Counted from the stretch's first letter, positions 1 to 64,000 are shown. The stretch: DNA of 64,000 nt from Acidobacteriota bacterium (GCA_043740245.1 JAYUCP010000171.1:5835-69834), one strand, 5' to 3'. Numbers and translations are program-made. Notes: generated by a model from the sequence alone, not told the origin.

Positions 1-132
1 GAAGCGCCGTTTGAAGTCCCCAAAAGACTCGTTGAAGAACTTCGCGGAAAAGGCAAACGGAAAAAAACAAGGAAGGTACGCAGTACTCCGCCGCCTTCCT
101 CACCTGCGGTCTGAAACGCACTGCCAGCAGCT

Positions 133-955
133 TCAGTTCGCCGCGACCGCCTTGCCGTCAAAGATGCTGATGTCCGGGCGATAACGCACCAGGCGGCGGT
201 CTTGCCGCGCGACGCTGCCCGCTGGCAGTTTGTCTATCGCGGCTTGCATTCGCGCATCCTGTGATAACGGTACATCCAACTCCGCTGGCGAAGTGAGCGG
301 GCGGAATTCAATGTAGGTGCGCACGATGTCATTGCCCAGCCGCAGCCTGGCGAACCAGCGTGCCAGATCAATGCTTTGCCGGGCCGCCGGGATAAACTCG
401 CTCCTGCGCCAGTCTTCATAGGCTTTCTCGCGTCCGGGTACGAGTTCGAGCAGGTTGAAGATCGCCCAGTCCGGCTTGCCCTGAAACTTCGCGCTGGTGA
501 AGCTGAGCGCCGGTTCGTAGCGCACGATGTAGTTGACGCTCTTCAAAGAAACGACTGTGACGCGCAAACAACGCGGCGGCGCCGTCACCCAGCGCTTTGT
601 TGATCGAACTGCTTTGTCCGATCTCGGCATAACCGCCCGGCATTGGGTTAATGGCAATCAGTTCGGTCGTATTGCCGTAGGCCGTCCCCCAGTAATCCAT
701 CCGTTTCATCCCGCCCTTGAGGCGCGCGGGGTTCAACTCGTGTTTGATGAAGCTGCCAAGCTCGGTCATGTTCGCCGGCTTCACGCGGTAAATCTGAATT
801 TGCCAAAGTTCCGTTTTGTCAGCGGGTGGCGCGAAGCTGTTGGCGCTTTGTGCGGCGGCCTGCGGGAACGCCTTGTGCATGAGCGCGGGCGTGGCGAGCG
901 CGAGCAGCAGGGCGAGGGTGATGAAGATGATTCTGGTCAAGTGCTTGGTTTTCAT
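133..955 (-). pseudogene. Secreted tandem NIPSNAP-like (dimeric alpha/beta-barrel-like) domain protein; apparent frameshift between ORF 416..955 and ORF 133..657
   Basis: AAGGAG RBS plus ATG at 955 and signal peptide MKTKHLTRIIFITLALLLALATPA in frame 416..955. The C-terminal half continues in frame 133..657. Both halves align by eye to the two domains of the 3685..4479 paralog (ELNPARLKGGMK ~ EVLPALKKAGVK; PGREKAYEDW ~ PGRAAEWEKF). The frame switch maps to ~540-550 at an A-run (caaagaaa). It could be a sequencing error rather than a true pseudogene. Confidence 0.45.
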
Positions 956-1664
956 GATGCGAGTCTCCTTGGTGATGGTTGGTGTTGTTGGTTGAAATGA
1001 AGTTGGGTTCGGCGCGTTGCAACAGCCCGCCCAGCGCCAGGTTTAGAATCTCTTCGGCAATCTGCGCGGCGTTCAAACGGCCCTGCGTGTCGTACCAGCG
1101 CGCCACCCAGAGCAGCGTGCCGAGCAAACTGAAGGCGGCGACGGTCGCGTCCAGCGCGCGCAATTTTTCTTCCTGCTGCAATTGCCGGAGCGTGTCGCGG
1201 ATCAAATCCACATACGCGCGTTTGCGCTGGTCAAGCTTGCGGCGCTGGACTTTGCTGAGGCCGCCGGTTTCATCCACGGCGATGGTGACGGGGTTGCCGC
1301 GGCCAGCGCTTTTTCCAGCGCCTTTTGTGGATGCGCCGCTGGTGATGATGCGGATGTGATTGCGGATGATGGTGCGCAAACGTGTCTCGGCATCGGGGAT
1401 GGCGCGCGCGGGCGTGACGACGTGGCGTTCCAGTTGATCCATCCCGAAACTCATGATGGCGTAAAGCAAATCCTGCTTGCCGCCGGGGATGAAGTGATAG
1501 AGCGCGGCTTTGGTCACGCCGACGGCTTCGGCGATGTCGCTCATGGACGTGGCGTCAAAGCCGCGTTCGCAAAAGAGCGCCGCCGCCGCGCGGTAAATCT
1601 GCGCGTGGCGTTTGCTCTCGGCTTCAGCAAAGATCAGGTTCTCAGTTTCCATATCGCTCTGCAC
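819..1664 (-). CDS. TetR/AcrR family transcriptional regulator
   Basis: N-terminal HTH region YRAAAALFCERGFDATSMSDIAEAVGVTKAALYHF is typical of TetR. Start is GTG at 1664 or ATG at 1652. The ORF has no in-frame stop until 819, so a low-complexity tail overlaps the next gene (start 955) by ~137 bp. Confidence 0.7.
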   Translation of the reverse strand: MQSDMETENLIFAEAESKRHAQIYRAAAALFCERGFDATSMSDIAEAVGVTKAALYHFIPGGKQDLLYAIMSFGMDQLERHVVTPARAIPDAETRLRTIIRNHIRIITSGASTKGAGKSAGRGNPVTIAVDETGGLSKVQRRKLDQRKRAYVDLIRDTLRQLQQEEKLRALDATVAAFSLLGTLLWVARWYDTQGRLNAAQIAEEILNLALGGLLQRAEPNFISTNNTNHHQGDSHHENQALDQNHLHHPRPAARARHARAHAQGVPAGRRTKRQQLRATR

Positions 1665-1671
1665 ATAGGGT

Positions 1672-1753
1672 CAAACCACGGGGGACACGGGGAACACTGG
1701 GAGGCCGCTGGTTATTGATCTTCCCCCGTGCGCCCCGTGTCCCCCATGGTTTG
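1672..1753. repeat. GC-rich palindromic element, family B copy 1 (arms built from CACGGGG heptamers)
   Basis: Left arm caaaccacgggggacacggggaacac (1672-1697) is the reverse complement of the right arm cccccgtgcgccccgtgtcccccatggtttg (1723-1753). Related copies lie at ~26064, ~46208 and ~63328. It sits immediately 3' of the TPR gene. Confidence 0.6.
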
Positions 1754-1758
1754 TGTTG

Positions 1759-2697
1759 TTAAGGTTTACTCGGCTTGACGTGGGCCAGCGGCGGTTCTAG
1801 CGGCGCTTCGTATTGCGAGGCCGGCCACTCGCCCAGCCGCAAACTCTGTTGGAAATCCGCCGCCGCCTCTGCGGCTTTGCCCAGGGCTTTGTATACGGCG
1901 CTGCGATTGAAATAGGCCAGCTTGAAATCGGGCCGCAGCTTGATCGCTTGCGTGTAGTCGGCGAGCGCGCCCGGCAGATCGCCATAAACTTTGCGCGCCA
2001 GTCCGCGATTGTTGTAAAGCTGCGGCGCGCTGGGCGCGAGCGCGATGGCCCGGTCGTAATCGCGCAAGGCTCCCTCCAAATCGAATTGGTCTTGTTTGAC
2101 GCCCGCGCGATTGTTGAGCGCCGCCACCGATTGCGGATCGAGCGCCAGCGCCTGATTGAAATCGTTGAGCGCCGCGTCATATTCCGCCAGGTTGAGCCAA
2201 GCCAGTCCGCGATTATTCCAGGCCAACGCCGACTGCGGATCGAGCGTGATGGCCCGGCTATAGTCGTTGCGCGCGGCTTCATAATCGCCTGTATTCATGC
2301 GGGCGTTGCCGCGTTTGATGGCGGCGGCCAAGTGGCGCGGGGCATAGCGCAACGCCTGCTCGAAATCGCGCAACGCCGCGTCCCACTCGCGCCAGTCGTA
2401 ACGCACCAGGCCGCGCCAGTAATAAAGCGTGGCCGGGTCAGTGCCGCTCTCGGCCTGCGGTTCGCGGCCAATGGGTACAGCAGGTACGACGGCCGCGAAA
2501 TCCTTAATGGCTTGCTCAAAGGCGGCCAGCGCGCCCGGCAGATCGCCGTTTTGATAGCGTTCGACGCCGCGTTGGAAAGCATCCGGCGTGGCGGTGCGGC
2601 GCGCTTGCTGGGCTGGCGCGGACGCGCAAACGAGCAGTAACACGCCGAACGCCGCGCCGAGCCCCAAGTGGAGTTTGGTTGCGATTTGTCTTGGCAT
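1759..2697 (-). CDS. Secreted TPR-repeat protein (paralog of 17154..18062)
   Basis: AGGAGA RBS plus ATG at 2697 and signal peptide LGLGAAFGVLLLVCASAPAQQ. Repeated A..NNRG/NNRA...G....A..DY..AI.LDP TPR units. About 55% identity by eye to the 17154..18062 product, including the shared C-terminal LEPPLA motif. Confidence 0.8.
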   Translation of the reverse strand: MPRQIATKLHLGLGAAFGVLLLVCASAPAQQARRTATPDAFQRGVERYQNGDLPGALAAFEQAIKDFAAVVPAVPIGREPQAESGTDPATLYYWRGLVRYDWREWDAALRDFEQALRYAPRHLAAAIKRGNARMNTGDYEAARNDYSRAITLDPQSALAWNNRGLAWLNLAEYDAALNDFNQALALDPQSVAALNNRAGVKQDQFDLEGALRDYDRAIALAPSAPQLYNNRGLARKVYGDLPGALADYTQAIKLRPDFKLAYFNRSAVYKALGKAAEAAADFQQSLRLGEWPASQYEAPLEPPLAHVKPSKP

Positions 2698-2788
2698 AAT
2701 TGATCTCCTGGGGATGACCCATTCAGTTGTCTTCAGTTACAATCCGTTTGCCGGCAATGACGCCGGCCGGATGATTGGAGAAAATGCG

Positions 2789-3181
2789 ATGACGACGCTG
2801 GAACAAACCATCGAAACCATCAAAGCCATGCCGCCTGCCGACCGCCGCCAACTGCGCGAATGGTTGCAGGTACAGGAACGGCCTCAGGAAGAGTTGGACG
2901 CTGCGCCGCCGCCCGCCGCAACAACCACGCCAGTCGCGCAGGCGGAAACCGTCGAGCAACAAATCGCGCGCTTCCGCAAAGCGATGGACTGGATTCATGA
3001 CCATCGCGCCGAATACTTGGGCCAATGGGTCGTGCTGGTCGGCGACCGGCTCATCAGCCACGGCTTTGACAGCCGTCAGGTTGATCAAGCAGCTAAAGCC
3101 GCTGGCATCGAAGTCCCTTTCATCGCCTTAGTGGGCGAGGAACCGGAAGCCTTCATGACCTATATGGTTGGATTACCGTGA
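2789..3181 (+). CDS. DUF5678-like small protein (tentative)
   Basis: GGAG RBS 8 nt upstream of ATG 2789. The C-terminal segment EYLGQWVVLVGDRLISHGFDSRQVDQAAKAAGIEVPFIALVGEEPEAF resembles DUF5678, assigned from memory. The stop overlaps the start of the next gene (ATGA at 3178-3181). Confidence 0.5.
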   Translation: MTTLEQTIETIKAMPPADRRQLREWLQVQERPQEELDAAPPPAATTTPVAQAETVEQQIARFRKAMDWIHDHRAEYLGQWVVLVGDRLISHGFDSRQVDQAAKAAGIEVPFIALVGEEPEAFMTYMVGLP

Positions 3182-3594
3182 TGACCTATCAACTCAGTTT
3201 CAGCGTGAGCCACGCTTACGACTCGCGCGCGGCGGACATCAACGTGCCCCTCACGCTCCGATCTGGCGCAGAGACGCGGGAAGTAACCGCCAAACTGGAC
3301 CCAGGCTCGACTTTCTGCGTCTTTCAACGCGAGGTCGGCGAAAAGCTCGGCTTCGACATCGAGCGTGGCATGCCGCAACGCATCGGCACGGCCATGGGCA
3401 GCTTTCTCGCCTACGGCCACGAAGTCACGCTGGTCACACTCGGCATTGAACTCGTCGCCACCGTCTACTTCGCTGCCGCCGAGCACTTCCCGGTCAATGT
3501 GCTGGGGCGCGTCGGCTGGTTGAATCGCCTGCGCCTCGGTCTGATTGACTACGACAGCCGCCTCTATCTGAGCGAGAACGACGATCCGGTGTAG
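3178..3594 (+). CDS. Retropepsin-like (clan AA aspartic peptidase fold) protein with atypical DPGS motif
   Basis: Translationally coupled to the upstream gene. The pattern VPLTLRSGAETREVTAKLDPGSTFCVF ... NVLGRVGWLNRLRLGLIDYDSRLYL matches the retropepsin-like layout (beta-hairpin, D-[TS]-G-[AS] position, C-terminal LLGRD.L...ID motif). Thr is replaced by Pro in the DTG position. Confidence 0.45.
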   Translation: MMTYQLSFSVSHAYDSRAADINVPLTLRSGAETREVTAKLDPGSTFCVFQREVGEKLGFDIERGMPQRIGTAMGSFLAYGHEVTLVTLGIELVATVYFAAAEHFPVNVLGRVGWLNRLRLGLIDYDSRLYLSENDDPV

Positions 3595-3611
3595 CGAGCA
3601 AAGCAGAAGGG

Positions 3612-3680
3612 GAGCGTGCGCGACCGGCGGCTCGGCATTGCGTCCATTGCCAAACTACAAGTCGCGCAACGCTCCCCGCC
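3612..3680. terminator. Bidirectional hairpin between convergent genes
   Basis: ggggagcgtgcgcgac (3614-3629) and gtcgcgcaacgctcccc (3661-3677) are near-perfect inverted repeats with a ~31-nt loop, between the 3' ends of 3178..3594(+) and 3685..4479(-). No clear U-tract. Confidence 0.35.
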
Positions 3681-3684
3681 GCAG

Positions 3685-4479
3685 TTATTTCTGCGCTGCT
3701 GGCCGGATGCTCAGTTCCGGCACGTAACGCACGACCAGCGCTTCGCGGTGCGCCACTACTCCGGCAGGCGGCGCGGTCGCCAGGTTCAATTCGGCCTGCG
3801 CTTTGGCCAGCGCCTGTGCAAACTTAAGCCCGTCGGCATAGGAATCGAACAGCAAGAGTGTGCGGTATTCATCCGTATCACCGCCGAACGCGACCTTGCC
3901 CGCTAACACGCCTTTGATACCGGCTTTCTTAGTTGCCGGCAGAAGGTTTTCTTTGACAAACTTTTCCCACTCGGCGGCGCGACCGGGCATCACGATGGTC
4001 TTGATCGAAGTCGCCAACTTCATCGGTTCGCTCGAAGCCGGCGCAATGCCCAGATCGGGCCGGCCTTGCGAGACGTAGCTACGCCATTCCGCCAGCAGCC
4101 GTCCCTGCTTGTTGTTGAGCGCCCGTGCGCCCTCTTCGCCCAACGCCTTGACGAGCGGCGTGGGTTCGTCAAGCTGCGCAAAATTCTCCAGCGCCGCCGA
4201 GATGATGACCCACTGGCGCACATCGCCCTGGACTACCTGCAGTACGGTCTGCTGCTTGACCCCGGCTTTCTTCAATGCCGGCAGCACTTCATTCTTGTAG
4301 AGCGTTTGCCATTCGGCACTCACCCCCGGATTCGTTTTGATCACTTGCACGCGGTAAAACTGCGGCGCGGGCGGTTGAGTTTGGGCGAACGTGAATGACG
4401 CGAGCGCGGCGGCCAGCAGCAGGCCGAACAGCGCGGCGCGTGTAAATTGCGAAATTGATTGATGAACTACGTGTGGCAT
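3685..4479 (-). CDS. Secreted tandem NIPSNAP-like domain protein (paralog family)
   Basis: AAGGAG RBS plus ATG at 4479. Leader MPHVVHQSISQFTRAALFGLLLAAALASFTFAQ is nearly identical to the giant protein leader. Two internal repeats (..NPGVSAEWQTLYKNEVLPALKKAGVK.. and ..MPGRAAEWEKFVKENLLPATKKAGIKG..). Confidence 0.7.
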   Translation of the reverse strand: MPHVVHQSISQFTRAALFGLLLAAALASFTFAQTQPPAPQFYRVQVIKTNPGVSAEWQTLYKNEVLPALKKAGVKQQTVLQVVQGDVRQWVIISAALENFAQLDEPTPLVKALGEEGARALNNKQGRLLAEWRSYVSQGRPDLGIAPASSEPMKLATSIKTIVMPGRAAEWEKFVKENLLPATKKAGIKGVLAGKVAFGGDTDEYRTLLLFDSYADGLKFAQALAKAQAELNLATAPPAGVVAHREALVVRYVPELSIRPAAQK

Positions 4480-4570
4480 GGTTTTGGTCTCCTTGAAATG
4501 AACGAGGGTTGGTGGTTGCGCGGCGGGTGCGTTACGCGCCGCGTTGAAACAAGCGCCTGGATACTGGCGC

Positions 4571-7500
4571 TCAGGGTTGTTTGGCCGTGATGGGCGTGTC
4601 GCCGGTTTGTCCGTGGGCGCGGGTCATAACCGAACCGGTGCGGCTGAGCCTGACGTACCAGTTGCTGTCGCGCGCGCGCCAGACGGCGACATCGGCCCTG
4701 CCGTCACCGTCGTAATCGCCCGGCACCGGCACGTCGCCCAGCGCCGCTGTGCCCCAGGCAAAGGCCTGAACCTCGTCGTCGCTGCTGCGCAAGACGTACC
4801 AGTTGCCCTCCGCGCCGCGCCAGACGGCAATATCGGCCTTCCCATCGCCGTCGTAATCGGCCGCCACGGGGATGTCTGTCCCCAGGCCCCAGGGCCGCGC
4901 GATAACTTGTCCGTCGGAGCTTTGCTTGATGTACCAGTAGCCGGTCGCCTGGCGGAAAACAGCCACGTCGGTCTGGCCGTCGCCGTCGAAGTCGGCGGGC
5001 ACCGGCACGTCGCGGTAAGGGGCAGTGCTGACGCCCCATGAAATGGTTTGCACCTGCTGATCGGAACTGCGCCCCGAGTAGAGGATGTACCAGTTGCTTT
5101 CCGCGCCGCGCCAGACGGCGATGTCGGTCTGGCCGTCGCCGTCATAATCGCCCGGCACCGGAATATCCGTCCCCAGGCCCCACAGCTTTGAAATCACCGC
5201 GCCGTCACGGCTGCACTTGATGAACCACATGCCGGTCGAGCGGCGGAAAACCGCCAGGTCCATTTTGCCGTCGCCGTCGTAATCGCCCGCCACCGGCACG
5301 TCGAAATACGGCGCGGCGCTTGATCCCCACAGTTCAGCGCGCACGCTGGCGGCGTTGCTCTCCAGCATCAGCCATTCGCCCGTCTGGCCGCGCCAGACCG
5401 TGAGATCGGCTTGGCCGTCGCCGTCGAAGTCACCGAAAACCAGCGACTGCGCCGCCAGGCCGTTACCATTCCCGCCCGTGTGGATAACGATCTGGCCGCC
5501 GCCCAGTACGGTGGTCGGGTCGGCGCTGTCGGGCGCATTCATCTGGTTGTCGTAGACGAGGCCGCCGCCGTTGTTGTTCCAAATCCTGATGCGGAACTTA
5601 TCCTGCCCGCCGCCGCCAGACTGCTGCCCGTCAATGGCCGTCAGGATGAAGCGGTAATCGCCCGTGTTATTGATCGTGCCCGCGCCTTTGTATTGCGCCC
5701 GCGCACCGGCCACGACCAGCCACTCGTAAAGCGTGCTGTGGAAGTTGAGATTGGCGAGCGCGAATTGGAACTCGGTCTCGCCGGTCGGAATGGTGGCGCC
5801 TTTCTTGTACTTCGAGACGAAGCCGAAGCTGGCTTTGCCGGTCAACGACGGGTTAGGGGGATAGGCGCCCGGCGGTGAGACGATCCAGCCGCCGCCCGTG
5901 ACAAATCCGGCGCTTGGGTCATAGACCACGACGAGTGCTGTCAGCCCGCCGCTGGTGATGGCTGTGCCTTGTCCGCCGCAGCCATTGCTGACCGTCAGCG
6001 TCACCTGATAAACGCCTGCCTCTGTGAAGGTATGACTGGCGCTGACCGTGCCCGCCGCCTCATTCACCACGCCGGGTTGCGTGCCGGCGTCGAAGCTCCA
6101 GGTCGCGCTGTGCGTCCCGCCCGCCGCATCTGTAAACGCGCCGGTGAAGTTCACTGCCGTGCCCACCGGATAGATGGAGCCGCTGGGCGGACTGGTGATG
6201 CTCACCACGGGCGTCGCGCAACCGCCGCCGACGGTCAACGCCGCCGGGTTGGAAGTCAGCGCGCCGCACGCGCCCGTCACCACCACGTCGTAATTGCCCG
6301 CGTCCGCCGCCGTGACCGCAGCAATTGTGTAACTGCTGGCGGTCGCGCCGCTGATGGCCGCGCCGTTCTTGCGCCATTGATAATTCAGGCTCGCGCCCGT
6401 GGCCGTGACCGCGAAAGCCACGCTCTGGCCCGCGTTCGCGGTTTGGCTGGCGGGCTGCGCGCTAATGGCCGTCGCCGGATTGACCGTCAGCGTGGCCGCG
6501 CTGGACGTAACCGTGCCGCAAGCGCCGGTGACGACTACATCGTAACTGCCCGCCTGCGCCGCCGTGGCTGACGCCAGGTTATAGCTCGCCGCAGTCGCGC
6601 CGCTGATGTTCACGCCGTCCTTGCGCCACTGATACGACAGGCCCGCGCCCGCCGCCGTCACGCTGAAGCTGGCCGGCGCGCCCGCACAGACGGTGGCGCT
6701 TTGCGGTTGCGTGCTGATGGCCGTCGTGGTGTTGACCGTCAGCGTGGCTGCGCTCGACGTGACCGTGCCGCAAGCGCCGCTGACAATCACGTCATACGCC
6801 GCCGCGTCACCAGCCGTCACCTGATTGATGGTGAAGCTGGCCGCCGTCGCGCCGCCGATGTTCACGCCGCCTTTGCGCCATTGATAGCTCAGGCTTGCGC
6901 CAGTCGCCACGACGCTAAAGGTTGCCGCCGCGCCCGCGCACACGGTTTGATTGGCGGGTTGTGTGTTGATGGCGGTCGTTGTGTTGACGGCCAGCGACGC
7001 GGCGCTTGAAGTCGTGCTGCCGCACGCGCCAGTTACCACCACATCGTAGCTGGCGGCATCGGCTGCGTTCGCCGTCGCGATGGTGAAGCTGCTGCCGTTC
7101 GCACCGCTGATGTTCACGCCGCCTTTGCGCCATTGATACGTCAAGCCAGTGCCGCTGGCAGCGACACTGAATGTTGCTGATGTGCCCGCGCACACGGTTT
7201 GATTCGCCGGTTGCGTGTTGATGGCCGTTGTCGCATTGACCGTCAGCGTGACCGCGCTCGAAGTCACGCTGCCGCAGGTGCTGTTTACGATGACATCGTA
7301 ATTGCCCGCGTCGGCGGCGCTGACGGGATTGATGGTCAGGCTGGCGACGTTTGCGCCGCCAATGTTGACGCCGCCTTTGCGCCATTGATACGTGACCGTG
7401 CCCGCGCCGCTGGCCGCTACGCTGAAGGTCGCCGCGCCGCCGGGGCAGGCGGTTTGACTGGCGGGTTGGGTGTTGATGGCCGTGGCCTCGGTGAGCGTCA

Positions 7501-10500
7501 GGCTGGCCGCAGCGGACGTGACGCTGCCGCACGCGCCGCTGACGACGACATCATAGCTGCCCGCGTCGCCCGCCGTGACGGCGGCGAGAGTGAGCGTGCT
7601 GCCGTTCGCGCCGCCGATATTCACGCCGCCCTTGCGCCACTGATAAGCCAGGCTCGTGCCCGTCGCATTGACTGCGAACGTGACCGCGCCGCCGAGACAC
7701 GACGCCTGATTCGTAGGCTGTGCATTGATGGCCGTTGTGGCGTTGACGGTCAAGGTTGCGGCGCTTGAAGTCAGCACGCCGCACGCGCCGCTGACAACCA
7801 CCTCATAGTTGGCGGCATCGGCTGCCGTGGCTGCGGCGATGGTGAAGCTGCCGCCGTTTGCGCCGTTGATGAGATTGCCGTTCTTGCGCCATTGATACGT
7901 CAGGTTCGTGCCTGTGGCCGTCGCGCTGAACGTCGCCGGCGTGCCCGCGCATACAGTTTGACTCGTTGGTTGCGTGTTGATGGCCGTTGCCGCATTGACT
8001 GTCAACGTGGCAACAGTCGAGGTCACGCTGCCGCACGCGCCACTGACGACCACGTCGTAACTCGCCACATCCGCAGCCGAGGCATTGGCGATGATGAAAC
8101 TGCTGCCCGTCGCGCCGCCAATGTTCACGCCGCCTTTGCGCCATTGATAACTCAGGCTTGCGCCCGTCGCCGCGACGCTGAAGCTTGCCGCCGCGCCCGC
8201 GCACACGGTTTGATTGGCGGGTTGTGTGTTGATGGCGGTCGTCGTGTTGACGGCCAGCGACGCGGCGCTTGAAGTCACGCTGCCGCACGCGCCGCTGACG
8301 ACCACATCATAGCTCGCCGCATCCGCAGCCGTGGCGGCGGGGATGGTGAAGCTGCTGCTGTTCGCGCCGTTGACGCTCGCGCCGTCCTTGCGCCATTGAT
8401 ACAGCAGGTTCGTGCCGGTGGCCGCCACGCTGAAGGTTGCCGGCGTGCCCGCGCAGACGGTTTGATTGGCCGGTTGTGTGTTGATGCTGGTCAGCGCATT
8501 GACTGTCAGCGTCGCCGCAGTTGAAGTCAACGTGCCGCACGCGCCGCTGACCACCACGTCATAGCTGGCGGCATCGGCTGGCGTGACGCCGGCAATCGCA
8601 TAGCTGCTGCCGTTTGCGCCGCCGATATTCACGCCATCTTTGCGCCATTGGTACGTCAATGCTGTGCCGCTGGCCGCTACGCTGAAGGTTGCGGCTGTGC
8701 CCGTGCATAGAGTTTGACTCGTTGGTTGCGTGTTGATGACTGTTGCCGCATTGACTGTCAACGTGGCAACAGTCGAGGTCACGCTGCCGCACGCGCCAGT
8801 CACGACTACATCGTAATTGGCGGCCTGCGCCGCTGTGGCTGTGGCAATCGTGAAGCTGCTGCCCGTCGCGCCGCCGATGTTCACGCCGTCATTGCGCCAT
8901 TGATAGGTCAGGTTCGTGCCGGTCGCGGTTACGGCCAAGCTCGCCGTTGCGCCGTTGCAGACGGTTTGACCGGCGGGTTGCGCAGTGATGGCCGTCACGG
9001 CATTGACGCTGAGCGTCGCCGTCGCGGAAGCCGTTGTGCCGCAGCCGTTGCTGGCCTCCACCGTGTAACCGCCCGCGTCAGCCGCTTGGGCATTGCTGAT
9101 GGTCAGCGTCGTGCCGGTCGCACCGGCAATGAAGCTGCCGTCTTTCTTCCACTGATAGCCGGTCGCGCCCGTCGCCGTGACGCTGAACGTGGCCGTGCCG
9201 CCCGCGCACAGCATCTGGCTGGCGGGTTGCGCGCTGATGACCGGTGCGGTGTTGACGATCAGCGTCGCGGCATTCGAGCTGACTGTGCCGCAGGTGTTGA
9301 CGACATCCACCGTGTAAGCGCCCGCATCGCCCGGTTGCGCGTTGTTGATGATGAGCGTGGCAGCGTTTGCGCCGCTGATGGCCGCGCCGTTCTTGCGCCA
9401 TTGATAATTCGTCGCACCCGTCGCGCTGACGCTGAAGGTGGCTGTGTCGCCAGCGCAGACCGTAGCGGCGACGGGTTGCGCCGTGATGGTTGGCGGATTG
9501 TTGACCGTCAACGTGGCCGCTGTTGAAACGACGCTCGCGCCGCAGGCATTGACCACGACGACATCGAAGAGCGCGCCGTTGTCGGCGGCGGTCACTGTCG
9601 GCGTGGTGTAACTGTTGTTCGTCGCGCCCGCGACGTTCACGCCGTTCTTGCGCCATTGATAGCTGAGCGTGCCGTTACTGGCGGTGACGACGGCGGTGAA
9701 CGTCGCGGCTTGGCCCGGACAGACCGTTTGATTGGCCGGTTGCGTAGCGATGACCGCCGTGCCTTCAGTGTAGTGCGCAAAAAACTGCGCTTGCTGGCCG
9801 CCCGCCGTCGTGAAATTGCCGCCGAGATAAAGCTGGCCGCCCGCCGCCGCCAGCGCCGTGCCGACCGCGCTTGAATTATTGAAACCGCCGCCCAGTCCGC
9901 TGCCCACGGCTGACCAGGTATTGTTGAGGGCATTCCAACGCGCCAGTTCGTTGACGCCGGTCAAGCCGCCGGCAATGGTGAAATCGCCCGTCGCGTAAAT
10001 TGAATTCCCGCTCACGGCCAGCGCGTAGACGGTGTGGCTGGGGATGCCGCTGCCCAGCGCCGACCACGTTGAAGTGCTCTCGTTCCATTTGGCGATGCTG
10101 GCGGCCGGCGCGCCGCCCGCGCTGGTGAAGGTGCCGCCCACATAAAGCTCGTTGCCGCGCACGGCCAGCGCGCGCACGGTGTTGGACTGCAAGCTGGGGC
10201 CGATGCCGCTGCCCAGCGCCGACCACGCGCTGCCGTTCCATTTGGCGATGCCGTTCGCGATGACGCCGCCCGCCGTGTCGTACCGCCCGCCCAGATAGAG
10301 GTTGTTCCCGCTCACCGCCAGTGCAAACACAAAGCTAAAGCTGCCGCCGATGCCGCTGCCCAACGCCGACCACGCGCTGCCGTCCCACTTGGCAATGCCG
10401 CTGGCCGGAAAGAAGGTGGTGCAGGCGGCATTGCTGCAAGCCGTGGTGAAGCTGCCACCGGCATAAACGTCATTGCCGCTGATGGCGATGGCATGCACAG

Positions 10501-12238
10501 TGCCGCCGCCGGAGGTGAGGCCGCCCAACAGCGCCACCCAACTCGTCCCATTCCATTTCGCGATGCCTCTGGTTGTCCCCTCGCTGGCGGTAATCGTGAA
10601 AGCCCCGCCCGCATATACGTCGCCGTTGGCGCTCACCGCAATCGCGCGAACCTCAGAGCCGGCGCCGCCCGCGAGGCCGTTGCCGAGCGCCGACCATTGC
10701 GTGCCGTCCCATTTGACGATGTTGTTGGCGGTGACGCCGCCCGCCACGGCGAACTGGCCGCCGACGTAAACATCAGCGCCGTGTATCGTGACCGCCGCGA
10801 TGTAGGGCGGAATGTTGCTGCTGCCGTATGAAGTGAAGATCGCCTTGCCGCCGCCGCCCAGCGCCGCCCACGCCGCGCCATTCCAGCGCGCCAGGTTGCT
10901 CACATTCGGCCCGCCCACGCCGCGAAAATCGCCGCCCACATAAAGGTCGCCGCCCGTGGCCGCCAGTGCATAAACAGCCACGACTAAGTTCGTCCCGCTG
11001 GCCGCCACACCGTTGCTGAGCGCCGCCCAGCTTGTGCCATTCCACTCCGCGATGTTGTTCACGGTCACGCCGCCCGCCGTCACAAAGCTGCCGCCCGCCG
11101 CGAGATTGCCGCCGCGCACCGCCAGCGCCCTGACCTTGAGCGAGTCGCTCAAGTTCGCGCCCAAGCCGCTGCCGAGTGCCGCCCACGCGCTGCCGTTCCA
11201 GCGTGCCAGACGGCTGGCGCTGACGCCGCCAATCGTGGTGAAGCCACCCCCCGCGACGAGTTCGCCGTTGTAAAACGCCAAGGCATAAACCGTGGCGCTC
11301 GCGCCCGTGCCCAGCGCCGTCCACGCGCTGCCGTCCCAACGCGCCACGCGATTCACCGTCACCCCGCCCGCCGCCGTGAAATCGCCGCCCGCATAAAGCT
11401 CCGCGCCGTTGAGCGTCAGCGCGAAGACCTGTCCTGCAAAAGGCGGCGCTGTCAGGCCCGGGCCGAGCGCCGCCCACGCGCTGCCGTTCCAGAGCGCGAT
11501 ATTATTCACGGTCACGCCACCCGCTGTGCTGAAGACGCCGCCGACGTAAACATTCGCGCCGCTGATGGCGATGGCGCTGACGTTCGGATTGAAAGCCGAA
11601 CTCAGTCCTGTTCCCAAAGCCGACCAAGTGCTGCCGTTCCATTTAGCTATCCCTTTGATGGCCGCGCCACCCGCCGTCGTGAATGTGCCGCCCGCATACA
11701 CGTCGTTGCCGCTCACGGCCAGCGCCAGCACGTCGCTGCCGAGACCGCTGCCCAGCGCCGACCACGCGCTGCCGTTCCATTTGGCGATGCGGTTGGCGCT
11801 GAGCGTGCCGACCAGCGTGAACGTCCCGCCGATATAAATGTCGCCCGTCGCGCTGACGGCTACGGCATTGACTTGGCCGACGGGGCCGGGCGCGTAAAAC
11901 TGCGTGTCCCAGTTTTCATCGCAGGTGGCAGCCGGAGCCGCGCTCGCCAGAAAGCGCGGCGCGCCATTGGCGGCCAACGCCATGCGCCAACCGCGCGCGT
12001 CGAAGCTGCCGCGCAAGTCCGGCGCGCCTTTCAGCGTGCCATCCGCATTGAGCAGGCCCGGATTGAGCGCCGTTGCCAAGGACGCGGATGCGCCGGGCCG
12101 CAGTGACGGCGCGTCCTGTGTCGCCCCGGCCTGGCGCGGCGTGAAGCTGAAGGTTGCGAACACGCTGGCGGCCAGCAGCAGGCCGAGCAGGGCAGCGCGT
12201 GTGAAGGGCGCTGATGGTTGGTGAAATACGCGAGGCAT
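4571..12238 (-). CDS. Giant secreted surface/adhesin-like protein (~2556 aa): Kelch-like propeller repeats, 14 Ig-like repeats, PKD-like domain, C-terminal FG-GAP/VCBS propeller
   Basis: AAGGAG RBS plus ATG at 12238 and signal peptide. The N-terminal third has ~50-aa repeats YAGG.F..AGGV..NNIAKWNGS.WSALG.G. Then 14 repeats of ~84 aa (..TQPANQTVCAG..ATFSV.ATG..L.YQWRK.GVNIGGA..S..TI...TAADA..YDVVV.GACG.VTS..A.LTVN). Then a PKD-like segment. Then ~7 repeats of GDYDGDG.DIAVWR....WY. Confidence 0.85.
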   Translation of the reverse strand: MPRVFHQPSAPFTRAALLGLLLAASVFATFSFTPRQAGATQDAPSLRPGASASLATALNPGLLNADGTLKGAPDLRGSFDARGWRMALAANGAPRFLASAAPAATCDENWDTQFYAPGPVGQVNAVAVSATGDIYIGGTFTLVGTLSANRIAKWNGSAWSALGSGLGSDVLALAVSGNDVYAGGTFTTAGGAAIKGIAKWNGSTWSALGTGLSSAFNPNVSAIAISGANVYVGGVFSTAGGVTVNNIALWNGSAWAALGPGLTAPPFAGQVFALTLNGAELYAGGDFTAAGGVTVNRVARWDGSAWTALGTGASATVYALAFYNGELVAGGGFTTIGGVSASRLARWNGSAWAALGSGLGANLSDSLKVRALAVRGGNLAAGGSFVTAGGVTVNNIAEWNGTSWAALSNGVAASGTNLVVAVYALAATGGDLYVGGDFRGVGGPNVSNLARWNGAAWAALGGGGKAIFTSYGSSNIPPYIAAVTIHGADVYVGGQFAVAGGVTANNIVKWDGTQWSALGNGLAGGAGSEVRAIAVSANGDVYAGGAFTITASEGTTRGIAKWNGTSWVALLGGLTSGGGTVHAIAISGNDVYAGGSFTTACSNAACTTFFPASGIAKWDGSAWSALGSGIGGSFSFVFALAVSGNNLYLGGRYDTAGGVIANGIAKWNGSAWSALGSGIGPSLQSNTVRALAVRGNELYVGGTFTSAGGAPAASIAKWNESTSTWSALGSGIPSHTVYALAVSGNSIYATGDFTIAGGLTGVNELARWNALNNTWSAVGSGLGGGFNNSSAVGTALAAAGGQLYLGGNFTTAGGQQAQFFAHYTEGTAVIATQPANQTVCPGQAATFTAVVTASNGTLSYQWRKNGVNVAGATNNSYTTPTVTAADNGALFDVVVVNACGASVVSTAATLTVNNPPTITAQPVAATVCAGDTATFSVSATGATNYQWRKNGAAISGANAATLIINNAQPGDAGAYTVDVVNTCGTVSSNAATLIVNTAPVISAQPASQMLCAGGTATFSVTATGATGYQWKKDGSFIAGATGTTLTISNAQAADAGGYTVEASNGCGTTASATATLSVNAVTAITAQPAGQTVCNGATASLAVTATGTNLTYQWRNDGVNIGGATGSSFTIATATAAQAANYDVVVTGACGSVTSTVATLTVNAATVINTQPTSQTLCTGTAATFSVAASGTALTYQWRKDGVNIGGANGSSYAIAGVTPADAASYDVVVSGACGTLTSTAATLTVNALTSINTQPANQTVCAGTPATFSVAATGTNLLYQWRKDGASVNGANSSSFTIPAATAADAASYDVVVSGACGSVTSSAASLAVNTTTAINTQPANQTVCAGAAASFSVAATGASLSYQWRKGGVNIGGATGSSFIIANASAADVASYDVVVSGACGSVTSTVATLTVNAATAINTQPTSQTVCAGTPATFSATATGTNLTYQWRKNGNLINGANGGSFTIAAATAADAANYEVVVSGACGVLTSSAATLTVNATTAINAQPTNQASCLGGAVTFAVNATGTSLAYQWRKGGVNIGGANGSTLTLAAVTAGDAGSYDVVVSGACGSVTSAAASLTLTEATAINTQPASQTACPGGAATFSVAASGAGTVTYQWRKGGVNIGGANVASLTINPVSAADAGNYDVIVNSTCGSVTSSAVTLTVNATTAINTQPANQTVCAGTSATFSVAASGTGLTYQWRKGGVNISGANGSSFTIATANAADAASYDVVVTGACGSTTSSAASLAVNTTTAINTQPANQTVCAGAAATFSVVATGASLSYQWRKGGVNIGGATAASFTINQVTAGDAAAYDVIVSGACGTVTSSAATLTVNTTTAISTQPQSATVCAGAPASFSVTAAGAGLSYQWRKDGVNISGATAASYNLASATAAQAGSYDVVVTGACGTVTSSAATLTVNPATAISAQPASQTANAGQSVAFAVTATGASLNYQWRKNGAAISGATASSYTIAAVTAADAGNYDVVVTGACGALTSNPAALTVGGGCATPVVSITSPPSGSIYPVGTAVNFTGAFTDAAGGTHSATWSFDAGTQPGVVNEAAGTVSASHTFTEAGVYQVTLTVSNGCGGQGTAITSGGLTALVVVYDPSAGFVTGGGWIVSPPGAYPPNPSLTGKASFGFVSKYKKGATIPTGETEFQFALANLNFHSTLYEWLVVAGARAQYKGAGTINNTGDYRFILTAIDGQQSGGGGQDKFRIRIWNNNGGGLVYDNQMNAPDSADPTTVLGGGQIVIHTGGNGNGLAAQSLVFGDFDGDGQADLTVWRGQTGEWLMLESNAASVRAELWGSSAAPYFDVPVAGDYDGDGKMDLAVFRRSTGMWFIKCSRDGAVISKLWGLGTDIPVPGDYDGDGQTDIAVWRGAESNWYILYSGRSSDQQVQTISWGVSTAPYRDVPVPADFDGDGQTDVAVFRQATGYWYIKQSSDGQVIARPWGLGTDIPVAADYDGDGKADIAVWRGAEGNWYVLRSSDDEVQAFAWGTAALGDVPVPGDYDGDGRADVAVWRARDSNWYVRLSRTGSVMTRAHGQTGDTPITAKQP
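6221..9751. repeat. 14 tandem 252-bp coding repeats (Ig-like domains) with high nucleotide identity
   Basis: 84-aa protein repeats counted 14 times (YQWRK motif). Spurious antisense ORFs in the six-frame track recur with exact 252-bp spacing (7551, 7803, 8307, 8559 and so on). Confidence 0.8.
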
Positions 12239-12365
12239 AGCAGTCTCCTTGGTTGGCTCTTTGTGTAGTTGTGATTGAAAGTGAATGAATAGGCAGCGCC
12301 GCGCACTGCGTCGCCGCACAGGTTGAGCGCGCGCCGGTGCGGTACGCGCGCGCGGTATATGGAAA

Positions 12366-12580
12366 ACACACCAAGATGTCGGGTGCGGAGAGCCAGCGGT
12401 ACGGAACCGGGAGCGACCGGGTGCCCCCGAGTAGGTCTAACGCGGAGTCACCCGGTCGCTATCGCTCGCGGTTCCGTACCGGCGCATTCCGTGCATCTTG
12501 GTGTAGCGTTTCTATAGCGACCTGGCGCCTCCGAATGCGCACAACGCGGAGTCACCAAGTCGCTACCGCTCCTCGTACCG
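12366..12580. repeat. Nested intergenic palindrome plus direct repeat
   Basis: acaccaagatg (12368-12378) pairs with catcttggtgt (12496-12506). cggtacggaaccgggagcgaccgggtg (12399-12425) pairs with cacccggtcgctatcgctcgcggttccgtaccg (12450-12482). A direct partial copy aacgcggagtcacc..gtcgcta.cgctc recurs at 12543-12580. It lies between the 12595 gene stop and the giant-gene start. Confidence 0.5.
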
Positions 12581-12594
12581 TATCAGGCAGCCAC

Positions 12595-13440
12595 TCACTG
12601 CACTTGATCCACGAGCGTCAGCACTTGTGTGCGCACGGTTTTGCGCGCGGCGTTGCTTTGCGCCGTCGCGTCAGCGATGTTCACGCCCGGCAGCACCTTG
12701 GCGGTGAGTTCCGGCGGATATTGCGTTTCGAGTTGCGCGAACTTGTCGAAGAAGCTGATTGAGATCAGGCCGTAATCCCGCTCAGTCCCGCCGGGGTAGC
12801 GCACGGCAAACCGTTGCCAGCCCCTTTGCATGCCGCGTTTGACGCGTTCCTCGTGCAGCGGCTTCCAGTATTTGGCGATCAAGGCGGTGTATTCCGCGCC
12901 CTTGCCCGGCTCCACCTTTTGAAAATTGATCTCGGCCACGGGCGGCAGCGGTTGCGGGTTGAGCGCCGTGCTGTCGAGCAGCGTGACCAGCTCCGAGCGC
13001 ACCAGGCGGATCAGCCCACGCGAACGCGCCAGGAGTTCGGTGGCGGTCGTGTTCGGAAAGACCTTGGTGAAAATCGCCGCTGGATAAGGCGTTTCGACAT
13101 CGGCGAACTTGTCGAAAGTCGTGATGGTGACCCGGTCGTATTCGCGGGCGGCGCCGCCGGGAAAGCGCACGTTCCACACCGACCAGGATTTGATGATGCC
13201 CTGTTTGACGCGCTCGCGTTGGATGGGCAGATAAGCCTCTTGTTCCAGCTTGCGATACTCCGCGGCTTTGCCCGGTTCGAATTTGAAATACTCGAACAAG
13301 GCGTATTTCGGCCCCGTCGGCGAGGCGAGTTGCCCTTGCGCTTGACTGCGGTTGAGCAGGCTTGGCGCGCAAAGCGTGAGCAGCACAAACAACGCGAGCC
13401 ACAACGAACGATGCGAGCCTTGGTGAATTCCGTGTGTCAT
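12595..13440 (-). CDS. Secreted tandem NIPSNAP-like domain protein (paralog of 13507..14358)
   Basis: AAGGAG RBS plus ATG at 13440 and signal peptide. Two ~125-aa internal repeats carrying F.KVEPGK.AEY....YW.P...ERV..G...W.....RYPGG..R(E/D)Y..(I/V)....FDKF. This is the NIPSNAP-like pattern, assigned from memory. Confidence 0.75.
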   Translation of the reverse strand: MTHGIHQGSHRSLWLALFVLLTLCAPSLLNRSQAQGQLASPTGPKYALFEYFKFEPGKAAEYRKLEQEAYLPIQRERVKQGIIKSWSVWNVRFPGGAAREYDRVTITTFDKFADVETPYPAAIFTKVFPNTTATELLARSRGLIRLVRSELVTLLDSTALNPQPLPPVAEINFQKVEPGKGAEYTALIAKYWKPLHEERVKRGMQRGWQRFAVRYPGGTERDYGLISISFFDKFAQLETQYPPELTAKVLPGVNIADATAQSNAARKTVRTQVLTLVDQVQ

Positions 13441-13506
13441 GATTTTTCTCCTTGTTGGGTTGTGATTGAAATTGAAGGTAAGTGAAGCACTGCGACATGC
13501 GGCCGC

Positions 13507-14358
13507 TCACTGCACGTAATCGCCCAGCGCCAGCAACTCCGTCCGCACCTGCCGGCGCGCCGCATTCGTCTGGGCGCTGATGTCGGCGTATTTGAGGCCC
13601 GGATGCACCTTCTCCAGAATGCCCGCCGGCAGCGCCTCCATCTGTTCGAACTTGTCGAAGAGGTCCACCGAGACGTGGCTGTATTCACGGTCAGAGCCGC
13701 CGGGGAAGCGCAACGCGGTCAGCGCCCAGCCGCACATGCCGCCGCGCGTGATGCGCTCCTGCCAGAGCGGTTTCCAGTATTTGCGCGAGATTTCAACGTA
13801 GGCCGGCCCTTTGCCCGGCTCCGTTTTCATGAAGTTCAGACTCATGAATTTCGGCAACGCGGTGGGCTGAATGCTGTCGAGCACCTGCACCACTTCGCTG
13901 CGCACCATCTTGCGCAGCGAGCCGGTGTAAGCCAGCACGTCCGCCATTTTTTTCTCCGGGTGTTCCTTGGCGAAGCTGGCGAAGACCGCCGGCGGATAGG
14001 GCGTTTCGAGATCCGTGAACTTGTCGAAGGTAGTGATGAGCACCACGTCGTATTCGCGGGCCAGGCCGCCGGGGTAGCGCACGAGCCACTGCCACCACGC
14101 GCGGATCGCCCCGGCCTTGATGCGCTCGCGGTGAATCGGCATCCAGACGTCGCGTTCGTCCTTGCGATAGTCGGCGTTCTTGCCCGGCTCGATCTTCAGG
14201 TATTCCAGCAGGGCGAATTTCGGCGGCGCGGCCTGTGTGGCTTGTGCCGGAGTTTGCGGATAGGCGCGCTGCATCAGGCGCGGCGTGCAAAGCGCGAGCA
14301 GCACGAGCAACGCGAAACAAAGCGCGCGGATCGAGAAGCGGTGAATTACGTGTGTCAT
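13507..14358 (-). CDS. Secreted tandem NIPSNAP-like domain protein (paralog of 12595..13440)
   Basis: AGGAGA RBS plus ATG at 14358 (leader MTHVIHRFSIRALCFALLVLLALCTP). The ORF extends upstream to 14442 but without an RBS. Clear paralogy to 12595..13440 across both domains. Confidence 0.75.
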   Translation of the reverse strand: MTHVIHRFSIRALCFALLVLLALCTPRLMQRAYPQTPAQATQAAPPKFALLEYLKIEPGKNADYRKDERDVWMPIHRERIKAGAIRAWWQWLVRYPGGLAREYDVVLITTFDKFTDLETPYPPAVFASFAKEHPEKKMADVLAYTGSLRKMVRSEVVQVLDSIQPTALPKFMSLNFMKTEPGKGPAYVEISRKYWKPLWQERITRGGMCGWALTALRFPGGSDREYSHVSVDLFDKFEQMEALPAGILEKVHPGLKYADISAQTNAARRQVRTELLALGDYVQ

Positions 14359-14488
14359 GGTTTTGATCTCCTGGTTGGTTCGGTTGTGATTGTGGGCAAA
14401 TGAATGTGCGGCGGGTGCGGAAACGGCACGGCGGGCGGCCATCCGCCCAGCTTGATGCCGTTACTTCGCCGCCGCGCTTGCAATCGCG

Positions 14489-15034
14489 CTAAGGCGTTCC
14501 GAAGCGCTTCTTCATCTCGGCGTCAATCTCCAGCAGTGTGAAAACTTGCGTCGGGCTGCCTGCGGGACGGAACTGCACGTGGGGGAAGTCCTTCAGCTTT
14601 TTGAATAATCCGCCCGGCGTCAGGCCCAGCTTCTGCGCCTCTTCGACGTAGACCCGATAGCCGTTCTGGCCTTTCACCAGTTTGCTGATGGAAAATTCCG
14701 CCTTGCCGTCCACCAGCCAGAAACAGTCCATGGCTTCACCCCACTGATGCCAGGACAAACCGGGCGGAGCGTCGGTGACGTGACCGCCGTGCTGCGGCCC
14801 GACGCTCTCCAGACAATGCGCCAGAAAATCAGCGCCGGCGGACTGCAAGTCTTTGATCTTTGCTTTGATCTCTCCGCCGGGGCGGGCTTGCCGCCAGAGC
14901 CGGGCCTGCTCGAACGGATCGCGCAGCGTCTGGCTCGGGCGCATCTCGATGCCTCTGGCCAGACAGTTTTTCAAAAGCTCTTTGGCAATAGGTCTGAGTT
15001 TCGGAATCAGGTCGTTGATGTCTCGTGATGCCAT
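14489..15034 (-). CDS. Peptidase M15 family (VanY / L-alanyl-D-glutamate endopeptidase-like) zinc peptidase
   Basis: GAGGGG RBS plus ATG at 15034. Motif SWHQWGEAMD fits the LAS/M15 S.H..G.A.D zinc-ligand signature. Size ~180 aa. Confidence 0.7.
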   Translation of the reverse strand: MASRDINDLIPKLRPIAKELLKNCLARGIEMRPSQTLRDPFEQARLWRQARPGGEIKAKIKDLQSAGADFLAHCLESVGPQHGGHVTDAPPGLSWHQWGEAMDCFWLVDGKAEFSISKLVKGQNGYRVYVEEAQKLGLTPGGLFKKLKDFPHVQFRPAGSPTQVFTLLEIDAEMKKRFGTP

Positions 15035-15064
15035 AACATTCCCCTCTTTGGTTTGGAACAAACG

Positions 15065-15898
15065 TTAGCCGATCAGGCGCTCGCCAATCAGAAACGTTTC
15101 CCTGAATTTGGCGAGACCGTGGGAGCCGCCATTGACGAGGCGGCGTGCTTCTTTGAAGTTGCGGGCGAGCAGGGCTTCCTTGATCGCGCGTTCTTTCGCT
15201 TTCAGAAACGACGCCAGCAACCGCGCCGCAATGGCCGGCTCGTTGGCGCGCTCCGGCTTATCAACCAACTCATCGCCCAACCCAATGGCTGCGCCATGCA
15301 CGCGATAGTTGGCGCGCCCGGTCAGTTGGATGAAACCGCGCCCTTTGAAACTGGCGCCGTCCGGCACACCTTGATTGCCCAAATCCTTGCGGTTGTCGTA
15401 GAGATCGAAAGGATGACCGCCCGGCGAAGTATTAAATTTGGATTTGAACTCGCTGAGCGGCTCGAAGCCTTCGGTCTCGACGCGAATCGTAGCCAGCGCC
15501 ATCAGGATCATGTTTTTATCTCCCAGCCCTTCTGCCAACTCTGCGTCGGCCATTGCTTGCAAGACAACGGGCAGATTCGCGCTGATGTTTTTGACGGGCG
15601 TGAGCGGGAACATCTGCCGGACGAGCGCGACCGTGAACCTTTCGAGGATGGGTTTGCCGGTCGCGGGCGGCAACTCCACCGGAGCGCCCGCCCCGAATTT
15701 GTTCAGTTCAGCCAGCGTGTCCTTGCCAGCCTTGCCGTCCGCCAATAGCCCGTGACTTTTCTGAAAGCCCCGCAGCGCGATGTCCGTGGCGTCGTCAAAC
15801 GTTCCACTCGGCGGGCCGGGATTGAATCCCGCCGCGCCCAGCTTCTCCTGTAGTTTGAAAATTTCCGGGCCGGAGTCGCCCTTTTTCCAGAAAGACAT
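15065..15898 (-). CDS. Peptidoglycan-binding domain + GH19-family lysozyme/chitinase-like muramidase
   Basis: AAAGGGGAA RBS plus ATG at 15898. The N-terminal GDSGPEIFKLQEKLGAAGFNPGPPSGTFDDATDIALRGFQKSHGLLADG is a PG_binding_1-like repeat. The C-terminal KGRGFIQLTGRANY matches the GH19 catalytic signature. Confidence 0.7.
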   Translation of the reverse strand: MSFWKKGDSGPEIFKLQEKLGAAGFNPGPPSGTFDDATDIALRGFQKSHGLLADGKAGKDTLAELNKFGAGAPVELPPATGKPILERFTVALVRQMFPLTPVKNISANLPVVLQAMADAELAEGLGDKNMILMALATIRVETEGFEPLSEFKSKFNTSPGGHPFDLYDNRKDLGNQGVPDGASFKGRGFIQLTGRANYRVHGAAIGLGDELVDKPERANEPAIAARLLASFLKAKERAIKEALLARNFKEARRLVNGGSHGLAKFRETFLIGERLIG

Positions 15899-16179
15899 CT
15901 CGTGATTCCCCTTTCGTTAGTGCAGCGTTATCGGTGGTGAATACTTGCTGCGGACTTTGGTTGTTAGCGCCACCTGCCCCGCCACAATGCTCGGTTAAAA
16001 ACCGCCGTCATCCCGGTAGCGCAAACTGTTAGTTTGCGGTTCTTCAGGGCACGGCGCGCGCGTCATTGCGCGGCGTGCCAGCAACGCTTGGGCGCGACAC
16101 ACGAGCGCTTCAGACGTCGGGCTGCGCGCCGCTCTCTGACCACGCGCTTGCCGTGCCCTGAACAACACGGCCCGCGCGT

Positions 16180-17067
16180 TTATTGAAAGCCCGCCTTCTT
16201 CTCTTCCGGCGTTTGCCTGAAGTCCGCCGGCACGCGCAGTTCGCCCTCTTCGAGATAAAACTCCCTGAGCGCCTTGACCTTCACTTTCACGGGCGTGGCG
16301 GTGGCGCCGTTGGCGCGCAGTTCGCCGTCGGCCTCCTGCGTTTCCTTGAGCCGTTCGGCGATGGTATTGGGCCGCGCAATGACGAGGCGCACGCCGCGGC
16401 TCAACTCCGCATCGGTAAACGTGCGGCCGCTGAAGCTGACCGCCAGCACCTGATCGAAGTCCGGCGGCGCGCTGATGAAATGGGCCAGGAAAAGTTCCTG
16501 GCCTTTGCCGAAGAGCAGGTATTCCAGACGGGCGGCGGGCGCGGCGGGCGTGAACTCGCGGAAGTGGATGACCTGTTTGACATTCACGGTAAAGTGCTCG
16601 GCCTGCGGGCGGTTGTCAGGTAGTTCGAGATGGTCGCGAAAAAAGCTGGCCTGAAACGCGCTCAGCTTGGCGCGGCTCGCCACCAGATTGGGCAGGACGA
16701 ACTTTTTTTCCGGGCCCAAGGTGTAGATTTTGGTCTCCGGATGGGCCTTCCGGTCAGCGGCATAGAGCGCCTGTGGGTCGCTGCCCGGCTTCGTAAAGGT
16801 CGCTTCCAAAATCATCTGGTAACGATGCGGCGAGACGAACCCGTCGCCGCTGAACATCGGCAGATGGGAAAGAAAGACCGTCTCTTGCCCGACGATCAGC
16901 ATGTTGTGAGTGGCCGCCTTTTCAGCCGCTGCGGCGTGATGTTCCGGCACGGCGAAACGCGCAGCGGCGCGAGACGCTTGCTGCTTTTGCGCGAAGCTGG
17001 ATTGATCGGGCGCGGCGATCAACACAATCGCCCAGAGCGTGGCGATGAACAGGGAATGATTTTTCAT
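16180..17067 (-). CDS. Secreted hypothetical protein
   Basis: AGGAGA RBS plus ATG at 17067 and signal peptide MKNHSLFIATLWAIVLIAAP. No recognisable domain. Confidence 0.6.
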   Translation of the reverse strand: MKNHSLFIATLWAIVLIAAPDQSSFAQKQQASRAAARFAVPEHHAAAAEKAATHNMLIVGQETVFLSHLPMFSGDGFVSPHRYQMILEATFTKPGSDPQALYAADRKAHPETKIYTLGPEKKFVLPNLVASRAKLSAFQASFFRDHLELPDNRPQAEHFTVNVKQVIHFREFTPAAPAARLEYLLFGKGQELFLAHFISAPPDFDQVLAVSFSGRTFTDAELSRGVRLVIARPNTIAERLKETQEADGELRANGATATPVKVKVKALREFYLEEGELRVPADFRQTPEEKKAGFQ

Positions 17068-17153
17068 GGTTTTTCTCCTGTTCGTAGTCCCGGCTTCAGG
17101 CGGCAGCGCGCGTCAGCCAAGCCCTGCCGCCTGAAGCCGGGACTACGAACGTT

Positions 17154-18062
17154 TCATTGTTTGACGGTTTGTGTCCCGGCGAGCGGCGGTTCGAGCGCAC
17201 GTTTCGGTTGTTCGGTCTGCGTCGCCGGAGCCTGGCTGCGAATGAAATCCTGCTCGGCCTCGAAGCCGTTGCCCAGCGCCTTCCACGCGGCGCTGCGATT
17301 GAAATAGGCCAGATTGAAATCGGGCTTCAACCGGATGGCTTCGCTGTAATCGGCGAGCGCGCCGCGCAGGTCGCCGAGGGCTTTGCGCGTCAGGCCGCGA
17401 TTGCTGTAGAGCAGCGCGAGGCTGGGGTCGAGCGCGATGGCTTGGTCGTAATCGCGGAGCGCGCCGCGCAGGTCGCCCTGATCGTGGCGGATGCCGGCGC
17501 GGTTGTTGAGGGCCGAGGGCAGGCGCGGATCGAGCATCAGCGCCTGTGTGTAATCGCTGAGGGCGGCGGCGAGGTTGCCTTTGTTTTGGTGGACGAGGCC
17601 GCGATTGTTCCAGGCCAGCACGGCGCGTGGGTCGAGCTTGATGGCGCGGCTGAAATCGTCGAGCGCGCCGTCCAATTCGCCCTGCTGGGAGCGCAGGTTG
17701 CCGCGCTTGATCCAGGCCAGGACGTAATGCGGGTTGAGCGCGAGGGCTTCGTCCAGATCGCCGCGCGCGGCGGCGTAATCCTGCTGGTCGTAGCGGACGA
17801 CGGCGCGGTTGTAATAGAGCACCGCCGCTTCGGGGTTGACGATGCCGATGTGATTGGCCGCCACAGCGCCGGGCGAGAGTTGGGTGGCGAGTTCGAGCGC
17901 GTGGTCGAAATCGTTGAAGGCGCCGTCGAGATCGCCTTGTTGATAGCGGGCCACGCCGCGTTTGAAAAAGTCTTCGGTGGAATTGGCGCGCGGCGTTTGC
18001 GCCTGGACGGAAGCGCTAACAGAGGCGAGCGTGAAAATTACGAGACAGAGAATGCGTTTCAT
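17154..18062 (-). CDS. Secreted TPR-repeat protein (paralog of 1759..2697)
   Basis: AAGGAG RBS plus ATG at 18062 and signal peptide. TPR units collinear with 1759..2697, including the C-terminal LEPPLA. Confidence 0.8.
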   Translation of the reverse strand: MKRILCLVIFTLASVSASVQAQTPRANSTEDFFKRGVARYQQGDLDGAFNDFDHALELATQLSPGAVAANHIGIVNPEAAVLYYNRAVVRYDQQDYAAARGDLDEALALNPHYVLAWIKRGNLRSQQGELDGALDDFSRAIKLDPRAVLAWNNRGLVHQNKGNLAAALSDYTQALMLDPRLPSALNNRAGIRHDQGDLRGALRDYDQAIALDPSLALLYSNRGLTRKALGDLRGALADYSEAIRLKPDFNLAYFNRSAAWKALGNGFEAEQDFIRSQAPATQTEQPKRALEPPLAGTQTVKQ

Positions 18063-18290
18063 GTTTTGAACTCCTTTCGATTGTCTGGCGGAACAACTTT
18101 GCGCGTGGCCGGGCGGCTTTACTTCAGCACCCTGCTAACTAAAGCGTGTCGGGCAGTTGTAACCGGCCACGCGCCGGAAACTTTTCATGGGTGCGGCTGA
18201 CTGACGCGCTTTACACACACTTCACCCAACGCCAGCGCGCAAGCGCCAGCCGTGAAGCGATTGCTTGTATCTGCTGGGGTGGTTGGCGGT

Positions 18291-18758
18291 TTATTCCGCT
18301 TCGAGAAAGTGTTGCAACTCGGCGGGCTGTTGCGGCAGCTTGCCGGGCGCACAGGCAAGCGCGCCCGCGCCCGCGCCGGTGATGCCGCCCGTGATGTTGC
18401 GGCCCCGGCCCAAGCCGGCGTACGCGCCGAAGAGCGCGCCTAACAGCGCCTCTTTTTGCCCTGGCGCGGCCAGCACGATGTCGGCCAGCGCCACGGCCAG
18501 CGGGCTGGCGGTCGGACTTTCCTTGAGTTGTTCAGCCGCTTCCATCACAGCGGCTTCAGCGCCGGCGCAGGCCAGGCGCGCGAGTTGGCGCAATTGGTGT
18601 TGGTCTTCGTGGCTGAGACCGAGCAGGCTCAGCCGCAACAGCATGTACTTCAGCCCGCGCCGCGCATCATCAAGGGCGAGCCGGCGCGCGTTGGCGTACT
18701 GCTGGCCGGCCGCTTGCGCGAGGTCTTGTTCTGCAAGGGAAAAGACGGTTTGATTCAT
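18291..18758 (-). CDS. Hypothetical protein with glycine-rich C-terminus
   Basis: GGGGGA motif 5 nt upstream of ATG 18758. Composition is protein-like, with C-terminal GRGRNITGGITGAGAGALACAPG. An overlapping plus-strand ORF (18265..18753) is less plausible. Confidence 0.35.
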   Translation of the reverse strand: MNQTVFSLAEQDLAQAAGQQYANARRLALDDARRGLKYMLLRLSLLGLSHEDQHQLRQLARLACAGAEAAVMEAAEQLKESPTASPLAVALADIVLAAPGQKEALLGALFGAYAGLGRGRNITGGITGAGAGALACAPGKLPQQPAELQHFLEAE

Positions 18759-18870
18759 TTCGTTCCCCCGGACACACTTCAGCCGTAACGCCGGGTAACA
18801 GGGCGCGGGCTAAGTTGTTATTGCCAGGCGCGCGGGTAACAAGTTGTGTTACCCGCGCGCGGGTTGCGCG

Positions 18871-19146
18871 CTACTTCGCGGGCGGAATACTGAGCTTCAA
18901 TTCAAAGACATGGTCTTGGGGCTTGAACTCGTTAAATGTGGGGGGCCAAGGCGGATCCGGATCCGCCGGGTCATGCGGAATCAGGATGAGCACCTTGAAT
19001 ACGCCTTTATCCGTGACTGTTCTTACTTCGGCGAGTTTGGGTTTGAAGGGTTCCTTTTTCAAAGTGTCCATGACTAGCCCTAGCAATTTGCCCTCTCCGG
19101 CCAGAGGCGTTTCATATTCCAGCACCCGCAGAAACTTCTCTTGCAT
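18871..19146 (-). CDS. Small hypothetical protein (91 aa) in a lower-GC segment
   Basis: AAGGAG RBS 7 nt upstream of ATG 19146. The segment has locally lower GC. Confidence 0.45.
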   Translation of the reverse strand: MQEKFLRVLEYETPLAGEGKLLGLVMDTLKKEPFKPKLAEVRTVTDKGVFKVLILIPHDPADPDPPWPPTFNEFKPQDHVFELKLSIPPAK

Positions 19147-19450
19147 GTTTTGCTCCTTACTTGGAAAGAGGTAGAGCGATTTGCCAAAGCGCTCCACCGA
19201 ATTTTCGGCAATGCCGTATTGTCGCGGCTTCAACGATTGGCATAGAATGCCGCCACCGTTGAGTTCAGCCGTGAGTCCCGCAATGACTCACGCCATGTTT
19301 CCGCCCTCCACACGGCATCGAGTTCGGGTTGTTACTTACTGCTTGTCTGCTGTAATGCACGATAGACCAGTGTGCTTTGATAGTCTTTAAGGTTTGGGAA
19401 AATTCCGGCTAAAGTCCGCTGAAATTTTTCCGGCCAGGGGGAGTAACTCG

Positions 19451-20833
19451 ATGAACACACGACCACGCATGATTTACGAATTCGGCCCGTACCGTCTGGA
19501 ACTGGCTGAATGCCGCTTGTTGCGGAACGGCAAAGAGGTAACGCTCAGGCCAAAGCTTTTCGATCTGCTGGCCGTGCTGGTGCAGCGCGGCGGGCAGATG
19601 ATCGAGAAAGACGAGCTATTGCAAACCGTCTGGCCCGACAGCGCCGTCGAAGAAAACAACCTGACCGTCAGCATCAACGCGCTACGCAAAAGCATCGGCG
19701 AACATTACATCGAAACCGTTTCGAAACGCGGTTACCGCTTCACGGCGGCGGTCAAGCCGGTGTCTGCGGATGCGCCAGCCACGGCTCAGCCCAGTGTGCC
19801 CGTGTTACCGCCCGGTGAATTGCAGCCGCCCGGCGGCGCGTTGCCGTTGCATTCGCGCCTATACATCGCGCGCCACACCGATGCGCAATTCGGCGCGGCC
19901 ATCGCGCGGCGCGACAGCATCGTGCTGGTCAAGGGCGCGCGTCAGGTGGGCAAGACTTCGTTGCTCGCGCGCGGCTTGCAACAGGCGCGGGCGGCGGGCG
20001 CGGCGGTCGTGCTGACCGACTTTCAACACCTCAACGCCGAAGCCTTTGCCACTGTCGAAAAGCTCTTGCTGACGCTGGCCGAATTGATCGCCGACCGGCT
20101 CGACCTGGATACGCCGCCGCACGAACACTGGAACAGCTTTCTCAGTCCGAGCAGCAATTTCGAGCGCTACTTGCGGCGGCAGGTGCTGGCGCGGCTGACG
20201 ACGCCGCTGGTGTGGGGTTTGGACGAAGTTGACAGGTTGTTCAGCTTTGCTTACGCCAGCGAGATTTTCGGCTTGTTCCGCTCGTGGCATAACCTGCGCG
20301 CGCTCGAACCCGAAGGGCCCTGGCCGCGCCTGACGCTGGCGCTGGCTTATGCCACCGAAGCGCATCTGTTTATCACCGATCTCAATCAATCGCCTTTCAA
20401 CGTTGGCACGCGGCTGGTGCTCGAAGATTTCACGCGCGAGCAAGTGGCCGAATTGAATGAACGCTACGGCGCGCCGCTTGGTGATGCTGCCGAGGTCGCG
20501 CGCTTTTTCGCCTTGCTGGGCGGGCATCCTTATCTGGCGCAGCGCGGCTTGTATGAACTGGCGCAACACGGTCTCGCGTTGACGGCGCTCGAAACGCAAG
20601 CCGACCAGGACGAAGGTTTGTTCGGCGATCATTTGCGGCGGCTGCTGGTGTCGCTCGAACGCGATGCGGCGTTGTGCGAAGCCTTGCGCGCGTGGTTGCG
20701 AGGCGAGGCCGCGCTGGCGAACGCGGAGTTTTACCGGCTGCGCAGCGCGGGCGTGCTGGCGGGCGAAGCAGCAGCCGAAGCGCGGCCACGCTGCGAGTTG
20801 TATGCGCGTTACTTGAAACAGCGGCTGTTGTGA
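19451..20833 (+). CDS. OmpR/PhoB-type winged-helix DNA-binding domain fused to AAA-like (P-loop) ATPase domain
   Basis: GGGGGAG RBS plus ATG at 19451. The N-terminal [54 protein letters not shown]...[15 protein letters not shown]...VSKRGYRF is a canonical trans_reg_C. A Walker [12 protein letters not shown] follows. The ATPase domain is paralogous to the N-terminus of 21194..24487 (shared GHPYL(A/T)QR). Confidence 0.75.
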
Positions 20834-20843
20834 TGGTGTCAGC

Positions 20844-21138
20844 AGTCGCATTCTCTTCGTCGCAGAGCGACGGCTGACTTTAGCCGTGGGTTTCAACCCA
20901 CGGAACGTTCGGCAATAGTTCCCGCGTCGCGGAGCGACGCTTGATGCTTGGCGTAATTCGCATTGTGTTTTTCCGTCATCACGATGCAATGGAAAAGCGA
21001 GGTACAGGTTTGCCATTTCGTTTTTCCGTCAATCCTTCAAGCGTCGCTACGCGACGCGGGATGCGCGCGCTGTCGTCCGTGGGTTGAAACCCACGGCTAA
21101 AGTCAGCCGTCGCTCCGCGACGAAGAAAGTGCGCATTT
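20844..21138. mobile_element. MITE-like palindromic element, family A copy 1 (~60-bp imperfect TIRs, nested inner inverted repeats)
   Basis: Left end tcgcattctcttcgtcgcagagcgacggctgactttagccgtgggtttcaacccacgg pairs with the right end ccgtgggttgaaacccacggctaaagtcagccgtcgctccgcgacgaagaaagtgcgc. Inner inverted repeat cccgcgtcgcggagcgacgcttga / tcaagcgtcgctacgcgacgcggg. No coding capacity. Related copies at ~51003 and ~55883. Confidence 0.6.
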
Positions 21139-21193
21139 CGTAAAAAGATATGGGTAATGACAAGCCCCGCGTCGGGCTACTGATACGAGTTCA

Positions 21194-24100
21194 ATGATGG
21201 ACACATTGCAAAAACAATTCGCGCCCGGTTTTTATGTGGTCGGCGGCACGCTGCGCCACGATGCGCCGTCGTATGTCGAGCGGCGCGCCGATCACGAGTT
21301 GTTTGAAGCCCTGGCGCGCGGCGAATTTTGTTACGTGCTGACGGCGCGCCAGATGGGCAAATCGTCGTTGATGATTCGCACGGCGATGCGGCTGCGCGCG
21401 GCGGGTTGCGGTGTCGCCGTGCTCGATCTGACCGCCGTGGGCCAGAACCTGACGGCGGAGCAATGGTACGGCGGGCTGCTCTTGCAAGTCGGTCAGCGGC
21501 TCGAATTGGAAGACGAGTTGATCGAGTTCTGGCAAGCGCAAACGCTGCTCGGCCCGTTGCAACGCTGGCTGGCGGCGTTGCGCACGGTGGTGTTGGCGCA
21601 TTATCCAACCAGGCGGCTGGCCGGGCGGCTGGTGATTTTCATTGACGAGATTGACGCGGTGCGCAGCTTGCCGTTTTCGACTGATGAGTTCTTTGCCGGG
21701 TTGCGCGAATGTTACAACCTGCGCAGTGAAGACGCGGAACTGGAGCGCCTGAGTTTTTGTCTGTTGGGCGTAGCGACACCAGCGGACTTGATCCGTGACA
21801 CCCGCACGACGCCTTTCAACATTGGCCGCCGCGTCGAATTGCACGATTTCACCGCCGCCGAAGCCGCGCCGCTCGCGCAAGGCTTGAATTGCCCCGCGCC
21901 CAGCGCCGGCGCTTTGCTGGCGCGCATTCATCACTGGACGAACGGCCATCCTTACCTGACGCAACGCCTCTGCCAGGCCGTCGCCGAAGCCAATCTGCAA
22001 GCCACCAACCACCAGCCGCAATTGCCGCAATTAGTGGATGAGTTGTGCGCCGAATTGTTTTTCACGCGGCGCGCGCAGGAACGCGATGACAATTTGCTCT
22101 TTGTGCGCGAACGCCTGTTGCGCAACGAGACCGCTGTGGCGAGCCTGCTCGATCTTTATGCCAAGGTGCGCAAGGGTCGCCGCGTGATGGATGACGAAGC
22201 CGATCCGCGGGTGAGCACGTTGCGCTTGGCGGGCATTACGCGCGGCGCGCCCGCCGGGTTGGCGGAAGCAGGCTTGCAAGTGCGCAATCGCATCTACGCG
22301 CGCGTTTTCGATCCGGCCTGGGTTGCGGCGAACATGCCGCAGGCCGAATTGCGGCGGCAACGCGCGGCCTATCGGCGCGGCATTGTGCGCACGGCCTTGT
22401 TGAGCGGGTTGTTGCTGGCGCTGGTGGGCTGGCTGGCTTTCACCGCCATCCGCCAACGCAACCGCGCCGAACAGGAAGCCGAAGCGCGGCGGCAGTTGCT
22501 TTACGATTCGCAACTGCGCTTTGCCTGGCAGGAGTACCAGACCATCACCAACACTGACCGCATCGAAGAGTTGTTGGATGGCACCCGTCCGCAACCCGGC
22601 CAGAACGATTTGCGCGGGTTCGAATGGTATCAACTCTGGGCGCTCACGCATGGCGGCGTGTGGAGCTGGCAGGAGACACACAAAGTCGTCGCCACAGCCT
22701 TCTCCCCGGATGGCCAGACGCTGGCAATCGGTACGGCCAATCGCACGGGCGCGCACGGCGACAATCACTATCTGGTGAAACTCTACGACTTCAACACACG
22801 GCGCGAACTGCGTTCATTCCTCACACCCGCAGGCAACAGCTTCGATCTCATCAGCTTTACGCCAAACCTTGAACGTGTAGCCACAGATAGCCCCGGCAAT
22901 AACGTTGTGATGTGGGATGTGCTGACGGGCCAGCCGTTGGCGGTATTCAAAGGACACACCGCTTTGCTGACGGTCATCGCCTTTGCGCCCGATGGCCGCT
23001 GGCTGGCGACCGGCGATGTGACCGGCGTCGTGAAGCTCTGGGACACGGCGACGGGCCGCGAACGATTGACGCTGGGACAAAGCAAGACAGGCGCGCCGCC
23101 CTCGCACGACATCACCTGGCTCGCCTTTGCGCCGGATGGCCGCCGGCTGTTGGCCGCCGATGGCACATCAACCGCGCGTTGGTGGGAAACCGCGACAGGC
23201 CGCGCGCTGCCGCCGTTCACCTTGCCGGATGGCTTTGTTCAAAACGCCGTCTTTCTGCCCGGCGGCAAACAGATATTGATGGGCGACAAAGACAGCGTAT
23301 TCCACCTGTGGGACGTAGCAGCGCGGCGGCATTTAACCCGCTGGAACGGTCACGCCGGCTTTATCAAAGCCTTCGCTTTCGCGCCTGATGGCCGCACGTT
23401 GGCGACCGGCAGTTATGACCGCACCGTCAAACTCTGGCCGTTGGCGACGCTGCCTAAACAAGCGCCGCAACCCACGACGTTGCGCGGCCACGGCTCGGCG
23501 GTTTATTGCCTGGCCTGGTCGCCCGATGGCCGCTGGCTGGCGACGGGCAGTTTGGACAACACCGTCAAACTGTGGGACACGCACGTGCCGACCGACTTGC
23601 GGCTGCCGGCGGAAACGGTGGTTTCTTGGCACGCGACGGCGTTCACCAGCACGCACGAATTACTGGCGCTCGGCACGAGCAAAGGCGGAGAGGTGAAGCT
23701 CTGGAATCTGTCTACCGGCCAGACATTGGCGCAACTCAGCGGGTTGGAACCGGACAAGCCGTTGTTGTGCGCCGTCTTTTCGCCCGATCAACAGTTGGTG
23801 GTGACGAGCGGCATGGATTCGCTGGTCAGGCTCTGGGATACGGCCAGCGGGAAGCTGCTGCAAACGCTGGATCGGCACACGTCACTGGTCAAAGGCTTGG
23901 CCTTTTCAGCCGATGGCAAGTTGCTGGTGTCAGGTGGCGACGATTCATTATTCCAACTCTGGGAGACAGCAACGGGGCGCGCGTTGGGCCAATTCAAAAG
24001 TGAGGTGGACAATGCCTGGCGCGCGGCCTTTGCGCCGGATGGCCGCACACTGGCGGGGGCTTGCCGCGACGGCAGCGTGAAGCTGTGGGACGTGGCGACG

Positions 24101-24487
24101 CAACGACTCTTGCGCAGCTTCAATGGGCACACGGACAGAGTCAAAGCCCTGGCCTTTTCGCATGACGGCCACTGGCTGGCGACCGGCGGCGATGACGGCA
24201 TCATCAAATTGTGGGAAGCCGCCACGGGCCGCGCGCTGAAAACGCTGGGACGCAGCGACAAACTGCAACGCCTCGCCTTCTCGCCCGACGGCAAACGCCT
24301 GGTCACGGGCGGTGTGGATGGCGCCGTCAAACTCTGGGATCTGACCACCGGCCAGGAACTGCTGACCTTGCCAGGCCACCAGGACGAAGTGACTTCGCTC
24401 ACCTTTGCGGGCGACGGGTTGAGCCTGGCAACCAGCGGCGGCGACGGCACAGTGCGGCTTTGGCGCGCGTCGGCTGCTAGGCAGTAA
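21194..24487 (+). CDS. AAA-like ATPase domain + predicted TM helix + ~14 WD40 repeats (1097 aa)
   Basis: N-terminal P-loop ARQMGKSSLM and DEID Walker B-like motif. A hydrophobic segment ALLSGLLLALVGWLAFTAI lies around residue 400. The C-terminal half has repeated GH....V.AFAPDGR.LATGS.D..VKLWD units. Confidence 0.85.
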   Translation: MMDTLQKQFAPGFYVVGGTLRHDAPSYVERRADHELFEALARGEFCYVLTARQMGKSSLMIRTAMRLRAAGCGVAVLDLTAVGQNLTAEQWYGGLLLQVGQRLELEDELIEFWQAQTLLGPLQRWLAALRTVVLAHYPTRRLAGRLVIFIDEIDAVRSLPFSTDEFFAGLRECYNLRSEDAELERLSFCLLGVATPADLIRDTRTTPFNIGRRVELHDFTAAEAAPLAQGLNCPAPSAGALLARIHHWTNGHPYLTQRLCQAVAEANLQATNHQPQLPQLVDELCAELFFTRRAQERDDNLLFVRERLLRNETAVASLLDLYAKVRKGRRVMDDEADPRVSTLRLAGITRGAPAGLAEAGLQVRNRIYARVFDPAWVAANMPQAELRRQRAAYRRGIVRTALLSGLLLALVGWLAFTAIRQRNRAEQEAEARRQLLYDSQLRFAWQEYQTITNTDRIEELLDGTRPQPGQNDLRGFEWYQLWALTHGGVWSWQETHKVVATAFSPDGQTLAIGTANRTGAHGDNHYLVKLYDFNTRRELRSFLTPAGNSFDLISFTPNLERVATDSPGNNVVMWDVLTGQPLAVFKGHTALLTVIAFAPDGRWLATGDVTGVVKLWDTATGRERLTLGQSKTGAPPSHDITWLAFAPDGRRLLAADGTSTARWWETATGRALPPFTLPDGFVQNAVFLPGGKQILMGDKDSVFHLWDVAARRHLTRWNGHAGFIKAFAFAPDGRTLATGSYDRTVKLWPLATLPKQAPQPTTLRGHGSAVYCLAWSPDGRWLATGSLDNTVKLWDTHVPTDLRLPAETVVSWHATAFTSTHELLALGTSKGGEVKLWNLSTGQTLAQLSGLEPDKPLLCAVFSPDQQLVVTSGMDSLVRLWDTASGKLLQTLDRHTSLVKGLAFSADGKLLVSGGDDSLFQLWETATGRALGQFKSEVDNAWRAAFAPDGRTLAGACRDGSVKLWDVATQRLLRSFNGHTDRVKALAFSHDGHWLATGGDDGIIKLWEAATGRALKTLGRSDKLQRLAFSPDGKRLVTGGVDGAVKLWDLTTGQELLTLPGHQDEVTSLTFAGDGLSLATSGGDGTVRLWRASAARQ

Positions 24488-24524
24488 CGGAGGAGCAAGA
24501 CCTGCGTGCCTGCCCTGACCGGCG

Positions 24525-25235
24525 CTACACGAGATGCTTCTTGAAAAAGTCAGTCGTTCGCTCCTTCGACAACTTGATCGCGTCAGCCCCGCGAAAGCCG
24601 TGTCCCTCGCCCTTGTACTTGTGATATTCGAAGTCAGCCCCCTGCACCTTGCCGGCCTTCACCAGCCGTCCCGCCAGTTCATCGCTTTGCGTGATAGGGA
24701 CGATCTGATCGGCGTCGCCGTGATGAATTTGAACGAGCGGCAAATCGCCGAGGTGATCTGCCAGGCCATTGAATGGCCCCTGAGAAATCGGCGCGTAGAA
24801 TTCGACCACGGCGCCAGCGGCAACGCCCGGCTTGAGCTTCGCGCGACGCAGGGCGAGGTTACCGCCGAGCGAGAAGCCGAGCAGGCCGCGCTTCGCCTTT
24901 TTGTCCACCTCGGGCCGGCTGGCCGCGAAGTTCAAGCAGTCGCCGAGCGTGTCCAGCCATTCGCCGTGATGGGCCGGATAGTCATGCGAGACCGTGGCAA
25001 AACCTTCCGGCGTACCGCTGCGCTCAAAGAAGTGCGGCAGCAGCACCACGAAGCCTGCGCGCGCCAAATGCTGCGCGAAGTCGCGGAGCGCCGCGCCCAC
25101 GTCGTGGCCCAGGATTACTCCCAGCCCCTCCGTGCCGTAAGCCAGGACCACCGCCGGATGCGACCCGGACGCCGCCGGTAAAAATAACTCGACGGTGATC
25201 TTTTTTCCGCCGCTGTCGAATGTCGTAGTCGTCAT
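24525..25235 (-). CDS. Dienelactone hydrolase family alpha/beta hydrolase
   Basis: AAGGAG RBS plus ATG at 25235. Nucleophile elbow GFSLGG. The ORF extends to 25466 without an RBS. Confidence 0.65.
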   Translation of the reverse strand: MTTTTFDSGGKKITVELFLPAASGSHPAVVLAYGTEGLGVILGHDVGAALRDFAQHLARAGFVVLLPHFFERSGTPEGFATVSHDYPAHHGEWLDTLGDCLNFAASRPEVDKKAKRGLLGFSLGGNLALRRAKLKPGVAAGAVVEFYAPISQGPFNGLADHLGDLPLVQIHHGDADQIVPITQSDELAGRLVKAGKVQGADFEYHKYKGEGHGFRGADAIKLSKERTTDFFKKHLV

Positions 25236-25471
25236 TTGAGTCTCCTTTTCAGCCAGCACAACGCTGCTTGACGCCCGGCAGCAGCGCACCTGCCGCCAGG
25301 AAGTTTTTGGGATTTGAGGCGGTTGGCCGCCTCTACCAACAAAGGCGAGTTTCGGGCGGCAAAGCGGCCAACCGAATTGGAAAAATAGCGCGCGCAGCAA
25401 GGCTGTGTTAGATTGCGCGCCATTCAGGCAGTACTCACCAGCACCACACGGAACAGTTTGAGGCACGGCAA

Positions 25472-26104
25472 ATGGCAGTTTCTTCTACGCACGATGGCAC
25501 ACACGAAGTCACACGCTTGCTCACCGCGTGGAGCGCGGGCGACCAAGATGCTCTCGCCCAACTCGCCCCGCTCGTTGAAGCCGAGCTGGAACGGCTGGCG
25601 CACGCTTATCTAAACAAGGAACGCGCGGGCCACACGCTGCAAACGGGGGCGCTGGTCAACGAGGCCTATCTGCGTTTGATTGATTGGCAAAACCAGGATT
25701 GGCAGAACCGCGCGCATTTCGTCGGCGTGGCGGCCCGCTTGATGCGCCACGTGCTGGTGGATTATGCGCGCCGCCGCCAGTTGCCCAAACACGGTGGCGA
25801 GCTGTTGCGCGTTTCGCTCACGGCGGCGGCGCGCGCACCGCAAGCGCTCGACCCTGAGATCGTGGCGCTCGACGAGGCCTTGAAGACGCTGGCCGCTTTC
25901 GATCCGCGCCAGAGTTCCATCGTCGAGTTGCGCTTTTTCGGCGGCTTGACCGAAACAGAAGTGGCCGAGGTGTTGCAGATCAGCGAACGCACCGTGCGCC
26001 GCGAATGGAGCGTGGCGCAGGCCTGGCTTTACCGCGAATTGCAACGGGCTGAGCCGGACAAAGCCAACCACGGGGCACACGGGGCGCACGGGGAAAGCCA
26101 ATAA
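25472..26104 (+). CDS. ECF-type RNA polymerase sigma factor (TIGR02999-like subgroup)
   Basis: N-terminal EVTRLLTAWSAGDQDALAQLAPLV..ELERLA and a region-4 HTH LTETEVAEVLQISERTVRREW. The C-terminal tail NHGAHGAHGES is encoded by the left arm of a family-B palindromic repeat. Confidence 0.8.
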   Translation: MAVSSTHDGTHEVTRLLTAWSAGDQDALAQLAPLVEAELERLAHAYLNKERAGHTLQTGALVNEAYLRLIDWQNQDWQNRAHFVGVAARLMRHVLVDYARRRQLPKHGGELLRVSLTAAARAPQALDPEIVALDEALKTLAAFDPRQSSIVELRFFGGLTETEVAEVLQISERTVRREWSVAQAWLYRELQRAEPDKANHGAHGAHGESQ

Positions 26105-26143
26105 TCAAGGGCATCCCCGTGTGTTCCGTGCATCCCGTGGTTG
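26064..26143. repeat. GC-rich palindromic element, family B copy 2
   Basis: ccaaccacggggcacacggggcgcacgggga pairs with tccccgtgtgttccgtgcatcccgtggttg. Confidence 0.6.
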
Positions 26144-26180
26144 AACCTGTCTGACAATCTTTTGATAAAGTTGAAATTTG

Positions 26181-26313
26181 GTAACTACTCAGCCGGTAGC
26201 CGTGTCAGTAGCCCGACCGTGAGGAAGGGCGGGCTTCAATCAGACCAATGGGTTTTATTTGAAGCCCGCCCTCCCTCACGGTCGGGCTACTGACACGGGG
26301 CTGAGCAGTTACT
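26181..26313. repeat. Palindromic element family C copy 1 (~55-bp arms)
   Basis: gtaactactcagccggtagccgtgtcagtagcccgaccgtgaggaagggcgggcttcaa pairs with ttgaagcccgccctccctcacggtcgggctactgacacggggctgagcagttac. A shorter copy lies at 49191-49270. Confidence 0.6.
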
Positions 26314-26339
26314 TTCTTTAAATCTATAGCACGCCGCGT

Positions 26340-28721
<2,382 letters not shown>

Positions 28722-28999
28722 GTTGGTGCCAGCTTATTTCTGACTGGGGCAAGCGTTGCAAGGCATAAGTAGAGGCCAATCCGTTGAAACTACATGCACG
28801 TTGGCCGTGGGTCAAAAGCCGTGTGCGGTTCCACGTTTACGCCTTGAACTGCTGTCCCGGTTGTAATGTTGTTTGGCGTTGAGCCTGTGTTGAGGTCTGT
28901 GCCTCAATTCGTAAGCCGCATGAGACATTAAATCAGAAGTTCCGTCAAATCAGGCCTGCGGCAGGCGCGGGCGCAGACACAGACCGGAAAAAGTTTAAG

Positions 29000-29029
29000 T
29001 TGCCACGCCGGAAATGACCGGACTATAAT
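29000..29029 (+). promoter_or_regulatory. Sigma70-like promoter candidate (TTGCCA-N18-TATAAT)
   Basis: TTGCCA at 29000-29005 and TATAAT at 29024-29029, ~105 nt upstream of the hydrogenase-like operon start. Confidence 0.3.
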
Positions 29030-29135
29030 CGCGCCCGACTTTCCAAGGTTGCGTCAGCAACTTCCAATTGGCAATCCCCAAGCAATATCGTGCAGGTTCT
29101 GAGCCGGTGGTTTCTAAGGACAAGGTGACGGTGGC

Positions 29136-30074
29136 ATGAGACAAGGGAATGGCTTTTCCGAAACGGCCTGGCTGATCTGGCTTTCGGGCGCGGGCTGTGA
29201 CGGTTGCACGCAAGCCTTGATTGGCGCGGCTGAGCCCAGCCTCGAAGATTTGCTCCTCGGCAATATCCCGGATGTGCCGCGCTTGGCGCTCATTCATCCG
29301 CAATTCGGCCCGCACTTTTTTACCCAACCCAAAAATTCATCCCGCTCAACCGGTTCGTTGCGGCCCGTCAATGAAAATTACTGGAAGCCGGGCGAGAGTT
29401 ACGAAACGCTCTTGCGGCGCGCGGCGGCGGGCGAATTGCACCCGTATCTATTGGTGTTGGATGGCGCGTTGTATGAGGAACCTGTCGCCACAAACGGCAG
29501 CTTTGCCCAAATTGGCGCTGACCGCGAAGGCCAGCCGCTGACGACCGCCAGTTGGTTAAAGCTGTTGGCCCCGCACGCCGAGGCCGTGCTGGCCGTAGGC
29601 AGTTGCGCTAGTTTCGGCGGCATGCCGGCGGCGACAGTTGACGCCACAGTTGCCAACGGCGTCGTGGTCAAAGGCATTGAAGACGTTTTGGGCAAGCAGT
29701 TCCGTAGCCAGAGCGACTTGCCCGTGATACATCTGCCGGGTTGTGCGCCGGCGGGTGAATGGATGCTTGAAACGCTGCATTACATTTTCTTGCACCTGGC
29801 ACACCTGGTGCCGCTCGACCTGGATGAAACCGGCCGGCCGCGCTGGTTATTCAACAAAGAAACCTATCCCTTGCCGCCGCGCGCTGATTATCCACCAGCG
29901 GCGGATTTCGACGCGGCGCGTTCACCCAAAGTGGCGTGTACTGTGCCCGCCCAGGGTTGGTTGCGCGGCTTGGGCGGATGCACGCGGATGGGCGGCAGTT
30001 GCATCGCTTGCACGGAGCGCAATTTTGCCGACCGGCATTTGCCGTTCGCGCGGCCTGATGCGTTTGCCGCTTAG
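29136..30074 (+). CDS. [NiFe]-hydrogenase small-subunit-like protein (cytoplasmic type, no Tat signal)
   Basis: LIWLSGAGCDGCTQALIG aligns with the small-subunit N-terminus (..ECTGCSES..). LAVGSCASFGGMPAA and PGCAPAGEW match the GxCAxxGG and PGCPP proximal-cluster motifs. The C-terminal cysteines are C-x17-C-x5-C-x2-C. No RR motif. Confidence 0.6.
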   Translation: MRQGNGFSETAWLIWLSGAGCDGCTQALIGAAEPSLEDLLLGNIPDVPRLALIHPQFGPHFFTQPKNSSRSTGSLRPVNENYWKPGESYETLLRRAAAGELHPYLLVLDGALYEEPVATNGSFAQIGADREGQPLTTASWLKLLAPHAEAVLAVGSCASFGGMPAATVDATVANGVVVKGIEDVLGKQFRSQSDLPVIHLPGCAPAGEWMLETLHYIFLHLAHLVPLDLDETGRPRWLFNKETYPLPPRADYPPAADFDAARSPKVACTVPAQGWLRGLGGCTRMGGSCIACTERNFADRHLPFARPDAFAA

Positions 30075-30195
30075 ATCGGATTTCAATTCGGTATACGGGA
30101 AATTGGTGGGACGATTTGGCTAATCGTCCCACCGGCTTCCTGGCCTGATTCAGCAGTTCAGTTTGACCGGCTGACTTGTAGGAAGAGAGGGATAC

Positions 30196-32052
30196 GTGAG
30201 TTTTCACGACGCAGTGCTAACCAGTGAGCGGACGGAAGCTGGGTTGGCGTCCGAACTGCGCTTCGACAATTTGCCTATCCGCAGCGCTGCCGAGGGCGGC
30301 TTCTCTCTCTGCGAGGGCGTTTGGCCAGAGCCGTTCAGCCTGAAAGGCGGCGCAGAACGGCGCGAACAGGCGCGCACGCGCGCGCAGGTGATTCAAGAGC
30401 TGCGCCAAAAGCCGGAAGTCCAGACCTTTGAAATTTCCACGCTGACACAAACCAGCAGCGGGCTGGGCCTGTACAGCGTGATTGATCTGGCGCAACGCAA
30501 AGTCTGGGACGCGCGCTTGAGCATGAATTTGCTGCGCGAGTTCGAGCCGCTGTTGCTGCAACGCCATCCTTCGGACGCGCTGCATTTCGCCAGCCGCGCG
30601 TGCGGGCGCGATAGCGGCGCGCAAACGATTGCCTCGATTATGGCGTTGGAGATGGCTTATGGCGTAACGCCGCCGCCGCTAGTGGTGTTGATTCGCAACC
30701 TGGGTCAATGCGCAGAGTTGATCGCCAACAATCTGTATAGCCTGTTTTTGCTGGCGGGCACCGATTACTCCGAAGCCGTGCTGAGCCGCTCGAATCCCGC
30801 GCTCTGGCGCAAGGCCCAACAGAGCGCCGCCCCCGGCGCGTTGCTGCACGGCATGCCGACCATCGCGGGCATTATGCTGGGTTTGAATCGTATGCAAGGG
30901 CATTTGCACAGCGAGGCCTGGCAGACGCTGCGCACGGCGCGCGAGTTGACGGCGATTCTCTTCGGCAAGTATCCGCATCCGACGACGCTTTATCCGGGCG
31001 GTGTTGGCATCAATGCGGACAAGGAATTATTCACGCAGGTGCTGGGCCGCGTGAATCAATTGCTCGATTTCAGCAAGCGCGTGCTGGCGCTCTGGAACGA
31101 CGTGATTAACTTCCTGCTCGAAAGCGAGCCGCGTTTCAAACGCGCGGGCGCGACCCCGGCGAATTTTCTGAGCGCGGGGCTGTGGGATGATCCGCAGAGT
31201 TACGATGCGAGCTTTGAAAATTGCAGCGCCTGGGGCGAACGGCGCGGCGCGACGCCCGGCGTCGTCATCAACGGCAGATTGCGGACGACGCGGCTGGCCG
31301 AGTTGAACCTGGGCGTAGAAGAGTTTGTCGAACATTCGTATTACCAACCGTGGGTGGGTGATTATTGCGATGTTGATTTGGCGGGCGCGCCGCTCTCGCC
31401 CTTCCATCCGTGGAATAAACAAACCTTGCCGCAACCGTCCGCGCGCGCCTGGCTGGGGCGTTATTCCTGGTTGACCGCGCCGCGCTGGGATCGCGAAACC
31501 GTCGAGACCGGCGCGCTGGCGCAATTGTGGATCACGGCGCTGGCGGGCTCCCTGGAAAGCGAATTCATCCATATCACAGGTCAGGGGCTGGAAATTGAAT
31601 TGCCGAAAGTTCAACTGCCCGCCTTTAGATTCACCTGGCAACTTCCAGCGCACCCGAACACCTTGGAGCGCGTGCGTGCCCGCGCCGCGCAAACGGCGTA
31701 TGCGGCGGTGATGGCATTTGAAATGTTGTTGCAGGCCTTCGATTACCTGCGGCGTCCCGGCCAGCGTGAACTTTCGGCGCCGTATCAAGTGCCGAAGCTG
31801 GCGATGGGCGTGGGCTTTGGTGAAAGCGGGCGCGGCCCGGCGCTGCATCATCTGTTGATCGCCGACAGCAAGCTGCTCAATTACCAATTGAGCACGCCGT
31901 TGAATTGGCTGGCCGCGCCGCGCGATTGTTACAGCGCGCTCGGCGTCATCGAAGCCGCCTTGATGAATACGCCGATTCTGGAAGAGTTTGCTGAGCCGGA
32001 CGCATTTACCGGCATTGATTTGCTGCGGACGATTCGCAGTTTCGATCCGTGA
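30196..32052 (+). CDS. [NiFe]-hydrogenase large-subunit-like protein lacking Ni-Fe ligand motifs (618 aa)
   Basis: AGAGAGGGA RBS plus GTG at 30196. SRACGRDSGAQTIAS aligns to the L1 motif RICGVCTxxHALAS. GESGRGPALHH and KLLNYQLSTPLNWLAAPRD match conserved large-subunit blocks. The protein ends ...LRTIRSFDP with a TGA stop exactly where DPCxxCxxH (L2) begins. Confidence 0.6.
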   Translation: MSFHDAVLTSERTEAGLASELRFDNLPIRSAAEGGFSLCEGVWPEPFSLKGGAERREQARTRAQVIQELRQKPEVQTFEISTLTQTSSGLGLYSVIDLAQRKVWDARLSMNLLREFEPLLLQRHPSDALHFASRACGRDSGAQTIASIMALEMAYGVTPPPLVVLIRNLGQCAELIANNLYSLFLLAGTDYSEAVLSRSNPALWRKAQQSAAPGALLHGMPTIAGIMLGLNRMQGHLHSEAWQTLRTARELTAILFGKYPHPTTLYPGGVGINADKELFTQVLGRVNQLLDFSKRVLALWNDVINFLLESEPRFKRAGATPANFLSAGLWDDPQSYDASFENCSAWGERRGATPGVVINGRLRTTRLAELNLGVEEFVEHSYYQPWVGDYCDVDLAGAPLSPFHPWNKQTLPQPSARAWLGRYSWLTAPRWDRETVETGALAQLWITALAGSLESEFIHITGQGLEIELPKVQLPAFRFTWQLPAHPNTLERVRARAAQTAYAAVMAFEMLLQAFDYLRRPGQRELSAPYQVPKLAMGVGFGESGRGPALHHLLIADSKLLNYQLSTPLNWLAAPRDCYSALGVIEAALMNTPILEEFAEPDAFTGIDLLRTIRSFDP

Positions 32053-32056
32053 CTGT

Positions 32057-32200
32057 TGAAGTCAAAAAAGACTTTCACCACGAAGCAAACGAAGGAAACG
32101 AAGAAAAGAGGCAGCTTTTCTGGCAGGCTTCCCAAATTCTTCGTGTTCTTCGTTTCTTCGTGGTCGCAGTTCTTGAAGTCTTTACGACCCCAAATGATCC
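32057..32200. other. AT-rich long imperfect stem-loop immediately 3' of the hydrogenase-like gene
   Basis: Left arm aaagactttcaccacgaagcaaacgaaggaaacgaagaa pairs with right arm ttcttcgtgttcttcgtttcttcgtggtcgcagttcttgaagtcttt. Local GC is far below the window average. A strong RBS ATAAGGAGG for the kinase gene follows. Confidence 0.4.
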
Positions 32201-32235
32201 TGCATCCCTGATGTGCCCTGATAAGGAGGCAGCCC

Positions 32236-35200
32236 ATGCGATTACCCAGTTGGAAGTTCAAAAATAACGAGACCGAGATTCAAGACAAGCTGCAACAAGA
32301 GACGGCCTGGCCGGATATGTTCGCCAATTTGCAAAGCGCGTATGCCGAGTTGACCAACGCACAATTTGAACTGGAGCGGCGCGCCTCTGAAATCGCCGAG
32401 ACGCGCGACCTGGTGCAACAGATCATCTCTTCGATGTCAGAGGCCTTGTTCCTGACCGACCGCGCGGGCCGTGTCGTGCGCGCCAATCCGGCGGCGGCGG
32501 CGCTGTTGGGCTGCAACGAAGAAGCCATTCTGGGCCGCTTGCTTTCGGTCGTTTGCAACAACGAAGAAATTCCGGCGACCCCGTGGAAGCTGATGGAAAT
32601 GGCGAATGGCGGGCGCACCGTCACGCTGGACATTGACGTGCGGCCCCCCGAAGGCCAGATGATTCCGGTCAGCTTCTCACTGACGTTGATGCACGACAAA
32701 CAGGACAAGATCACCGGTGTGCTGGCCGTGGCGCGCGATATGCGCGAACAGCGGCGCCTGATTCACAGCCTCGTCTCGGCCCGCACGCGCTTTCAGGAAT
32801 TGCTCGAATTCGCGCCCGACGCCATCGTGCTGGCGAACCAGGAAGGCAACATCGTGCTGGTCAATTCGCAAACCGAAAAGCTCTTCGGTTACAACCGCGA
32901 AGCCCTGCTCGGCCAAAGCGTAGAGTTGCTGGTGCCCGAACGCTATCGCAAAAAAAATGGCGCAGCGGCGGCGGCTGAAACGGACGGCAACGGCGATCTC
33001 AGCGATCTGAGCGGCATCCTGGAAAACCAGACTGAGAATCGCAACGCGCTGATCTTGCAAAACGCCGATGAAAGCGCGCAGCAAATCGAATTTTATGTCG
33101 TGGACGCGCGGGGCCGCGAATTTCTGACCGAGATCACCCAGCGCCCCATCGTCACCGAAGACGGGCTGTTGCTGATGAGCGTCATCCGCGACGTCAGCGA
33201 ACGGCAGCGCATTCAACAGGAATTACACAACAGCGAAGCCCGTCATCGCGCGCTGGCCGAAACCGCGCAGGATGTGATTCTGACGATGGATGCCGAGCGC
33301 ACCATTCGCTTTGTCAATTCGGCGGTAATGCGGGTTTTCAACTACCAGCCCGAAGAATTGATCGGCAAATCAGCCAGCGTGTTGTTGCCCAATAGTGGCG
33401 GGCCGGAAACCGCGCGCGCGCCGGTCGGCACCGGCAAATTGCGGCAGGATAGTTCGCGGCAGGAAACGATCGCGCTCTGCAAAGACGGCAGCGAAGTCCT
33501 GGTTGAAATCTCGCACAGCCAATTCAAGCAACAGGGGCAGGTGCTTTACACCGCCTTCATCCGCGACATCACCGAGCGCCGCCGCATTGAGGGCAAGTTG
33601 CGCGAGAGCGAAGAGCGTTATCGCAACGTCGCGCTCACGGCGTCGGAAGTGATCGTCACGATTGACGAACAGATGGCGGTTCAATTCGCCAACCCGGCGG
33701 TCACGCGCGTCTTCGGTTACACGCCCGAAGAAATGATGGGCCAGCCGATCACCATGATTATCCCGCCGCAGTTGCAGGCCGCGCATACGGCTGGGATGGA
33801 GTGTTATCTGAAGTCGGGCGAGCGCAAGCTGAATTGGAACAGCATCGAAGTGCCCGCACAGCACAAGGACGGGCGCGAGCTACAGATCGAACTCTCCTTT
33901 AGCGAATTCAACCGCGAGCAGCGCCGCTACTTCACCGGCATCATCCGCGACATCAGCGACCGCAAGCGGATGGAACAGCAGATTCAAGAAAGCGAAGAGC
34001 GTTACCGCAACGTCGCGCTCACAGCGGGCGAAGCCATTGTGACCGTGGACGAAGACGACACGATTCAATTCGCCAACCCGGCCATCGCGCGCGTCTTTGG
34101 CCACGAGGCGCAAACCTTGCTCGGCCGCAAGGTCAGCGAATTGATGCCCGCTTACGACCAGCACATACACAAAGCCAGCGCGACCAATGGCTCGACCAAA
34201 CGCGGCTATGATTGGCAAGGCGTCGAATCGCGCGGCCTGCACCGCGACGGGCGCGAAGTTGCGCTCGAAGTTTCTTTCAACGAATTCACCCGCGCAGGCA
34301 AGCGGTTGCGCACCGGCGTCATCCGCGACATCACCGAGCGCAAGCGGGTCGAAGCGAAGTTGCGCCTGAACATGCGCGCGCTCGAAGCCAGCGCCTTCCC
34401 GATTTTGATTTCCGACGCGCTCGCGCCCGATATGCCGCTGAGCTATGTCAACCCGGCGTTTGAACGCACGACGGGTTACAGCGCCGCCGAGGTGCTCGGC
34501 AAAAACTGCCGCTTCCTGCACGGCGAGGAACGCGCGCAAACGGGTCTGGTTGAATTGCGCGCGGCGTTGCGCGAGGGCCGCGATTGCACGGTGACGCTGC
34601 GCAACTTCCGCAAAGACGGCACGCTGTTCTGGAACGAACTGACCGTCTCGCCAGTGCGCGACGCGCAAGGCAGGGTGACGCATTTTGTCGGCTTCGAGAA
34701 CGACATCACGGCCAAGAAAAATGCCGAACAGGCCGTGCTGGAAGCCACCGCCGTGCAACGCGCCATTCTCGATTTCGCCAGTTACGCGATTATTGCGACC
34801 ACGCCCGACGGCGTGATTACTACCTTCAATCCAGCCGCCGAAAAGTTGCTGGGTTACAGCGCCAGTGAGTTGATCGGGCAACAGAGTCTCGTCATTCTGC
34901 ACGACCCCAGCGAATTGGCTGACCGCGCGCAAACACTGGCCGCAGAGTTGGAACAAGCCGTTGCACCCGTAGGCACGCCCAATGTTGACGTGCTGTTTGC
35001 CAAGGCGCGCATGAATCAGCCCAATGAATCCGAATGGACTTACCTGCGCAAAGACGGCGCGCGCCTGCCCGTCAATCTTTCGGTTTCGGCGCTGCGCGAT
35101 GCGCACGGCGAACTCACCGGCTTCCTGGCGATTGCGAATGACATCACCGAACGCAAACGCGCGCAGGAACGCTTCACGCGGCAAACTGCTTTGCGCCTGG

Positions 35201-37464
35201 CGCTGTCAGAAGCGCTCGCCGATGCCACCGCCAGTCCGCAACAATTGCTCAGCCAGACGCTGGCAATCGTGGCTGAGCAGATGCAAGTCGAAATCGCGCG
35301 TTGTTGGTTGCGCGATGACCAGAGCGGTCAGCTTGAATTGCAAGCTTCCACTGGCACTGCACTGTTGACTGAAAGCGCGGCTTCGTCCGGCCACGAGACA
35401 TCCGCACAAGGGCGCATCGGGCAGATTGCGCGGGCGCGCAAACCGCTCCTCGCAAACAGTGCGGTTGGACTCTTTGAACACGGCGACAGCGATTCTGTGC
35501 TCATCGAATTGGATACACACTCCACCGCTCAGCGCGAGCAGGAATTTGCCGAGACCGCCGGGTTGACGGCCTTCGCCGGTTATCCGTTGCTGGCGGGTGA
35601 ACGGCTCTTGGGAGTTCTGGCAATTTATGCGCGCCAACCACTGGATGCCGACGTGCTGAGCGCCTTGGGTGCTGCTGCGGATGCGCTGGTGCTCGGACTC
35701 GAACGCCAACGCGCGCAGGAAGAGCGTGCCCGCTTACAAGCCCGTGAGACGGCCCGTGCCAATCAGCACGCGGCGCTGCGCATTGAAATCAGCAGCGCGC
35801 TCAACCAACTCGACACCACCCTGCCAGCGATGTTGCAAGGCTGTGCCCAAGCTGTCGTCAATCATCTTGATGCCGCTTGTGCGCGCGTGTGGCTGGTGAA
35901 TGACAGCGGCGCGACCGTGGAATTGCAGGCAAACGCCGGGCTTGCCGCGCACACCGGTGAGGCGCACCAATCCGTCCCCGTCGGCAAAGCTGAAATCGGC
36001 TTGATTGCCGCAGAGCGGCAACCGCACTTAACCAATGATGTGTTGAATGATTCGCGCGTCGTTGACAAGGAATGGGCCGCGCGCGAAGGCTTGACGGCCT
36101 TTGCCGGGTATCCGCTGCTGGCGCAAGGCCGCGTGTTGGGCGTGCTGGCGATGTTTGCCAAACACGAACTCGAACCGGATACGTTCAACGCGCTGGCCGC
36201 TGTCGCCGATCAAATCGTGCTCGGCGTCGAACGCCACAAGGCCGAAGAGGCCCGCGCCGCGTTGCTGGCGAATGAGCAAGCCGCGCGCCGCGAAGCCGAA
36301 GAAGCCAGCCGCTTGAAAGACGATTTCCTGGCCATGATTTCGCACGAACTACGCGCGCCGCTCACGGCCATTCTGGGCTGGGCGCAAATGCTGCGCGCTG
36401 GCACCTTGGATCGCACCGCTGCTGAACGCGCCTTGGCGACGATTGAACGCAACGCCAAATCGCAAGCCCATCTGGTGGGCGATTTGCTCGACGCTTCGCG
36501 TATCGCCACCGGCAAACTGCGGCTGGACAAGAAGCCTTGCGAATTGCGCGAATTGATTGATGCGGCGATTGACGCCATCCGGCCTTCGGTCGAAGCCAAG
36601 AGCCTGCGGCTGCAAGTCGTGATGGAGCCCTGGGTCGGCCCCTTTGAAGGCGACCCCGAACGCATGAAACAGATCGTCTGGAATCTGCTCTCGAACGCGA
36701 TCAAATTCACCCCGCCCGCGGGCTTGATCGAAATCCGTTTGGAGAAGATGGAAAACCGCGCGTTGCTCATCGTGAGCGACACGGGCCAAGGCATCGAGCA
36801 GGAATTCCTGCCCTTGGTTTTTGACCGCTTCCGTCAATCAGACAGTTCGACCAAACGCCAACACGGCGGGTTGGGGCTGGGCCTGGCCATTGTGAAATCG
36901 CTGGTGGAAATGCATGGCGGTGCGATATACGCCTACAGTGGCGGGAAAGAGCAGGGCACTGATTTCATGGTGACCTTGCCCCTGTCCACGCCAAATGCCG
37001 AAACAACCGCGCAAGAACTCTGGGCCCCCAGCGATGACACGCGCGAATTGCGCGGCGTGGGCAGTCTGAAAGGGGTGCGCGCTTTGGTTGTGGATGATGA
37101 ACACGACACGCGTGAGATATTGGCGGTCATGCTGGGCCGCTTTGGCGCGGAAGTGCGCACGGGCGCTTCCGCCGCCGAAGGCTTGCGTCTGCTGAAATCC
37201 TGGCGGCCCGATTTGCTGGTGTCAGATATCGGCATGCCCGGTGAAGATGGCTACGCATTGATCGGCAAGCTGCGTGCGCTGCCGGTGGAAGAAGGTGGCG
37301 AAACGCCTGCGATTGCGCTCACCGCCTTCGCCAGTAGTCAGGATCGTCAGAAGGCGCTCGAAAGCGGTTTTCATGTCCACTTGGCAAAGCCGGTCGAGCC
37401 GGTCGAATTGGCGCGCATGGTCGCGCGCACGTTGGGCCGCAGCGAAGCCGGGATTGCGCTGTAA
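32236..37464 (+). CDS. Hybrid sensor histidine kinase: ~8 PAS/PAC + ~3 GAF + HisKA + HATPase_c + receiver (1742 aa)
   Basis: AAGGAGG RBS plus ATG at 32236. Multiple ..[15 protein letters not shown]....I.FANPA..RVFGY..EE..G.. PAS units. H-box [18 protein letters not shown] and G boxes [11 protein letters not shown] and [17 protein letters not shown]. The C-terminal receiver is [10 protein letters not shown]...[14 protein letters not shown]. Confidence 0.9.
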
Positions 37465-37781
37465 GCCAGATGCAAGCTGGCAATAATTTCATAGGCGCTC
37501 TTACGGCGATACCAGCGCAGATAGGCGCGGTGCTCGAAGCTGAGTTCAGAAGAAATTTTCAACGCTTGGCAACTTAAGGGTCGAGGAATGGCTCTGAGCG
37601 CGTGCCAATGGCTGAGTAGTGCCGAGCAAAAATACCGCAAAGGCCCTGCACGATCATTTTAAGTTTGAAAAAGAAGTCCTTCTGAGCTAATCTGCGTCCG
37701 CCCCGTGAGTAGTAACGCCTCTTGCATCCCGTGCCCCTTAGTTCATGGCCTTTGATCAGGTCACCTTCTGGAGGAAGAATT

Positions 37782-38417
37782 GTGAAGAATAAACTCCGAC
37801 GATTAGTAGTTGTCGTCCTGGGGCTGGCACTGTGCAGCTTTGGCGCTCCTTTGCCCTCACCAACGTTTGCCGGGACTGCTCCGAAAGCGAAAGCTGAAAA
37901 ATCAGACGAGACGAATCTGAAAGGGCAGTTAACCGTCAACGGTTCGGTCACGTTGAACGGCAAGCGCGCGATTACCGGCACTACGGTATTGAGCGATAGC
38001 CGTATCAGTGTGGCCTGTGCAACAGGGAACACTGCAACCATCAGCATAGGTAAGCTAGGCCGGATTGAATTATCACCTGGCGCGCAAATGGTCGTGCGTT
38101 TTTCAGGCGGTTTAATCAGTGGCGAACTGCTCACCGGTAAAGCAATGGTCAACAACGTGGCTGGAGTGAGAGTTTCAATTACCACACCGGCGGGAATGTC
38201 GGCTGCTGATGGTAAGGAGCCCGCCGCGTTAGCAGTGAACTCTCAAAAGGGCAGCCGTTGTAATCCGCTGGGCACCCAGAGTGGCAGCAGTACCCCTAAC
38301 GGCCCCTTAAGCCCTGGTGCAATCGCAGCACTGTTGGCTGGCGTGGGTGGCGCAGTCATCACGACCGCAGTGGCAGTTTCGCAGAAAGATTTTCCTGCAT
38401 CTTTTAGGCTTCCGTAA
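37782..38417 (+). CDS. Hypothetical secreted/membrane-anchored protein in lower-GC segment
   Basis: GGAGGAAG RBS plus GTG at 37782. N-terminal signal/TM LRRLVVVVLGLALCSFGA and C-terminal hydrophobic GAIAALLAGVGGAVITTAVAV. No recognised domain. Confidence 0.45.
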   Translation: MKNKLRRLVVVVLGLALCSFGAPLPSPTFAGTAPKAKAEKSDETNLKGQLTVNGSVTLNGKRAITGTTVLSDSRISVACATGNTATISIGKLGRIELSPGAQMVVRFSGGLISGELLTGKAMVNNVAGVRVSITTPAGMSAADGKEPAALAVNSQKGSRCNPLGTQSGSSTPNGPLSPGAIAALLAGVGGAVITTAVAVSQKDFPASFRLP

Positions 38418-38834
38418 GCTCGCGTGACATTATGTAAGCGCGTTGGGCCAGGTGCAAAGCCGCGTGGTTTTGCAGTAGTTCAAACCGGATAGTTGGCTTT
38501 GCACCCTGGTTCTGACCCGCAAGGGCGGCTCATCAAATATCAACCGGCATCGAAAATTCCCCGTAGACCTTTCACATCGCCGTTCCAACTACCGAAAGCC
38601 GTCCGTAATAAACGCTGGCGCTACCAACTCAATAACAGTATTTGATGAGCCGCTGTGGGCTGAGATAAAGGGCGTTCGTTTTAGCGCACAAGCAGGGTGC
38701 TTTGCTGGCTGCATCAGACACAGTCAGCCGCCGGTTGACCAGCACGTAACTTTCTGGACATCTAGAATCAAATCGTTGGACTATCCCCTAGACTCCGCTC
38801 CACCTCACCTGAGTGTAGTTGTAAGGTTATTCTC

Positions 38835-40103
38835 GTGATACTTATTCAAAAGCTTGACCGGCCTGCCGCCAAGCTGGCGGTATTGTTGCCGGTAGTTTTA
38901 CTGGGCGGCTTCATGCTCAGTGTGATTCGAGCGCATTTCGTCGTGCGGCAACTGTCCGATGTCCGTTTTACATTTGAACCAGGTGTCTTTGCGGCGGCGT
39001 TGAGCACGTGGCCGCAATCTGCCTGGTTGAATCTGGGGATGGCCAAAGCGCTGATCCGTGAGAAAGGGGATTTTGCCGCAGCCCTACCATATGCCGAACT
39101 CGCCGTGAAGTTGATGCCGCACAATGACGCGGCTTGGCAAGTTTTGGGACAAGCGCAGGATGGCAACGGCGAGGCCGCCGCGGCTGAAAAATCTTTGCAG
39201 CGGGCGGTCGAACTGGCGCCGCGTAACAGCGATGCCAATTGGGCGCTGGCAAATTTGCTGCTGCGCTTGAATCGGGTTGAAGAGTCCGTTCAACCGTTTG
39301 GCCGCGCGGGTGAAATGAATGCGAGCCTCTATCCGTTGGCCTTTGATCTGTTGTGGCAAGTTGGCGGGAAACGGTTGGACCTATTACGTGCAATAGCAGG
39401 CACGAAATTTGAAGCGCAGACGGCGCTGTTGCAGTTTTTCGCCGAGCAGAATTTGTTTGATGAAGCTGCTTCGCTATTCAAAACACTCGACCGGCGCAAG
39501 GCCAAATTAGATCCGCAGTGCGCGCAGTTCATTAACACCTTGATTGGGCGCAAACAATTCGCGTTGGCGCGGTCAGCCTGGCTTGATTTAGCAGGTGGCG
39601 CTGACCGGAGCGATGGCAATTTGCTTTGGAATGGCGGGTTTGAACTGCCGCCGGTTTTGCCGCCGTTAAATCAATTCGATTGGTTTTTGGGCGAGAGCAA
39701 GTTTGCGCGTTTTGGCTTTGAGGCTGAGCGCGGGCGCGCCGGGTCAGTGGCGTTGAAAGTTATTTTCCAGGGACGCGATACAACATCGCTCAATGGCGAA
39801 ACTTTTCAACTGGTGGCGGTGACGCCGGGTGTACAATACCGCCTCGAATGCTTTGCCAAAGCTGAGAATCTGGTGACGCCTGAAGGGCCACGGTTGGCGA
39901 TACGCAATGCCGGCGCAGTGTTGGCGACATCCGCCCCGGTCGAGCCGGGCAGCCAGGATTGGCAGCATTTGCAGCTTGTATTTACCGTCCCGCTGGAGAA
40001 TGCCGGAATCAATATCACCCTGGTCCGTATTCCCAAATACGCTTATGACGAGCCCACGAGCGGGGTGATCTGGTTCGATGATTTTGTGCTGCGCGCACAG
40101 TAG
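38835..40103 (+). CDS. Membrane-anchored TPR-like protein with C-terminal carbohydrate-binding-like beta-sandwich (tentative)
   Basis: N-terminal TM LAVLLPVVLLGGFMLSV. TPR-like helical repeats. The C-terminal NLLWNGGFE...GVIWFDDFVL resembles CBM4/9-type modules. Confidence 0.55.
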   Translation: MILIQKLDRPAAKLAVLLPVVLLGGFMLSVIRAHFVVRQLSDVRFTFEPGVFAAALSTWPQSAWLNLGMAKALIREKGDFAAALPYAELAVKLMPHNDAAWQVLGQAQDGNGEAAAAEKSLQRAVELAPRNSDANWALANLLLRLNRVEESVQPFGRAGEMNASLYPLAFDLLWQVGGKRLDLLRAIAGTKFEAQTALLQFFAEQNLFDEAASLFKTLDRRKAKLDPQCAQFINTLIGRKQFALARSAWLDLAGGADRSDGNLLWNGGFELPPVLPPLNQFDWFLGESKFARFGFEAERGRAGSVALKVIFQGRDTTSLNGETFQLVAVTPGVQYRLECFAKAENLVTPEGPRLAIRNAGAVLATSAPVEPGSQDWQHLQLVFTVPLENAGINITLVRIPKYAYDEPTSGVIWFDDFVLRAQ

Positions 40104-40161
40104 CTGAAATTTCGATTTGAGCCGCAGTGGCTACTGATAGCCTGCGGGACGCAAGCAACCA

Positions 40162-41520
40162 ATGGGTGCCGCCTTGGATAAGATCATCTCCGCTGGGCTG
40201 ATAATACTGCTGGTGTTTACGGCCCTGGCCTTTGGAACTGTCGAGCCTTGGTCAGTGGCGCTCTTTGAATTGGCGGTCATGGTTTTGCTGATCCTTTGGG
40301 CCGTGAAAACCGTTCTGGATGGGCAACTCATAGTATTGATTCCCGCAATTGCCTGGCCGGTTTTCGGCTTGCTGCTGGTTGGCCTCGTGCAAAGCGTGGC
40401 CGTGACCGAAGCGGATGGGCAAATCCGCAGCCTTTCGGCAGATGTTGAAGCGACGCGCTTGCGTGTGTTGCTACTCGGTTGTTTGCTGGCTGCGCAGGTG
40501 CTGGCGACCAATTTTTTGACGAAGCGGGAGCGCATTGAAGCGGTCGGGCGGTTCCTGGCGTTTTACGGGTTGCTGTTCGCAGTGTTTGGGCTCGCCCAGC
40601 ATTTTTCCTGGAATGGCAAGTTCTTTTGGCTGATCGAACCGACCTTCCCGAAAGATGGTGTCTTCGGGCCGTTTGTGAATCGTAACCATTTTGCCGGTTA
40701 CGTCGAGATGCTGATGCCCATCCCGCTGGCGATGGTATTGCTCAAGAGTGTACGCCGGGACGCCCGGCTCTTTTATGGCTTCGCGGCGGTGGCGATGGGA
40801 GTCGCGGCGGTGATCTCGCTTTCACGGGGTGGCTTGGTCAGTATGTTCAGCAGCGTGCTCTTTGCCCTCACCGTAAGTTTATGGATTGGGCAAAAGCGGC
40901 GCGTGCGTGCAGGGCAGCCCTTATCACATCCGCGCGCCTTGCTGGTTTCGCGTTTCAGCGTCGGTGTGCTAGTCATAGCGACAATCATTGGCGGGATTTT
41001 CTGGGTGGGCGTAGACCCGGTGCTCGACCGGTTGACAAAAAGCCAGGTGTCGGGCGAAGCGGGGCCGGGCATGCATACGTTGTATTCCAGTCGTGGCGTG
41101 ATCTGGGATGGGACGCTGGACTTGATCGCCGCCAATCCGCTTTTGGGTGTGGGGTTGGGCGCTTATCAAACAGCCTTCCCCAGGTTTTCAAAATGGGATA
41201 GCGCTTATACGCCTGTGGCCGAGGCCCACAACGATTATTTGCAGGTGCTGGCGGATGCCGGGTTGGTGGGCGGCGGCTTGGCGCTTTGGTTCCTGATCGT
41301 TTTCTTGCGCAGCTTTTTCCGCGGGGTGCAACACCCCGATCCGGCGCTGGCTGCGCTGGCGTTGGGCGCCGGCAGCGGCGTCTTTGCTTTGTTGGTGCAT
41401 AGTTTCTTTGATTTCAATTTGCAGTTACCGTCGAATTCGCTGTTGTTTTTGTTGCTCGCTGCCATGGTTTCCGTCCTTGGCACCCCGGCGCGCAGCCAGA
41501 AGACGGCAAAAACAATTTGA
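40162..41520 (+). CDS. O-antigen ligase / Wzy-like polymerase family membrane protein (Wzy_C-type)
   Basis: ~10 predicted TM helices. The segment AHNDYLQVLADAGLVGGGLALWFLIVF is characteristic of the Wzy_C (O-antigen ligase) domain. Confidence 0.7.
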   Translation: MGAALDKIISAGLIILLVFTALAFGTVEPWSVALFELAVMVLLILWAVKTVLDGQLIVLIPAIAWPVFGLLLVGLVQSVAVTEADGQIRSLSADVEATRLRVLLLGCLLAAQVLATNFLTKRERIEAVGRFLAFYGLLFAVFGLAQHFSWNGKFFWLIEPTFPKDGVFGPFVNRNHFAGYVEMLMPIPLAMVLLKSVRRDARLFYGFAAVAMGVAAVISLSRGGLVSMFSSVLFALTVSLWIGQKRRVRAGQPLSHPRALLVSRFSVGVLVIATIIGGIFWVGVDPVLDRLTKSQVSGEAGPGMHTLYSSRGVIWDGTLDLIAANPLLGVGLGAYQTAFPRFSKWDSAYTPVAEAHNDYLQVLADAGLVGGGLALWFLIVFLRSFFRGVQHPDPALAALALGAGSGVFALLVHSFFDFNLQLPSNSLLFLLLAAMVSVLGTPARSQKTAKTI

Positions 41521-41600
41521 TTCAGCAGCGCTGCTGGCCCCGCGCGTCCGGTTTCGGATAAATGTTGAATCCCTCCACCTCACAAAAGGAGGTACCGATT

Positions 41601-42731
41601 ATGAAGCAGTATGTTTCTTTAAGGGAAGTTTCAATGTTCTTTGATTGGCAACGAGCGTTCTCGCAGTTGACGCTCAAATCAATTGCGCTGCTGGCCTGCG
41701 TAATCTGTTTGGCGCTGCCGGCTTGGGCACAACAGCAGATACCGGGAACGACCAAGCGGTTTGACCCGCCTCCCAACACGGGCGGCGGTGGCGGCGGGCG
41801 TGGGCCGGAAGTGATTATGCTTTCCAATGAAGACTATCGGATGGCGGCCAAGGATGTCATCGAAGTCATCATCGAAGACGCGCCGGAACTTTCGCGCAAC
41901 TTTCAAATCAATGCCGCCGGGCAGATTCTGATGGGACATTTGGGGCAACTCAAAGTCGCCGGCCTGACGACCGAAGAGTTGGCGAAGCAAGTCGCTGATG
42001 GCTTGCGCGGACGCTATCTCAAAGACCCCAAGGTCAGCGTCGTCGTCAAGCAATACAACAGCCGCAGCTTTTTCATTCAGGGTGCCGTGCGCGCGCCGGG
42101 CGTCTACATGATCGAAGGCCGCCCGACACTGTTTCGCTTGCTGACGATTGCCGGTGGCTTGCAAGAAAATCACGGCTCCAACGCCTACATCATCCGCGAA
42201 AAGAAGAATGCGGGCGCCAAGACTGAGCCGGTTTCGGCAAATGCCAACGGCAACGCCAAAGGGTCGAAGGCCGAGGTCAACAGCGATGAAGCCGATACCC
42301 AGGTCGAATTGCTGACGGCGCAAATCAGCGGCCTGTTTCGCGGCCAGTTTGAGCAAAACATTCTGATTGAACCCGGTGATGTGGTGACGGTGCCGGTGCT
42401 GGATGTCTTTTACGTGGCCGGCGATGTGAATGCGCCCGGCGCGTTTCCGTTGAAAGAAGGTACGACCCTGCGGCAGGCCATAGCTTTGGCCCAAGGCACG
42501 CTCTTCAAAGCAGCCGCCAACCGCGCCGTGATCTTTCGCGACGACCCTGCCACCGGCGGACGCAAAGAAATCCCCGTAGATGTCAATGCAGTGATGACGG
42601 GCAAATCGAAAGAAGACCCGGTGATCTTGGCCAACGACATCATCATGGTCCCCAATAGCCGCGTGAAATCCGTGAGTCAGGCGCTGCTGCAAGCCTTTGG
42701 CACAAACGCCGCGCGCATACCCCGATACTAA
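41601..42731 (+). CDS. wza: Polysaccharide export outer-membrane protein, Wza-like (Poly_export + SLBB)
   Basis: AAGGAGG RBS plus ATG at 41601 and signal peptide. The I.PGDVL.V blocks are typical of Wza/KpsD-type exporters. Confidence 0.75.
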   Translation: MKQYVSLREVSMFFDWQRAFSQLTLKSIALLACVICLALPAWAQQQIPGTTKRFDPPPNTGGGGGGRGPEVIMLSNEDYRMAAKDVIEVIIEDAPELSRNFQINAAGQILMGHLGQLKVAGLTTEELAKQVADGLRGRYLKDPKVSVVVKQYNSRSFFIQGAVRAPGVYMIEGRPTLFRLLTIAGGLQENHGSNAYIIREKKNAGAKTEPVSANANGNAKGSKAEVNSDEADTQVELLTAQISGLFRGQFEQNILIEPGDVVTVPVLDVFYVAGDVNAPGAFPLKEGTTLRQAIALAQGTLFKAAANRAVIFRDDPATGGRKEIPVDVNAVMTGKSKEDPVILANDIIMVPNSRVKSVSQALLQAFGTNAARIPRY

Positions 42732-42886
42732 TTCTCGCAAGCGTTATCCCCGAAGCGCTTCCTCGAAATGGGCAGGCTGGCAGCTTGTCCCATTGGCAGT
42801 GAAGAGCATTGCGAGCAGCAAGATCAACCTGTGGCGTGTCTGCCAAAACACGCCACACATACAAACTGCAACTAACGGGTGAGGTT

Positions 42887-45340
42887 ATGTCTGAAGAGAA
42901 TAAAAGTCTGGAGAAGTTCGAACCAGCCGACGAGTCGTTATTAGCGCGGCCGGTGGTCGCTGCCAGGCTGAGCAGCTTGAACGACGAAGACGGTTACAAC
43001 AGCTTTACGGAATCTGTTCATGCCGAGGGCTTGCACGCCCGCGAGTTGGCGCGTATGTTGCGCAAACGCAAATGGCTGGTGTTGGCGGTGGTGGCGATCA
43101 TTACATCACTCGTTACCATCGAAATCCATCGCACGCCTTCGACCTATCAAGCCACGGCGCAGATCGAAGTCACCAAAGATATTGGCACGACCAGCGTCAG
43201 CACCAAAGATTTCGTAGTGCAATCGGATGACACGGACAACATCAACACCAAGCTGGTGGTCATCAAAAGTCGGCCTTTGCTGGAAGATGTGGTCGTCAAT
43301 TTGAAACTCGATCAAAATCCGAATTTCACTGACGCCACGCGCAAACGCACGGTGTCGGAAGCCGTCGCCGACATCATGCATAAGGCCACTGGCGGGGCTT
43401 TTGGCGCCTTGATGAAAGAGGCGGCGCAGCCCAAACCGACGCTGGAAGAACGCAGCGAAGCAGAGAGAGCGCACCTCTCGCCTTATGTCAATACACTCAA
43501 AAACACGCTGAACGTATCCGCTTTGAAAGACACGCGGGTGATCGAGATTTCCTACAATCACAGCGACCCGCAACTGGCCGCCGCGATCGTCAACAGCGTC
43601 GCCAAGAATTTCATTGACCGCAGTTTCGAGCGTAAGACGCAAAGTTACAACGACACTTCCGATTGGCTTAAGCGTTCGACCGCCGAACTCAAAACCCAAG
43701 TGGAAAAGGCCACGCAAGCGCTGGCCGATTACACAAAATCACGCGGTATCTTCGCCACCGAAGGCAAAGAATCCCTGAGCACTGGCAAACTTTCCGAATT
43801 GCACAGTCAAGTGATGAAAGCCGAAACGGATCGGATGCTGAAACAGTCGGTTTACGAAGAAGTCAAACAGGGGCGCGTCGCCCAATTGCCCGATTCGTTC
43901 TCCGATCCGCAAACCGGCAAGTTGCAAGAAGAGTTGGGCAGATTGGAAGTGCAAGCCTCGGAATTGAGCGTCAAATACGGCCCCGAAAACCCGCGCGTCG
44001 CCGAAGTTCAGCAAAAGATTCAAACGCTCAAAGCGCAGGTGAAGGACACGCGCGGCACGCTGGCCGACAAGCTCAAAGCCGATTATGAACGCGCCGTGCG
44101 CGATGAACTCTCGCTCAAGAATGCGCTGGCCATCGCCAAGTCAGAGGCGGTCGAGCAAAACCAGAACTCGATTCAATTCGACATCCTCAAACGCGAGGTT
44201 GACACCGCCAAGCAGCTTTACACCGACTTTTTGAACAAGACCAACCAAGCCAATCTGGCCATCGCCGAGCAGCACAATAACCTGCGCATGATCGAACCAG
44301 CTGAAGTGCCCGCCGCGCCGATTGGTCCGCAACGGTTGCGCACCATCCTGCTGGGCTTCCTGGTCAGTCTGGCCATTGGGATGGGCTTGGCGTTCTTCCT
44401 CGAATACTTGGACAATACCGTTACGAGTGTTGAGGACGTGCATCGCATAGCCGGCTTGCCGACTTTGGCGGTGATCCCGGCCATTAGCGATTCATCGGCG
44501 CGTGCGATGAAATTGGCCAGCCGTAAGCAACTAACTGCGAAAACCGGCTCACTGGAGGCTGCCACGCAGGGGACTGGGGCCTTGCTATCCGTTGCTGGCG
44601 GCGCTGGCGGCGCAGTCACTGAAGCCCCGCGTGCGCCCGCCAAGCCCGTGATACCGGGCGACCATGTCGCTTCCGTGATGGAAGCCTATCGGATGCTGCG
44701 CACTTCGGTGTTGCTCTCGACGGCTGGCAATCCGCCGAAGACGATCTTATTCACCAGCAGTCAGCCGGGTGATGGCAAGACCACGACTTCGATCAATACG
44801 GCGATTTCGCTGGCCCAACTCGGTTCGTCGGTTTTGCTGATTGATGCCGATTTGCGGCGTCCCTCGGTGCACCGCGCATTGCGGGTGGACAAATCGGCTG
44901 GACTTACAAATTATCTTTCTTCAGGCCGTGTGGAACTGGACGATGTGGTGCAACATTCACGCATTCCCAAACTGGATGTGCTGACCTGCGGGCCGATTCC
45001 GCCAAACCCGGCTGAATTGGTTGCTTCCGACCGTATGCGCAACTTGCTGGAAGAAGCTGCGGCGCGTTACGAACACGTCATCATTGATTCACCGCCGTTG
45101 ATGCACGTGACCGATCCGGTGATTCTTTCGACGATGGTGGATGGCGTGATCCTGGTCGTGCAATCGGGCCGTAGCACACGCGACATCGTGCGCCGGGCCC
45201 GGCAGGAACTGGTTAATGTGGGCGCCAAGGTCTTTGGCGTGGTCTTGAACAATTTCGATGTGAAGAAAGAAGGCTACAGCAGCGACTATTCGTACTATCG
45301 CAGTGTCGAAGAACGCGTCGAAGCTGGCCGAGCGCGCTAG
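42887..45340 (+). CDS. wzc: Polysaccharide co-polymerase (Wzz/GNVR) fused to BY-kinase (tyrosine autokinase), Wzc-like
   Basis: GGTGAGG RBS plus ATG at 42887. N-terminal TM. Walker A SSQPGDGKTTTSINTAISLA, DADLRRP and a C-terminal Tyr cluster GYSSDYSYYRS. Confidence 0.85.
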   Translation: MSEENKSLEKFEPADESLLARPVVAARLSSLNDEDGYNSFTESVHAEGLHARELARMLRKRKWLVLAVVAIITSLVTIEIHRTPSTYQATAQIEVTKDIGTTSVSTKDFVVQSDDTDNINTKLVVIKSRPLLEDVVVNLKLDQNPNFTDATRKRTVSEAVADIMHKATGGAFGALMKEAAQPKPTLEERSEAERAHLSPYVNTLKNTLNVSALKDTRVIEISYNHSDPQLAAAIVNSVAKNFIDRSFERKTQSYNDTSDWLKRSTAELKTQVEKATQALADYTKSRGIFATEGKESLSTGKLSELHSQVMKAETDRMLKQSVYEEVKQGRVAQLPDSFSDPQTGKLQEELGRLEVQASELSVKYGPENPRVAEVQQKIQTLKAQVKDTRGTLADKLKADYERAVRDELSLKNALAIAKSEAVEQNQNSIQFDILKREVDTAKQLYTDFLNKTNQANLAIAEQHNNLRMIEPAEVPAAPIGPQRLRTILLGFLVSLAIGMGLAFFLEYLDNTVTSVEDVHRIAGLPTLAVIPAISDSSARAMKLASRKQLTAKTGSLEAATQGTGALLSVAGGAGGAVTEAPRAPAKPVIPGDHVASVMEAYRMLRTSVLLSTAGNPPKTILFTSSQPGDGKTTTSINTAISLAQLGSSVLLIDADLRRPSVHRALRVDKSAGLTNYLSSGRVELDDVVQHSRIPKLDVLTCGPIPPNPAELVASDRMRNLLEEAAARYEHVIIDSPPLMHVTDPVILSTMVDGVILVVQSGRSTRDIVRRARQELVNVGAKVFGVVLNNFDVKKEGYSSDYSYYRSVEERVEAGRAR

Positions 45341-45563
45341 CACTCAGTTAAGCTGGCAATGCTGGCTGTTGGGGCAGCAGGCCATTATCCTACCCAACAA
45401 TGCTGGTACCGCTTCAACATCAAGCAACATCAGCTTGATGAAGCGCCAGACGGGTTCGGGGCGGGACAATTGGAATAGGTGCAGGGGTGACTGGTGTTTG
45501 CCATTGGCAATTGGTCGCCCTTTTTGTTTTGGCTTGCAGTGGCTTGCAGTGGAAGGATGAGCA

Positions 45564-46142
45564 GTGCCATTACCGGTTGCGCATGGAATCGTGGGTGCGA
45601 GTGTATTGCTGGCCTTGCGTGAGCCGCGGGACAAGCTGTCTTTGGGTCAAACGCTTTTGTTGGGGGCGGCCCTGGGCAACTTGCCGGATGTGGATTTGGC
45701 CCTCGTTTGGCTGTTGGACTGGGGTAACTTGGCGCACGGCGCAATGACCCATTCTATTTTCTTTGCGTTGTGTGTCGGTGTGGTTTTGGCGGGTTGGCGC
45801 AGGGGCTGGCGGTTTTGGCGGTTCCGCGAGGCGTTGAGTTACACCAGCGCAACTCTTTCGCATGGCGTTTTGGATATGCTGGTGCGCAAAGAATTTGGCG
45901 GCGCTGCCTTGTATTGGCCGCTTTCCGCTGAGAAGCTGCGCTTCGGGCTGTTTGACTATTTCGCTTTTTACCCGGGTAGCGAGCCGCTTGAGACGGTAGT
46001 CAGGCGTGCCTTGCAAATTAGCGCGTATGAAGCGCTGCTCTTCTCACCATGTCTGTTGGTTGCCGGGCTGATTTATGTTTATCGCCGGAAAGCACTGGGC
46101 CGCGAGTATCAAACAGAGCAATGGCCGGTTCGCGTGGATTAG
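45564..46142 (+). CDS. Membrane-bound metal-dependent hydrolase, YdjM/DUF457-like (tentative)
   Basis: GGAAGGA RBS plus GTG at 45564. The N-terminal PVAHGIVGASVLLAL and His-rich TM segments resemble the LexA-regulated YdjM family. Confidence 0.5.
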   Translation: MPLPVAHGIVGASVLLALREPRDKLSLGQTLLLGAALGNLPDVDLALVWLLDWGNLAHGAMTHSIFFALCVGVVLAGWRRGWRFWRFREALSYTSATLSHGVLDMLVRKEFGGAALYWPLSAEKLRFGLFDYFAFYPGSEPLETVVRRALQISAYEALLFSPCLLVAGLIYVYRRKALGREYQTEQWPVRVD

Positions 46143-46207
46143 CCGGGGAGAAATTGAAGCCAAATCAGGCCTCAGCCGCATGCATTAGACATTATCGGAA
46201 ATAGGAA

Positions 46208-46327
46208 TTAACCACGGGGAGCACGGGGGGAAGAAGGGGAAACACAACCCGAGTCCGCAGACCGAAACTTTGCTTGCGCAGGTATTTTGTGTGGTTTCCC
46301 CGTGCGCCCCGTGTTCCCCGTGGTTAG
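46208..46327. repeat. GC-rich palindromic element, family B copy 3 (extended stem)
   Basis: ttaaccacggggagcacgggggg pairs with ccccgtgcgccccgtgttccccgtggttag. An inner pair is ggggaaacacaa / ttgtgtggtttcccc. Confidence 0.6.
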
Positions 46328-46629
46328 TACGTTGCTTAATCCCGATATGTCTATTGTCAAAACTCCATTCAGATGGGCCAGCACCTTCATACATTTGTAT
46401 GGACTTGCAGGTGTCGTGCATTATGCCAGCGGTCAAGCTGCCATGTTTGTTTTGCGGCAAGCCTCCCGTATGCTTGGGGTTTAGCTACACACATTGAAAG
46501 GGTGCAGGGCAGATTGAGTTGTCGCAGCAAGCGCCGCCTGAAGCAATTGTGGACGATGAATAGACACGGTTGTGGTTGCTCGGTCTTTGTCATGAGGCAC
46601 GGTAATCGAAAGGCAATTGGAGGAGTACG

Positions 46630-49137
46630 ATGTTGGAAGAGAATTTGAATCCGGAGCAGGCTGCGAATCACAACTCAACCTCAAAGGAGTTGCTGCGCCT
46701 GACGCCGGCAATTCTTCCAGGACAGCGGGCCGTAGCGTTGACAGGACTAATGGGCGGACTGGGCGACGTGTCGGCCTCGCAACAAAGCGGCACAGGGGCA
46801 GAGAGCGTTAACGTGCGCGAACTCTGGCGCAAGGTACGCAAACGCAAATGGCTGATTCTGACTGTGGTGGCGTTGGCGACAATCATCGTGACGCTCGAAT
46901 CATTTCGCATTAAATCTACCTTTCAGGCATCAGCCAAAGTCGCAGTCGCCAAAGACAGCGCCACCTTTTTCAAAGAAAACAACGTCATTGTCCAGGCCGA
47001 CGATTCGGACAAGATCAAGACGGAGATGCTGTTGTTGACGACCTATCCGCTAGAGGAGGAGGTCGTGCGCCGCTTGAACCTTGAGCGGCTGCCCACTTTT
47101 TTAGCGATAGAACAGAAAAATTCTTTTGCCCAAGCGCTGAAATCTATTCTGGCAAAGTTTGTGCGGCCGCTCGAGAAACCCATCCCGGCGCCGGCCGTGA
47201 ATCCGATCAAATTGAATGAAGACCCGCTCGCGCCGCCGGCCCCGGATGAAAGCGCGCGCCTTGAGCCTTACGTTGAATTGCTGGGCCGTTATTTGTACGT
47301 CGAGCAAATCCCTGAGACCCGCGCGTTGCAGGTCACCTATACGCATACTGATCCCTTGATTGCGGCGGCGGTGGCCAATGGCGCGGCGCAGGTTTTGTAC
47401 AAGCGCAGCTTCGAGGCCAAGACCTCGCGCTTCAATAAATCGGCGGACTGGCTGGCCGAAACGACGCGCAAACTGCAAACGCAAGTGCAGGAATCCGAAC
47501 AGGCCCTGGCTGATTACAGCCGCGCGCATAACATTTTTTCGACGGAAGGCAAGGAATCGCTCACCACCGATAAACTGTCCACACTGCACACGCAAGCGCT
47601 CAAAGCTGAAACCGATCGCATGCTCAAACAGTCGCTCTATGAAGAAGTAAAGCAGGGCCGCGTCGCACGCTTGCCCGACGCCTTTTCCGATCCGAAGATC
47701 AATGTCTTGCAAGCCAGGCTCGGCGAATTGCAGGTTCAAGCCGCCCAGCTCAACGTCAAATTCGGCTCGGAAAATCCCAAGGTCGCCGAAAACGCGCAAC
47801 AGATTGCCGAAGTGGAAAAGCTCTTGGCCGATACGCGCCACAAATTGGAAGATAAGCTGCGCGCCGATTACGAACGTGCTGTCCGCGACGAACAAGGGTT
47901 GAAGGACTCGCTCCAAAAAGCGAAAGGCGAGGCCGTTCAGCAAAACCAGGCCGCGATTCAATTCAACATCCTTAAACAACGGGTTGACACGGCCAAAGCG
48001 CTCTACAACGATTTCCTCTCCAAAACCAAACAGGCCGATTTTCAACTGGCTGAGCAAAGCCCTGACCTGCGCATCATTGAACCGGCCCGGATTCCCAGCG
48101 CCGCAGTTGGCCCGCGCCGGTTGCGCTCAATCGGTATTGGCATTTTCCTGAGCCTGGTGGCCGGCATCGGCCTGGCGTTGCTGCTGGAATACCTCGACAA
48201 CACGATCAAAAACGTCGAGGACGTGACCTATGCCACGCAATTGCCGACGCTGGCCTTGATTCCGTCCGTTGGCCCAAGCGCCATGCGCTTACTGCGGGCC
48301 CGGCGCAAATTGGCTGTCGCGGGGGCGCTGCCCGCGGGCGCCGCAGATGACAAAACCGATGACAAAGATGAAATCGCGGCGCTGGCGCCGCGCGGCTTGC
48401 AGCCGTTGGGCGGCGAAGACCTTGGCACCCTCGACAGCCTTTCAAACGTAGTCGAGGCGTACCGTATGTTGCGTACCTCGCTGTTGCTCTCGTCGGCTGG
48501 CAATCCGCCCAAGACGATATTGATCACCAGCAGCCAACCCGGCGAAGGCAAGACTACAACGGCGATTAACACGGCAATTTCCCTGGCCAATCTGGGCGTG
48601 TCGGTACTCTTGATTGACGGCGACTTGCGCCGTCCGGCCATTCACCGGCAATTCAAGTTGACGCAACCGCGCGGGCTGGCGACTTATTTGTCGAGCAATG
48701 TGGCGCTCGATGCGGTGGTCTATGCGGCGCCTATTCCAAATCTGACCTTGCTGCCGTGCGGGCCGATTCCGCCCAATCCGGCTGAATTGATTGCGTCGGA
48801 ACGCATGCGTGAGTTGCTGCGGACGGCGTCCCAACAGTACGATCACATTCTGATTGATTCGCCGCCATTGATGAATGTCACCGATCCTGCCATTCTGTCT
48901 ACGCTCGTGGATGGCGTGATCCTGGTCGTGCAAGCGGGCCGTTCAACGCGCGACGTCGTGCGCCGCGCCAAACAGGATTTACGTACTGTCGGCGCCAAGA
49001 TTTTCGGCGTTGTGCTCAACAACGTAGACCTGAAGCGCGAAGGCTATTACGATTATTACTATTATCGCTACCACTCAAATTACACTGAGAAAGATAAGGA
49101 GCCGGGCTTGGAGCAGCAAGGTGTGAGCGGCGCTTGA
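46630..49137 (+). CDS. wzc: Second Wzc-like polysaccharide co-polymerase/BY-kinase (paralog of 42887..45340)
   Basis: GGAGGAG RBS plus ATG at 46630. Collinear with the first Wzc (KESL.T.KLS.LH.Q..KAETDRMLKQS.YEEVKQGRVA.LPD.FSDP; SSQPGEGKTTTAINTAISLA; C-terminal YYDYYYYRYHSNY). Confidence 0.85.
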   Translation: MLEENLNPEQAANHNSTSKELLRLTPAILPGQRAVALTGLMGGLGDVSASQQSGTGAESVNVRELWRKVRKRKWLILTVVALATIIVTLESFRIKSTFQASAKVAVAKDSATFFKENNVIVQADDSDKIKTEMLLLTTYPLEEEVVRRLNLERLPTFLAIEQKNSFAQALKSILAKFVRPLEKPIPAPAVNPIKLNEDPLAPPAPDESARLEPYVELLGRYLYVEQIPETRALQVTYTHTDPLIAAAVANGAAQVLYKRSFEAKTSRFNKSADWLAETTRKLQTQVQESEQALADYSRAHNIFSTEGKESLTTDKLSTLHTQALKAETDRMLKQSLYEEVKQGRVARLPDAFSDPKINVLQARLGELQVQAAQLNVKFGSENPKVAENAQQIAEVEKLLADTRHKLEDKLRADYERAVRDEQGLKDSLQKAKGEAVQQNQAAIQFNILKQRVDTAKALYNDFLSKTKQADFQLAEQSPDLRIIEPARIPSAAVGPRRLRSIGIGIFLSLVAGIGLALLLEYLDNTIKNVEDVTYATQLPTLALIPSVGPSAMRLLRARRKLAVAGALPAGAADDKTDDKDEIAALAPRGLQPLGGEDLGTLDSLSNVVEAYRMLRTSLLLSSAGNPPKTILITSSQPGEGKTTTAINTAISLANLGVSVLLIDGDLRRPAIHRQFKLTQPRGLATYLSSNVALDAVVYAAPIPNLTLLPCGPIPPNPAELIASERMRELLRTASQQYDHILIDSPPLMNVTDPAILSTLVDGVILVVQAGRSTRDVVRRAKQDLRTVGAKIFGVVLNNVDLKREGYYDYYYYRYHSNYTEKDKEPGLEQQGVSGA

Positions 49138-49190
49138 CGATGGCACAGGCTGATCCGCAGGTTTCTTCTGCTTTTCAGAAGTCTTTGCTG

Positions 49191-49270
49191 CCGTGTCAGT
49201 AGCCCGACCGTGAGGGAGGGCTTGCTTATTGAGCCTAAGCCCTCCCTCACGGTCGGGCTACTGACACGGC
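49191..49270. repeat. Palindromic element family C copy 2 (short form)
   Basis: ccgtgtcagtagcccgaccgtgagggagggcttgctt pairs with aagccctccctcacggtcgggctactgacacgg. Preceded by a small hairpin cttctgcttttcagaag (49165-49182) 3' of wzc. Confidence 0.6.
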
Positions 49271-49356
49271 CAGCCTTACATTTTTATCACTGCCGCCGCG
49301 TGAAGGATGTCAGGCGCGCCCCGCGTCGTTACTTATGGCCGCAACTTGAGTCGAAC

Positions 49357-50910
49357 ATGAATAGCAAAGAAAAGGAATTCGCCGAGGTCATTGCGATTAA
49401 GCCCGCAGTGGAATCCCGGCGGGAGCCTGAAAGACAGTCCGGGACGGGTCGCCTGAGGCCGCCAGCCCAGGCTTACACGCACTCGCATTCCGGGCGCCTG
49501 CCTGAACAGCGGCGAGCCGAAGCCTATGTGCGGCCTGACCCCAAAGGCCCGATTGACGTCGAAGCGAAGTCGGTGGATGTTTACACCCAGCCGGTTCCGC
49601 CGCCCCAATTTCGCGTTGAAACCATACCTGAACCTACGCCTCCGCCCGCTCGTAGCGCTCAGATCAAGGCGGCCGCCGAAGCCTTTGAGATGCCCAAGGT
49701 TGAACCCTTTACGCGGCCCTTGCGCGTGTTGCACGTCACCAACGTCGAGACCTCGAACTACTACCTCAACAGCCTCTGCGATTTTACCGACCGCCACGCG
49801 GTTACTTATCTGGCGGCGACGTTGGGCAAAGAGGGCAGCTTCACGAAAGATTTAGATAAGCGCGGCGTGCAGGTTTACGCGCTTGATTGCCGCCATCGCA
49901 GTCAATACCCGAAGGCCTTATATCAGCTTAACCGGATTATTCAGAAAGAGCGCGTGGATATTGTCCACACACATTTGGTCGAACCCACGCTGGTTGGCAT
50001 GCTGGCGGCGAAACTGCGTCACCGCGTCACGGTGGTCACGCGGCATCATTCCGATGCCGTTTATCAAATGCCTTCCAAACTCAAACGCGAGGCGTTCTTA
50101 AAACTGGAGAATTGGATCAATCGCCAGGCCGATCACATCATTGCGCCCTCGCAGATGGTGCGCGATATTCTGACCCGGCGCGAACACGTGCCCGAAAAGA
50201 AGGTTTCGCTCATCCCCTACGGCCAGACGCTAGACCGCTTCGAGGCCATCAAGCCGGAGCAGGTCGAGAAATTACGAGCCGAATTGGGAATGCGCGAACG
50301 CCTGTCTTTGCTGTGTGTGTCGCGCTTGCATTGGGAAAAAGGGCACCGGTTTTTGCTCGAGGCTTTCGCGTTGTTGCGTGATGAAGGTTTGGACGCCAAT
50401 CTTTATTTGTTGGGCCTGGGCCCCGAACGCGAACTGTTGGAGCGGCTGGCGAGAGAATTGGATATTCACGATCGCGTGTGCTTCCTGGGTTGGCGTGACG
50501 AGGCGTTGCCGGTGATCGCGGCGGCCGATGTGATCGTGCACGCCGCCTTGCAAGAAGCCATGCCCTCGGTCGTGATCGAAGCCCTGATGCTCGAACGCCC
50601 GTTGGTGGTGACCGATCTAAGCGGCGTGCGGGATGTGGTTGGCAATAGCAAACATGGCATTATCGTCCCGCCGCGCAACACCGAAGCCCTGCACGCCGCG
50701 TTGGGCTGGACGGTGCATAATCTGGCGCAAGCCCAGCAGCGCGCCCGCGTCGGGCGTAAGTTCATTCTCGAGTACATGAGCGCTGAACGCGTGGCGCGCG
50801 AGTATTTCAACGTTTACCGCCGTGTGATGAAAGAGCATCTGCAAAGAGTCGTTGCCAGACAAGGCACGATCAGCGCGGACACGCGCCAAATCCTGGAAGA
50901 AGTGGAGTAA
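49357..50910 (+). CDS. Glycosyltransferase family 4 with ~110-aa Pro-rich N-terminal extension
   Basis: The GT4 core runs from LRVLHVTNVE. EX7E-region block ALQEAMPSVVIEALMLERPLVVTDLSGVRDVV. The start at 49357 has a weak RBS. The longer ORF from 49210 overlaps the repeat. Confidence 0.65.
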   Translation: MNSKEKEFAEVIAIKPAVESRREPERQSGTGRLRPPAQAYTHSHSGRLPEQRRAEAYVRPDPKGPIDVEAKSVDVYTQPVPPPQFRVETIPEPTPPPARSAQIKAAAEAFEMPKVEPFTRPLRVLHVTNVETSNYYLNSLCDFTDRHAVTYLAATLGKEGSFTKDLDKRGVQVYALDCRHRSQYPKALYQLNRIIQKERVDIVHTHLVEPTLVGMLAAKLRHRVTVVTRHHSDAVYQMPSKLKREAFLKLENWINRQADHIIAPSQMVRDILTRREHVPEKKVSLIPYGQTLDRFEAIKPEQVEKLRAELGMRERLSLLCVSRLHWEKGHRFLLEAFALLRDEGLDANLYLLGLGPERELLERLARELDIHDRVCFLGWRDEALPVIAAADVIVHAALQEAMPSVVIEALMLERPLVVTDLSGVRDVVGNSKHGIIVPPRNTEALHAALGWTVHNLAQAQQRARVGRKFILEYMSAERVAREYFNVYRRVMKEHLQRVVARQGTISADTRQILEEVE

Positions 50911-51002
50911 GTAACGCGCCAGCGATTTCCCCAATGACGATGACCACGCCTTGACCCTAAGTGTTGTTCGCCATAAATCCTTTGAGAGTTGTCCGCCACG
51001 TT

Positions 51003-51187
51003 TTCGCCGCGTCAGCGGCGGCTGACTTTAGCCGTGGGTGCAACCCACGGAGAGCGCAGTTGAGATTTCCGCGTCGCGTCAGCGACGCCTGAATTCAAGC
51101 GTCGCTGACGCGACGCGGAAACCATCGCGATCCTTCCCGGCGTTGAAAACGCCGGGCTAAAGTCAGCCGCCGCTAGCGCGGCGAAGA
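51003..51187. mobile_element. MITE-like palindromic element, family A copy 2 (compact form)
   Basis: Ends cgccgcgtcagcggcggctgactttagccgtgggtgcaacccacgg / cccggcgttgaaaacgccgggctaaagtcagccgccgctagcgcggcgaag. The perfect inner palindrome ccgcgtcgcgtcagcgacgc..gaattc..gcgtcgctgacgcgacgcgg. Confidence 0.6.
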
Positions 51188-51335
51188 GACGGCGATGACC
51201 CCTTAACGAATTTACGGCGGGCAGTACTAAGAGCTTTGGTTTCAAAGCAGTAGGGCGGTGCAGCCGCAAGTTTATTGCGACCGCTCAACTGGCATCAGTC
51301 AACGAGGAATTTGGTGAAAAGCTGTATCTTGCTCT

Positions 51336-52832
51336 ATGTCAATTCGCCACGATCAACAGCGCCGCAGCGTTACCTGGGATGTCTCCGCCGGGCCGCGCAA
51401 CTATTTACAGTTGGTCGGCACTCAATTGCTCAGTTCGCTCGCCTCGTTGCTGACGGTCTGGATTCTGACGCGCGTGCTGGGGGCGGCAGGCTACGGTCGA
51501 GTAGCGGCGCTGATCGCCGCCGCCATGTTGATTGGCATGGTCGCGTTGAACTGGAGTGCGATGGCGCTCGCGCGCATCGGTTGCGAAGAGTTTGTCGAAA
51601 CCGGGCGCATCACCGACACCTTTTGGACGCGCACTGGCATTCTGTTGCTCAATTGGTTGTTGGTGCTGGTGACCGCGCCGCTCTGGTTTCGCGCGCTGGC
51701 AAGTTGGCTGCAACTGAACAACGAAATGCAGTTTTGGCTGCTGGTTTACCTGGCGTCGCTTTCAGCCTGGGCCCATGTGCAATACGCTTTGCAGGCGGCG
51801 AAGCTGCAAGGCCTGGTCGGGCGGTTGCTGGCGCTGGAACGGTTGTTAATTTTAAGCGGAGCCATCCTGCTGGCGCTGAATGGCGCTTCGCTGACCAAGA
51901 TTGTCGCGGCTTATGCCAGCGGCGCGCTGGCCGCAGCCGTTGGCGGTTTGTGGCGCTTGCGCCATTTGATCGGCCGCGTGCGCGGCTTGAATCCCGCTTT
52001 GGCTGGCCGCGTGTTACTCTTTTCCTTACCGCTGATCCCACAATCCCTGATCAGTTATTTTTCGACCAACTACCTGGATGCCTGGTTCATTCTGCATTAT
52101 CGTTCATCCGCCGATTTGGGAGTATATTCGCTGGCCTATCAACTGGCAGGGACGGCCATGCAATTGCCAGTGCTCGCGAGTTCGCTGCTGCTCCCTATGT
52201 TTACCACGCTGGAAGTGAAACAAGATGACCAACGGTTGGCAGTCTACGCGCACGATATTTTGCCTGTTTTGAGTTTGGGGTGGGCGGCGGCTGGGACATT
52301 CATCACAGGAGCGCTGGTCGTTTTTTTGCCCTTGGTTTTTGGCGCGCAATTCGCGCAGGCTGCGCCCTTGATATGGCCGCTGATGGCCGCTTGTGTAATC
52401 GTTGGCCCAATGTCCATGGGCTATGGGCCGCTGCTCAACGCTAAATCGGCCACGACGGCAATTGCGGTTTCCGCGCTGGCTGGGGCCGGGGCCAATGTCC
52501 TGCTCAATTTTGCCTTGATCCCCCGTTGGGGAATGCTGGGTTGCGCCTGGGCCACAGTTGGGGCCTATTTGATAAACTTACTGGTAGGGGCTTATTTGCT
52601 TTGGCGGGTGAGTGGTTTGAGCGGAGGCTGGGTGCTCGAAGCGATCCTCCCGCCAATCTGCGGCGCGGCCTTCGCGGGGGCGACGGGCAACAACTGGCTG
52701 GCATTTTTACTTACTCTCGCTATCATTTTTTGCTTGGCGCTGGCGCACCGGGCGACACTCCTGAGCGGTGGGCGGCGGTTGTACGGCATCTGGGCGCGCA
52801 AATATGAATTGGCGCTGCTACCGGAATCCTGA
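51336..52832 (+). CDS. wzx: Polysaccharide flippase, Wzx/MOP-superfamily
   Basis: ~12-14 TM helices. The N-terminus ..LQLVGTQLLSSLASLLTVWILTRVLG is typical of Polysacc_synt family flippases. Confidence 0.7.
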   Translation: MSIRHDQQRRSVTWDVSAGPRNYLQLVGTQLLSSLASLLTVWILTRVLGAAGYGRVAALIAAAMLIGMVALNWSAMALARIGCEEFVETGRITDTFWTRTGILLLNWLLVLVTAPLWFRALASWLQLNNEMQFWLLVYLASLSAWAHVQYALQAAKLQGLVGRLLALERLLILSGAILLALNGASLTKIVAAYASGALAAAVGGLWRLRHLIGRVRGLNPALAGRVLLFSLPLIPQSLISYFSTNYLDAWFILHYRSSADLGVYSLAYQLAGTAMQLPVLASSLLLPMFTTLEVKQDDQRLAVYAHDILPVLSLGWAAAGTFITGALVVFLPLVFGAQFAQAAPLIWPLMAACVIVGPMSMGYGPLLNAKSATTAIAVSALAGAGANVLLNFALIPRWGMLGCAWATVGAYLINLLVGAYLLWRVSGLSGGWVLEAILPPICGAAFAGATGNNWLAFLLTLAIIFCLALAHRATLLSGGRRLYGIWARKYELALLPES

Positions 52833-52999
52833 TTCGTCCTTTTCCCCTGTGTAATGACAGGGCCTTATCAATCTCGCAACAGGCGGGCAGTCCGGCTGTC
52901 CGCCAAGCTGCCAGCTTGTCGCGGGGGTGGTGGTAAACCCAGTGATTCGCCAGCCGAGACTTCGACAAGCTGGCAGCATGTCGGACACTACCGAGGCGT

Positions 53000-54130
53000 A
53001 TGAAAATTTGTCAGCTCTCTTCAACATCGGTTGACGGAGGATATTTCGAAGGATTGGCGCAGGGGCTTACGTCTGTAGGGCATGAGTTACTTTACGTGTC
53101 TTTACGTGAGGCGCTGCCGCCAACTTGGTTAGATCGCTACCCCTCCATCGCCTATCGCACACTGGGCGCCACGGCGCGCTGGCAATACCCCTTGGCCACC
53201 TTGCGCCTGGCACATTGGCTGAGACGGGAGCAGGTCTCGATCTTGCATATGCATTTGTATGATGCTGGCCTCGTGGGCTTGCTGGCAGCCTTGCTGGCGG
53301 GCGTCCCCGTGCGGCTTTTGTCGCGTCATCACTTGGATGAGACATGGCTCTTGGGCACGCGTCTGACGGTCGAGTTGGATCGTTGGATGGCACGCCGGGT
53401 TGATTGCGTCATTGTGCCGGCACAGGCTGTACGCCAGCACATGCTCGAAAAAGAATCATTGTCTGAAGCGCAGATCGAAGTGATTCCACATGGCTTCAAA
53501 TTCGAGTCATTGGCTGCCGATGAATTGGCCGGGCAACGCGTGCGTAGCGAATTGGGCCTGGATGGCGCTTTTGTGTTGGGGAATGTCGGACGGCTAGTCC
53601 GCAACAAAGGGCATCTTTATTTGTTACAAGCCGCCAAAGCCTTGCTGCCAGAGATCCCAAATTTGCGCGTGTTGCTGGTGGGCGATGGTGAGCGGGCGCT
53701 GGTCGAAGGAATTGTCGCTGAACTGGGGTTGCAAGATAACGTCGTCTTTGCCGGGTTCCGCCGTGACGTGGCGGCCTGTATGAAAGCGATGGATGTGCTG
53801 GTGCACCCTTCGCTGTCTGAATCGTTTGGGCAGGTGCTCGTCGAGGCGATGTGCGTGGGGACTCCGGTGGTCGCCAGTGCTGTCGGCGGCATTCCGGAAA
53901 TCGTCAGTCACGAGCGGACGGGATTGTTGACGCCGGTGGCTGACGCTGATGCTTTGACGGTAGCGCTGCGCCGGTTGCACGCCCAACCCGAATGGCGCAT
54001 GGCGCTTGGCATGGCAGGTCAAGCCAGCGTTTATGCGCGCTTTTCGCGCGAGCTAATGGTGCAACGTTACCTCGAAATCTACCGGCGCTACGAACACGAG
54101 CCAAGCGAGAAGACGTATGTCGCAGCCTAG
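53000..54130 (+). CDS. Glycosyltransferase family 4
   Basis: GNVGRLVRNKGHLYLLQA and ESFGQVLVEAMCVGTPVVASAVGGIPEIV. Confidence 0.8.
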   Translation: MKICQLSSTSVDGGYFEGLAQGLTSVGHELLYVSLREALPPTWLDRYPSIAYRTLGATARWQYPLATLRLAHWLRREQVSILHMHLYDAGLVGLLAALLAGVPVRLLSRHHLDETWLLGTRLTVELDRWMARRVDCVIVPAQAVRQHMLEKESLSEAQIEVIPHGFKFESLAADELAGQRVRSELGLDGAFVLGNVGRLVRNKGHLYLLQAAKALLPEIPNLRVLLVGDGERALVEGIVAELGLQDNVVFAGFRRDVAACMKAMDVLVHPSLSESFGQVLVEAMCVGTPVVASAVGGIPEIVSHERTGLLTPVADADALTVALRRLHAQPEWRMALGMAGQASVYARFSRELMVQRYLEIYRRYEHEPSEKTYVAA

Positions 54131-54917
54131 ATTTGAAGCCTTACCTGCGGCCCGTCAGGCGCGCACGCAATCACCTTATTGGGCCGAACATGTGGCGCGC
54201 TATCGCTTCGCGGTATCACAGCTCAAACAAGGCCGGGTGCTCGACATTGCCTGCGGCACAGGCTACGGCATGCCGCTCTTGGAGGCTGCCGCCGCGCGGG
54301 TGATTGGCGTGGACGTTGATTGGGAGGCCGTGCAGAAGGCGCGCGGCGAGATTGATATTACGCATACCACACTGGCGTTAGCGGATGGTTGCCAACTGCC
54401 CTTCGCCAACGCGAGCTTTGACGCCGTGACTTCATTTGAAACGCTCGAACATTTGGAACGCCGCCCGCAATTCCTGGCTGAATTACGCCGCGTCTTGCAG
54501 CCCCAAGGTGTTTGCATTCTCTCGACGCCTAACGCCAATTACACGCAGCCGGTCAATGGCAAGCCGACCAATCCCTTTCACGTTTACGAATACACTCCGG
54601 CGGAATTGCGGGCCGAACTGGCCGCGCAGTTTGAGCTAAAAGCCTTGCTGGGCCAGACGCTGGATGCGCGCTTTACCATCCCGCCGTTTTGGGATGCGCA
54701 ACAACGTTTGCCGCGCACGCCCGGCATTCAAGCGCAATTGTATTTTTGGAAGGCGCTGAACAAGTTGCCGGTGGCTTGGCGCGAAGGCTTGAGCGAAGCA
54801 TTGTGGGGACGGCCTTTTTATCCGGCTGAGACCGACTATCATTTTGATCTGGCGACGGTCGAAACCGCGCCGGTGTTGGTGGCGCTTTGCCAGCCGAAAG
54901 CTGAGGGGGGGAATTGA
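54117..54917 (+). CDS. Class I SAM-dependent methyltransferase
   Basis: Motif I VLDIACGTGYG and post-I FDAVTSFETLEHL. Overlaps the upstream gene by 14 nt. Confidence 0.75.
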   Translation: MSQPRFEALPAARQARTQSPYWAEHVARYRFAVSQLKQGRVLDIACGTGYGMPLLEAAAARVIGVDVDWEAVQKARGEIDITHTTLALADGCQLPFANASFDAVTSFETLEHLERRPQFLAELRRVLQPQGVCILSTPNANYTQPVNGKPTNPFHVYEYTPAELRAELAAQFELKALLGQTLDARFTIPPFWDAQQRLPRTPGIQAQLYFWKALNKLPVAWREGLSEALWGRPFYPAETDYHFDLATVETAPVLVALCQPKAEGGN

Positions 54918-54919
54918 CG

Positions 54920-55849
54920 ATGGCCTGGCCGCTGGTTTCCGTGATCATCCCCAATTACAACTATGCGTGCTATCTGCCGCAAGCCATTGATAGCGTGTTG
55001 GCGCAGACTTACGCCCCGGTCGAAATCATCGTCGTGGATGACGGTTCGCGGGATGATTCGCTCGCAGTGCTCAAAAGCTACGGCGCGCGCCTGCGCTGGG
55101 TAACGCAGCCGAATCAGGGTGTCGCCGCTGCGCGCAATCACGGCGCGCGCTTGAGCCAGGGCAGCTATCTGGCCTTTCTCGACGCCGATGATTACTGGCT
55201 GCCAGCCAAGCTGGAGCGGCAGCTTGAACGCTTTCTCCAAAATCCGGAGTTGGGGCTGGTCTATTGCGGCGTGGCTGAGTTCAACGAAAGCGGCACGGTT
55301 AGTTTACGGCAGGAGGGCGCGGAGGGCGGGGTGTTGCAGGAGTTGTTGTTGCTGCGGCGGCCGGCGTTCTTTGGCGGGGGCAGCGGCTTCGTGACACCGC
55401 GTGCGTTGTTTGAAGAAGCCGGCGGATTCGACGAACACCTTTCAACTTCGGCGGATTGGGATTTGGCCTTGCGGTTGGCGGCGCGGCGGCCTTTCGGCTT
55501 TGTGTCCGAGATATTGCTCAAATACCGGCTACACAACTCCAATATGCATGCCAACGTCGGCGTGATGGAACGCGATATGATGCTTGTTTACGCCAAGGCT
55601 TTTGAACAGGCGCCTGCTGAAGTGCGAGCGTTACGCCGCGCGAGTTATGGTCGGCTACACATGGTACTGGCGGGTTCGTATTTTCAGGCGGGACAGTATC
55701 GGCAGTTTGGGTGCCATGCGCTGAAGAGTCTGTGCCTTGCCCCGGCCAATGCGGCGAGGCTGCTCAGCTATCCCTGGCGGCGCTGGCAACGGCGGCAGGC
55801 GGCGCTTGGCGCACGCCTTTCCGCCGCAAAGGTGACAGCAGAGCAATAG
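54920..55849 (+). CDS. Glycosyltransferase family 2
   Basis: GAGGGGGGG RBS plus ATG at 54920. VSVIIPNYN, VDDGSRD and LDADDYW (DxD) are the GT2 hallmarks. Confidence 0.8.
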   Translation: MAWPLVSVIIPNYNYACYLPQAIDSVLAQTYAPVEIIVVDDGSRDDSLAVLKSYGARLRWVTQPNQGVAAARNHGARLSQGSYLAFLDADDYWLPAKLERQLERFLQNPELGLVYCGVAEFNESGTVSLRQEGAEGGVLQELLLLRRPAFFGGGSGFVTPRALFEEAGGFDEHLSTSADWDLALRLAARRPFGFVSEILLKYRLHNSNMHANVGVMERDMMLVYAKAFEQAPAEVRALRRASYGRLHMVLAGSYFQAGQYRQFGCHALKSLCLAPANAARLLSYPWRRWQRRQAALGARLSAAKVTAEQ

Positions 55850-55873
55850 CCTTGATGCAGTTTGCCTCATCAA

Positions 55874-56157
55874 GCTGAGACAGTAGTGGTAAAAATGTAA
55901 TGCTGCATTTTTGCAGCCGCGTAGCGGCGACCTGAATTTAGCCCGGCGTTTCAACGCCGGGTAGCGCGGCACGAATGACCCGCGTCGCGTAGCGACGGTT
56001 GAAACGGAAGCGAATACCGGAAAAGGTTCAAGCGTCGCGATGCAACGCGGAATTGCCTCGTTCCGCTACCGTGGTTTGAAAACCACGGCTAAATTCACCT
56101 TGTCGCTACGCGACAAAAACGGACAAGCATTACATTTTTACCACTACCGCTGAGACA
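55874..56157. mobile_element. MITE with 21-bp perfect TIRs and 9-bp target-site duplication, carrying a family A core
   Basis: TIR-L gtagtggtaaaaatgtaatgc (55883-55903) is the exact reverse complement of TIR-R gcattacatttttaccactac (56127-56147). Direct repeat gctgagaca flanks both ends (55874-55882 and 56149-56157). The interior shares cccgcgtcgcgtagcgacg, ttcaagcgtcgc and ccgtggtttgaaaaccacggctaaa with the other family A copies. Confidence 0.65.
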
Positions 56158-56205
56158 AACCTCGCCGAGGTGGGCGCGGGACTCTCAGGCAGGAAACCAC
56201 ACGAC

Positions 56206-57513
56206 ATGCACACGCTCTATGTTTGTTATTTCGGATTGCGTGAGCCGCTGGTGCAGACACAGGTGCTGCCCTACCTACGGCAGTTGCGGGGCGCTGGCGT
56301 GCAGGTCAGTCTGCTGACGTTCGAGCCAGGCGGTTTGGAGTCCTGGCCAGCAAGCGAACCGCAACAGTGGACAGCGCGTCTGCGCGAGGAAGGCATTCAA
56401 TGGCGCGCGCGGCGCTATCACAAACGCCCGACCTTGCCCGCGACACTCTTTGACATTGTGGCGGGCGGCCTGACCATTGTGCAGTGGAGTTGGCGCGAAC
56501 GGTTGGATGTGGTGCACGCGCGCAGTTATGTCGCGGCCCTGATCGCCCGGCTGGCAGGCCCTTTCACGCGCAGCAAATTACTCTTCGACATTCGCGGTTT
56601 GATGGCCGAAGAATATGTGGACGCGGGCTCCTGGCCGGCAGGCGGGTTGTTGTACCGGTTGACGAAAGCCGCCGAGCGCTGGTTGTTGCGTTCCGCCGAT
56701 GGTTTTGTCGTGTTGACGCAGCGGGCGCGTGAATTGCTGTTTCCGGCGGCGGTGGGCGCAAACGAAGACACCACCGGCGAAAGCGAGTTGCAGGGCCGGC
56801 CGATTGCGGTGATTCCGTGTTGCGTTGACGTGGCGCAATTCCGTTTGGCCGAAGCGGCGGCAAGGGAGCAGACGCGCCAGGCCTTGGGTGTCGCCGGGCG
56901 GCGCGTAGTGATTTATGTCGGTTCGCTTGGCGGCTGGTATTTGACCGAAGAAACATTGGCTCTGTTTGAAGCCGCGCGGCAGCAAGACCCGGCGACCTTC
57001 GCCTTGATCCTGACGCCGCGCGATGTGCCACAGGTCGAACGACAACTGCGCGCGCGCGGTTATGCCGAAACGGACTTTCGTGTCTTGAGCGTGGCCCCAA
57101 CCGAAGTCGCGCGTTATTTGGCGGCGGCGGACATTGCGCTCTCGCTCATCAAACCTTGCTATTCAAAGCAAGCTTCGTCGCCGACCAAGATTGCGGAATA
57201 CCTGGCGTGCGGCGTGCCGGTGATCAGCACGGCGGGGATCGGCGATCTGGACGCGTTGTTTGCGCGCGCGCGTGTCGGCGTGATTTTGCGCGGCTTCACT
57301 GCCGCCGATTATCTGGCGGCCTTGCAGGCGTTGGATGAAATGCGCGCTGCGCCGGAATTGCGGGCGCACTGCCGCCAAGTGGCAGTGACGGAGTTTGATT
57401 TGGAGCGCGTGGGCGGAAGGCGTTATCGCCGCTTGTATCAACGCTTGCTGGCGCCGGCGAACGCGCTGCAGGATGAGGAGGCTTCAGTTTGCTCCACGCG
57501 CGCCACAGACTGA
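56206..57513 (+). CDS. Glycosyltransferase family 4
   Basis: AGGAAA plus ATG at 56206. VVIYVGSLGGWY and EYLACGVPVISTAGIGDL. Confidence 0.7.
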   Translation: MHTLYVCYFGLREPLVQTQVLPYLRQLRGAGVQVSLLTFEPGGLESWPASEPQQWTARLREEGIQWRARRYHKRPTLPATLFDIVAGGLTIVQWSWRERLDVVHARSYVAALIARLAGPFTRSKLLFDIRGLMAEEYVDAGSWPAGGLLYRLTKAAERWLLRSADGFVVLTQRARELLFPAAVGANEDTTGESELQGRPIAVIPCCVDVAQFRLAEAAAREQTRQALGVAGRRVVIYVGSLGGWYLTEETLALFEAARQQDPATFALILTPRDVPQVERQLRARGYAETDFRVLSVAPTEVARYLAAADIALSLIKPCYSKQASSPTKIAEYLACGVPVISTAGIGDLDALFARARVGVILRGFTAADYLAALQALDEMRAAPELRAHCRQVAVTEFDLERVGGRRYRRLYQRLLAPANALQDEEASVCSTRATD

Positions 57514-57553
57514 ATCCAAGTGTCCGGCGTTTTAGCGCGGGAATTTTCAAGGT

Positions 57554-58858
57554 ATGACGATGCCACAATACAACGATTTGCCGTTTGCGCTCGTGCTGCT
57601 CGTGGTGTTTGCCGGGTTGGGCGTGGGGCTGTTGACGCTGACGCGCCTGCATCGCGCGAGCTTGCCGCAGCAACTCAAACTCTTTCTGGCGGCGCTGGGC
57701 GTGCGCTTTCTGGCTTCGGTGGCCATCTATGAATTCGGTTTGGTGCAGGTGTTGGGGGATGAAGATAGTAGCGGTTGGACGGCGGGCATCGTGCAAATGC
57801 AGCAATGGACACAGCGCCACCTCGGCTGGCTGGATTTGCCGGAAGCATTGGCACAGGCCTTTTACCAACAGCAACAGGGCTATCGCTATTTGCTGGGCAC
57901 GTTCTTTTATTTGACGGATGCGCCCGCGCGGATGCCTGCGGCCACGTTGAATTGTTTCTTTGGCGCCTTGACCGTCGTCATGACCTATCGAATTGCCGAA
58001 AGCCTTTTTTCGCGTTGGGTCGCGGTGCGGGTCGGTTGGGCGGCCTGTCTGTTCCCGTCTTTGGTGATCTGGTCGGCGCAAACGGTGAAAGAACCGGTGG
58101 TGATTCTGCTGGAAGTCGTCGCGCTTTATGCCTGTGTGCAATTAAAGCGCGAAGGGTTTTCGTTGCGTTACATTTGGCTTTGCGTGCTGGCGATTATGTT
58201 ATTGCTGCCGTTCCGGTTTTACGCGGCTTATTTGGCGGCCACCGCCGCCTTGCTGGGCTTGCTCATACCGCAAATTGGCAAGCGTAATTCCTCGGTGCTG
58301 GCTGGGGTCGGAATCGCCTTGCTGGTCATTCCACTGGCGATTTCGTCGGGGATTCTGGCGCGCAGCGAAGCGTTGATTGAGCGGTTCGATCTCAAATATA
58401 TCAGCCAATATCAACGTGGTATTTCGGTCGGACAGAAATCCGGCGTGACGCTTGGCTACGACTTGCAGACGACGTCAGGTTTGGCGCTTGGCATTCTGGT
58501 CGGCGGGGCGCATTTACTTTTAGCGCCGTTCCCCTGGCAACTTGGCGGCGCAAGCGTGCGCATGGTGCTGGTCTTGCCGGAGCTGTTGGTCTGGTGGTGG
58601 CTGTTCTTTTTCGGCGTGGTGCCGGGTGTTTGGCTGGCCGTGCGGCGGCGTTTCGGCGAGTTGCAAGCGCTGTTTATTTTCAGCGGCGGCTTGGGTCTGC
58701 TTTATAGCTTGCTCTTTGGCAACATCGGACTGGCGGTAAGACAGCGGGCGCAGTTGTTGCCGTTGCTGTTGATTTTTGCGATGGTTGGCTTGGAATGGCG
58801 CTTACAAAAGGCCAAACAACGACAGGCTGCGCAACCGCAGATTGTGGTGTCGGCGTAA
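57554..58858 (+). CDS. Polytopic membrane protein (candidate GT-C-type glycosyltransferase or polymerase)
   Basis: ~11 hydrophobic helices. No soluble catalytic motif recognised. Confidence 0.55.
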
Positions 58859-58875
58859 GCGTCACGCCGGTGCGT

Positions 58876-59961
58876 ATGCGAGTTTTATTTCTGACAACCT
58901 ATCCGGTGGAAGCGGCCAATACCCGCTACCGTGTGCAGCAGTTCTTTCCGTACCTGCAAGCTGCCGGGATCAGTTGTGAATTGGCGTCATTGATGTCGCG
59001 CGAATTGTTCTTTGAGTTTTATCAACCCGGACAAAGCTTAAGCACAATGGCCGGCTTGGTGCGGGCGTTGGGTCGGCGCTTGGGTGATGTCGTTCGTGCG
59101 CGTCGTTACGATGTCGTTTTTCTCGAGCGCGAAGCCCTGCTGTTGGGGCCGCCGCTGCTGGAATGGTTGCTCGCCCGTGTTTTGCGCCGCTCGATTGTTT
59201 TCGATTTCGACGACGCGATTTTTTTGCCCGCGCAAAATTCGATTCGCGGGAATCTGGCGACCTGGTTGAAATATCCGGCGAAGACGGCGCGCACGCTGGC
59301 GCTGAGCACTCAAGTCATCACCGGCAACGAGTACTTGGCGGCTTATGCCCGGCGCCACAATCCCCGTGTAACCGTCTTGCCGACGGTCGTGGATGCCGCA
59401 CAATATGCGGCCACGGCTCCTGCCCCGCGGGCCTCGGACAGTCTCGTCATCGGCTGGATCGGCACACATTCGACCGCCCCCTATTTGGAAATCATTGCGC
59501 CAGCCTTGGCGCAACTCGCGCGGCGTCAGCGCTTCGTCTTGCGCGTCATCGGAGCGGGACGCGCGGTGCAAATCCCCGGCGTCGTTGTCGAAAATCGCCC
59601 CTGGCAATTGGCAACCGAGATTGAGGATTTTCGCAGTTTGGACATCGGCGTTTATCCGATACACGACAACGAATGGTCGCAGGGCAAATGCGCCTTCAAA
59701 GCGATTCAATACCTGGCCGCTGGCGTGCCGTGCGTAGCCTCGCCCGTGGGCATGACAAAGGACGTCATCACCGACCAGGTCAACGGCCTGTTCGCCGGCA
59801 CGACGGCGCAGTGGGAACGGGCGTTGGAACAGTTGCTGACCAACGCCGAATTGCGGCGGCGATTGGCGCAAGCCGGTCAGTCGCACATTGCGCGCGAGTT
59901 TTCATTACAGGTGCATGCGCCGCGTCTGGCGGCTGTTTTACGCGCCGCCGCCGGGCAATGA
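58876..59961 (+). CDS. Glycosyltransferase family 4
   Basis: ATG at 58876. [13 protein letters not shown] and [24 protein letters not shown]. Confidence 0.75.
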
Positions 59962-59993
59962 AGCGCGGGCCCGGTGAACAAATGAGGAGCCAA

Positions 59994-61016
59994 ATGAGTG
60001 ATCTTGAGGATGACAAAACACGACGTCAGCGTTTGGCCTTGTTGCGTTGTCCGAAATGTCAAAGCGAGTTGTCGGTGCAAGGAAGTGATGCCTTGCAATG
60101 TTCGCAGTGTGCCATGCGCTATCCCATCGTGAATGGCATCCCGCGCATGTTGACCCAAGAAATGCGCCAAGCGTTGACCGGGTCAGTGAATGAGTTAGAG
60201 GTTGATCCGCGCAGCGTGGCTACCGCTCAAAGTTTTGGCTATGAATGGACGCACTTCCCGCAAATGCGGGCCGAATGGGAGCAGAATTTCTGGGGCTATT
60301 TTGCGCCGCACACGGCTGCGACCTTCAACAGCAAGCGCGTGCTTGACGCCGGTTGCGGCACGGGCCGTCATACGTTTTATGCCGCGCAGTTTGCCCAAGA
60401 AGTCTGGTCGGTGGACTTGGGCGACGCGGTGGAAGTCGCGCGGCGCAACAACGCCGCTCACCCGAACGTGCAAGTCGTGCAGGCCGATTTGTACCAATTG
60501 CCCTTTCCGGCTGAGAGCTTCGATTTTGTTTACTCGATTGGCGTGCTGCATCACCTGCCCGATCCCGAGGGCGCCTTCCGCAATCTGCTGCGGTATTTGA
60601 AAAAGGGCGGGCAGGCGCATATCTATTTGTATTGGAAGCCGGAACGTCAGCCGATCAAACGCGCGTTACTGGAATTCGTAACCGCGTTGCGGCAAGTGAC
60701 GACGCGGCTGCCGCACCGGTTGATACACGGCCTGGCTTATCCGGCGGCGGCGGCGGCCTTTGTCGGATTTGTCTGGCCTTATCAGCTTTTGCGCGCGGCT
60801 GGGCTGAACCAAATTGCCGAGCGCTTGCCGCTGAAACAGTATGCGCAATACCCGTTCAGCGTTTGCATCAACGATCAATTCGACCGCTTCTCCGCGCCTA
60901 TTGAAAACCGCTACACGCGCGCCGAGGTGCAGGGCTGGCTGGAACGCGCGGGCTTGGCAGAGATCGTTGTACGTCCGAATTTCGGCTGGTGCGCGAGCGG
61001 GCGCAAGCCGCTGTAG
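59994..61016 (+). CDS. SAM-dependent methyltransferase with N-terminal Trm112-like zinc ribbon
   Basis: GAGGAG RBS plus ATG at 59994. LLRCPKCQSELS...LQCSQCAMRYPIVNGIP followed by VLDAGCGTGRH and FDFVYSIGVLHHL. Confidence 0.7.
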   Translation: MSDLEDDKTRRQRLALLRCPKCQSELSVQGSDALQCSQCAMRYPIVNGIPRMLTQEMRQALTGSVNELEVDPRSVATAQSFGYEWTHFPQMRAEWEQNFWGYFAPHTAATFNSKRVLDAGCGTGRHTFYAAQFAQEVWSVDLGDAVEVARRNNAAHPNVQVVQADLYQLPFPAESFDFVYSIGVLHHLPDPEGAFRNLLRYLKKGGQAHIYLYWKPERQPIKRALLEFVTALRQVTTRLPHRLIHGLAYPAAAAAFVGFVWPYQLLRAAGLNQIAERLPLKQYAQYPFSVCINDQFDRFSAPIENRYTRAEVQGWLERAGLAEIVVRPNFGWCASGRKPL

Positions 61017-61032
61017 ATTTGGAGAAGAAGCG

Positions 61033-62043
61033 ATGTCAGAAATCAGCAGTCCACACGACAAATTTTTCAAAAAGAGCTTTGAGCGGCGCGACATCGCCTC
61101 GGATTTTCTTATCCATTACTTGCCGTCCGACGTTGCGGCCGAGTTGGATTTGCGCGCGCCGCAGTTGCAGAAAGACAGCTTCGTCGATCCGGTGTTGCGC
61201 GAACATTTCTCCGACCTCCTCTATCGCGTGCGGTTCAAGCGTGGCGGCGCGGCCTTTGTGTACTTGCTGTTTGAACACAAGAGCACGCCGGAAGAGTTGG
61301 TCGCGTATCAGGTGTTGCGTTACGAGGTGCTGGCGTGGGAGCCGTTGGCGCGCGCGGCAATGAGGAAGCCTGGCAAGAAAAAGCTGCCGCCAATCATGCC
61401 GATCGTGATTTATCACGGGCCGCGACCCTGGCAGGTGCCGCGCAATTTCAGCGGCGTGATCGAATGGCATGGCTCGGAGTCGTTCCGGCGGTTCATGCCG
61501 GAGTTCATGTATTTTCTGCTCGATCTGTCGGTGTTCAGCGAAGCGCAGATCGTAGGCGCGGCGCTGCTGCGGGTGTGCTTGCTGGTGTTGAAGCACGCTT
61601 ACGAAGGCGATTTGATCGAACGGTTGCCGGCCTTGCTGGGGTTGTTGCCAGCGCGCGAACAGGGTGCGTTAGAATACCTGGCAACGGTGCTAAAGTATGT
61701 GTCAGAAGTGGCGCGCCCATTGACGCGCAATGAATTCGAAGCAGTGAAGGAACAGCTTCCAACAGAAACAGGAGAAATTATGGAAACTTGGGCGTCGTCT
61801 ATGTTGAAGGAAGGCAAACAGATAGGCCGGCAGGAAGGTCGGCAAGAAGCAGGCGCGGAACTGACGCTATATCAACTGCAGGAGCAGCTTGGCGCGCTGG
61901 ACGAGCGGACGCGCGCGCGCGTGCGCAAGCTCGCCTACGAGCAGTTGCTGGAATTGAGTGGGGCCTTGCTCAAATTCAAATCACCGAAAGACCTGATGGA
62001 CTGGTTGCGGACGCACGCGCGCGGGCGTTCGTTGGCGAGTTGA
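61033..62043 (+). CDS. Rpn/YhgA-like recombination-promoting nuclease / putative transposase (PDDEXK, C-terminal DUF4351-like)
   Basis: GGAGAAG RBS plus ATG at 61033. The N-terminal PHDKFFKKSFERRDIASDFLIHYLP...DLLYRV......FVYLLFEHKS pattern is typical of this family. Confidence 0.65.
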   Translation: MSEISSPHDKFFKKSFERRDIASDFLIHYLPSDVAAELDLRAPQLQKDSFVDPVLREHFSDLLYRVRFKRGGAAFVYLLFEHKSTPEELVAYQVLRYEVLAWEPLARAAMRKPGKKKLPPIMPIVIYHGPRPWQVPRNFSGVIEWHGSESFRRFMPEFMYFLLDLSVFSEAQIVGAALLRVCLLVLKHAYEGDLIERLPALLGLLPAREQGALEYLATVLKYVSEVARPLTRNEFEAVKEQLPTETGEIMETWASSMLKEGKQIGRQEGRQEAGAELTLYQLQEQLGALDERTRARVRKLAYEQLLELSGALLKFKSPKDLMDWLRTHARGRSLAS

Positions 62044-62044
62044 G

Positions 62045-62647
62045 GTGAATGCCTTGAGACTGCGTGGCTGGTTCTTGGCACTTGGTTTGTTGGCGGCGTT
62101 CTATTTCTGTTTGCCCTCCGTACTCAACGCCGCCGCGCGCCAGCTCATACGCGCGGACAGCTTGATTGCGGCTGATGCCATCATCGCGCTGGGCGGCGAT
62201 CCGCTTTGCCTGCGCGAACGCCAGGCGGCGGAACTCTATCATCGCGGCTTGGGCCGCAAGATCGTGATCGCGGGCTTGCCCTTCGCCTGGGGCGGCAATA
62301 CAGGCGATGCCAAACGGCGTTATTTGATCTGCCGTGGCGTGCCGTCTGCTGACATCGTAGTGTTGCCCGAGGCCACCAACACGCGGCAAGAGGCGAGCAC
62401 TTTGCAGACGGTCATGCGGCAAAATCAGTGGCATTCGATGATCGTCGTGACCGCCCCCTTTCACTCGCGGCGCGCGCTGTTCACGATGGAGCGGCACGCC
62501 GGGGAATTGAAATTCTATTCCTCACCGGTGCCTGCCGAGCCGCCCGAATGGCGGCCCGCAATGTGGTGGACGCGCCGGCGCGATGTCTTCATCACCGTGC
62601 GGGAGTTTATCTCGTGGGGGAATACCCTGGCGGGTGGCTGGCAGTGA
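62045..62647 (+). CDS. DUF218 (YdcF/ElyC-like) domain protein
   Basis: GTG at 62045 overlapping the upstream stop. The signal/TM plus ADAIIALGG ... VVTAPFHSRRA pattern is typical of DUF218. Confidence 0.55.
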   Translation: MNALRLRGWFLALGLLAAFYFCLPSVLNAAARQLIRADSLIAADAIIALGGDPLCLRERQAAELYHRGLGRKIVIAGLPFAWGGNTGDAKRRYLICRGVPSADIVVLPEATNTRQEASTLQTVMRQNQWHSMIVVTAPFHSRRALFTMERHAGELKFYSSPVPAEPPEWRPAMWWTRRRDVFITVREFISWGNTLAGGWQ

Positions 62648-63264
62648 AGGCCAATTTGAAGAAGTGGGGTGGGCGCGCGCTGCTGGCAATGCTGGTGGGC
62701 GGCGCGCTCTGTTTGCTGGGTTTCTTTTCTTTGCCCTGGCTGGCGATTGGGCCGTCTGACACGCCGAGAAAGGCGGATGTCATTCTGCATTTTGCCGTGG
62801 ATGAACGGTTGAATGGAGATCAGTTCGTGGCCGAGCTTTTCCGGCAAGGTCTGGCTGAACACATCCTCTGCCTCAGTACGCAAGCTGCCTGGGAAGTCTA
62901 TCCCGCCGAGTATTCACGCGCGCACTTGCTCGAATTGGGCGTGCCCGCAGCGCAGGTTTCGACCTTGCATCTGCCCACGGCGCTCGATTGCCGGGCGCAG
63001 GTGATGCCGATTGTCGTGAGTTATCTGCAACAACAAGGCTGGCGCAGCGCCTTGATGGTCGTGGAACCGCCCGGGAGCCGGGCGAATCGCCGTGTCGCCG
63101 CGCCGGTTTTTGCGCGGGCCGGAATTGATCTGGCGCTGAGCTATTCGCCACGCGACTATCAGGCCGTGACGACGAATTGGTGGCGCGAACACTGGAAGAC
63201 CCAGAGCATGTTTAGCGAAGTGCTGAACGCCGGCTTCGATTTTTTTTACTCCGAGTGCTGGTAG
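62644..63264 (+). CDS. Second DUF218-like protein, translationally coupled (GTGA overlap)
   Basis: TM helix ALLAMLVGGALCLLGFF. Weaker similarity to the upstream paralog. Confidence 0.5.
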   Translation: MKANLKKWGGRALLAMLVGGALCLLGFFSLPWLAIGPSDTPRKADVILHFAVDERLNGDQFVAELFRQGLAEHILCLSTQAAWEVYPAEYSRAHLLELGVPAAQVSTLHLPTALDCRAQVMPIVVSYLQQQGWRSALMVVEPPGSRANRRVAAPVFARAGIDLALSYSPRDYQAVTTNWWREHWKTQSMFSEVLNAGFDFFYSECW

Positions 63265-63327
63265 CTGTGCGCAAAGAACGCGCATCAACAGGTTGGCCAC
63301 TATGGAATGGCTTGAAATCAACTTTAC

Positions 63328-63415
63328 CAAACCACGGGGAACACGGGGCACACAGGGAAAATCAAGCAGCCTGTGTTGGTTTTCCCCGTGACCCCCGTGC
63401 TCCCCGTGGTTGATT
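63328..63415. repeat. GC-rich palindromic element, family B copy 4
   Basis: caaaccacggggaacacggggcacacagggaaaa pairs with ttttccccgtgacccccgtgctccccgtggttgatttg. Confidence 0.6.
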
Positions 63416-63486
63416 TGGCAGAGTTATTTCCCCATTCATCCCTAAGCATGTAATGGCGCAAGCCCGCGAAAGACTAAACAGAAACC

Positions 63487-64000
63487 ATGTGTGGAATTGC
63501 GGGGATCGTTAGCAAAACAGGCGGCCTGAGCGGGTGGCAAGTACAGCCCATGATTGACGCGCAACAGCATCGCGGGCCTGACGCGGCGGGCGTCTGGGCC
63601 GATGAGCATTGCGCCTTGGGCCACCGGCGGCTGTCCATCATTGATCTGTCAGAGGCCGGGCGCCAGCCCATGGCCAATGACGATGGCAGCGTTCAAATCA
63701 CCTACAACGGCGAAATCTACAACTTCCAAGCGTTGCGCGCGGAACTGGAAGCGCTCGGCCACAGCTTTCGCACGCGCACCGACACCGAAGTGATCCTGCG
63801 CGCCTATGAACAGTGGGGCGTTGAATGTTTGAAGAAGCTGCGCGGGATGTTCGCCTTTGCGATTTGGGATCGGCGGCAGCGGCGGCTGTTTGTCGCGCGC
63901 GACCGGGTGGGCAAAAAGCCTTTGTTCTATACGCAGGCCGGCCCGCGTTTCTTTTTCGCATCGGAGTTGCAGGGCTTGCTGGCGAATACCGAAGTCCCGC
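63487..64000 (+). CDS. asnB: Asparagine synthetase (glutamine-hydrolysing), N-terminal part; continues beyond the window
   Basis: Starts MCGIAGIV (N-terminal nucleophile Cys2). RRLSIIDLSEAGRQPM and NGEIYNF are class-II amidotransferase motifs. No stop before the window end. Confidence 0.8.
   Translation, partial: MCGIAGIVSKTGGLSGWQVQPMIDAQQHRGPDAAGVWADEHCALGHRRLSIIDLSEAGRQPMANDDGSVQITYNGEIYNFQALRAELEALGHSFRTRTDTEVILRAYEQWGVECLKKLRGMFAFAIWDRRQRRLFVARDRVGKKPLFYTQAGPRFFFASELQGLLANTEVP

Follow-up and report, generated by a model that had tools for sequence, protein, structure and literature searches.

Bacterial non-autonomous DNA transposons (MITEs) that fold into long RNA or DNA hairpins include the Correia elements of Neisseria, ERIC/IRU, RUP and Nezha. 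The REP, REPIN and BIME repeats of Proteobacteria are likewise built from short GC-rich intergenic hairpins and, to our knowledge, REPINs make no target duplications. Among the insertion sequences, GGnnnTG ends together with duplications of 8 to 9 bp are the signature of the IS1 family (PMC10425158, Table 8; PMC6807381), and an ISAba3-like IS1 element, with the terminal inverted repeat (TIR) GGTGGTGTTTCAAAAAGTATGCTG, makes 8-bp duplications (PMC6382973). The Rfam motif Acido-Lenti-1 (RF01687) has been carried since 2010 as a stand-alone, candidate trans-acting sRNA whose function is not known and which is sometimes found near group II introns (Weinberg et al. 2010, PMC2864571).

Here, we describe an insert that touches on all of these. 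It lies in a polysaccharide locus of the window (the whole 64,000-nt stretch of acidobacterial DNA that was analysed), occupies positions 55882-56148 and is very probably a MITE of the IS1 family, the interior of which consists of two outward-facing copies of the Acido-Lenti-1 motif around a central palindrome (Table 1).

Table 1. Features of the element and its immediate surroundings (positions in the window)
Feature	Position	Strand	Remarks
Upstream gene, family-2 glycosyltransferase (GT2)	54914..55849	+	Pfam PF00535, 126.6 bits; stop codon 24 nt before the duplication
Left duplication copy, GCTGAGAC	55874..55881	.	Direct repeat; 8-bp length from family copies; single homologous copy in the L084 empty site
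Left IS1-type TIR, AGTAGTGGTAAAAATGTAATGCT	55882..55904	+	Terminal A where the family has G; matches IS1-family ends
Left arm, Acido-Lenti-1 module	55915..55961	-	Hairpin B 55942-55961, linker GCTAAATTCAGG, hairpin A 55916-55928; outward to the TIR
Central region	55978..56051	.	Copy-specific spacer between two inner GCGTCGC...GCGACG hairpins, 55982-55997 and 56032-56047
Right arm, Acido-Lenti-1-like module	56064..56114	+	Hairpin B' 56069-56088, linker GCTAAATTCACCTT, hairpin A' 56102-56114; outward
Right IS1-type TIR, GGTAGTGGTAAAAATGTAATGCT	56126..56148	-	GG end intact
Right duplication copy, GCTGAGAC	56149..56156	.	Direct repeat; family copies; L084 empty site
Downstream gene, GT4-type glycosyltransferase	56206..57513	+	Pfam PF13579/PF13439; start codon 49 nt after the duplication

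Ends of the element, target-site duplication and empty site

The inverted repeat GTAGTGGTAAAAATGTAATGCT is 22 nt long, with arms at 55883-55904 (plus strand) and 56126-56147 (minus strand) that are 100% complementary. When up to 3 mismatches were allowed, the 64-kb window yielded only these two arms and one degenerate copy at 49272-49293, and 100 shuffles gave no match by chance. In the whole window, there are exactly two occurrences of the 9-mer GCTGAGACA (55874-55882 and 56149-56157), against a background expectation of 0.33 per window, and the probability that it would abut both repeat arms by chance is negligible. The left 9-mer touches the repeat, and on the right the arm and the 9-mer are set apart by a single base (c, 56148).

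The base before GTAGTG is always G in related loci, so that the TIR is read as 23 nt, GGTAGTG...CACTACC. As far as can be judged from sequence comparison, the element is thus 267 bp long, with 23-nt IS1-type TIRs as its true ends. The right end is GGTAGTG and the left AGTAGTG, one substitution away, the family consensus being GGTAGTG or GGCAGTG; the window TIRs are accordingly perfect over 22 nt, or 23 nt long with a single mismatch at the terminus, and the two ends are not equivalent, as the left terminal base is A and the right GG is intact. Judging from the length shared by at least 12 other copies, the duplication is the 8-bp GCTGAGAC, and the ninth matching base is the terminal A of the element: the repeat looks 9 bp long because this A replaces G. 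A 9-bp duplication accompanied by loss of the terminal G is formally possible and yields the identical sequence, the left end being atypical either way. The original prediction had posited perfect 21-bp TIRs and a 9-bp duplication, gctgagaca. The exact reverse complementarity was borne out and extends slightly further, to 22 nt, and the 9-mer is indeed present on both sides. What did not stand are the bounds, since the full TIR comprises 23 nt including the terminal GG (with the left terminal base mutated), and the duplication length, which is 8 bp in the family, the ninth base being the mutated terminal one. No ORF of at least 80 aa was found wholly inside the 267-bp element; the sole ORF overlapping it is antisense (55655-55972) and extends out into the GT2 gene.

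Placement of the element between GT2 and GT4 genes of an exopolysaccharide locus, also part of the original prediction, was confirmed by the Pfam matches listed in Table 1 and by the surrounding genes, which encode Wzx, Wzz/kinase, further glycosyltransferases and methyltransferases. The best named homologues of the window genes are in Pyrinomonadaceae and Blastocatellia MAGs. An identical GT4 gene is present in L081, a metagenome scaffold 100% identical to window positions 50206-63513, and the GT4 protein is also encoded on contig L082, which breaks inside the element.

The comparison with strains lacking the insertion, suggested with the original prediction, recovered two syntenic relatives with an uninterrupted GT2-GT4 junction (L084/L100 and L085/L101). 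In these, GT4 is 84% identical and the order GT4-methyltransferase-GT2-GT4 is kept, and the GT2-GT4 spacer measures 52 bp (L084) and 13 bp (L085), the window spacer being 356 bp. When the window junction was aligned globally with L084 (MAFFT), the diverging GT2 C-termini made the result uninformative, and a local alignment of the reconstructed empty site was used. After removal of the element and one copy of the duplication, the window aligns gap-free and colinearly to L084 across the target, of which L084 has a single copy (...CATCAAGCTGAGACAAACCTCGCC... against ...CCTCAAGTTGAGGCCGGTTTCGCT...). Therefore, the insertion is younger than the split from those relatives.

Another gene in the same polysaccharide locus, at 61033-62043, has matches to Pfam Transposase_31 (PF04754, YhgA/Rpn-like) and DUF4351. 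It is present in the window and in L081 and missing between the methyltransferase and DUF218 genes of L101, and therefore represents another lineage-specific insertion.

Related copies and autonomous IS1-family elements

Searching for the TIR beyond the window, a check likewise proposed at the outset, revealed many TIR-bounded copies with duplications as well as autonomous IS1 elements of 853-857 bp. More than 25 related copies were collected from Acidobacteriota MAGs and soil metagenomes, most of them with exact 8-bp duplications. A degenerate TIR pattern matched 24 loci in species-representative genomes, mostly Acidobacteriota, Blastocatellia or Pyrinomonadaceae MAGs; related loci from these genomes have the same hairpin cargo behind the TIR. 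One 9.5-Mb Acidobacteriota chromosome contributes at least 10 copies that are nearly identical, TIRs included. The metagenome scan added 55 loci, mostly short MITEs, and the scan of viral contigs gave a single match. With the ends set as GG...CC, the duplication is exactly 8 bp in L001, L005, L007, L009, L015, L018, L022 and the window copy, and exact 8-bp duplications are also found in L047, L048, L070 and L075; it is 9 bp in L021 and matches at 7 of 8 positions in L003, L023 and L024, and some minimal MITEs with the same TIRs have none. Nearly all copies examined (14 of 15) do not overlap an ORF of at least 200 aa.

The TIR is also present in MAGs labelled Heliomicrobium, Bacteroidota, Clostridia and Longitalea (L003, L004, L006, L011, L014, L016 and L017), so that the TIR family is not confined to Acidobacteriota. 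L003 carries a full acidobacterial-type element and may be mis-binned; the other loci have other short interiors or solo ends. In the Blastocatellia MAG locus L024, an array of 11 tRNA genes (1814-4152) lies immediately upstream of an Acido-Lenti-1-type MITE (4277-4517). A pair of TIR-like sequences in L010 (positions 2849 and 7451, 4.6 kb) was considered as a large autonomous element and rejected, as only porin, glyoxalase and methyltransferase genes lie inside and the two were treated as unrelated solo ends. Ordinary genes, and no transposase, were found beside the solo TIRs in L008, L016 and L017.

An autonomous element with such ends was found at L064 1687-2539. It is 853 bp long, with TIRs GGTAGTGCTAAAAATGTAATGCC and GGTAGTGCACAAAATGTAATGCT, an 8-bp duplication (ggcgaatg) and a single ORF of 244 aa, the product of which scores 167.6 bits against the NCBIfam model NF033558, IS1 family transposase (cutoff 100), 73.7 bits against Pfam PF03400 (DDE_Tnp_IS1) and 27.2 bits against the IS6 equivalog (cutoff 125). 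A second copy of this type, in L027, is cut off by the contig end. At E<=1e-20, 4568 homologues of the L064 transposase were counted, and most of their contigs are about 1 kb long. We examined 13 homologue loci (L087-L099), 12 of which contain elements of 856-857 bp; in L093 there is a left end only. The 23-bp TIRs of these 12 elements match GGTAGTGCTCAAAAAGTAATGCT, perfectly in L087-L092 and with one mismatch at the left end in L094-L099, and 8-bp duplications flank those in L091 and L096, where the context is intact. One of the copies in this set is in an Acidobacteriota MAG, and a 90%-cluster member is annotated from a Pyrinomonadaceae MAG. Compared with the ends of the elements in L064, L027, L087 and L102, the left TIR of the window element is identical at 19-21 of 23 positions and the right TIR at 20-22 of 23. 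Beyond the TIRs, the window element bears no likeness to the autonomous elements, and it contains no transposase gene. Judging from the GGnnnTG ends, the duplications of 8 to 9 bp and these matching autonomous elements, the parent of the MITE is the IS1 family, the partner being seen in other genomes and in soil metagenomes.

Further IS1 elements came to light in the same searches. An apparently frameshifted IS1-family element with the 8-bp duplication ccttttta lies at L102 156-1009, i.e., at about 16753-17606 of plasmid pNHAL01 of Nitrosococcus halophilus. Its 23-bp TIR, GGTAGTGTTCAAAAAGTAATGCT, places it in the same clade, and the PLSDB gene table of the plasmid, which is incomplete, has no feature at that position. 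In L060, a minimal 93-bp MITE (74-166) lies beside a decayed IS1 copy (273-725), and L061 contains a different IS1 element (2322-3034) that shares only the first ~9 nt of the end (GGTAGTGGCTCAAT); therefore, several IS1 lineages coexist in these soils.

Hairpin modules inside and outside the IS1-type ends

An Rfam scan of the window gave 3 matches above the gathering score of 37 bits, all to RF01687. One is the left arm of the element (42.5 bits), and the other two, at 20858-20903 and 21077-21122 (41.7 and 44.6 bits), are both arms of the palindrome at 20847-21133, discussed below; for the right arm, Rfam reported no RF01687 match. With a local nhmmer arm profile, both arms were recovered (50.8 bits for the left, with the TIR 10 nt downstream, and 45.3 bits for the right, with the TIR 11 nt downstream), and the two form an inverted repeat over 49 nt at 76%. 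The cargo as a whole is a 220-bp imperfect palindrome, each half of which comprises an Acido-Lenti-1 module, i.e., two hairpins joined by GCTAAAnTCA, and an inner GCGTCGC hairpin; the family consensus of the central region, from the alignment, is CGCGTCGCGTCAGCGACGC TTGAATTCAA GCGTCGCTGACGCGACGCG. In the 16 arms compared, taken from nine elements, 98.7% of cells in the two module hairpins are paired, and 5 pairs change on both sides, mostly reflecting two arm types and few independent events. Folded as a single strand, the whole element reaches -142 kcal/mol (z = -12.9).

At the Rfam gathering threshold, only two arms were reported among 18 related loci, in L015 and L070. The published RF01687 model thus under-detects this sub-family, and the nhmmer profile was used instead. 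The arm-core profile recognised 49 arms among the collected loci and the window, always in outward orientation, with the TIR 8-14 nt downstream in 40 of the 49.

Ends and cargo nevertheless occur apart from each other. TIR-bounded elements of the Acido-Lenti-1 type measure 205-267 bp, and the same 23-bp TIRs bound unlike interiors, in the minimal type of 92-93 bp, seen many times, and in elements of 115, 159, 180 and 228 bp. Conversely, the cargo exists without these TIRs in two window copies and in all published seeds with flanks. A search of the published Acido-Lenti-1 alignment with flanks found neither GGUAGUG nor UAAAAAUGUAA, so that the original seeds were not bounded by these IS1-type TIRs. 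In Lentisphaera araneosa, the seeds follow one another in tandem on one strand, spaced by 74, 110 and about 190-200 nt (PMC2864571, supplementary files 61 and 183); one repeat unit of this species contains GGGGGUAAAAUGUAAGAUU, which bears a faint resemblance to the inner part of the IS1 TIR.

By local BLAST and alignment, the window was found to contain three elements of this kind (20847-21133, 50957-51231 and 55905-56121), each built of hairpin A, linker TGAATTTAGC, hairpin B, a spacer and two central GCGTCGC...GCGACGC hairpins, followed by the mirror image. The kinship of the interior with palindromes at 20844 and 51003, as originally claimed, therefore holds. The interior family named on that basis is real insofar as three window elements share it, and it can be identified as Rfam Acido-Lenti-1, although it is not tied to the TIRs: only the third of the three, 55905-56121, has the GTAGTG repeat. 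Because two of the three cargo-type elements lack TIRs, the cargo also spreads or persists by a TIR-independent route. Neither an autonomous IS1 copy nor a second TIR-bounded copy of Acido-Lenti-1-type cargo was seen in the 64-kb window, in which the TIR occurs as one full copy and one solo TIR (49272-49294).

The palindrome at 20847-21133 has 58-nt arms that are 95% complementary and no evident flanking duplication. In 50957-51231, the inverted repeat reaches ~45 nt past the hairpins (77-nt arms, 74%), and the boundaries are fuzzy, so that no duplication is definable; this element is not present between GT and Wzx in L100 and L101, the syntenic relatives. Comparison of its outer 45-nt arms and of the flanks of 20847-21133 with the collected loci, as an alternative TIR family, gave nothing informative. 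A hairpin with 34-nt perfect arms (GCCGTGTCAGTAGCCCGACCGTGAGGGAGGGCTT), at 49183-49294, abuts the single IS1-type TIR (GGCAGTGATAAAAATGTAAGGCT, minus strand, 49272-49294); it is likewise absent from L100 and L101, the same hairpin-TIR junction is found in L002, and it represents either a second, decayed type of MITE or an element with one end. This GTGTCAGTAGCCCGACCGTGAGG... hairpin family recurs without an IS1-type TIR at L066 134-209 and at window 26199-26298, where the copy is enclosed by a further short inverted repeat (gtaactactcagcc / ggctgagcagttac). As L100 and L101 have neither 50957-51231 nor 49183-49294, palindromic repeats of several kinds entered the locus recently.

Origin of the element and comparison with described systems

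TIR-bounded copies with duplications, the empty site and autonomous IS1 partners support the original proposal of a bona fide MITE placed by transposase-mediated insertion, with the corrections given above. In the route that we propose, a pre-existing REP-like Acido-Lenti-1 doublet would have come to lie between two IS1 ends and so been captured as cargo. An IS1-family DDE transposase acting in trans would bind both 23-bp TIRs (GGTAGTGnTAAAAATGTAAKGCT), the element would insert into the short GT2-GT4 spacer, and repair of the staggered cut would duplicate the 8-bp target GCTGAGAC. The copy was presumably moved by an IS1-type transposase in the source genome. By analogy with IS26, the activity of which is abolished by GG-to-TT changes (PMC6807381), the terminal G-to-A change may now impair or immobilise the window copy. 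Transcribed as RNA, the insert would form a very stable structure inside a probably co-transcribed gene pair.

That the inverted repeat and the 9-mer on either side of it arose by chance in a structured intergenic spacer has practically no probability left: GC-rich intergenic regions do contain hairpins, and nothing more speaks for it, but none of 100 shuffles matched the TIR, the same TIR bounds dozens of elements elsewhere, duplications flank the TIR-bounded copies, and orthologous loci are without the sequence, the empty site included, by which we consider this reading refuted. It is also very improbable, though less extremely so, that the parent belongs to another family with GG ends and 8-bp duplications. 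GGnnnTG ends with 8-bp duplications are typical of IS6/IS26 too (PMC6807381), and there are IS1595 members with GG ends and 8-bp duplications (PMC8101967). However, wherever an element with these 23-bp TIRs was found to be coding, its protein exceeded the NCBIfam IS1 cutoff, and the searches turned up no IS6 or IS1595 element with such ends. We rejected IS6 on the score given above and IS1595, the candidate parent here being the ISPna2 group, on the ground that the match is to the shared N-terminal zinc-binding domain only.

Two further explanations take the interior as their starting point. One holds that the insert is a REP/REPIN-type inverted hairpin doublet, spread by a RAYT/Y1 transposase or by hairpin-templated recombination, and that the IS1-like ends are bystanders, e.g., remnants of two earlier insertions. 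The same interior does occur twice in the window without TIRs, in copies that fit the REPIN architecture and one of which (50957-51231) is absent from relatives; the original seeds have no such TIRs in their flanks; and the hairpins are kept by compensatory changes. Yet the TIR stands at a fixed distance of 8-14 nt and in fixed orientation after the module in the great majority of arms, the 8-bp duplications flank the TIRs rather than the palindrome, the TIRs belong to the near-identical copies of one chromosome, and the window copy possesses both TIRs and a target duplication, unlike REPINs. We therefore regard the bystander explanation as quite unlikely for the window copy. The other explanation, compatible with the MITE, is that the insert is kept for a role as RNA, be it an Acido-Lenti-1 sRNA pair or a cis structure (terminator, processing site or stabiliser) modulating the downstream glycosyltransferases, transposition being only the means of delivery. 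Rfam lists the motif as an sRNA with covariation, the hairpins covary among the copies, the whole-element fold is strong, a stem and the T-rich part of the TIR form one weak terminator-like site, and the insert splits a gene pair only 13-52 bp apart in relatives. On the other hand, the scan of 55500-56500 found no promoter-like site and terminator-like matches at chance level (one, with 1.1 expected), most of the covariation is due to two arm types, and palindromic repeats fold well with or without a function. We consider such a role improbable, if the least so of these alternatives.

As an IS1-family MITE, the element is of an ordinary kind; as a by-product, an orphan 'sRNA' family of Rfam is seen here to act as mobile repeat cargo. 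It is an evenly balanced proposition, in our estimate, that Acido-Lenti-1 is not an RNA gene but the hairpin module of a REP-like intergenic repeat, which spreads as TIR-less doublets, as tandem arrays in Lentisphaera and as cargo between IS1 ends, moved by the IS1 transposase, in Acidobacteriota of the Blastocatellia/Pyrinomonadaceae type. In a stronger form of the idea, IS1 ends would repeatedly pick up different local hairpin repeats, the second hairpin family abutting an IS1-type TIR at 49183-49294 being a case in point. The 'Acido-Lenti-1 sRNA' calls made by annotation pipelines in Acidobacteriota are, at least in part, transposon or repeat cargo. The searches also delimit an IS1 clade, compact and very abundant in soil, with elements of ~855 bp, a single 244-aa transposase, 23-bp TIRs and 8-bp duplications, and with non-autonomous derivatives of 92 to ~270 bp, at which metagenome assemblies break, as in L082. 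Finally, an insertion that splits a tightly spaced glycosyltransferase pair provides a natural marker of the strain lineage and is a possible modifier of operon expression.

Among the described systems, the single-ORF members of IS1 (ISAba3-like elements and those in L064, L087 and L102) share with the window element the 23-bp TIR starting with GGTAGTG, close to the ISAba3-like GGTGGTGTTTCAAAAAGTATGCTG (PMC6382973), and the 8-bp duplication; the window element differs in the missing transposase gene, the lack of internal likeness and the left terminal A. The Correia elements and other hairpin MITEs are similarly small, non-coding, intergenic, multicopy and strongly self-complementary, with TIRs and a duplication, whereas the element described here has an IS1 parent and a cargo of hairpin modules that also exist alone, without TIRs. 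With RF01687 it has in common the above-threshold left arm, the two hairpins joined by a conserved linker of the GCUAAnUUnAU type and the phylum, but the window module stands in inverted pairs inside a transposon or palindromic repeat, and the published seeds are without IS1-type TIRs. The interior and the TIR-less window copies resemble the REP, REPIN and BIME repeats in being inverted doublets of short GC-rich intergenic hairpins that are present or absent between close relatives, and what sets the window copy apart from these is the TIRs and the target duplication, which REPINs lack; neither a RAYT gene nor a conserved GTAG-type head came to notice.
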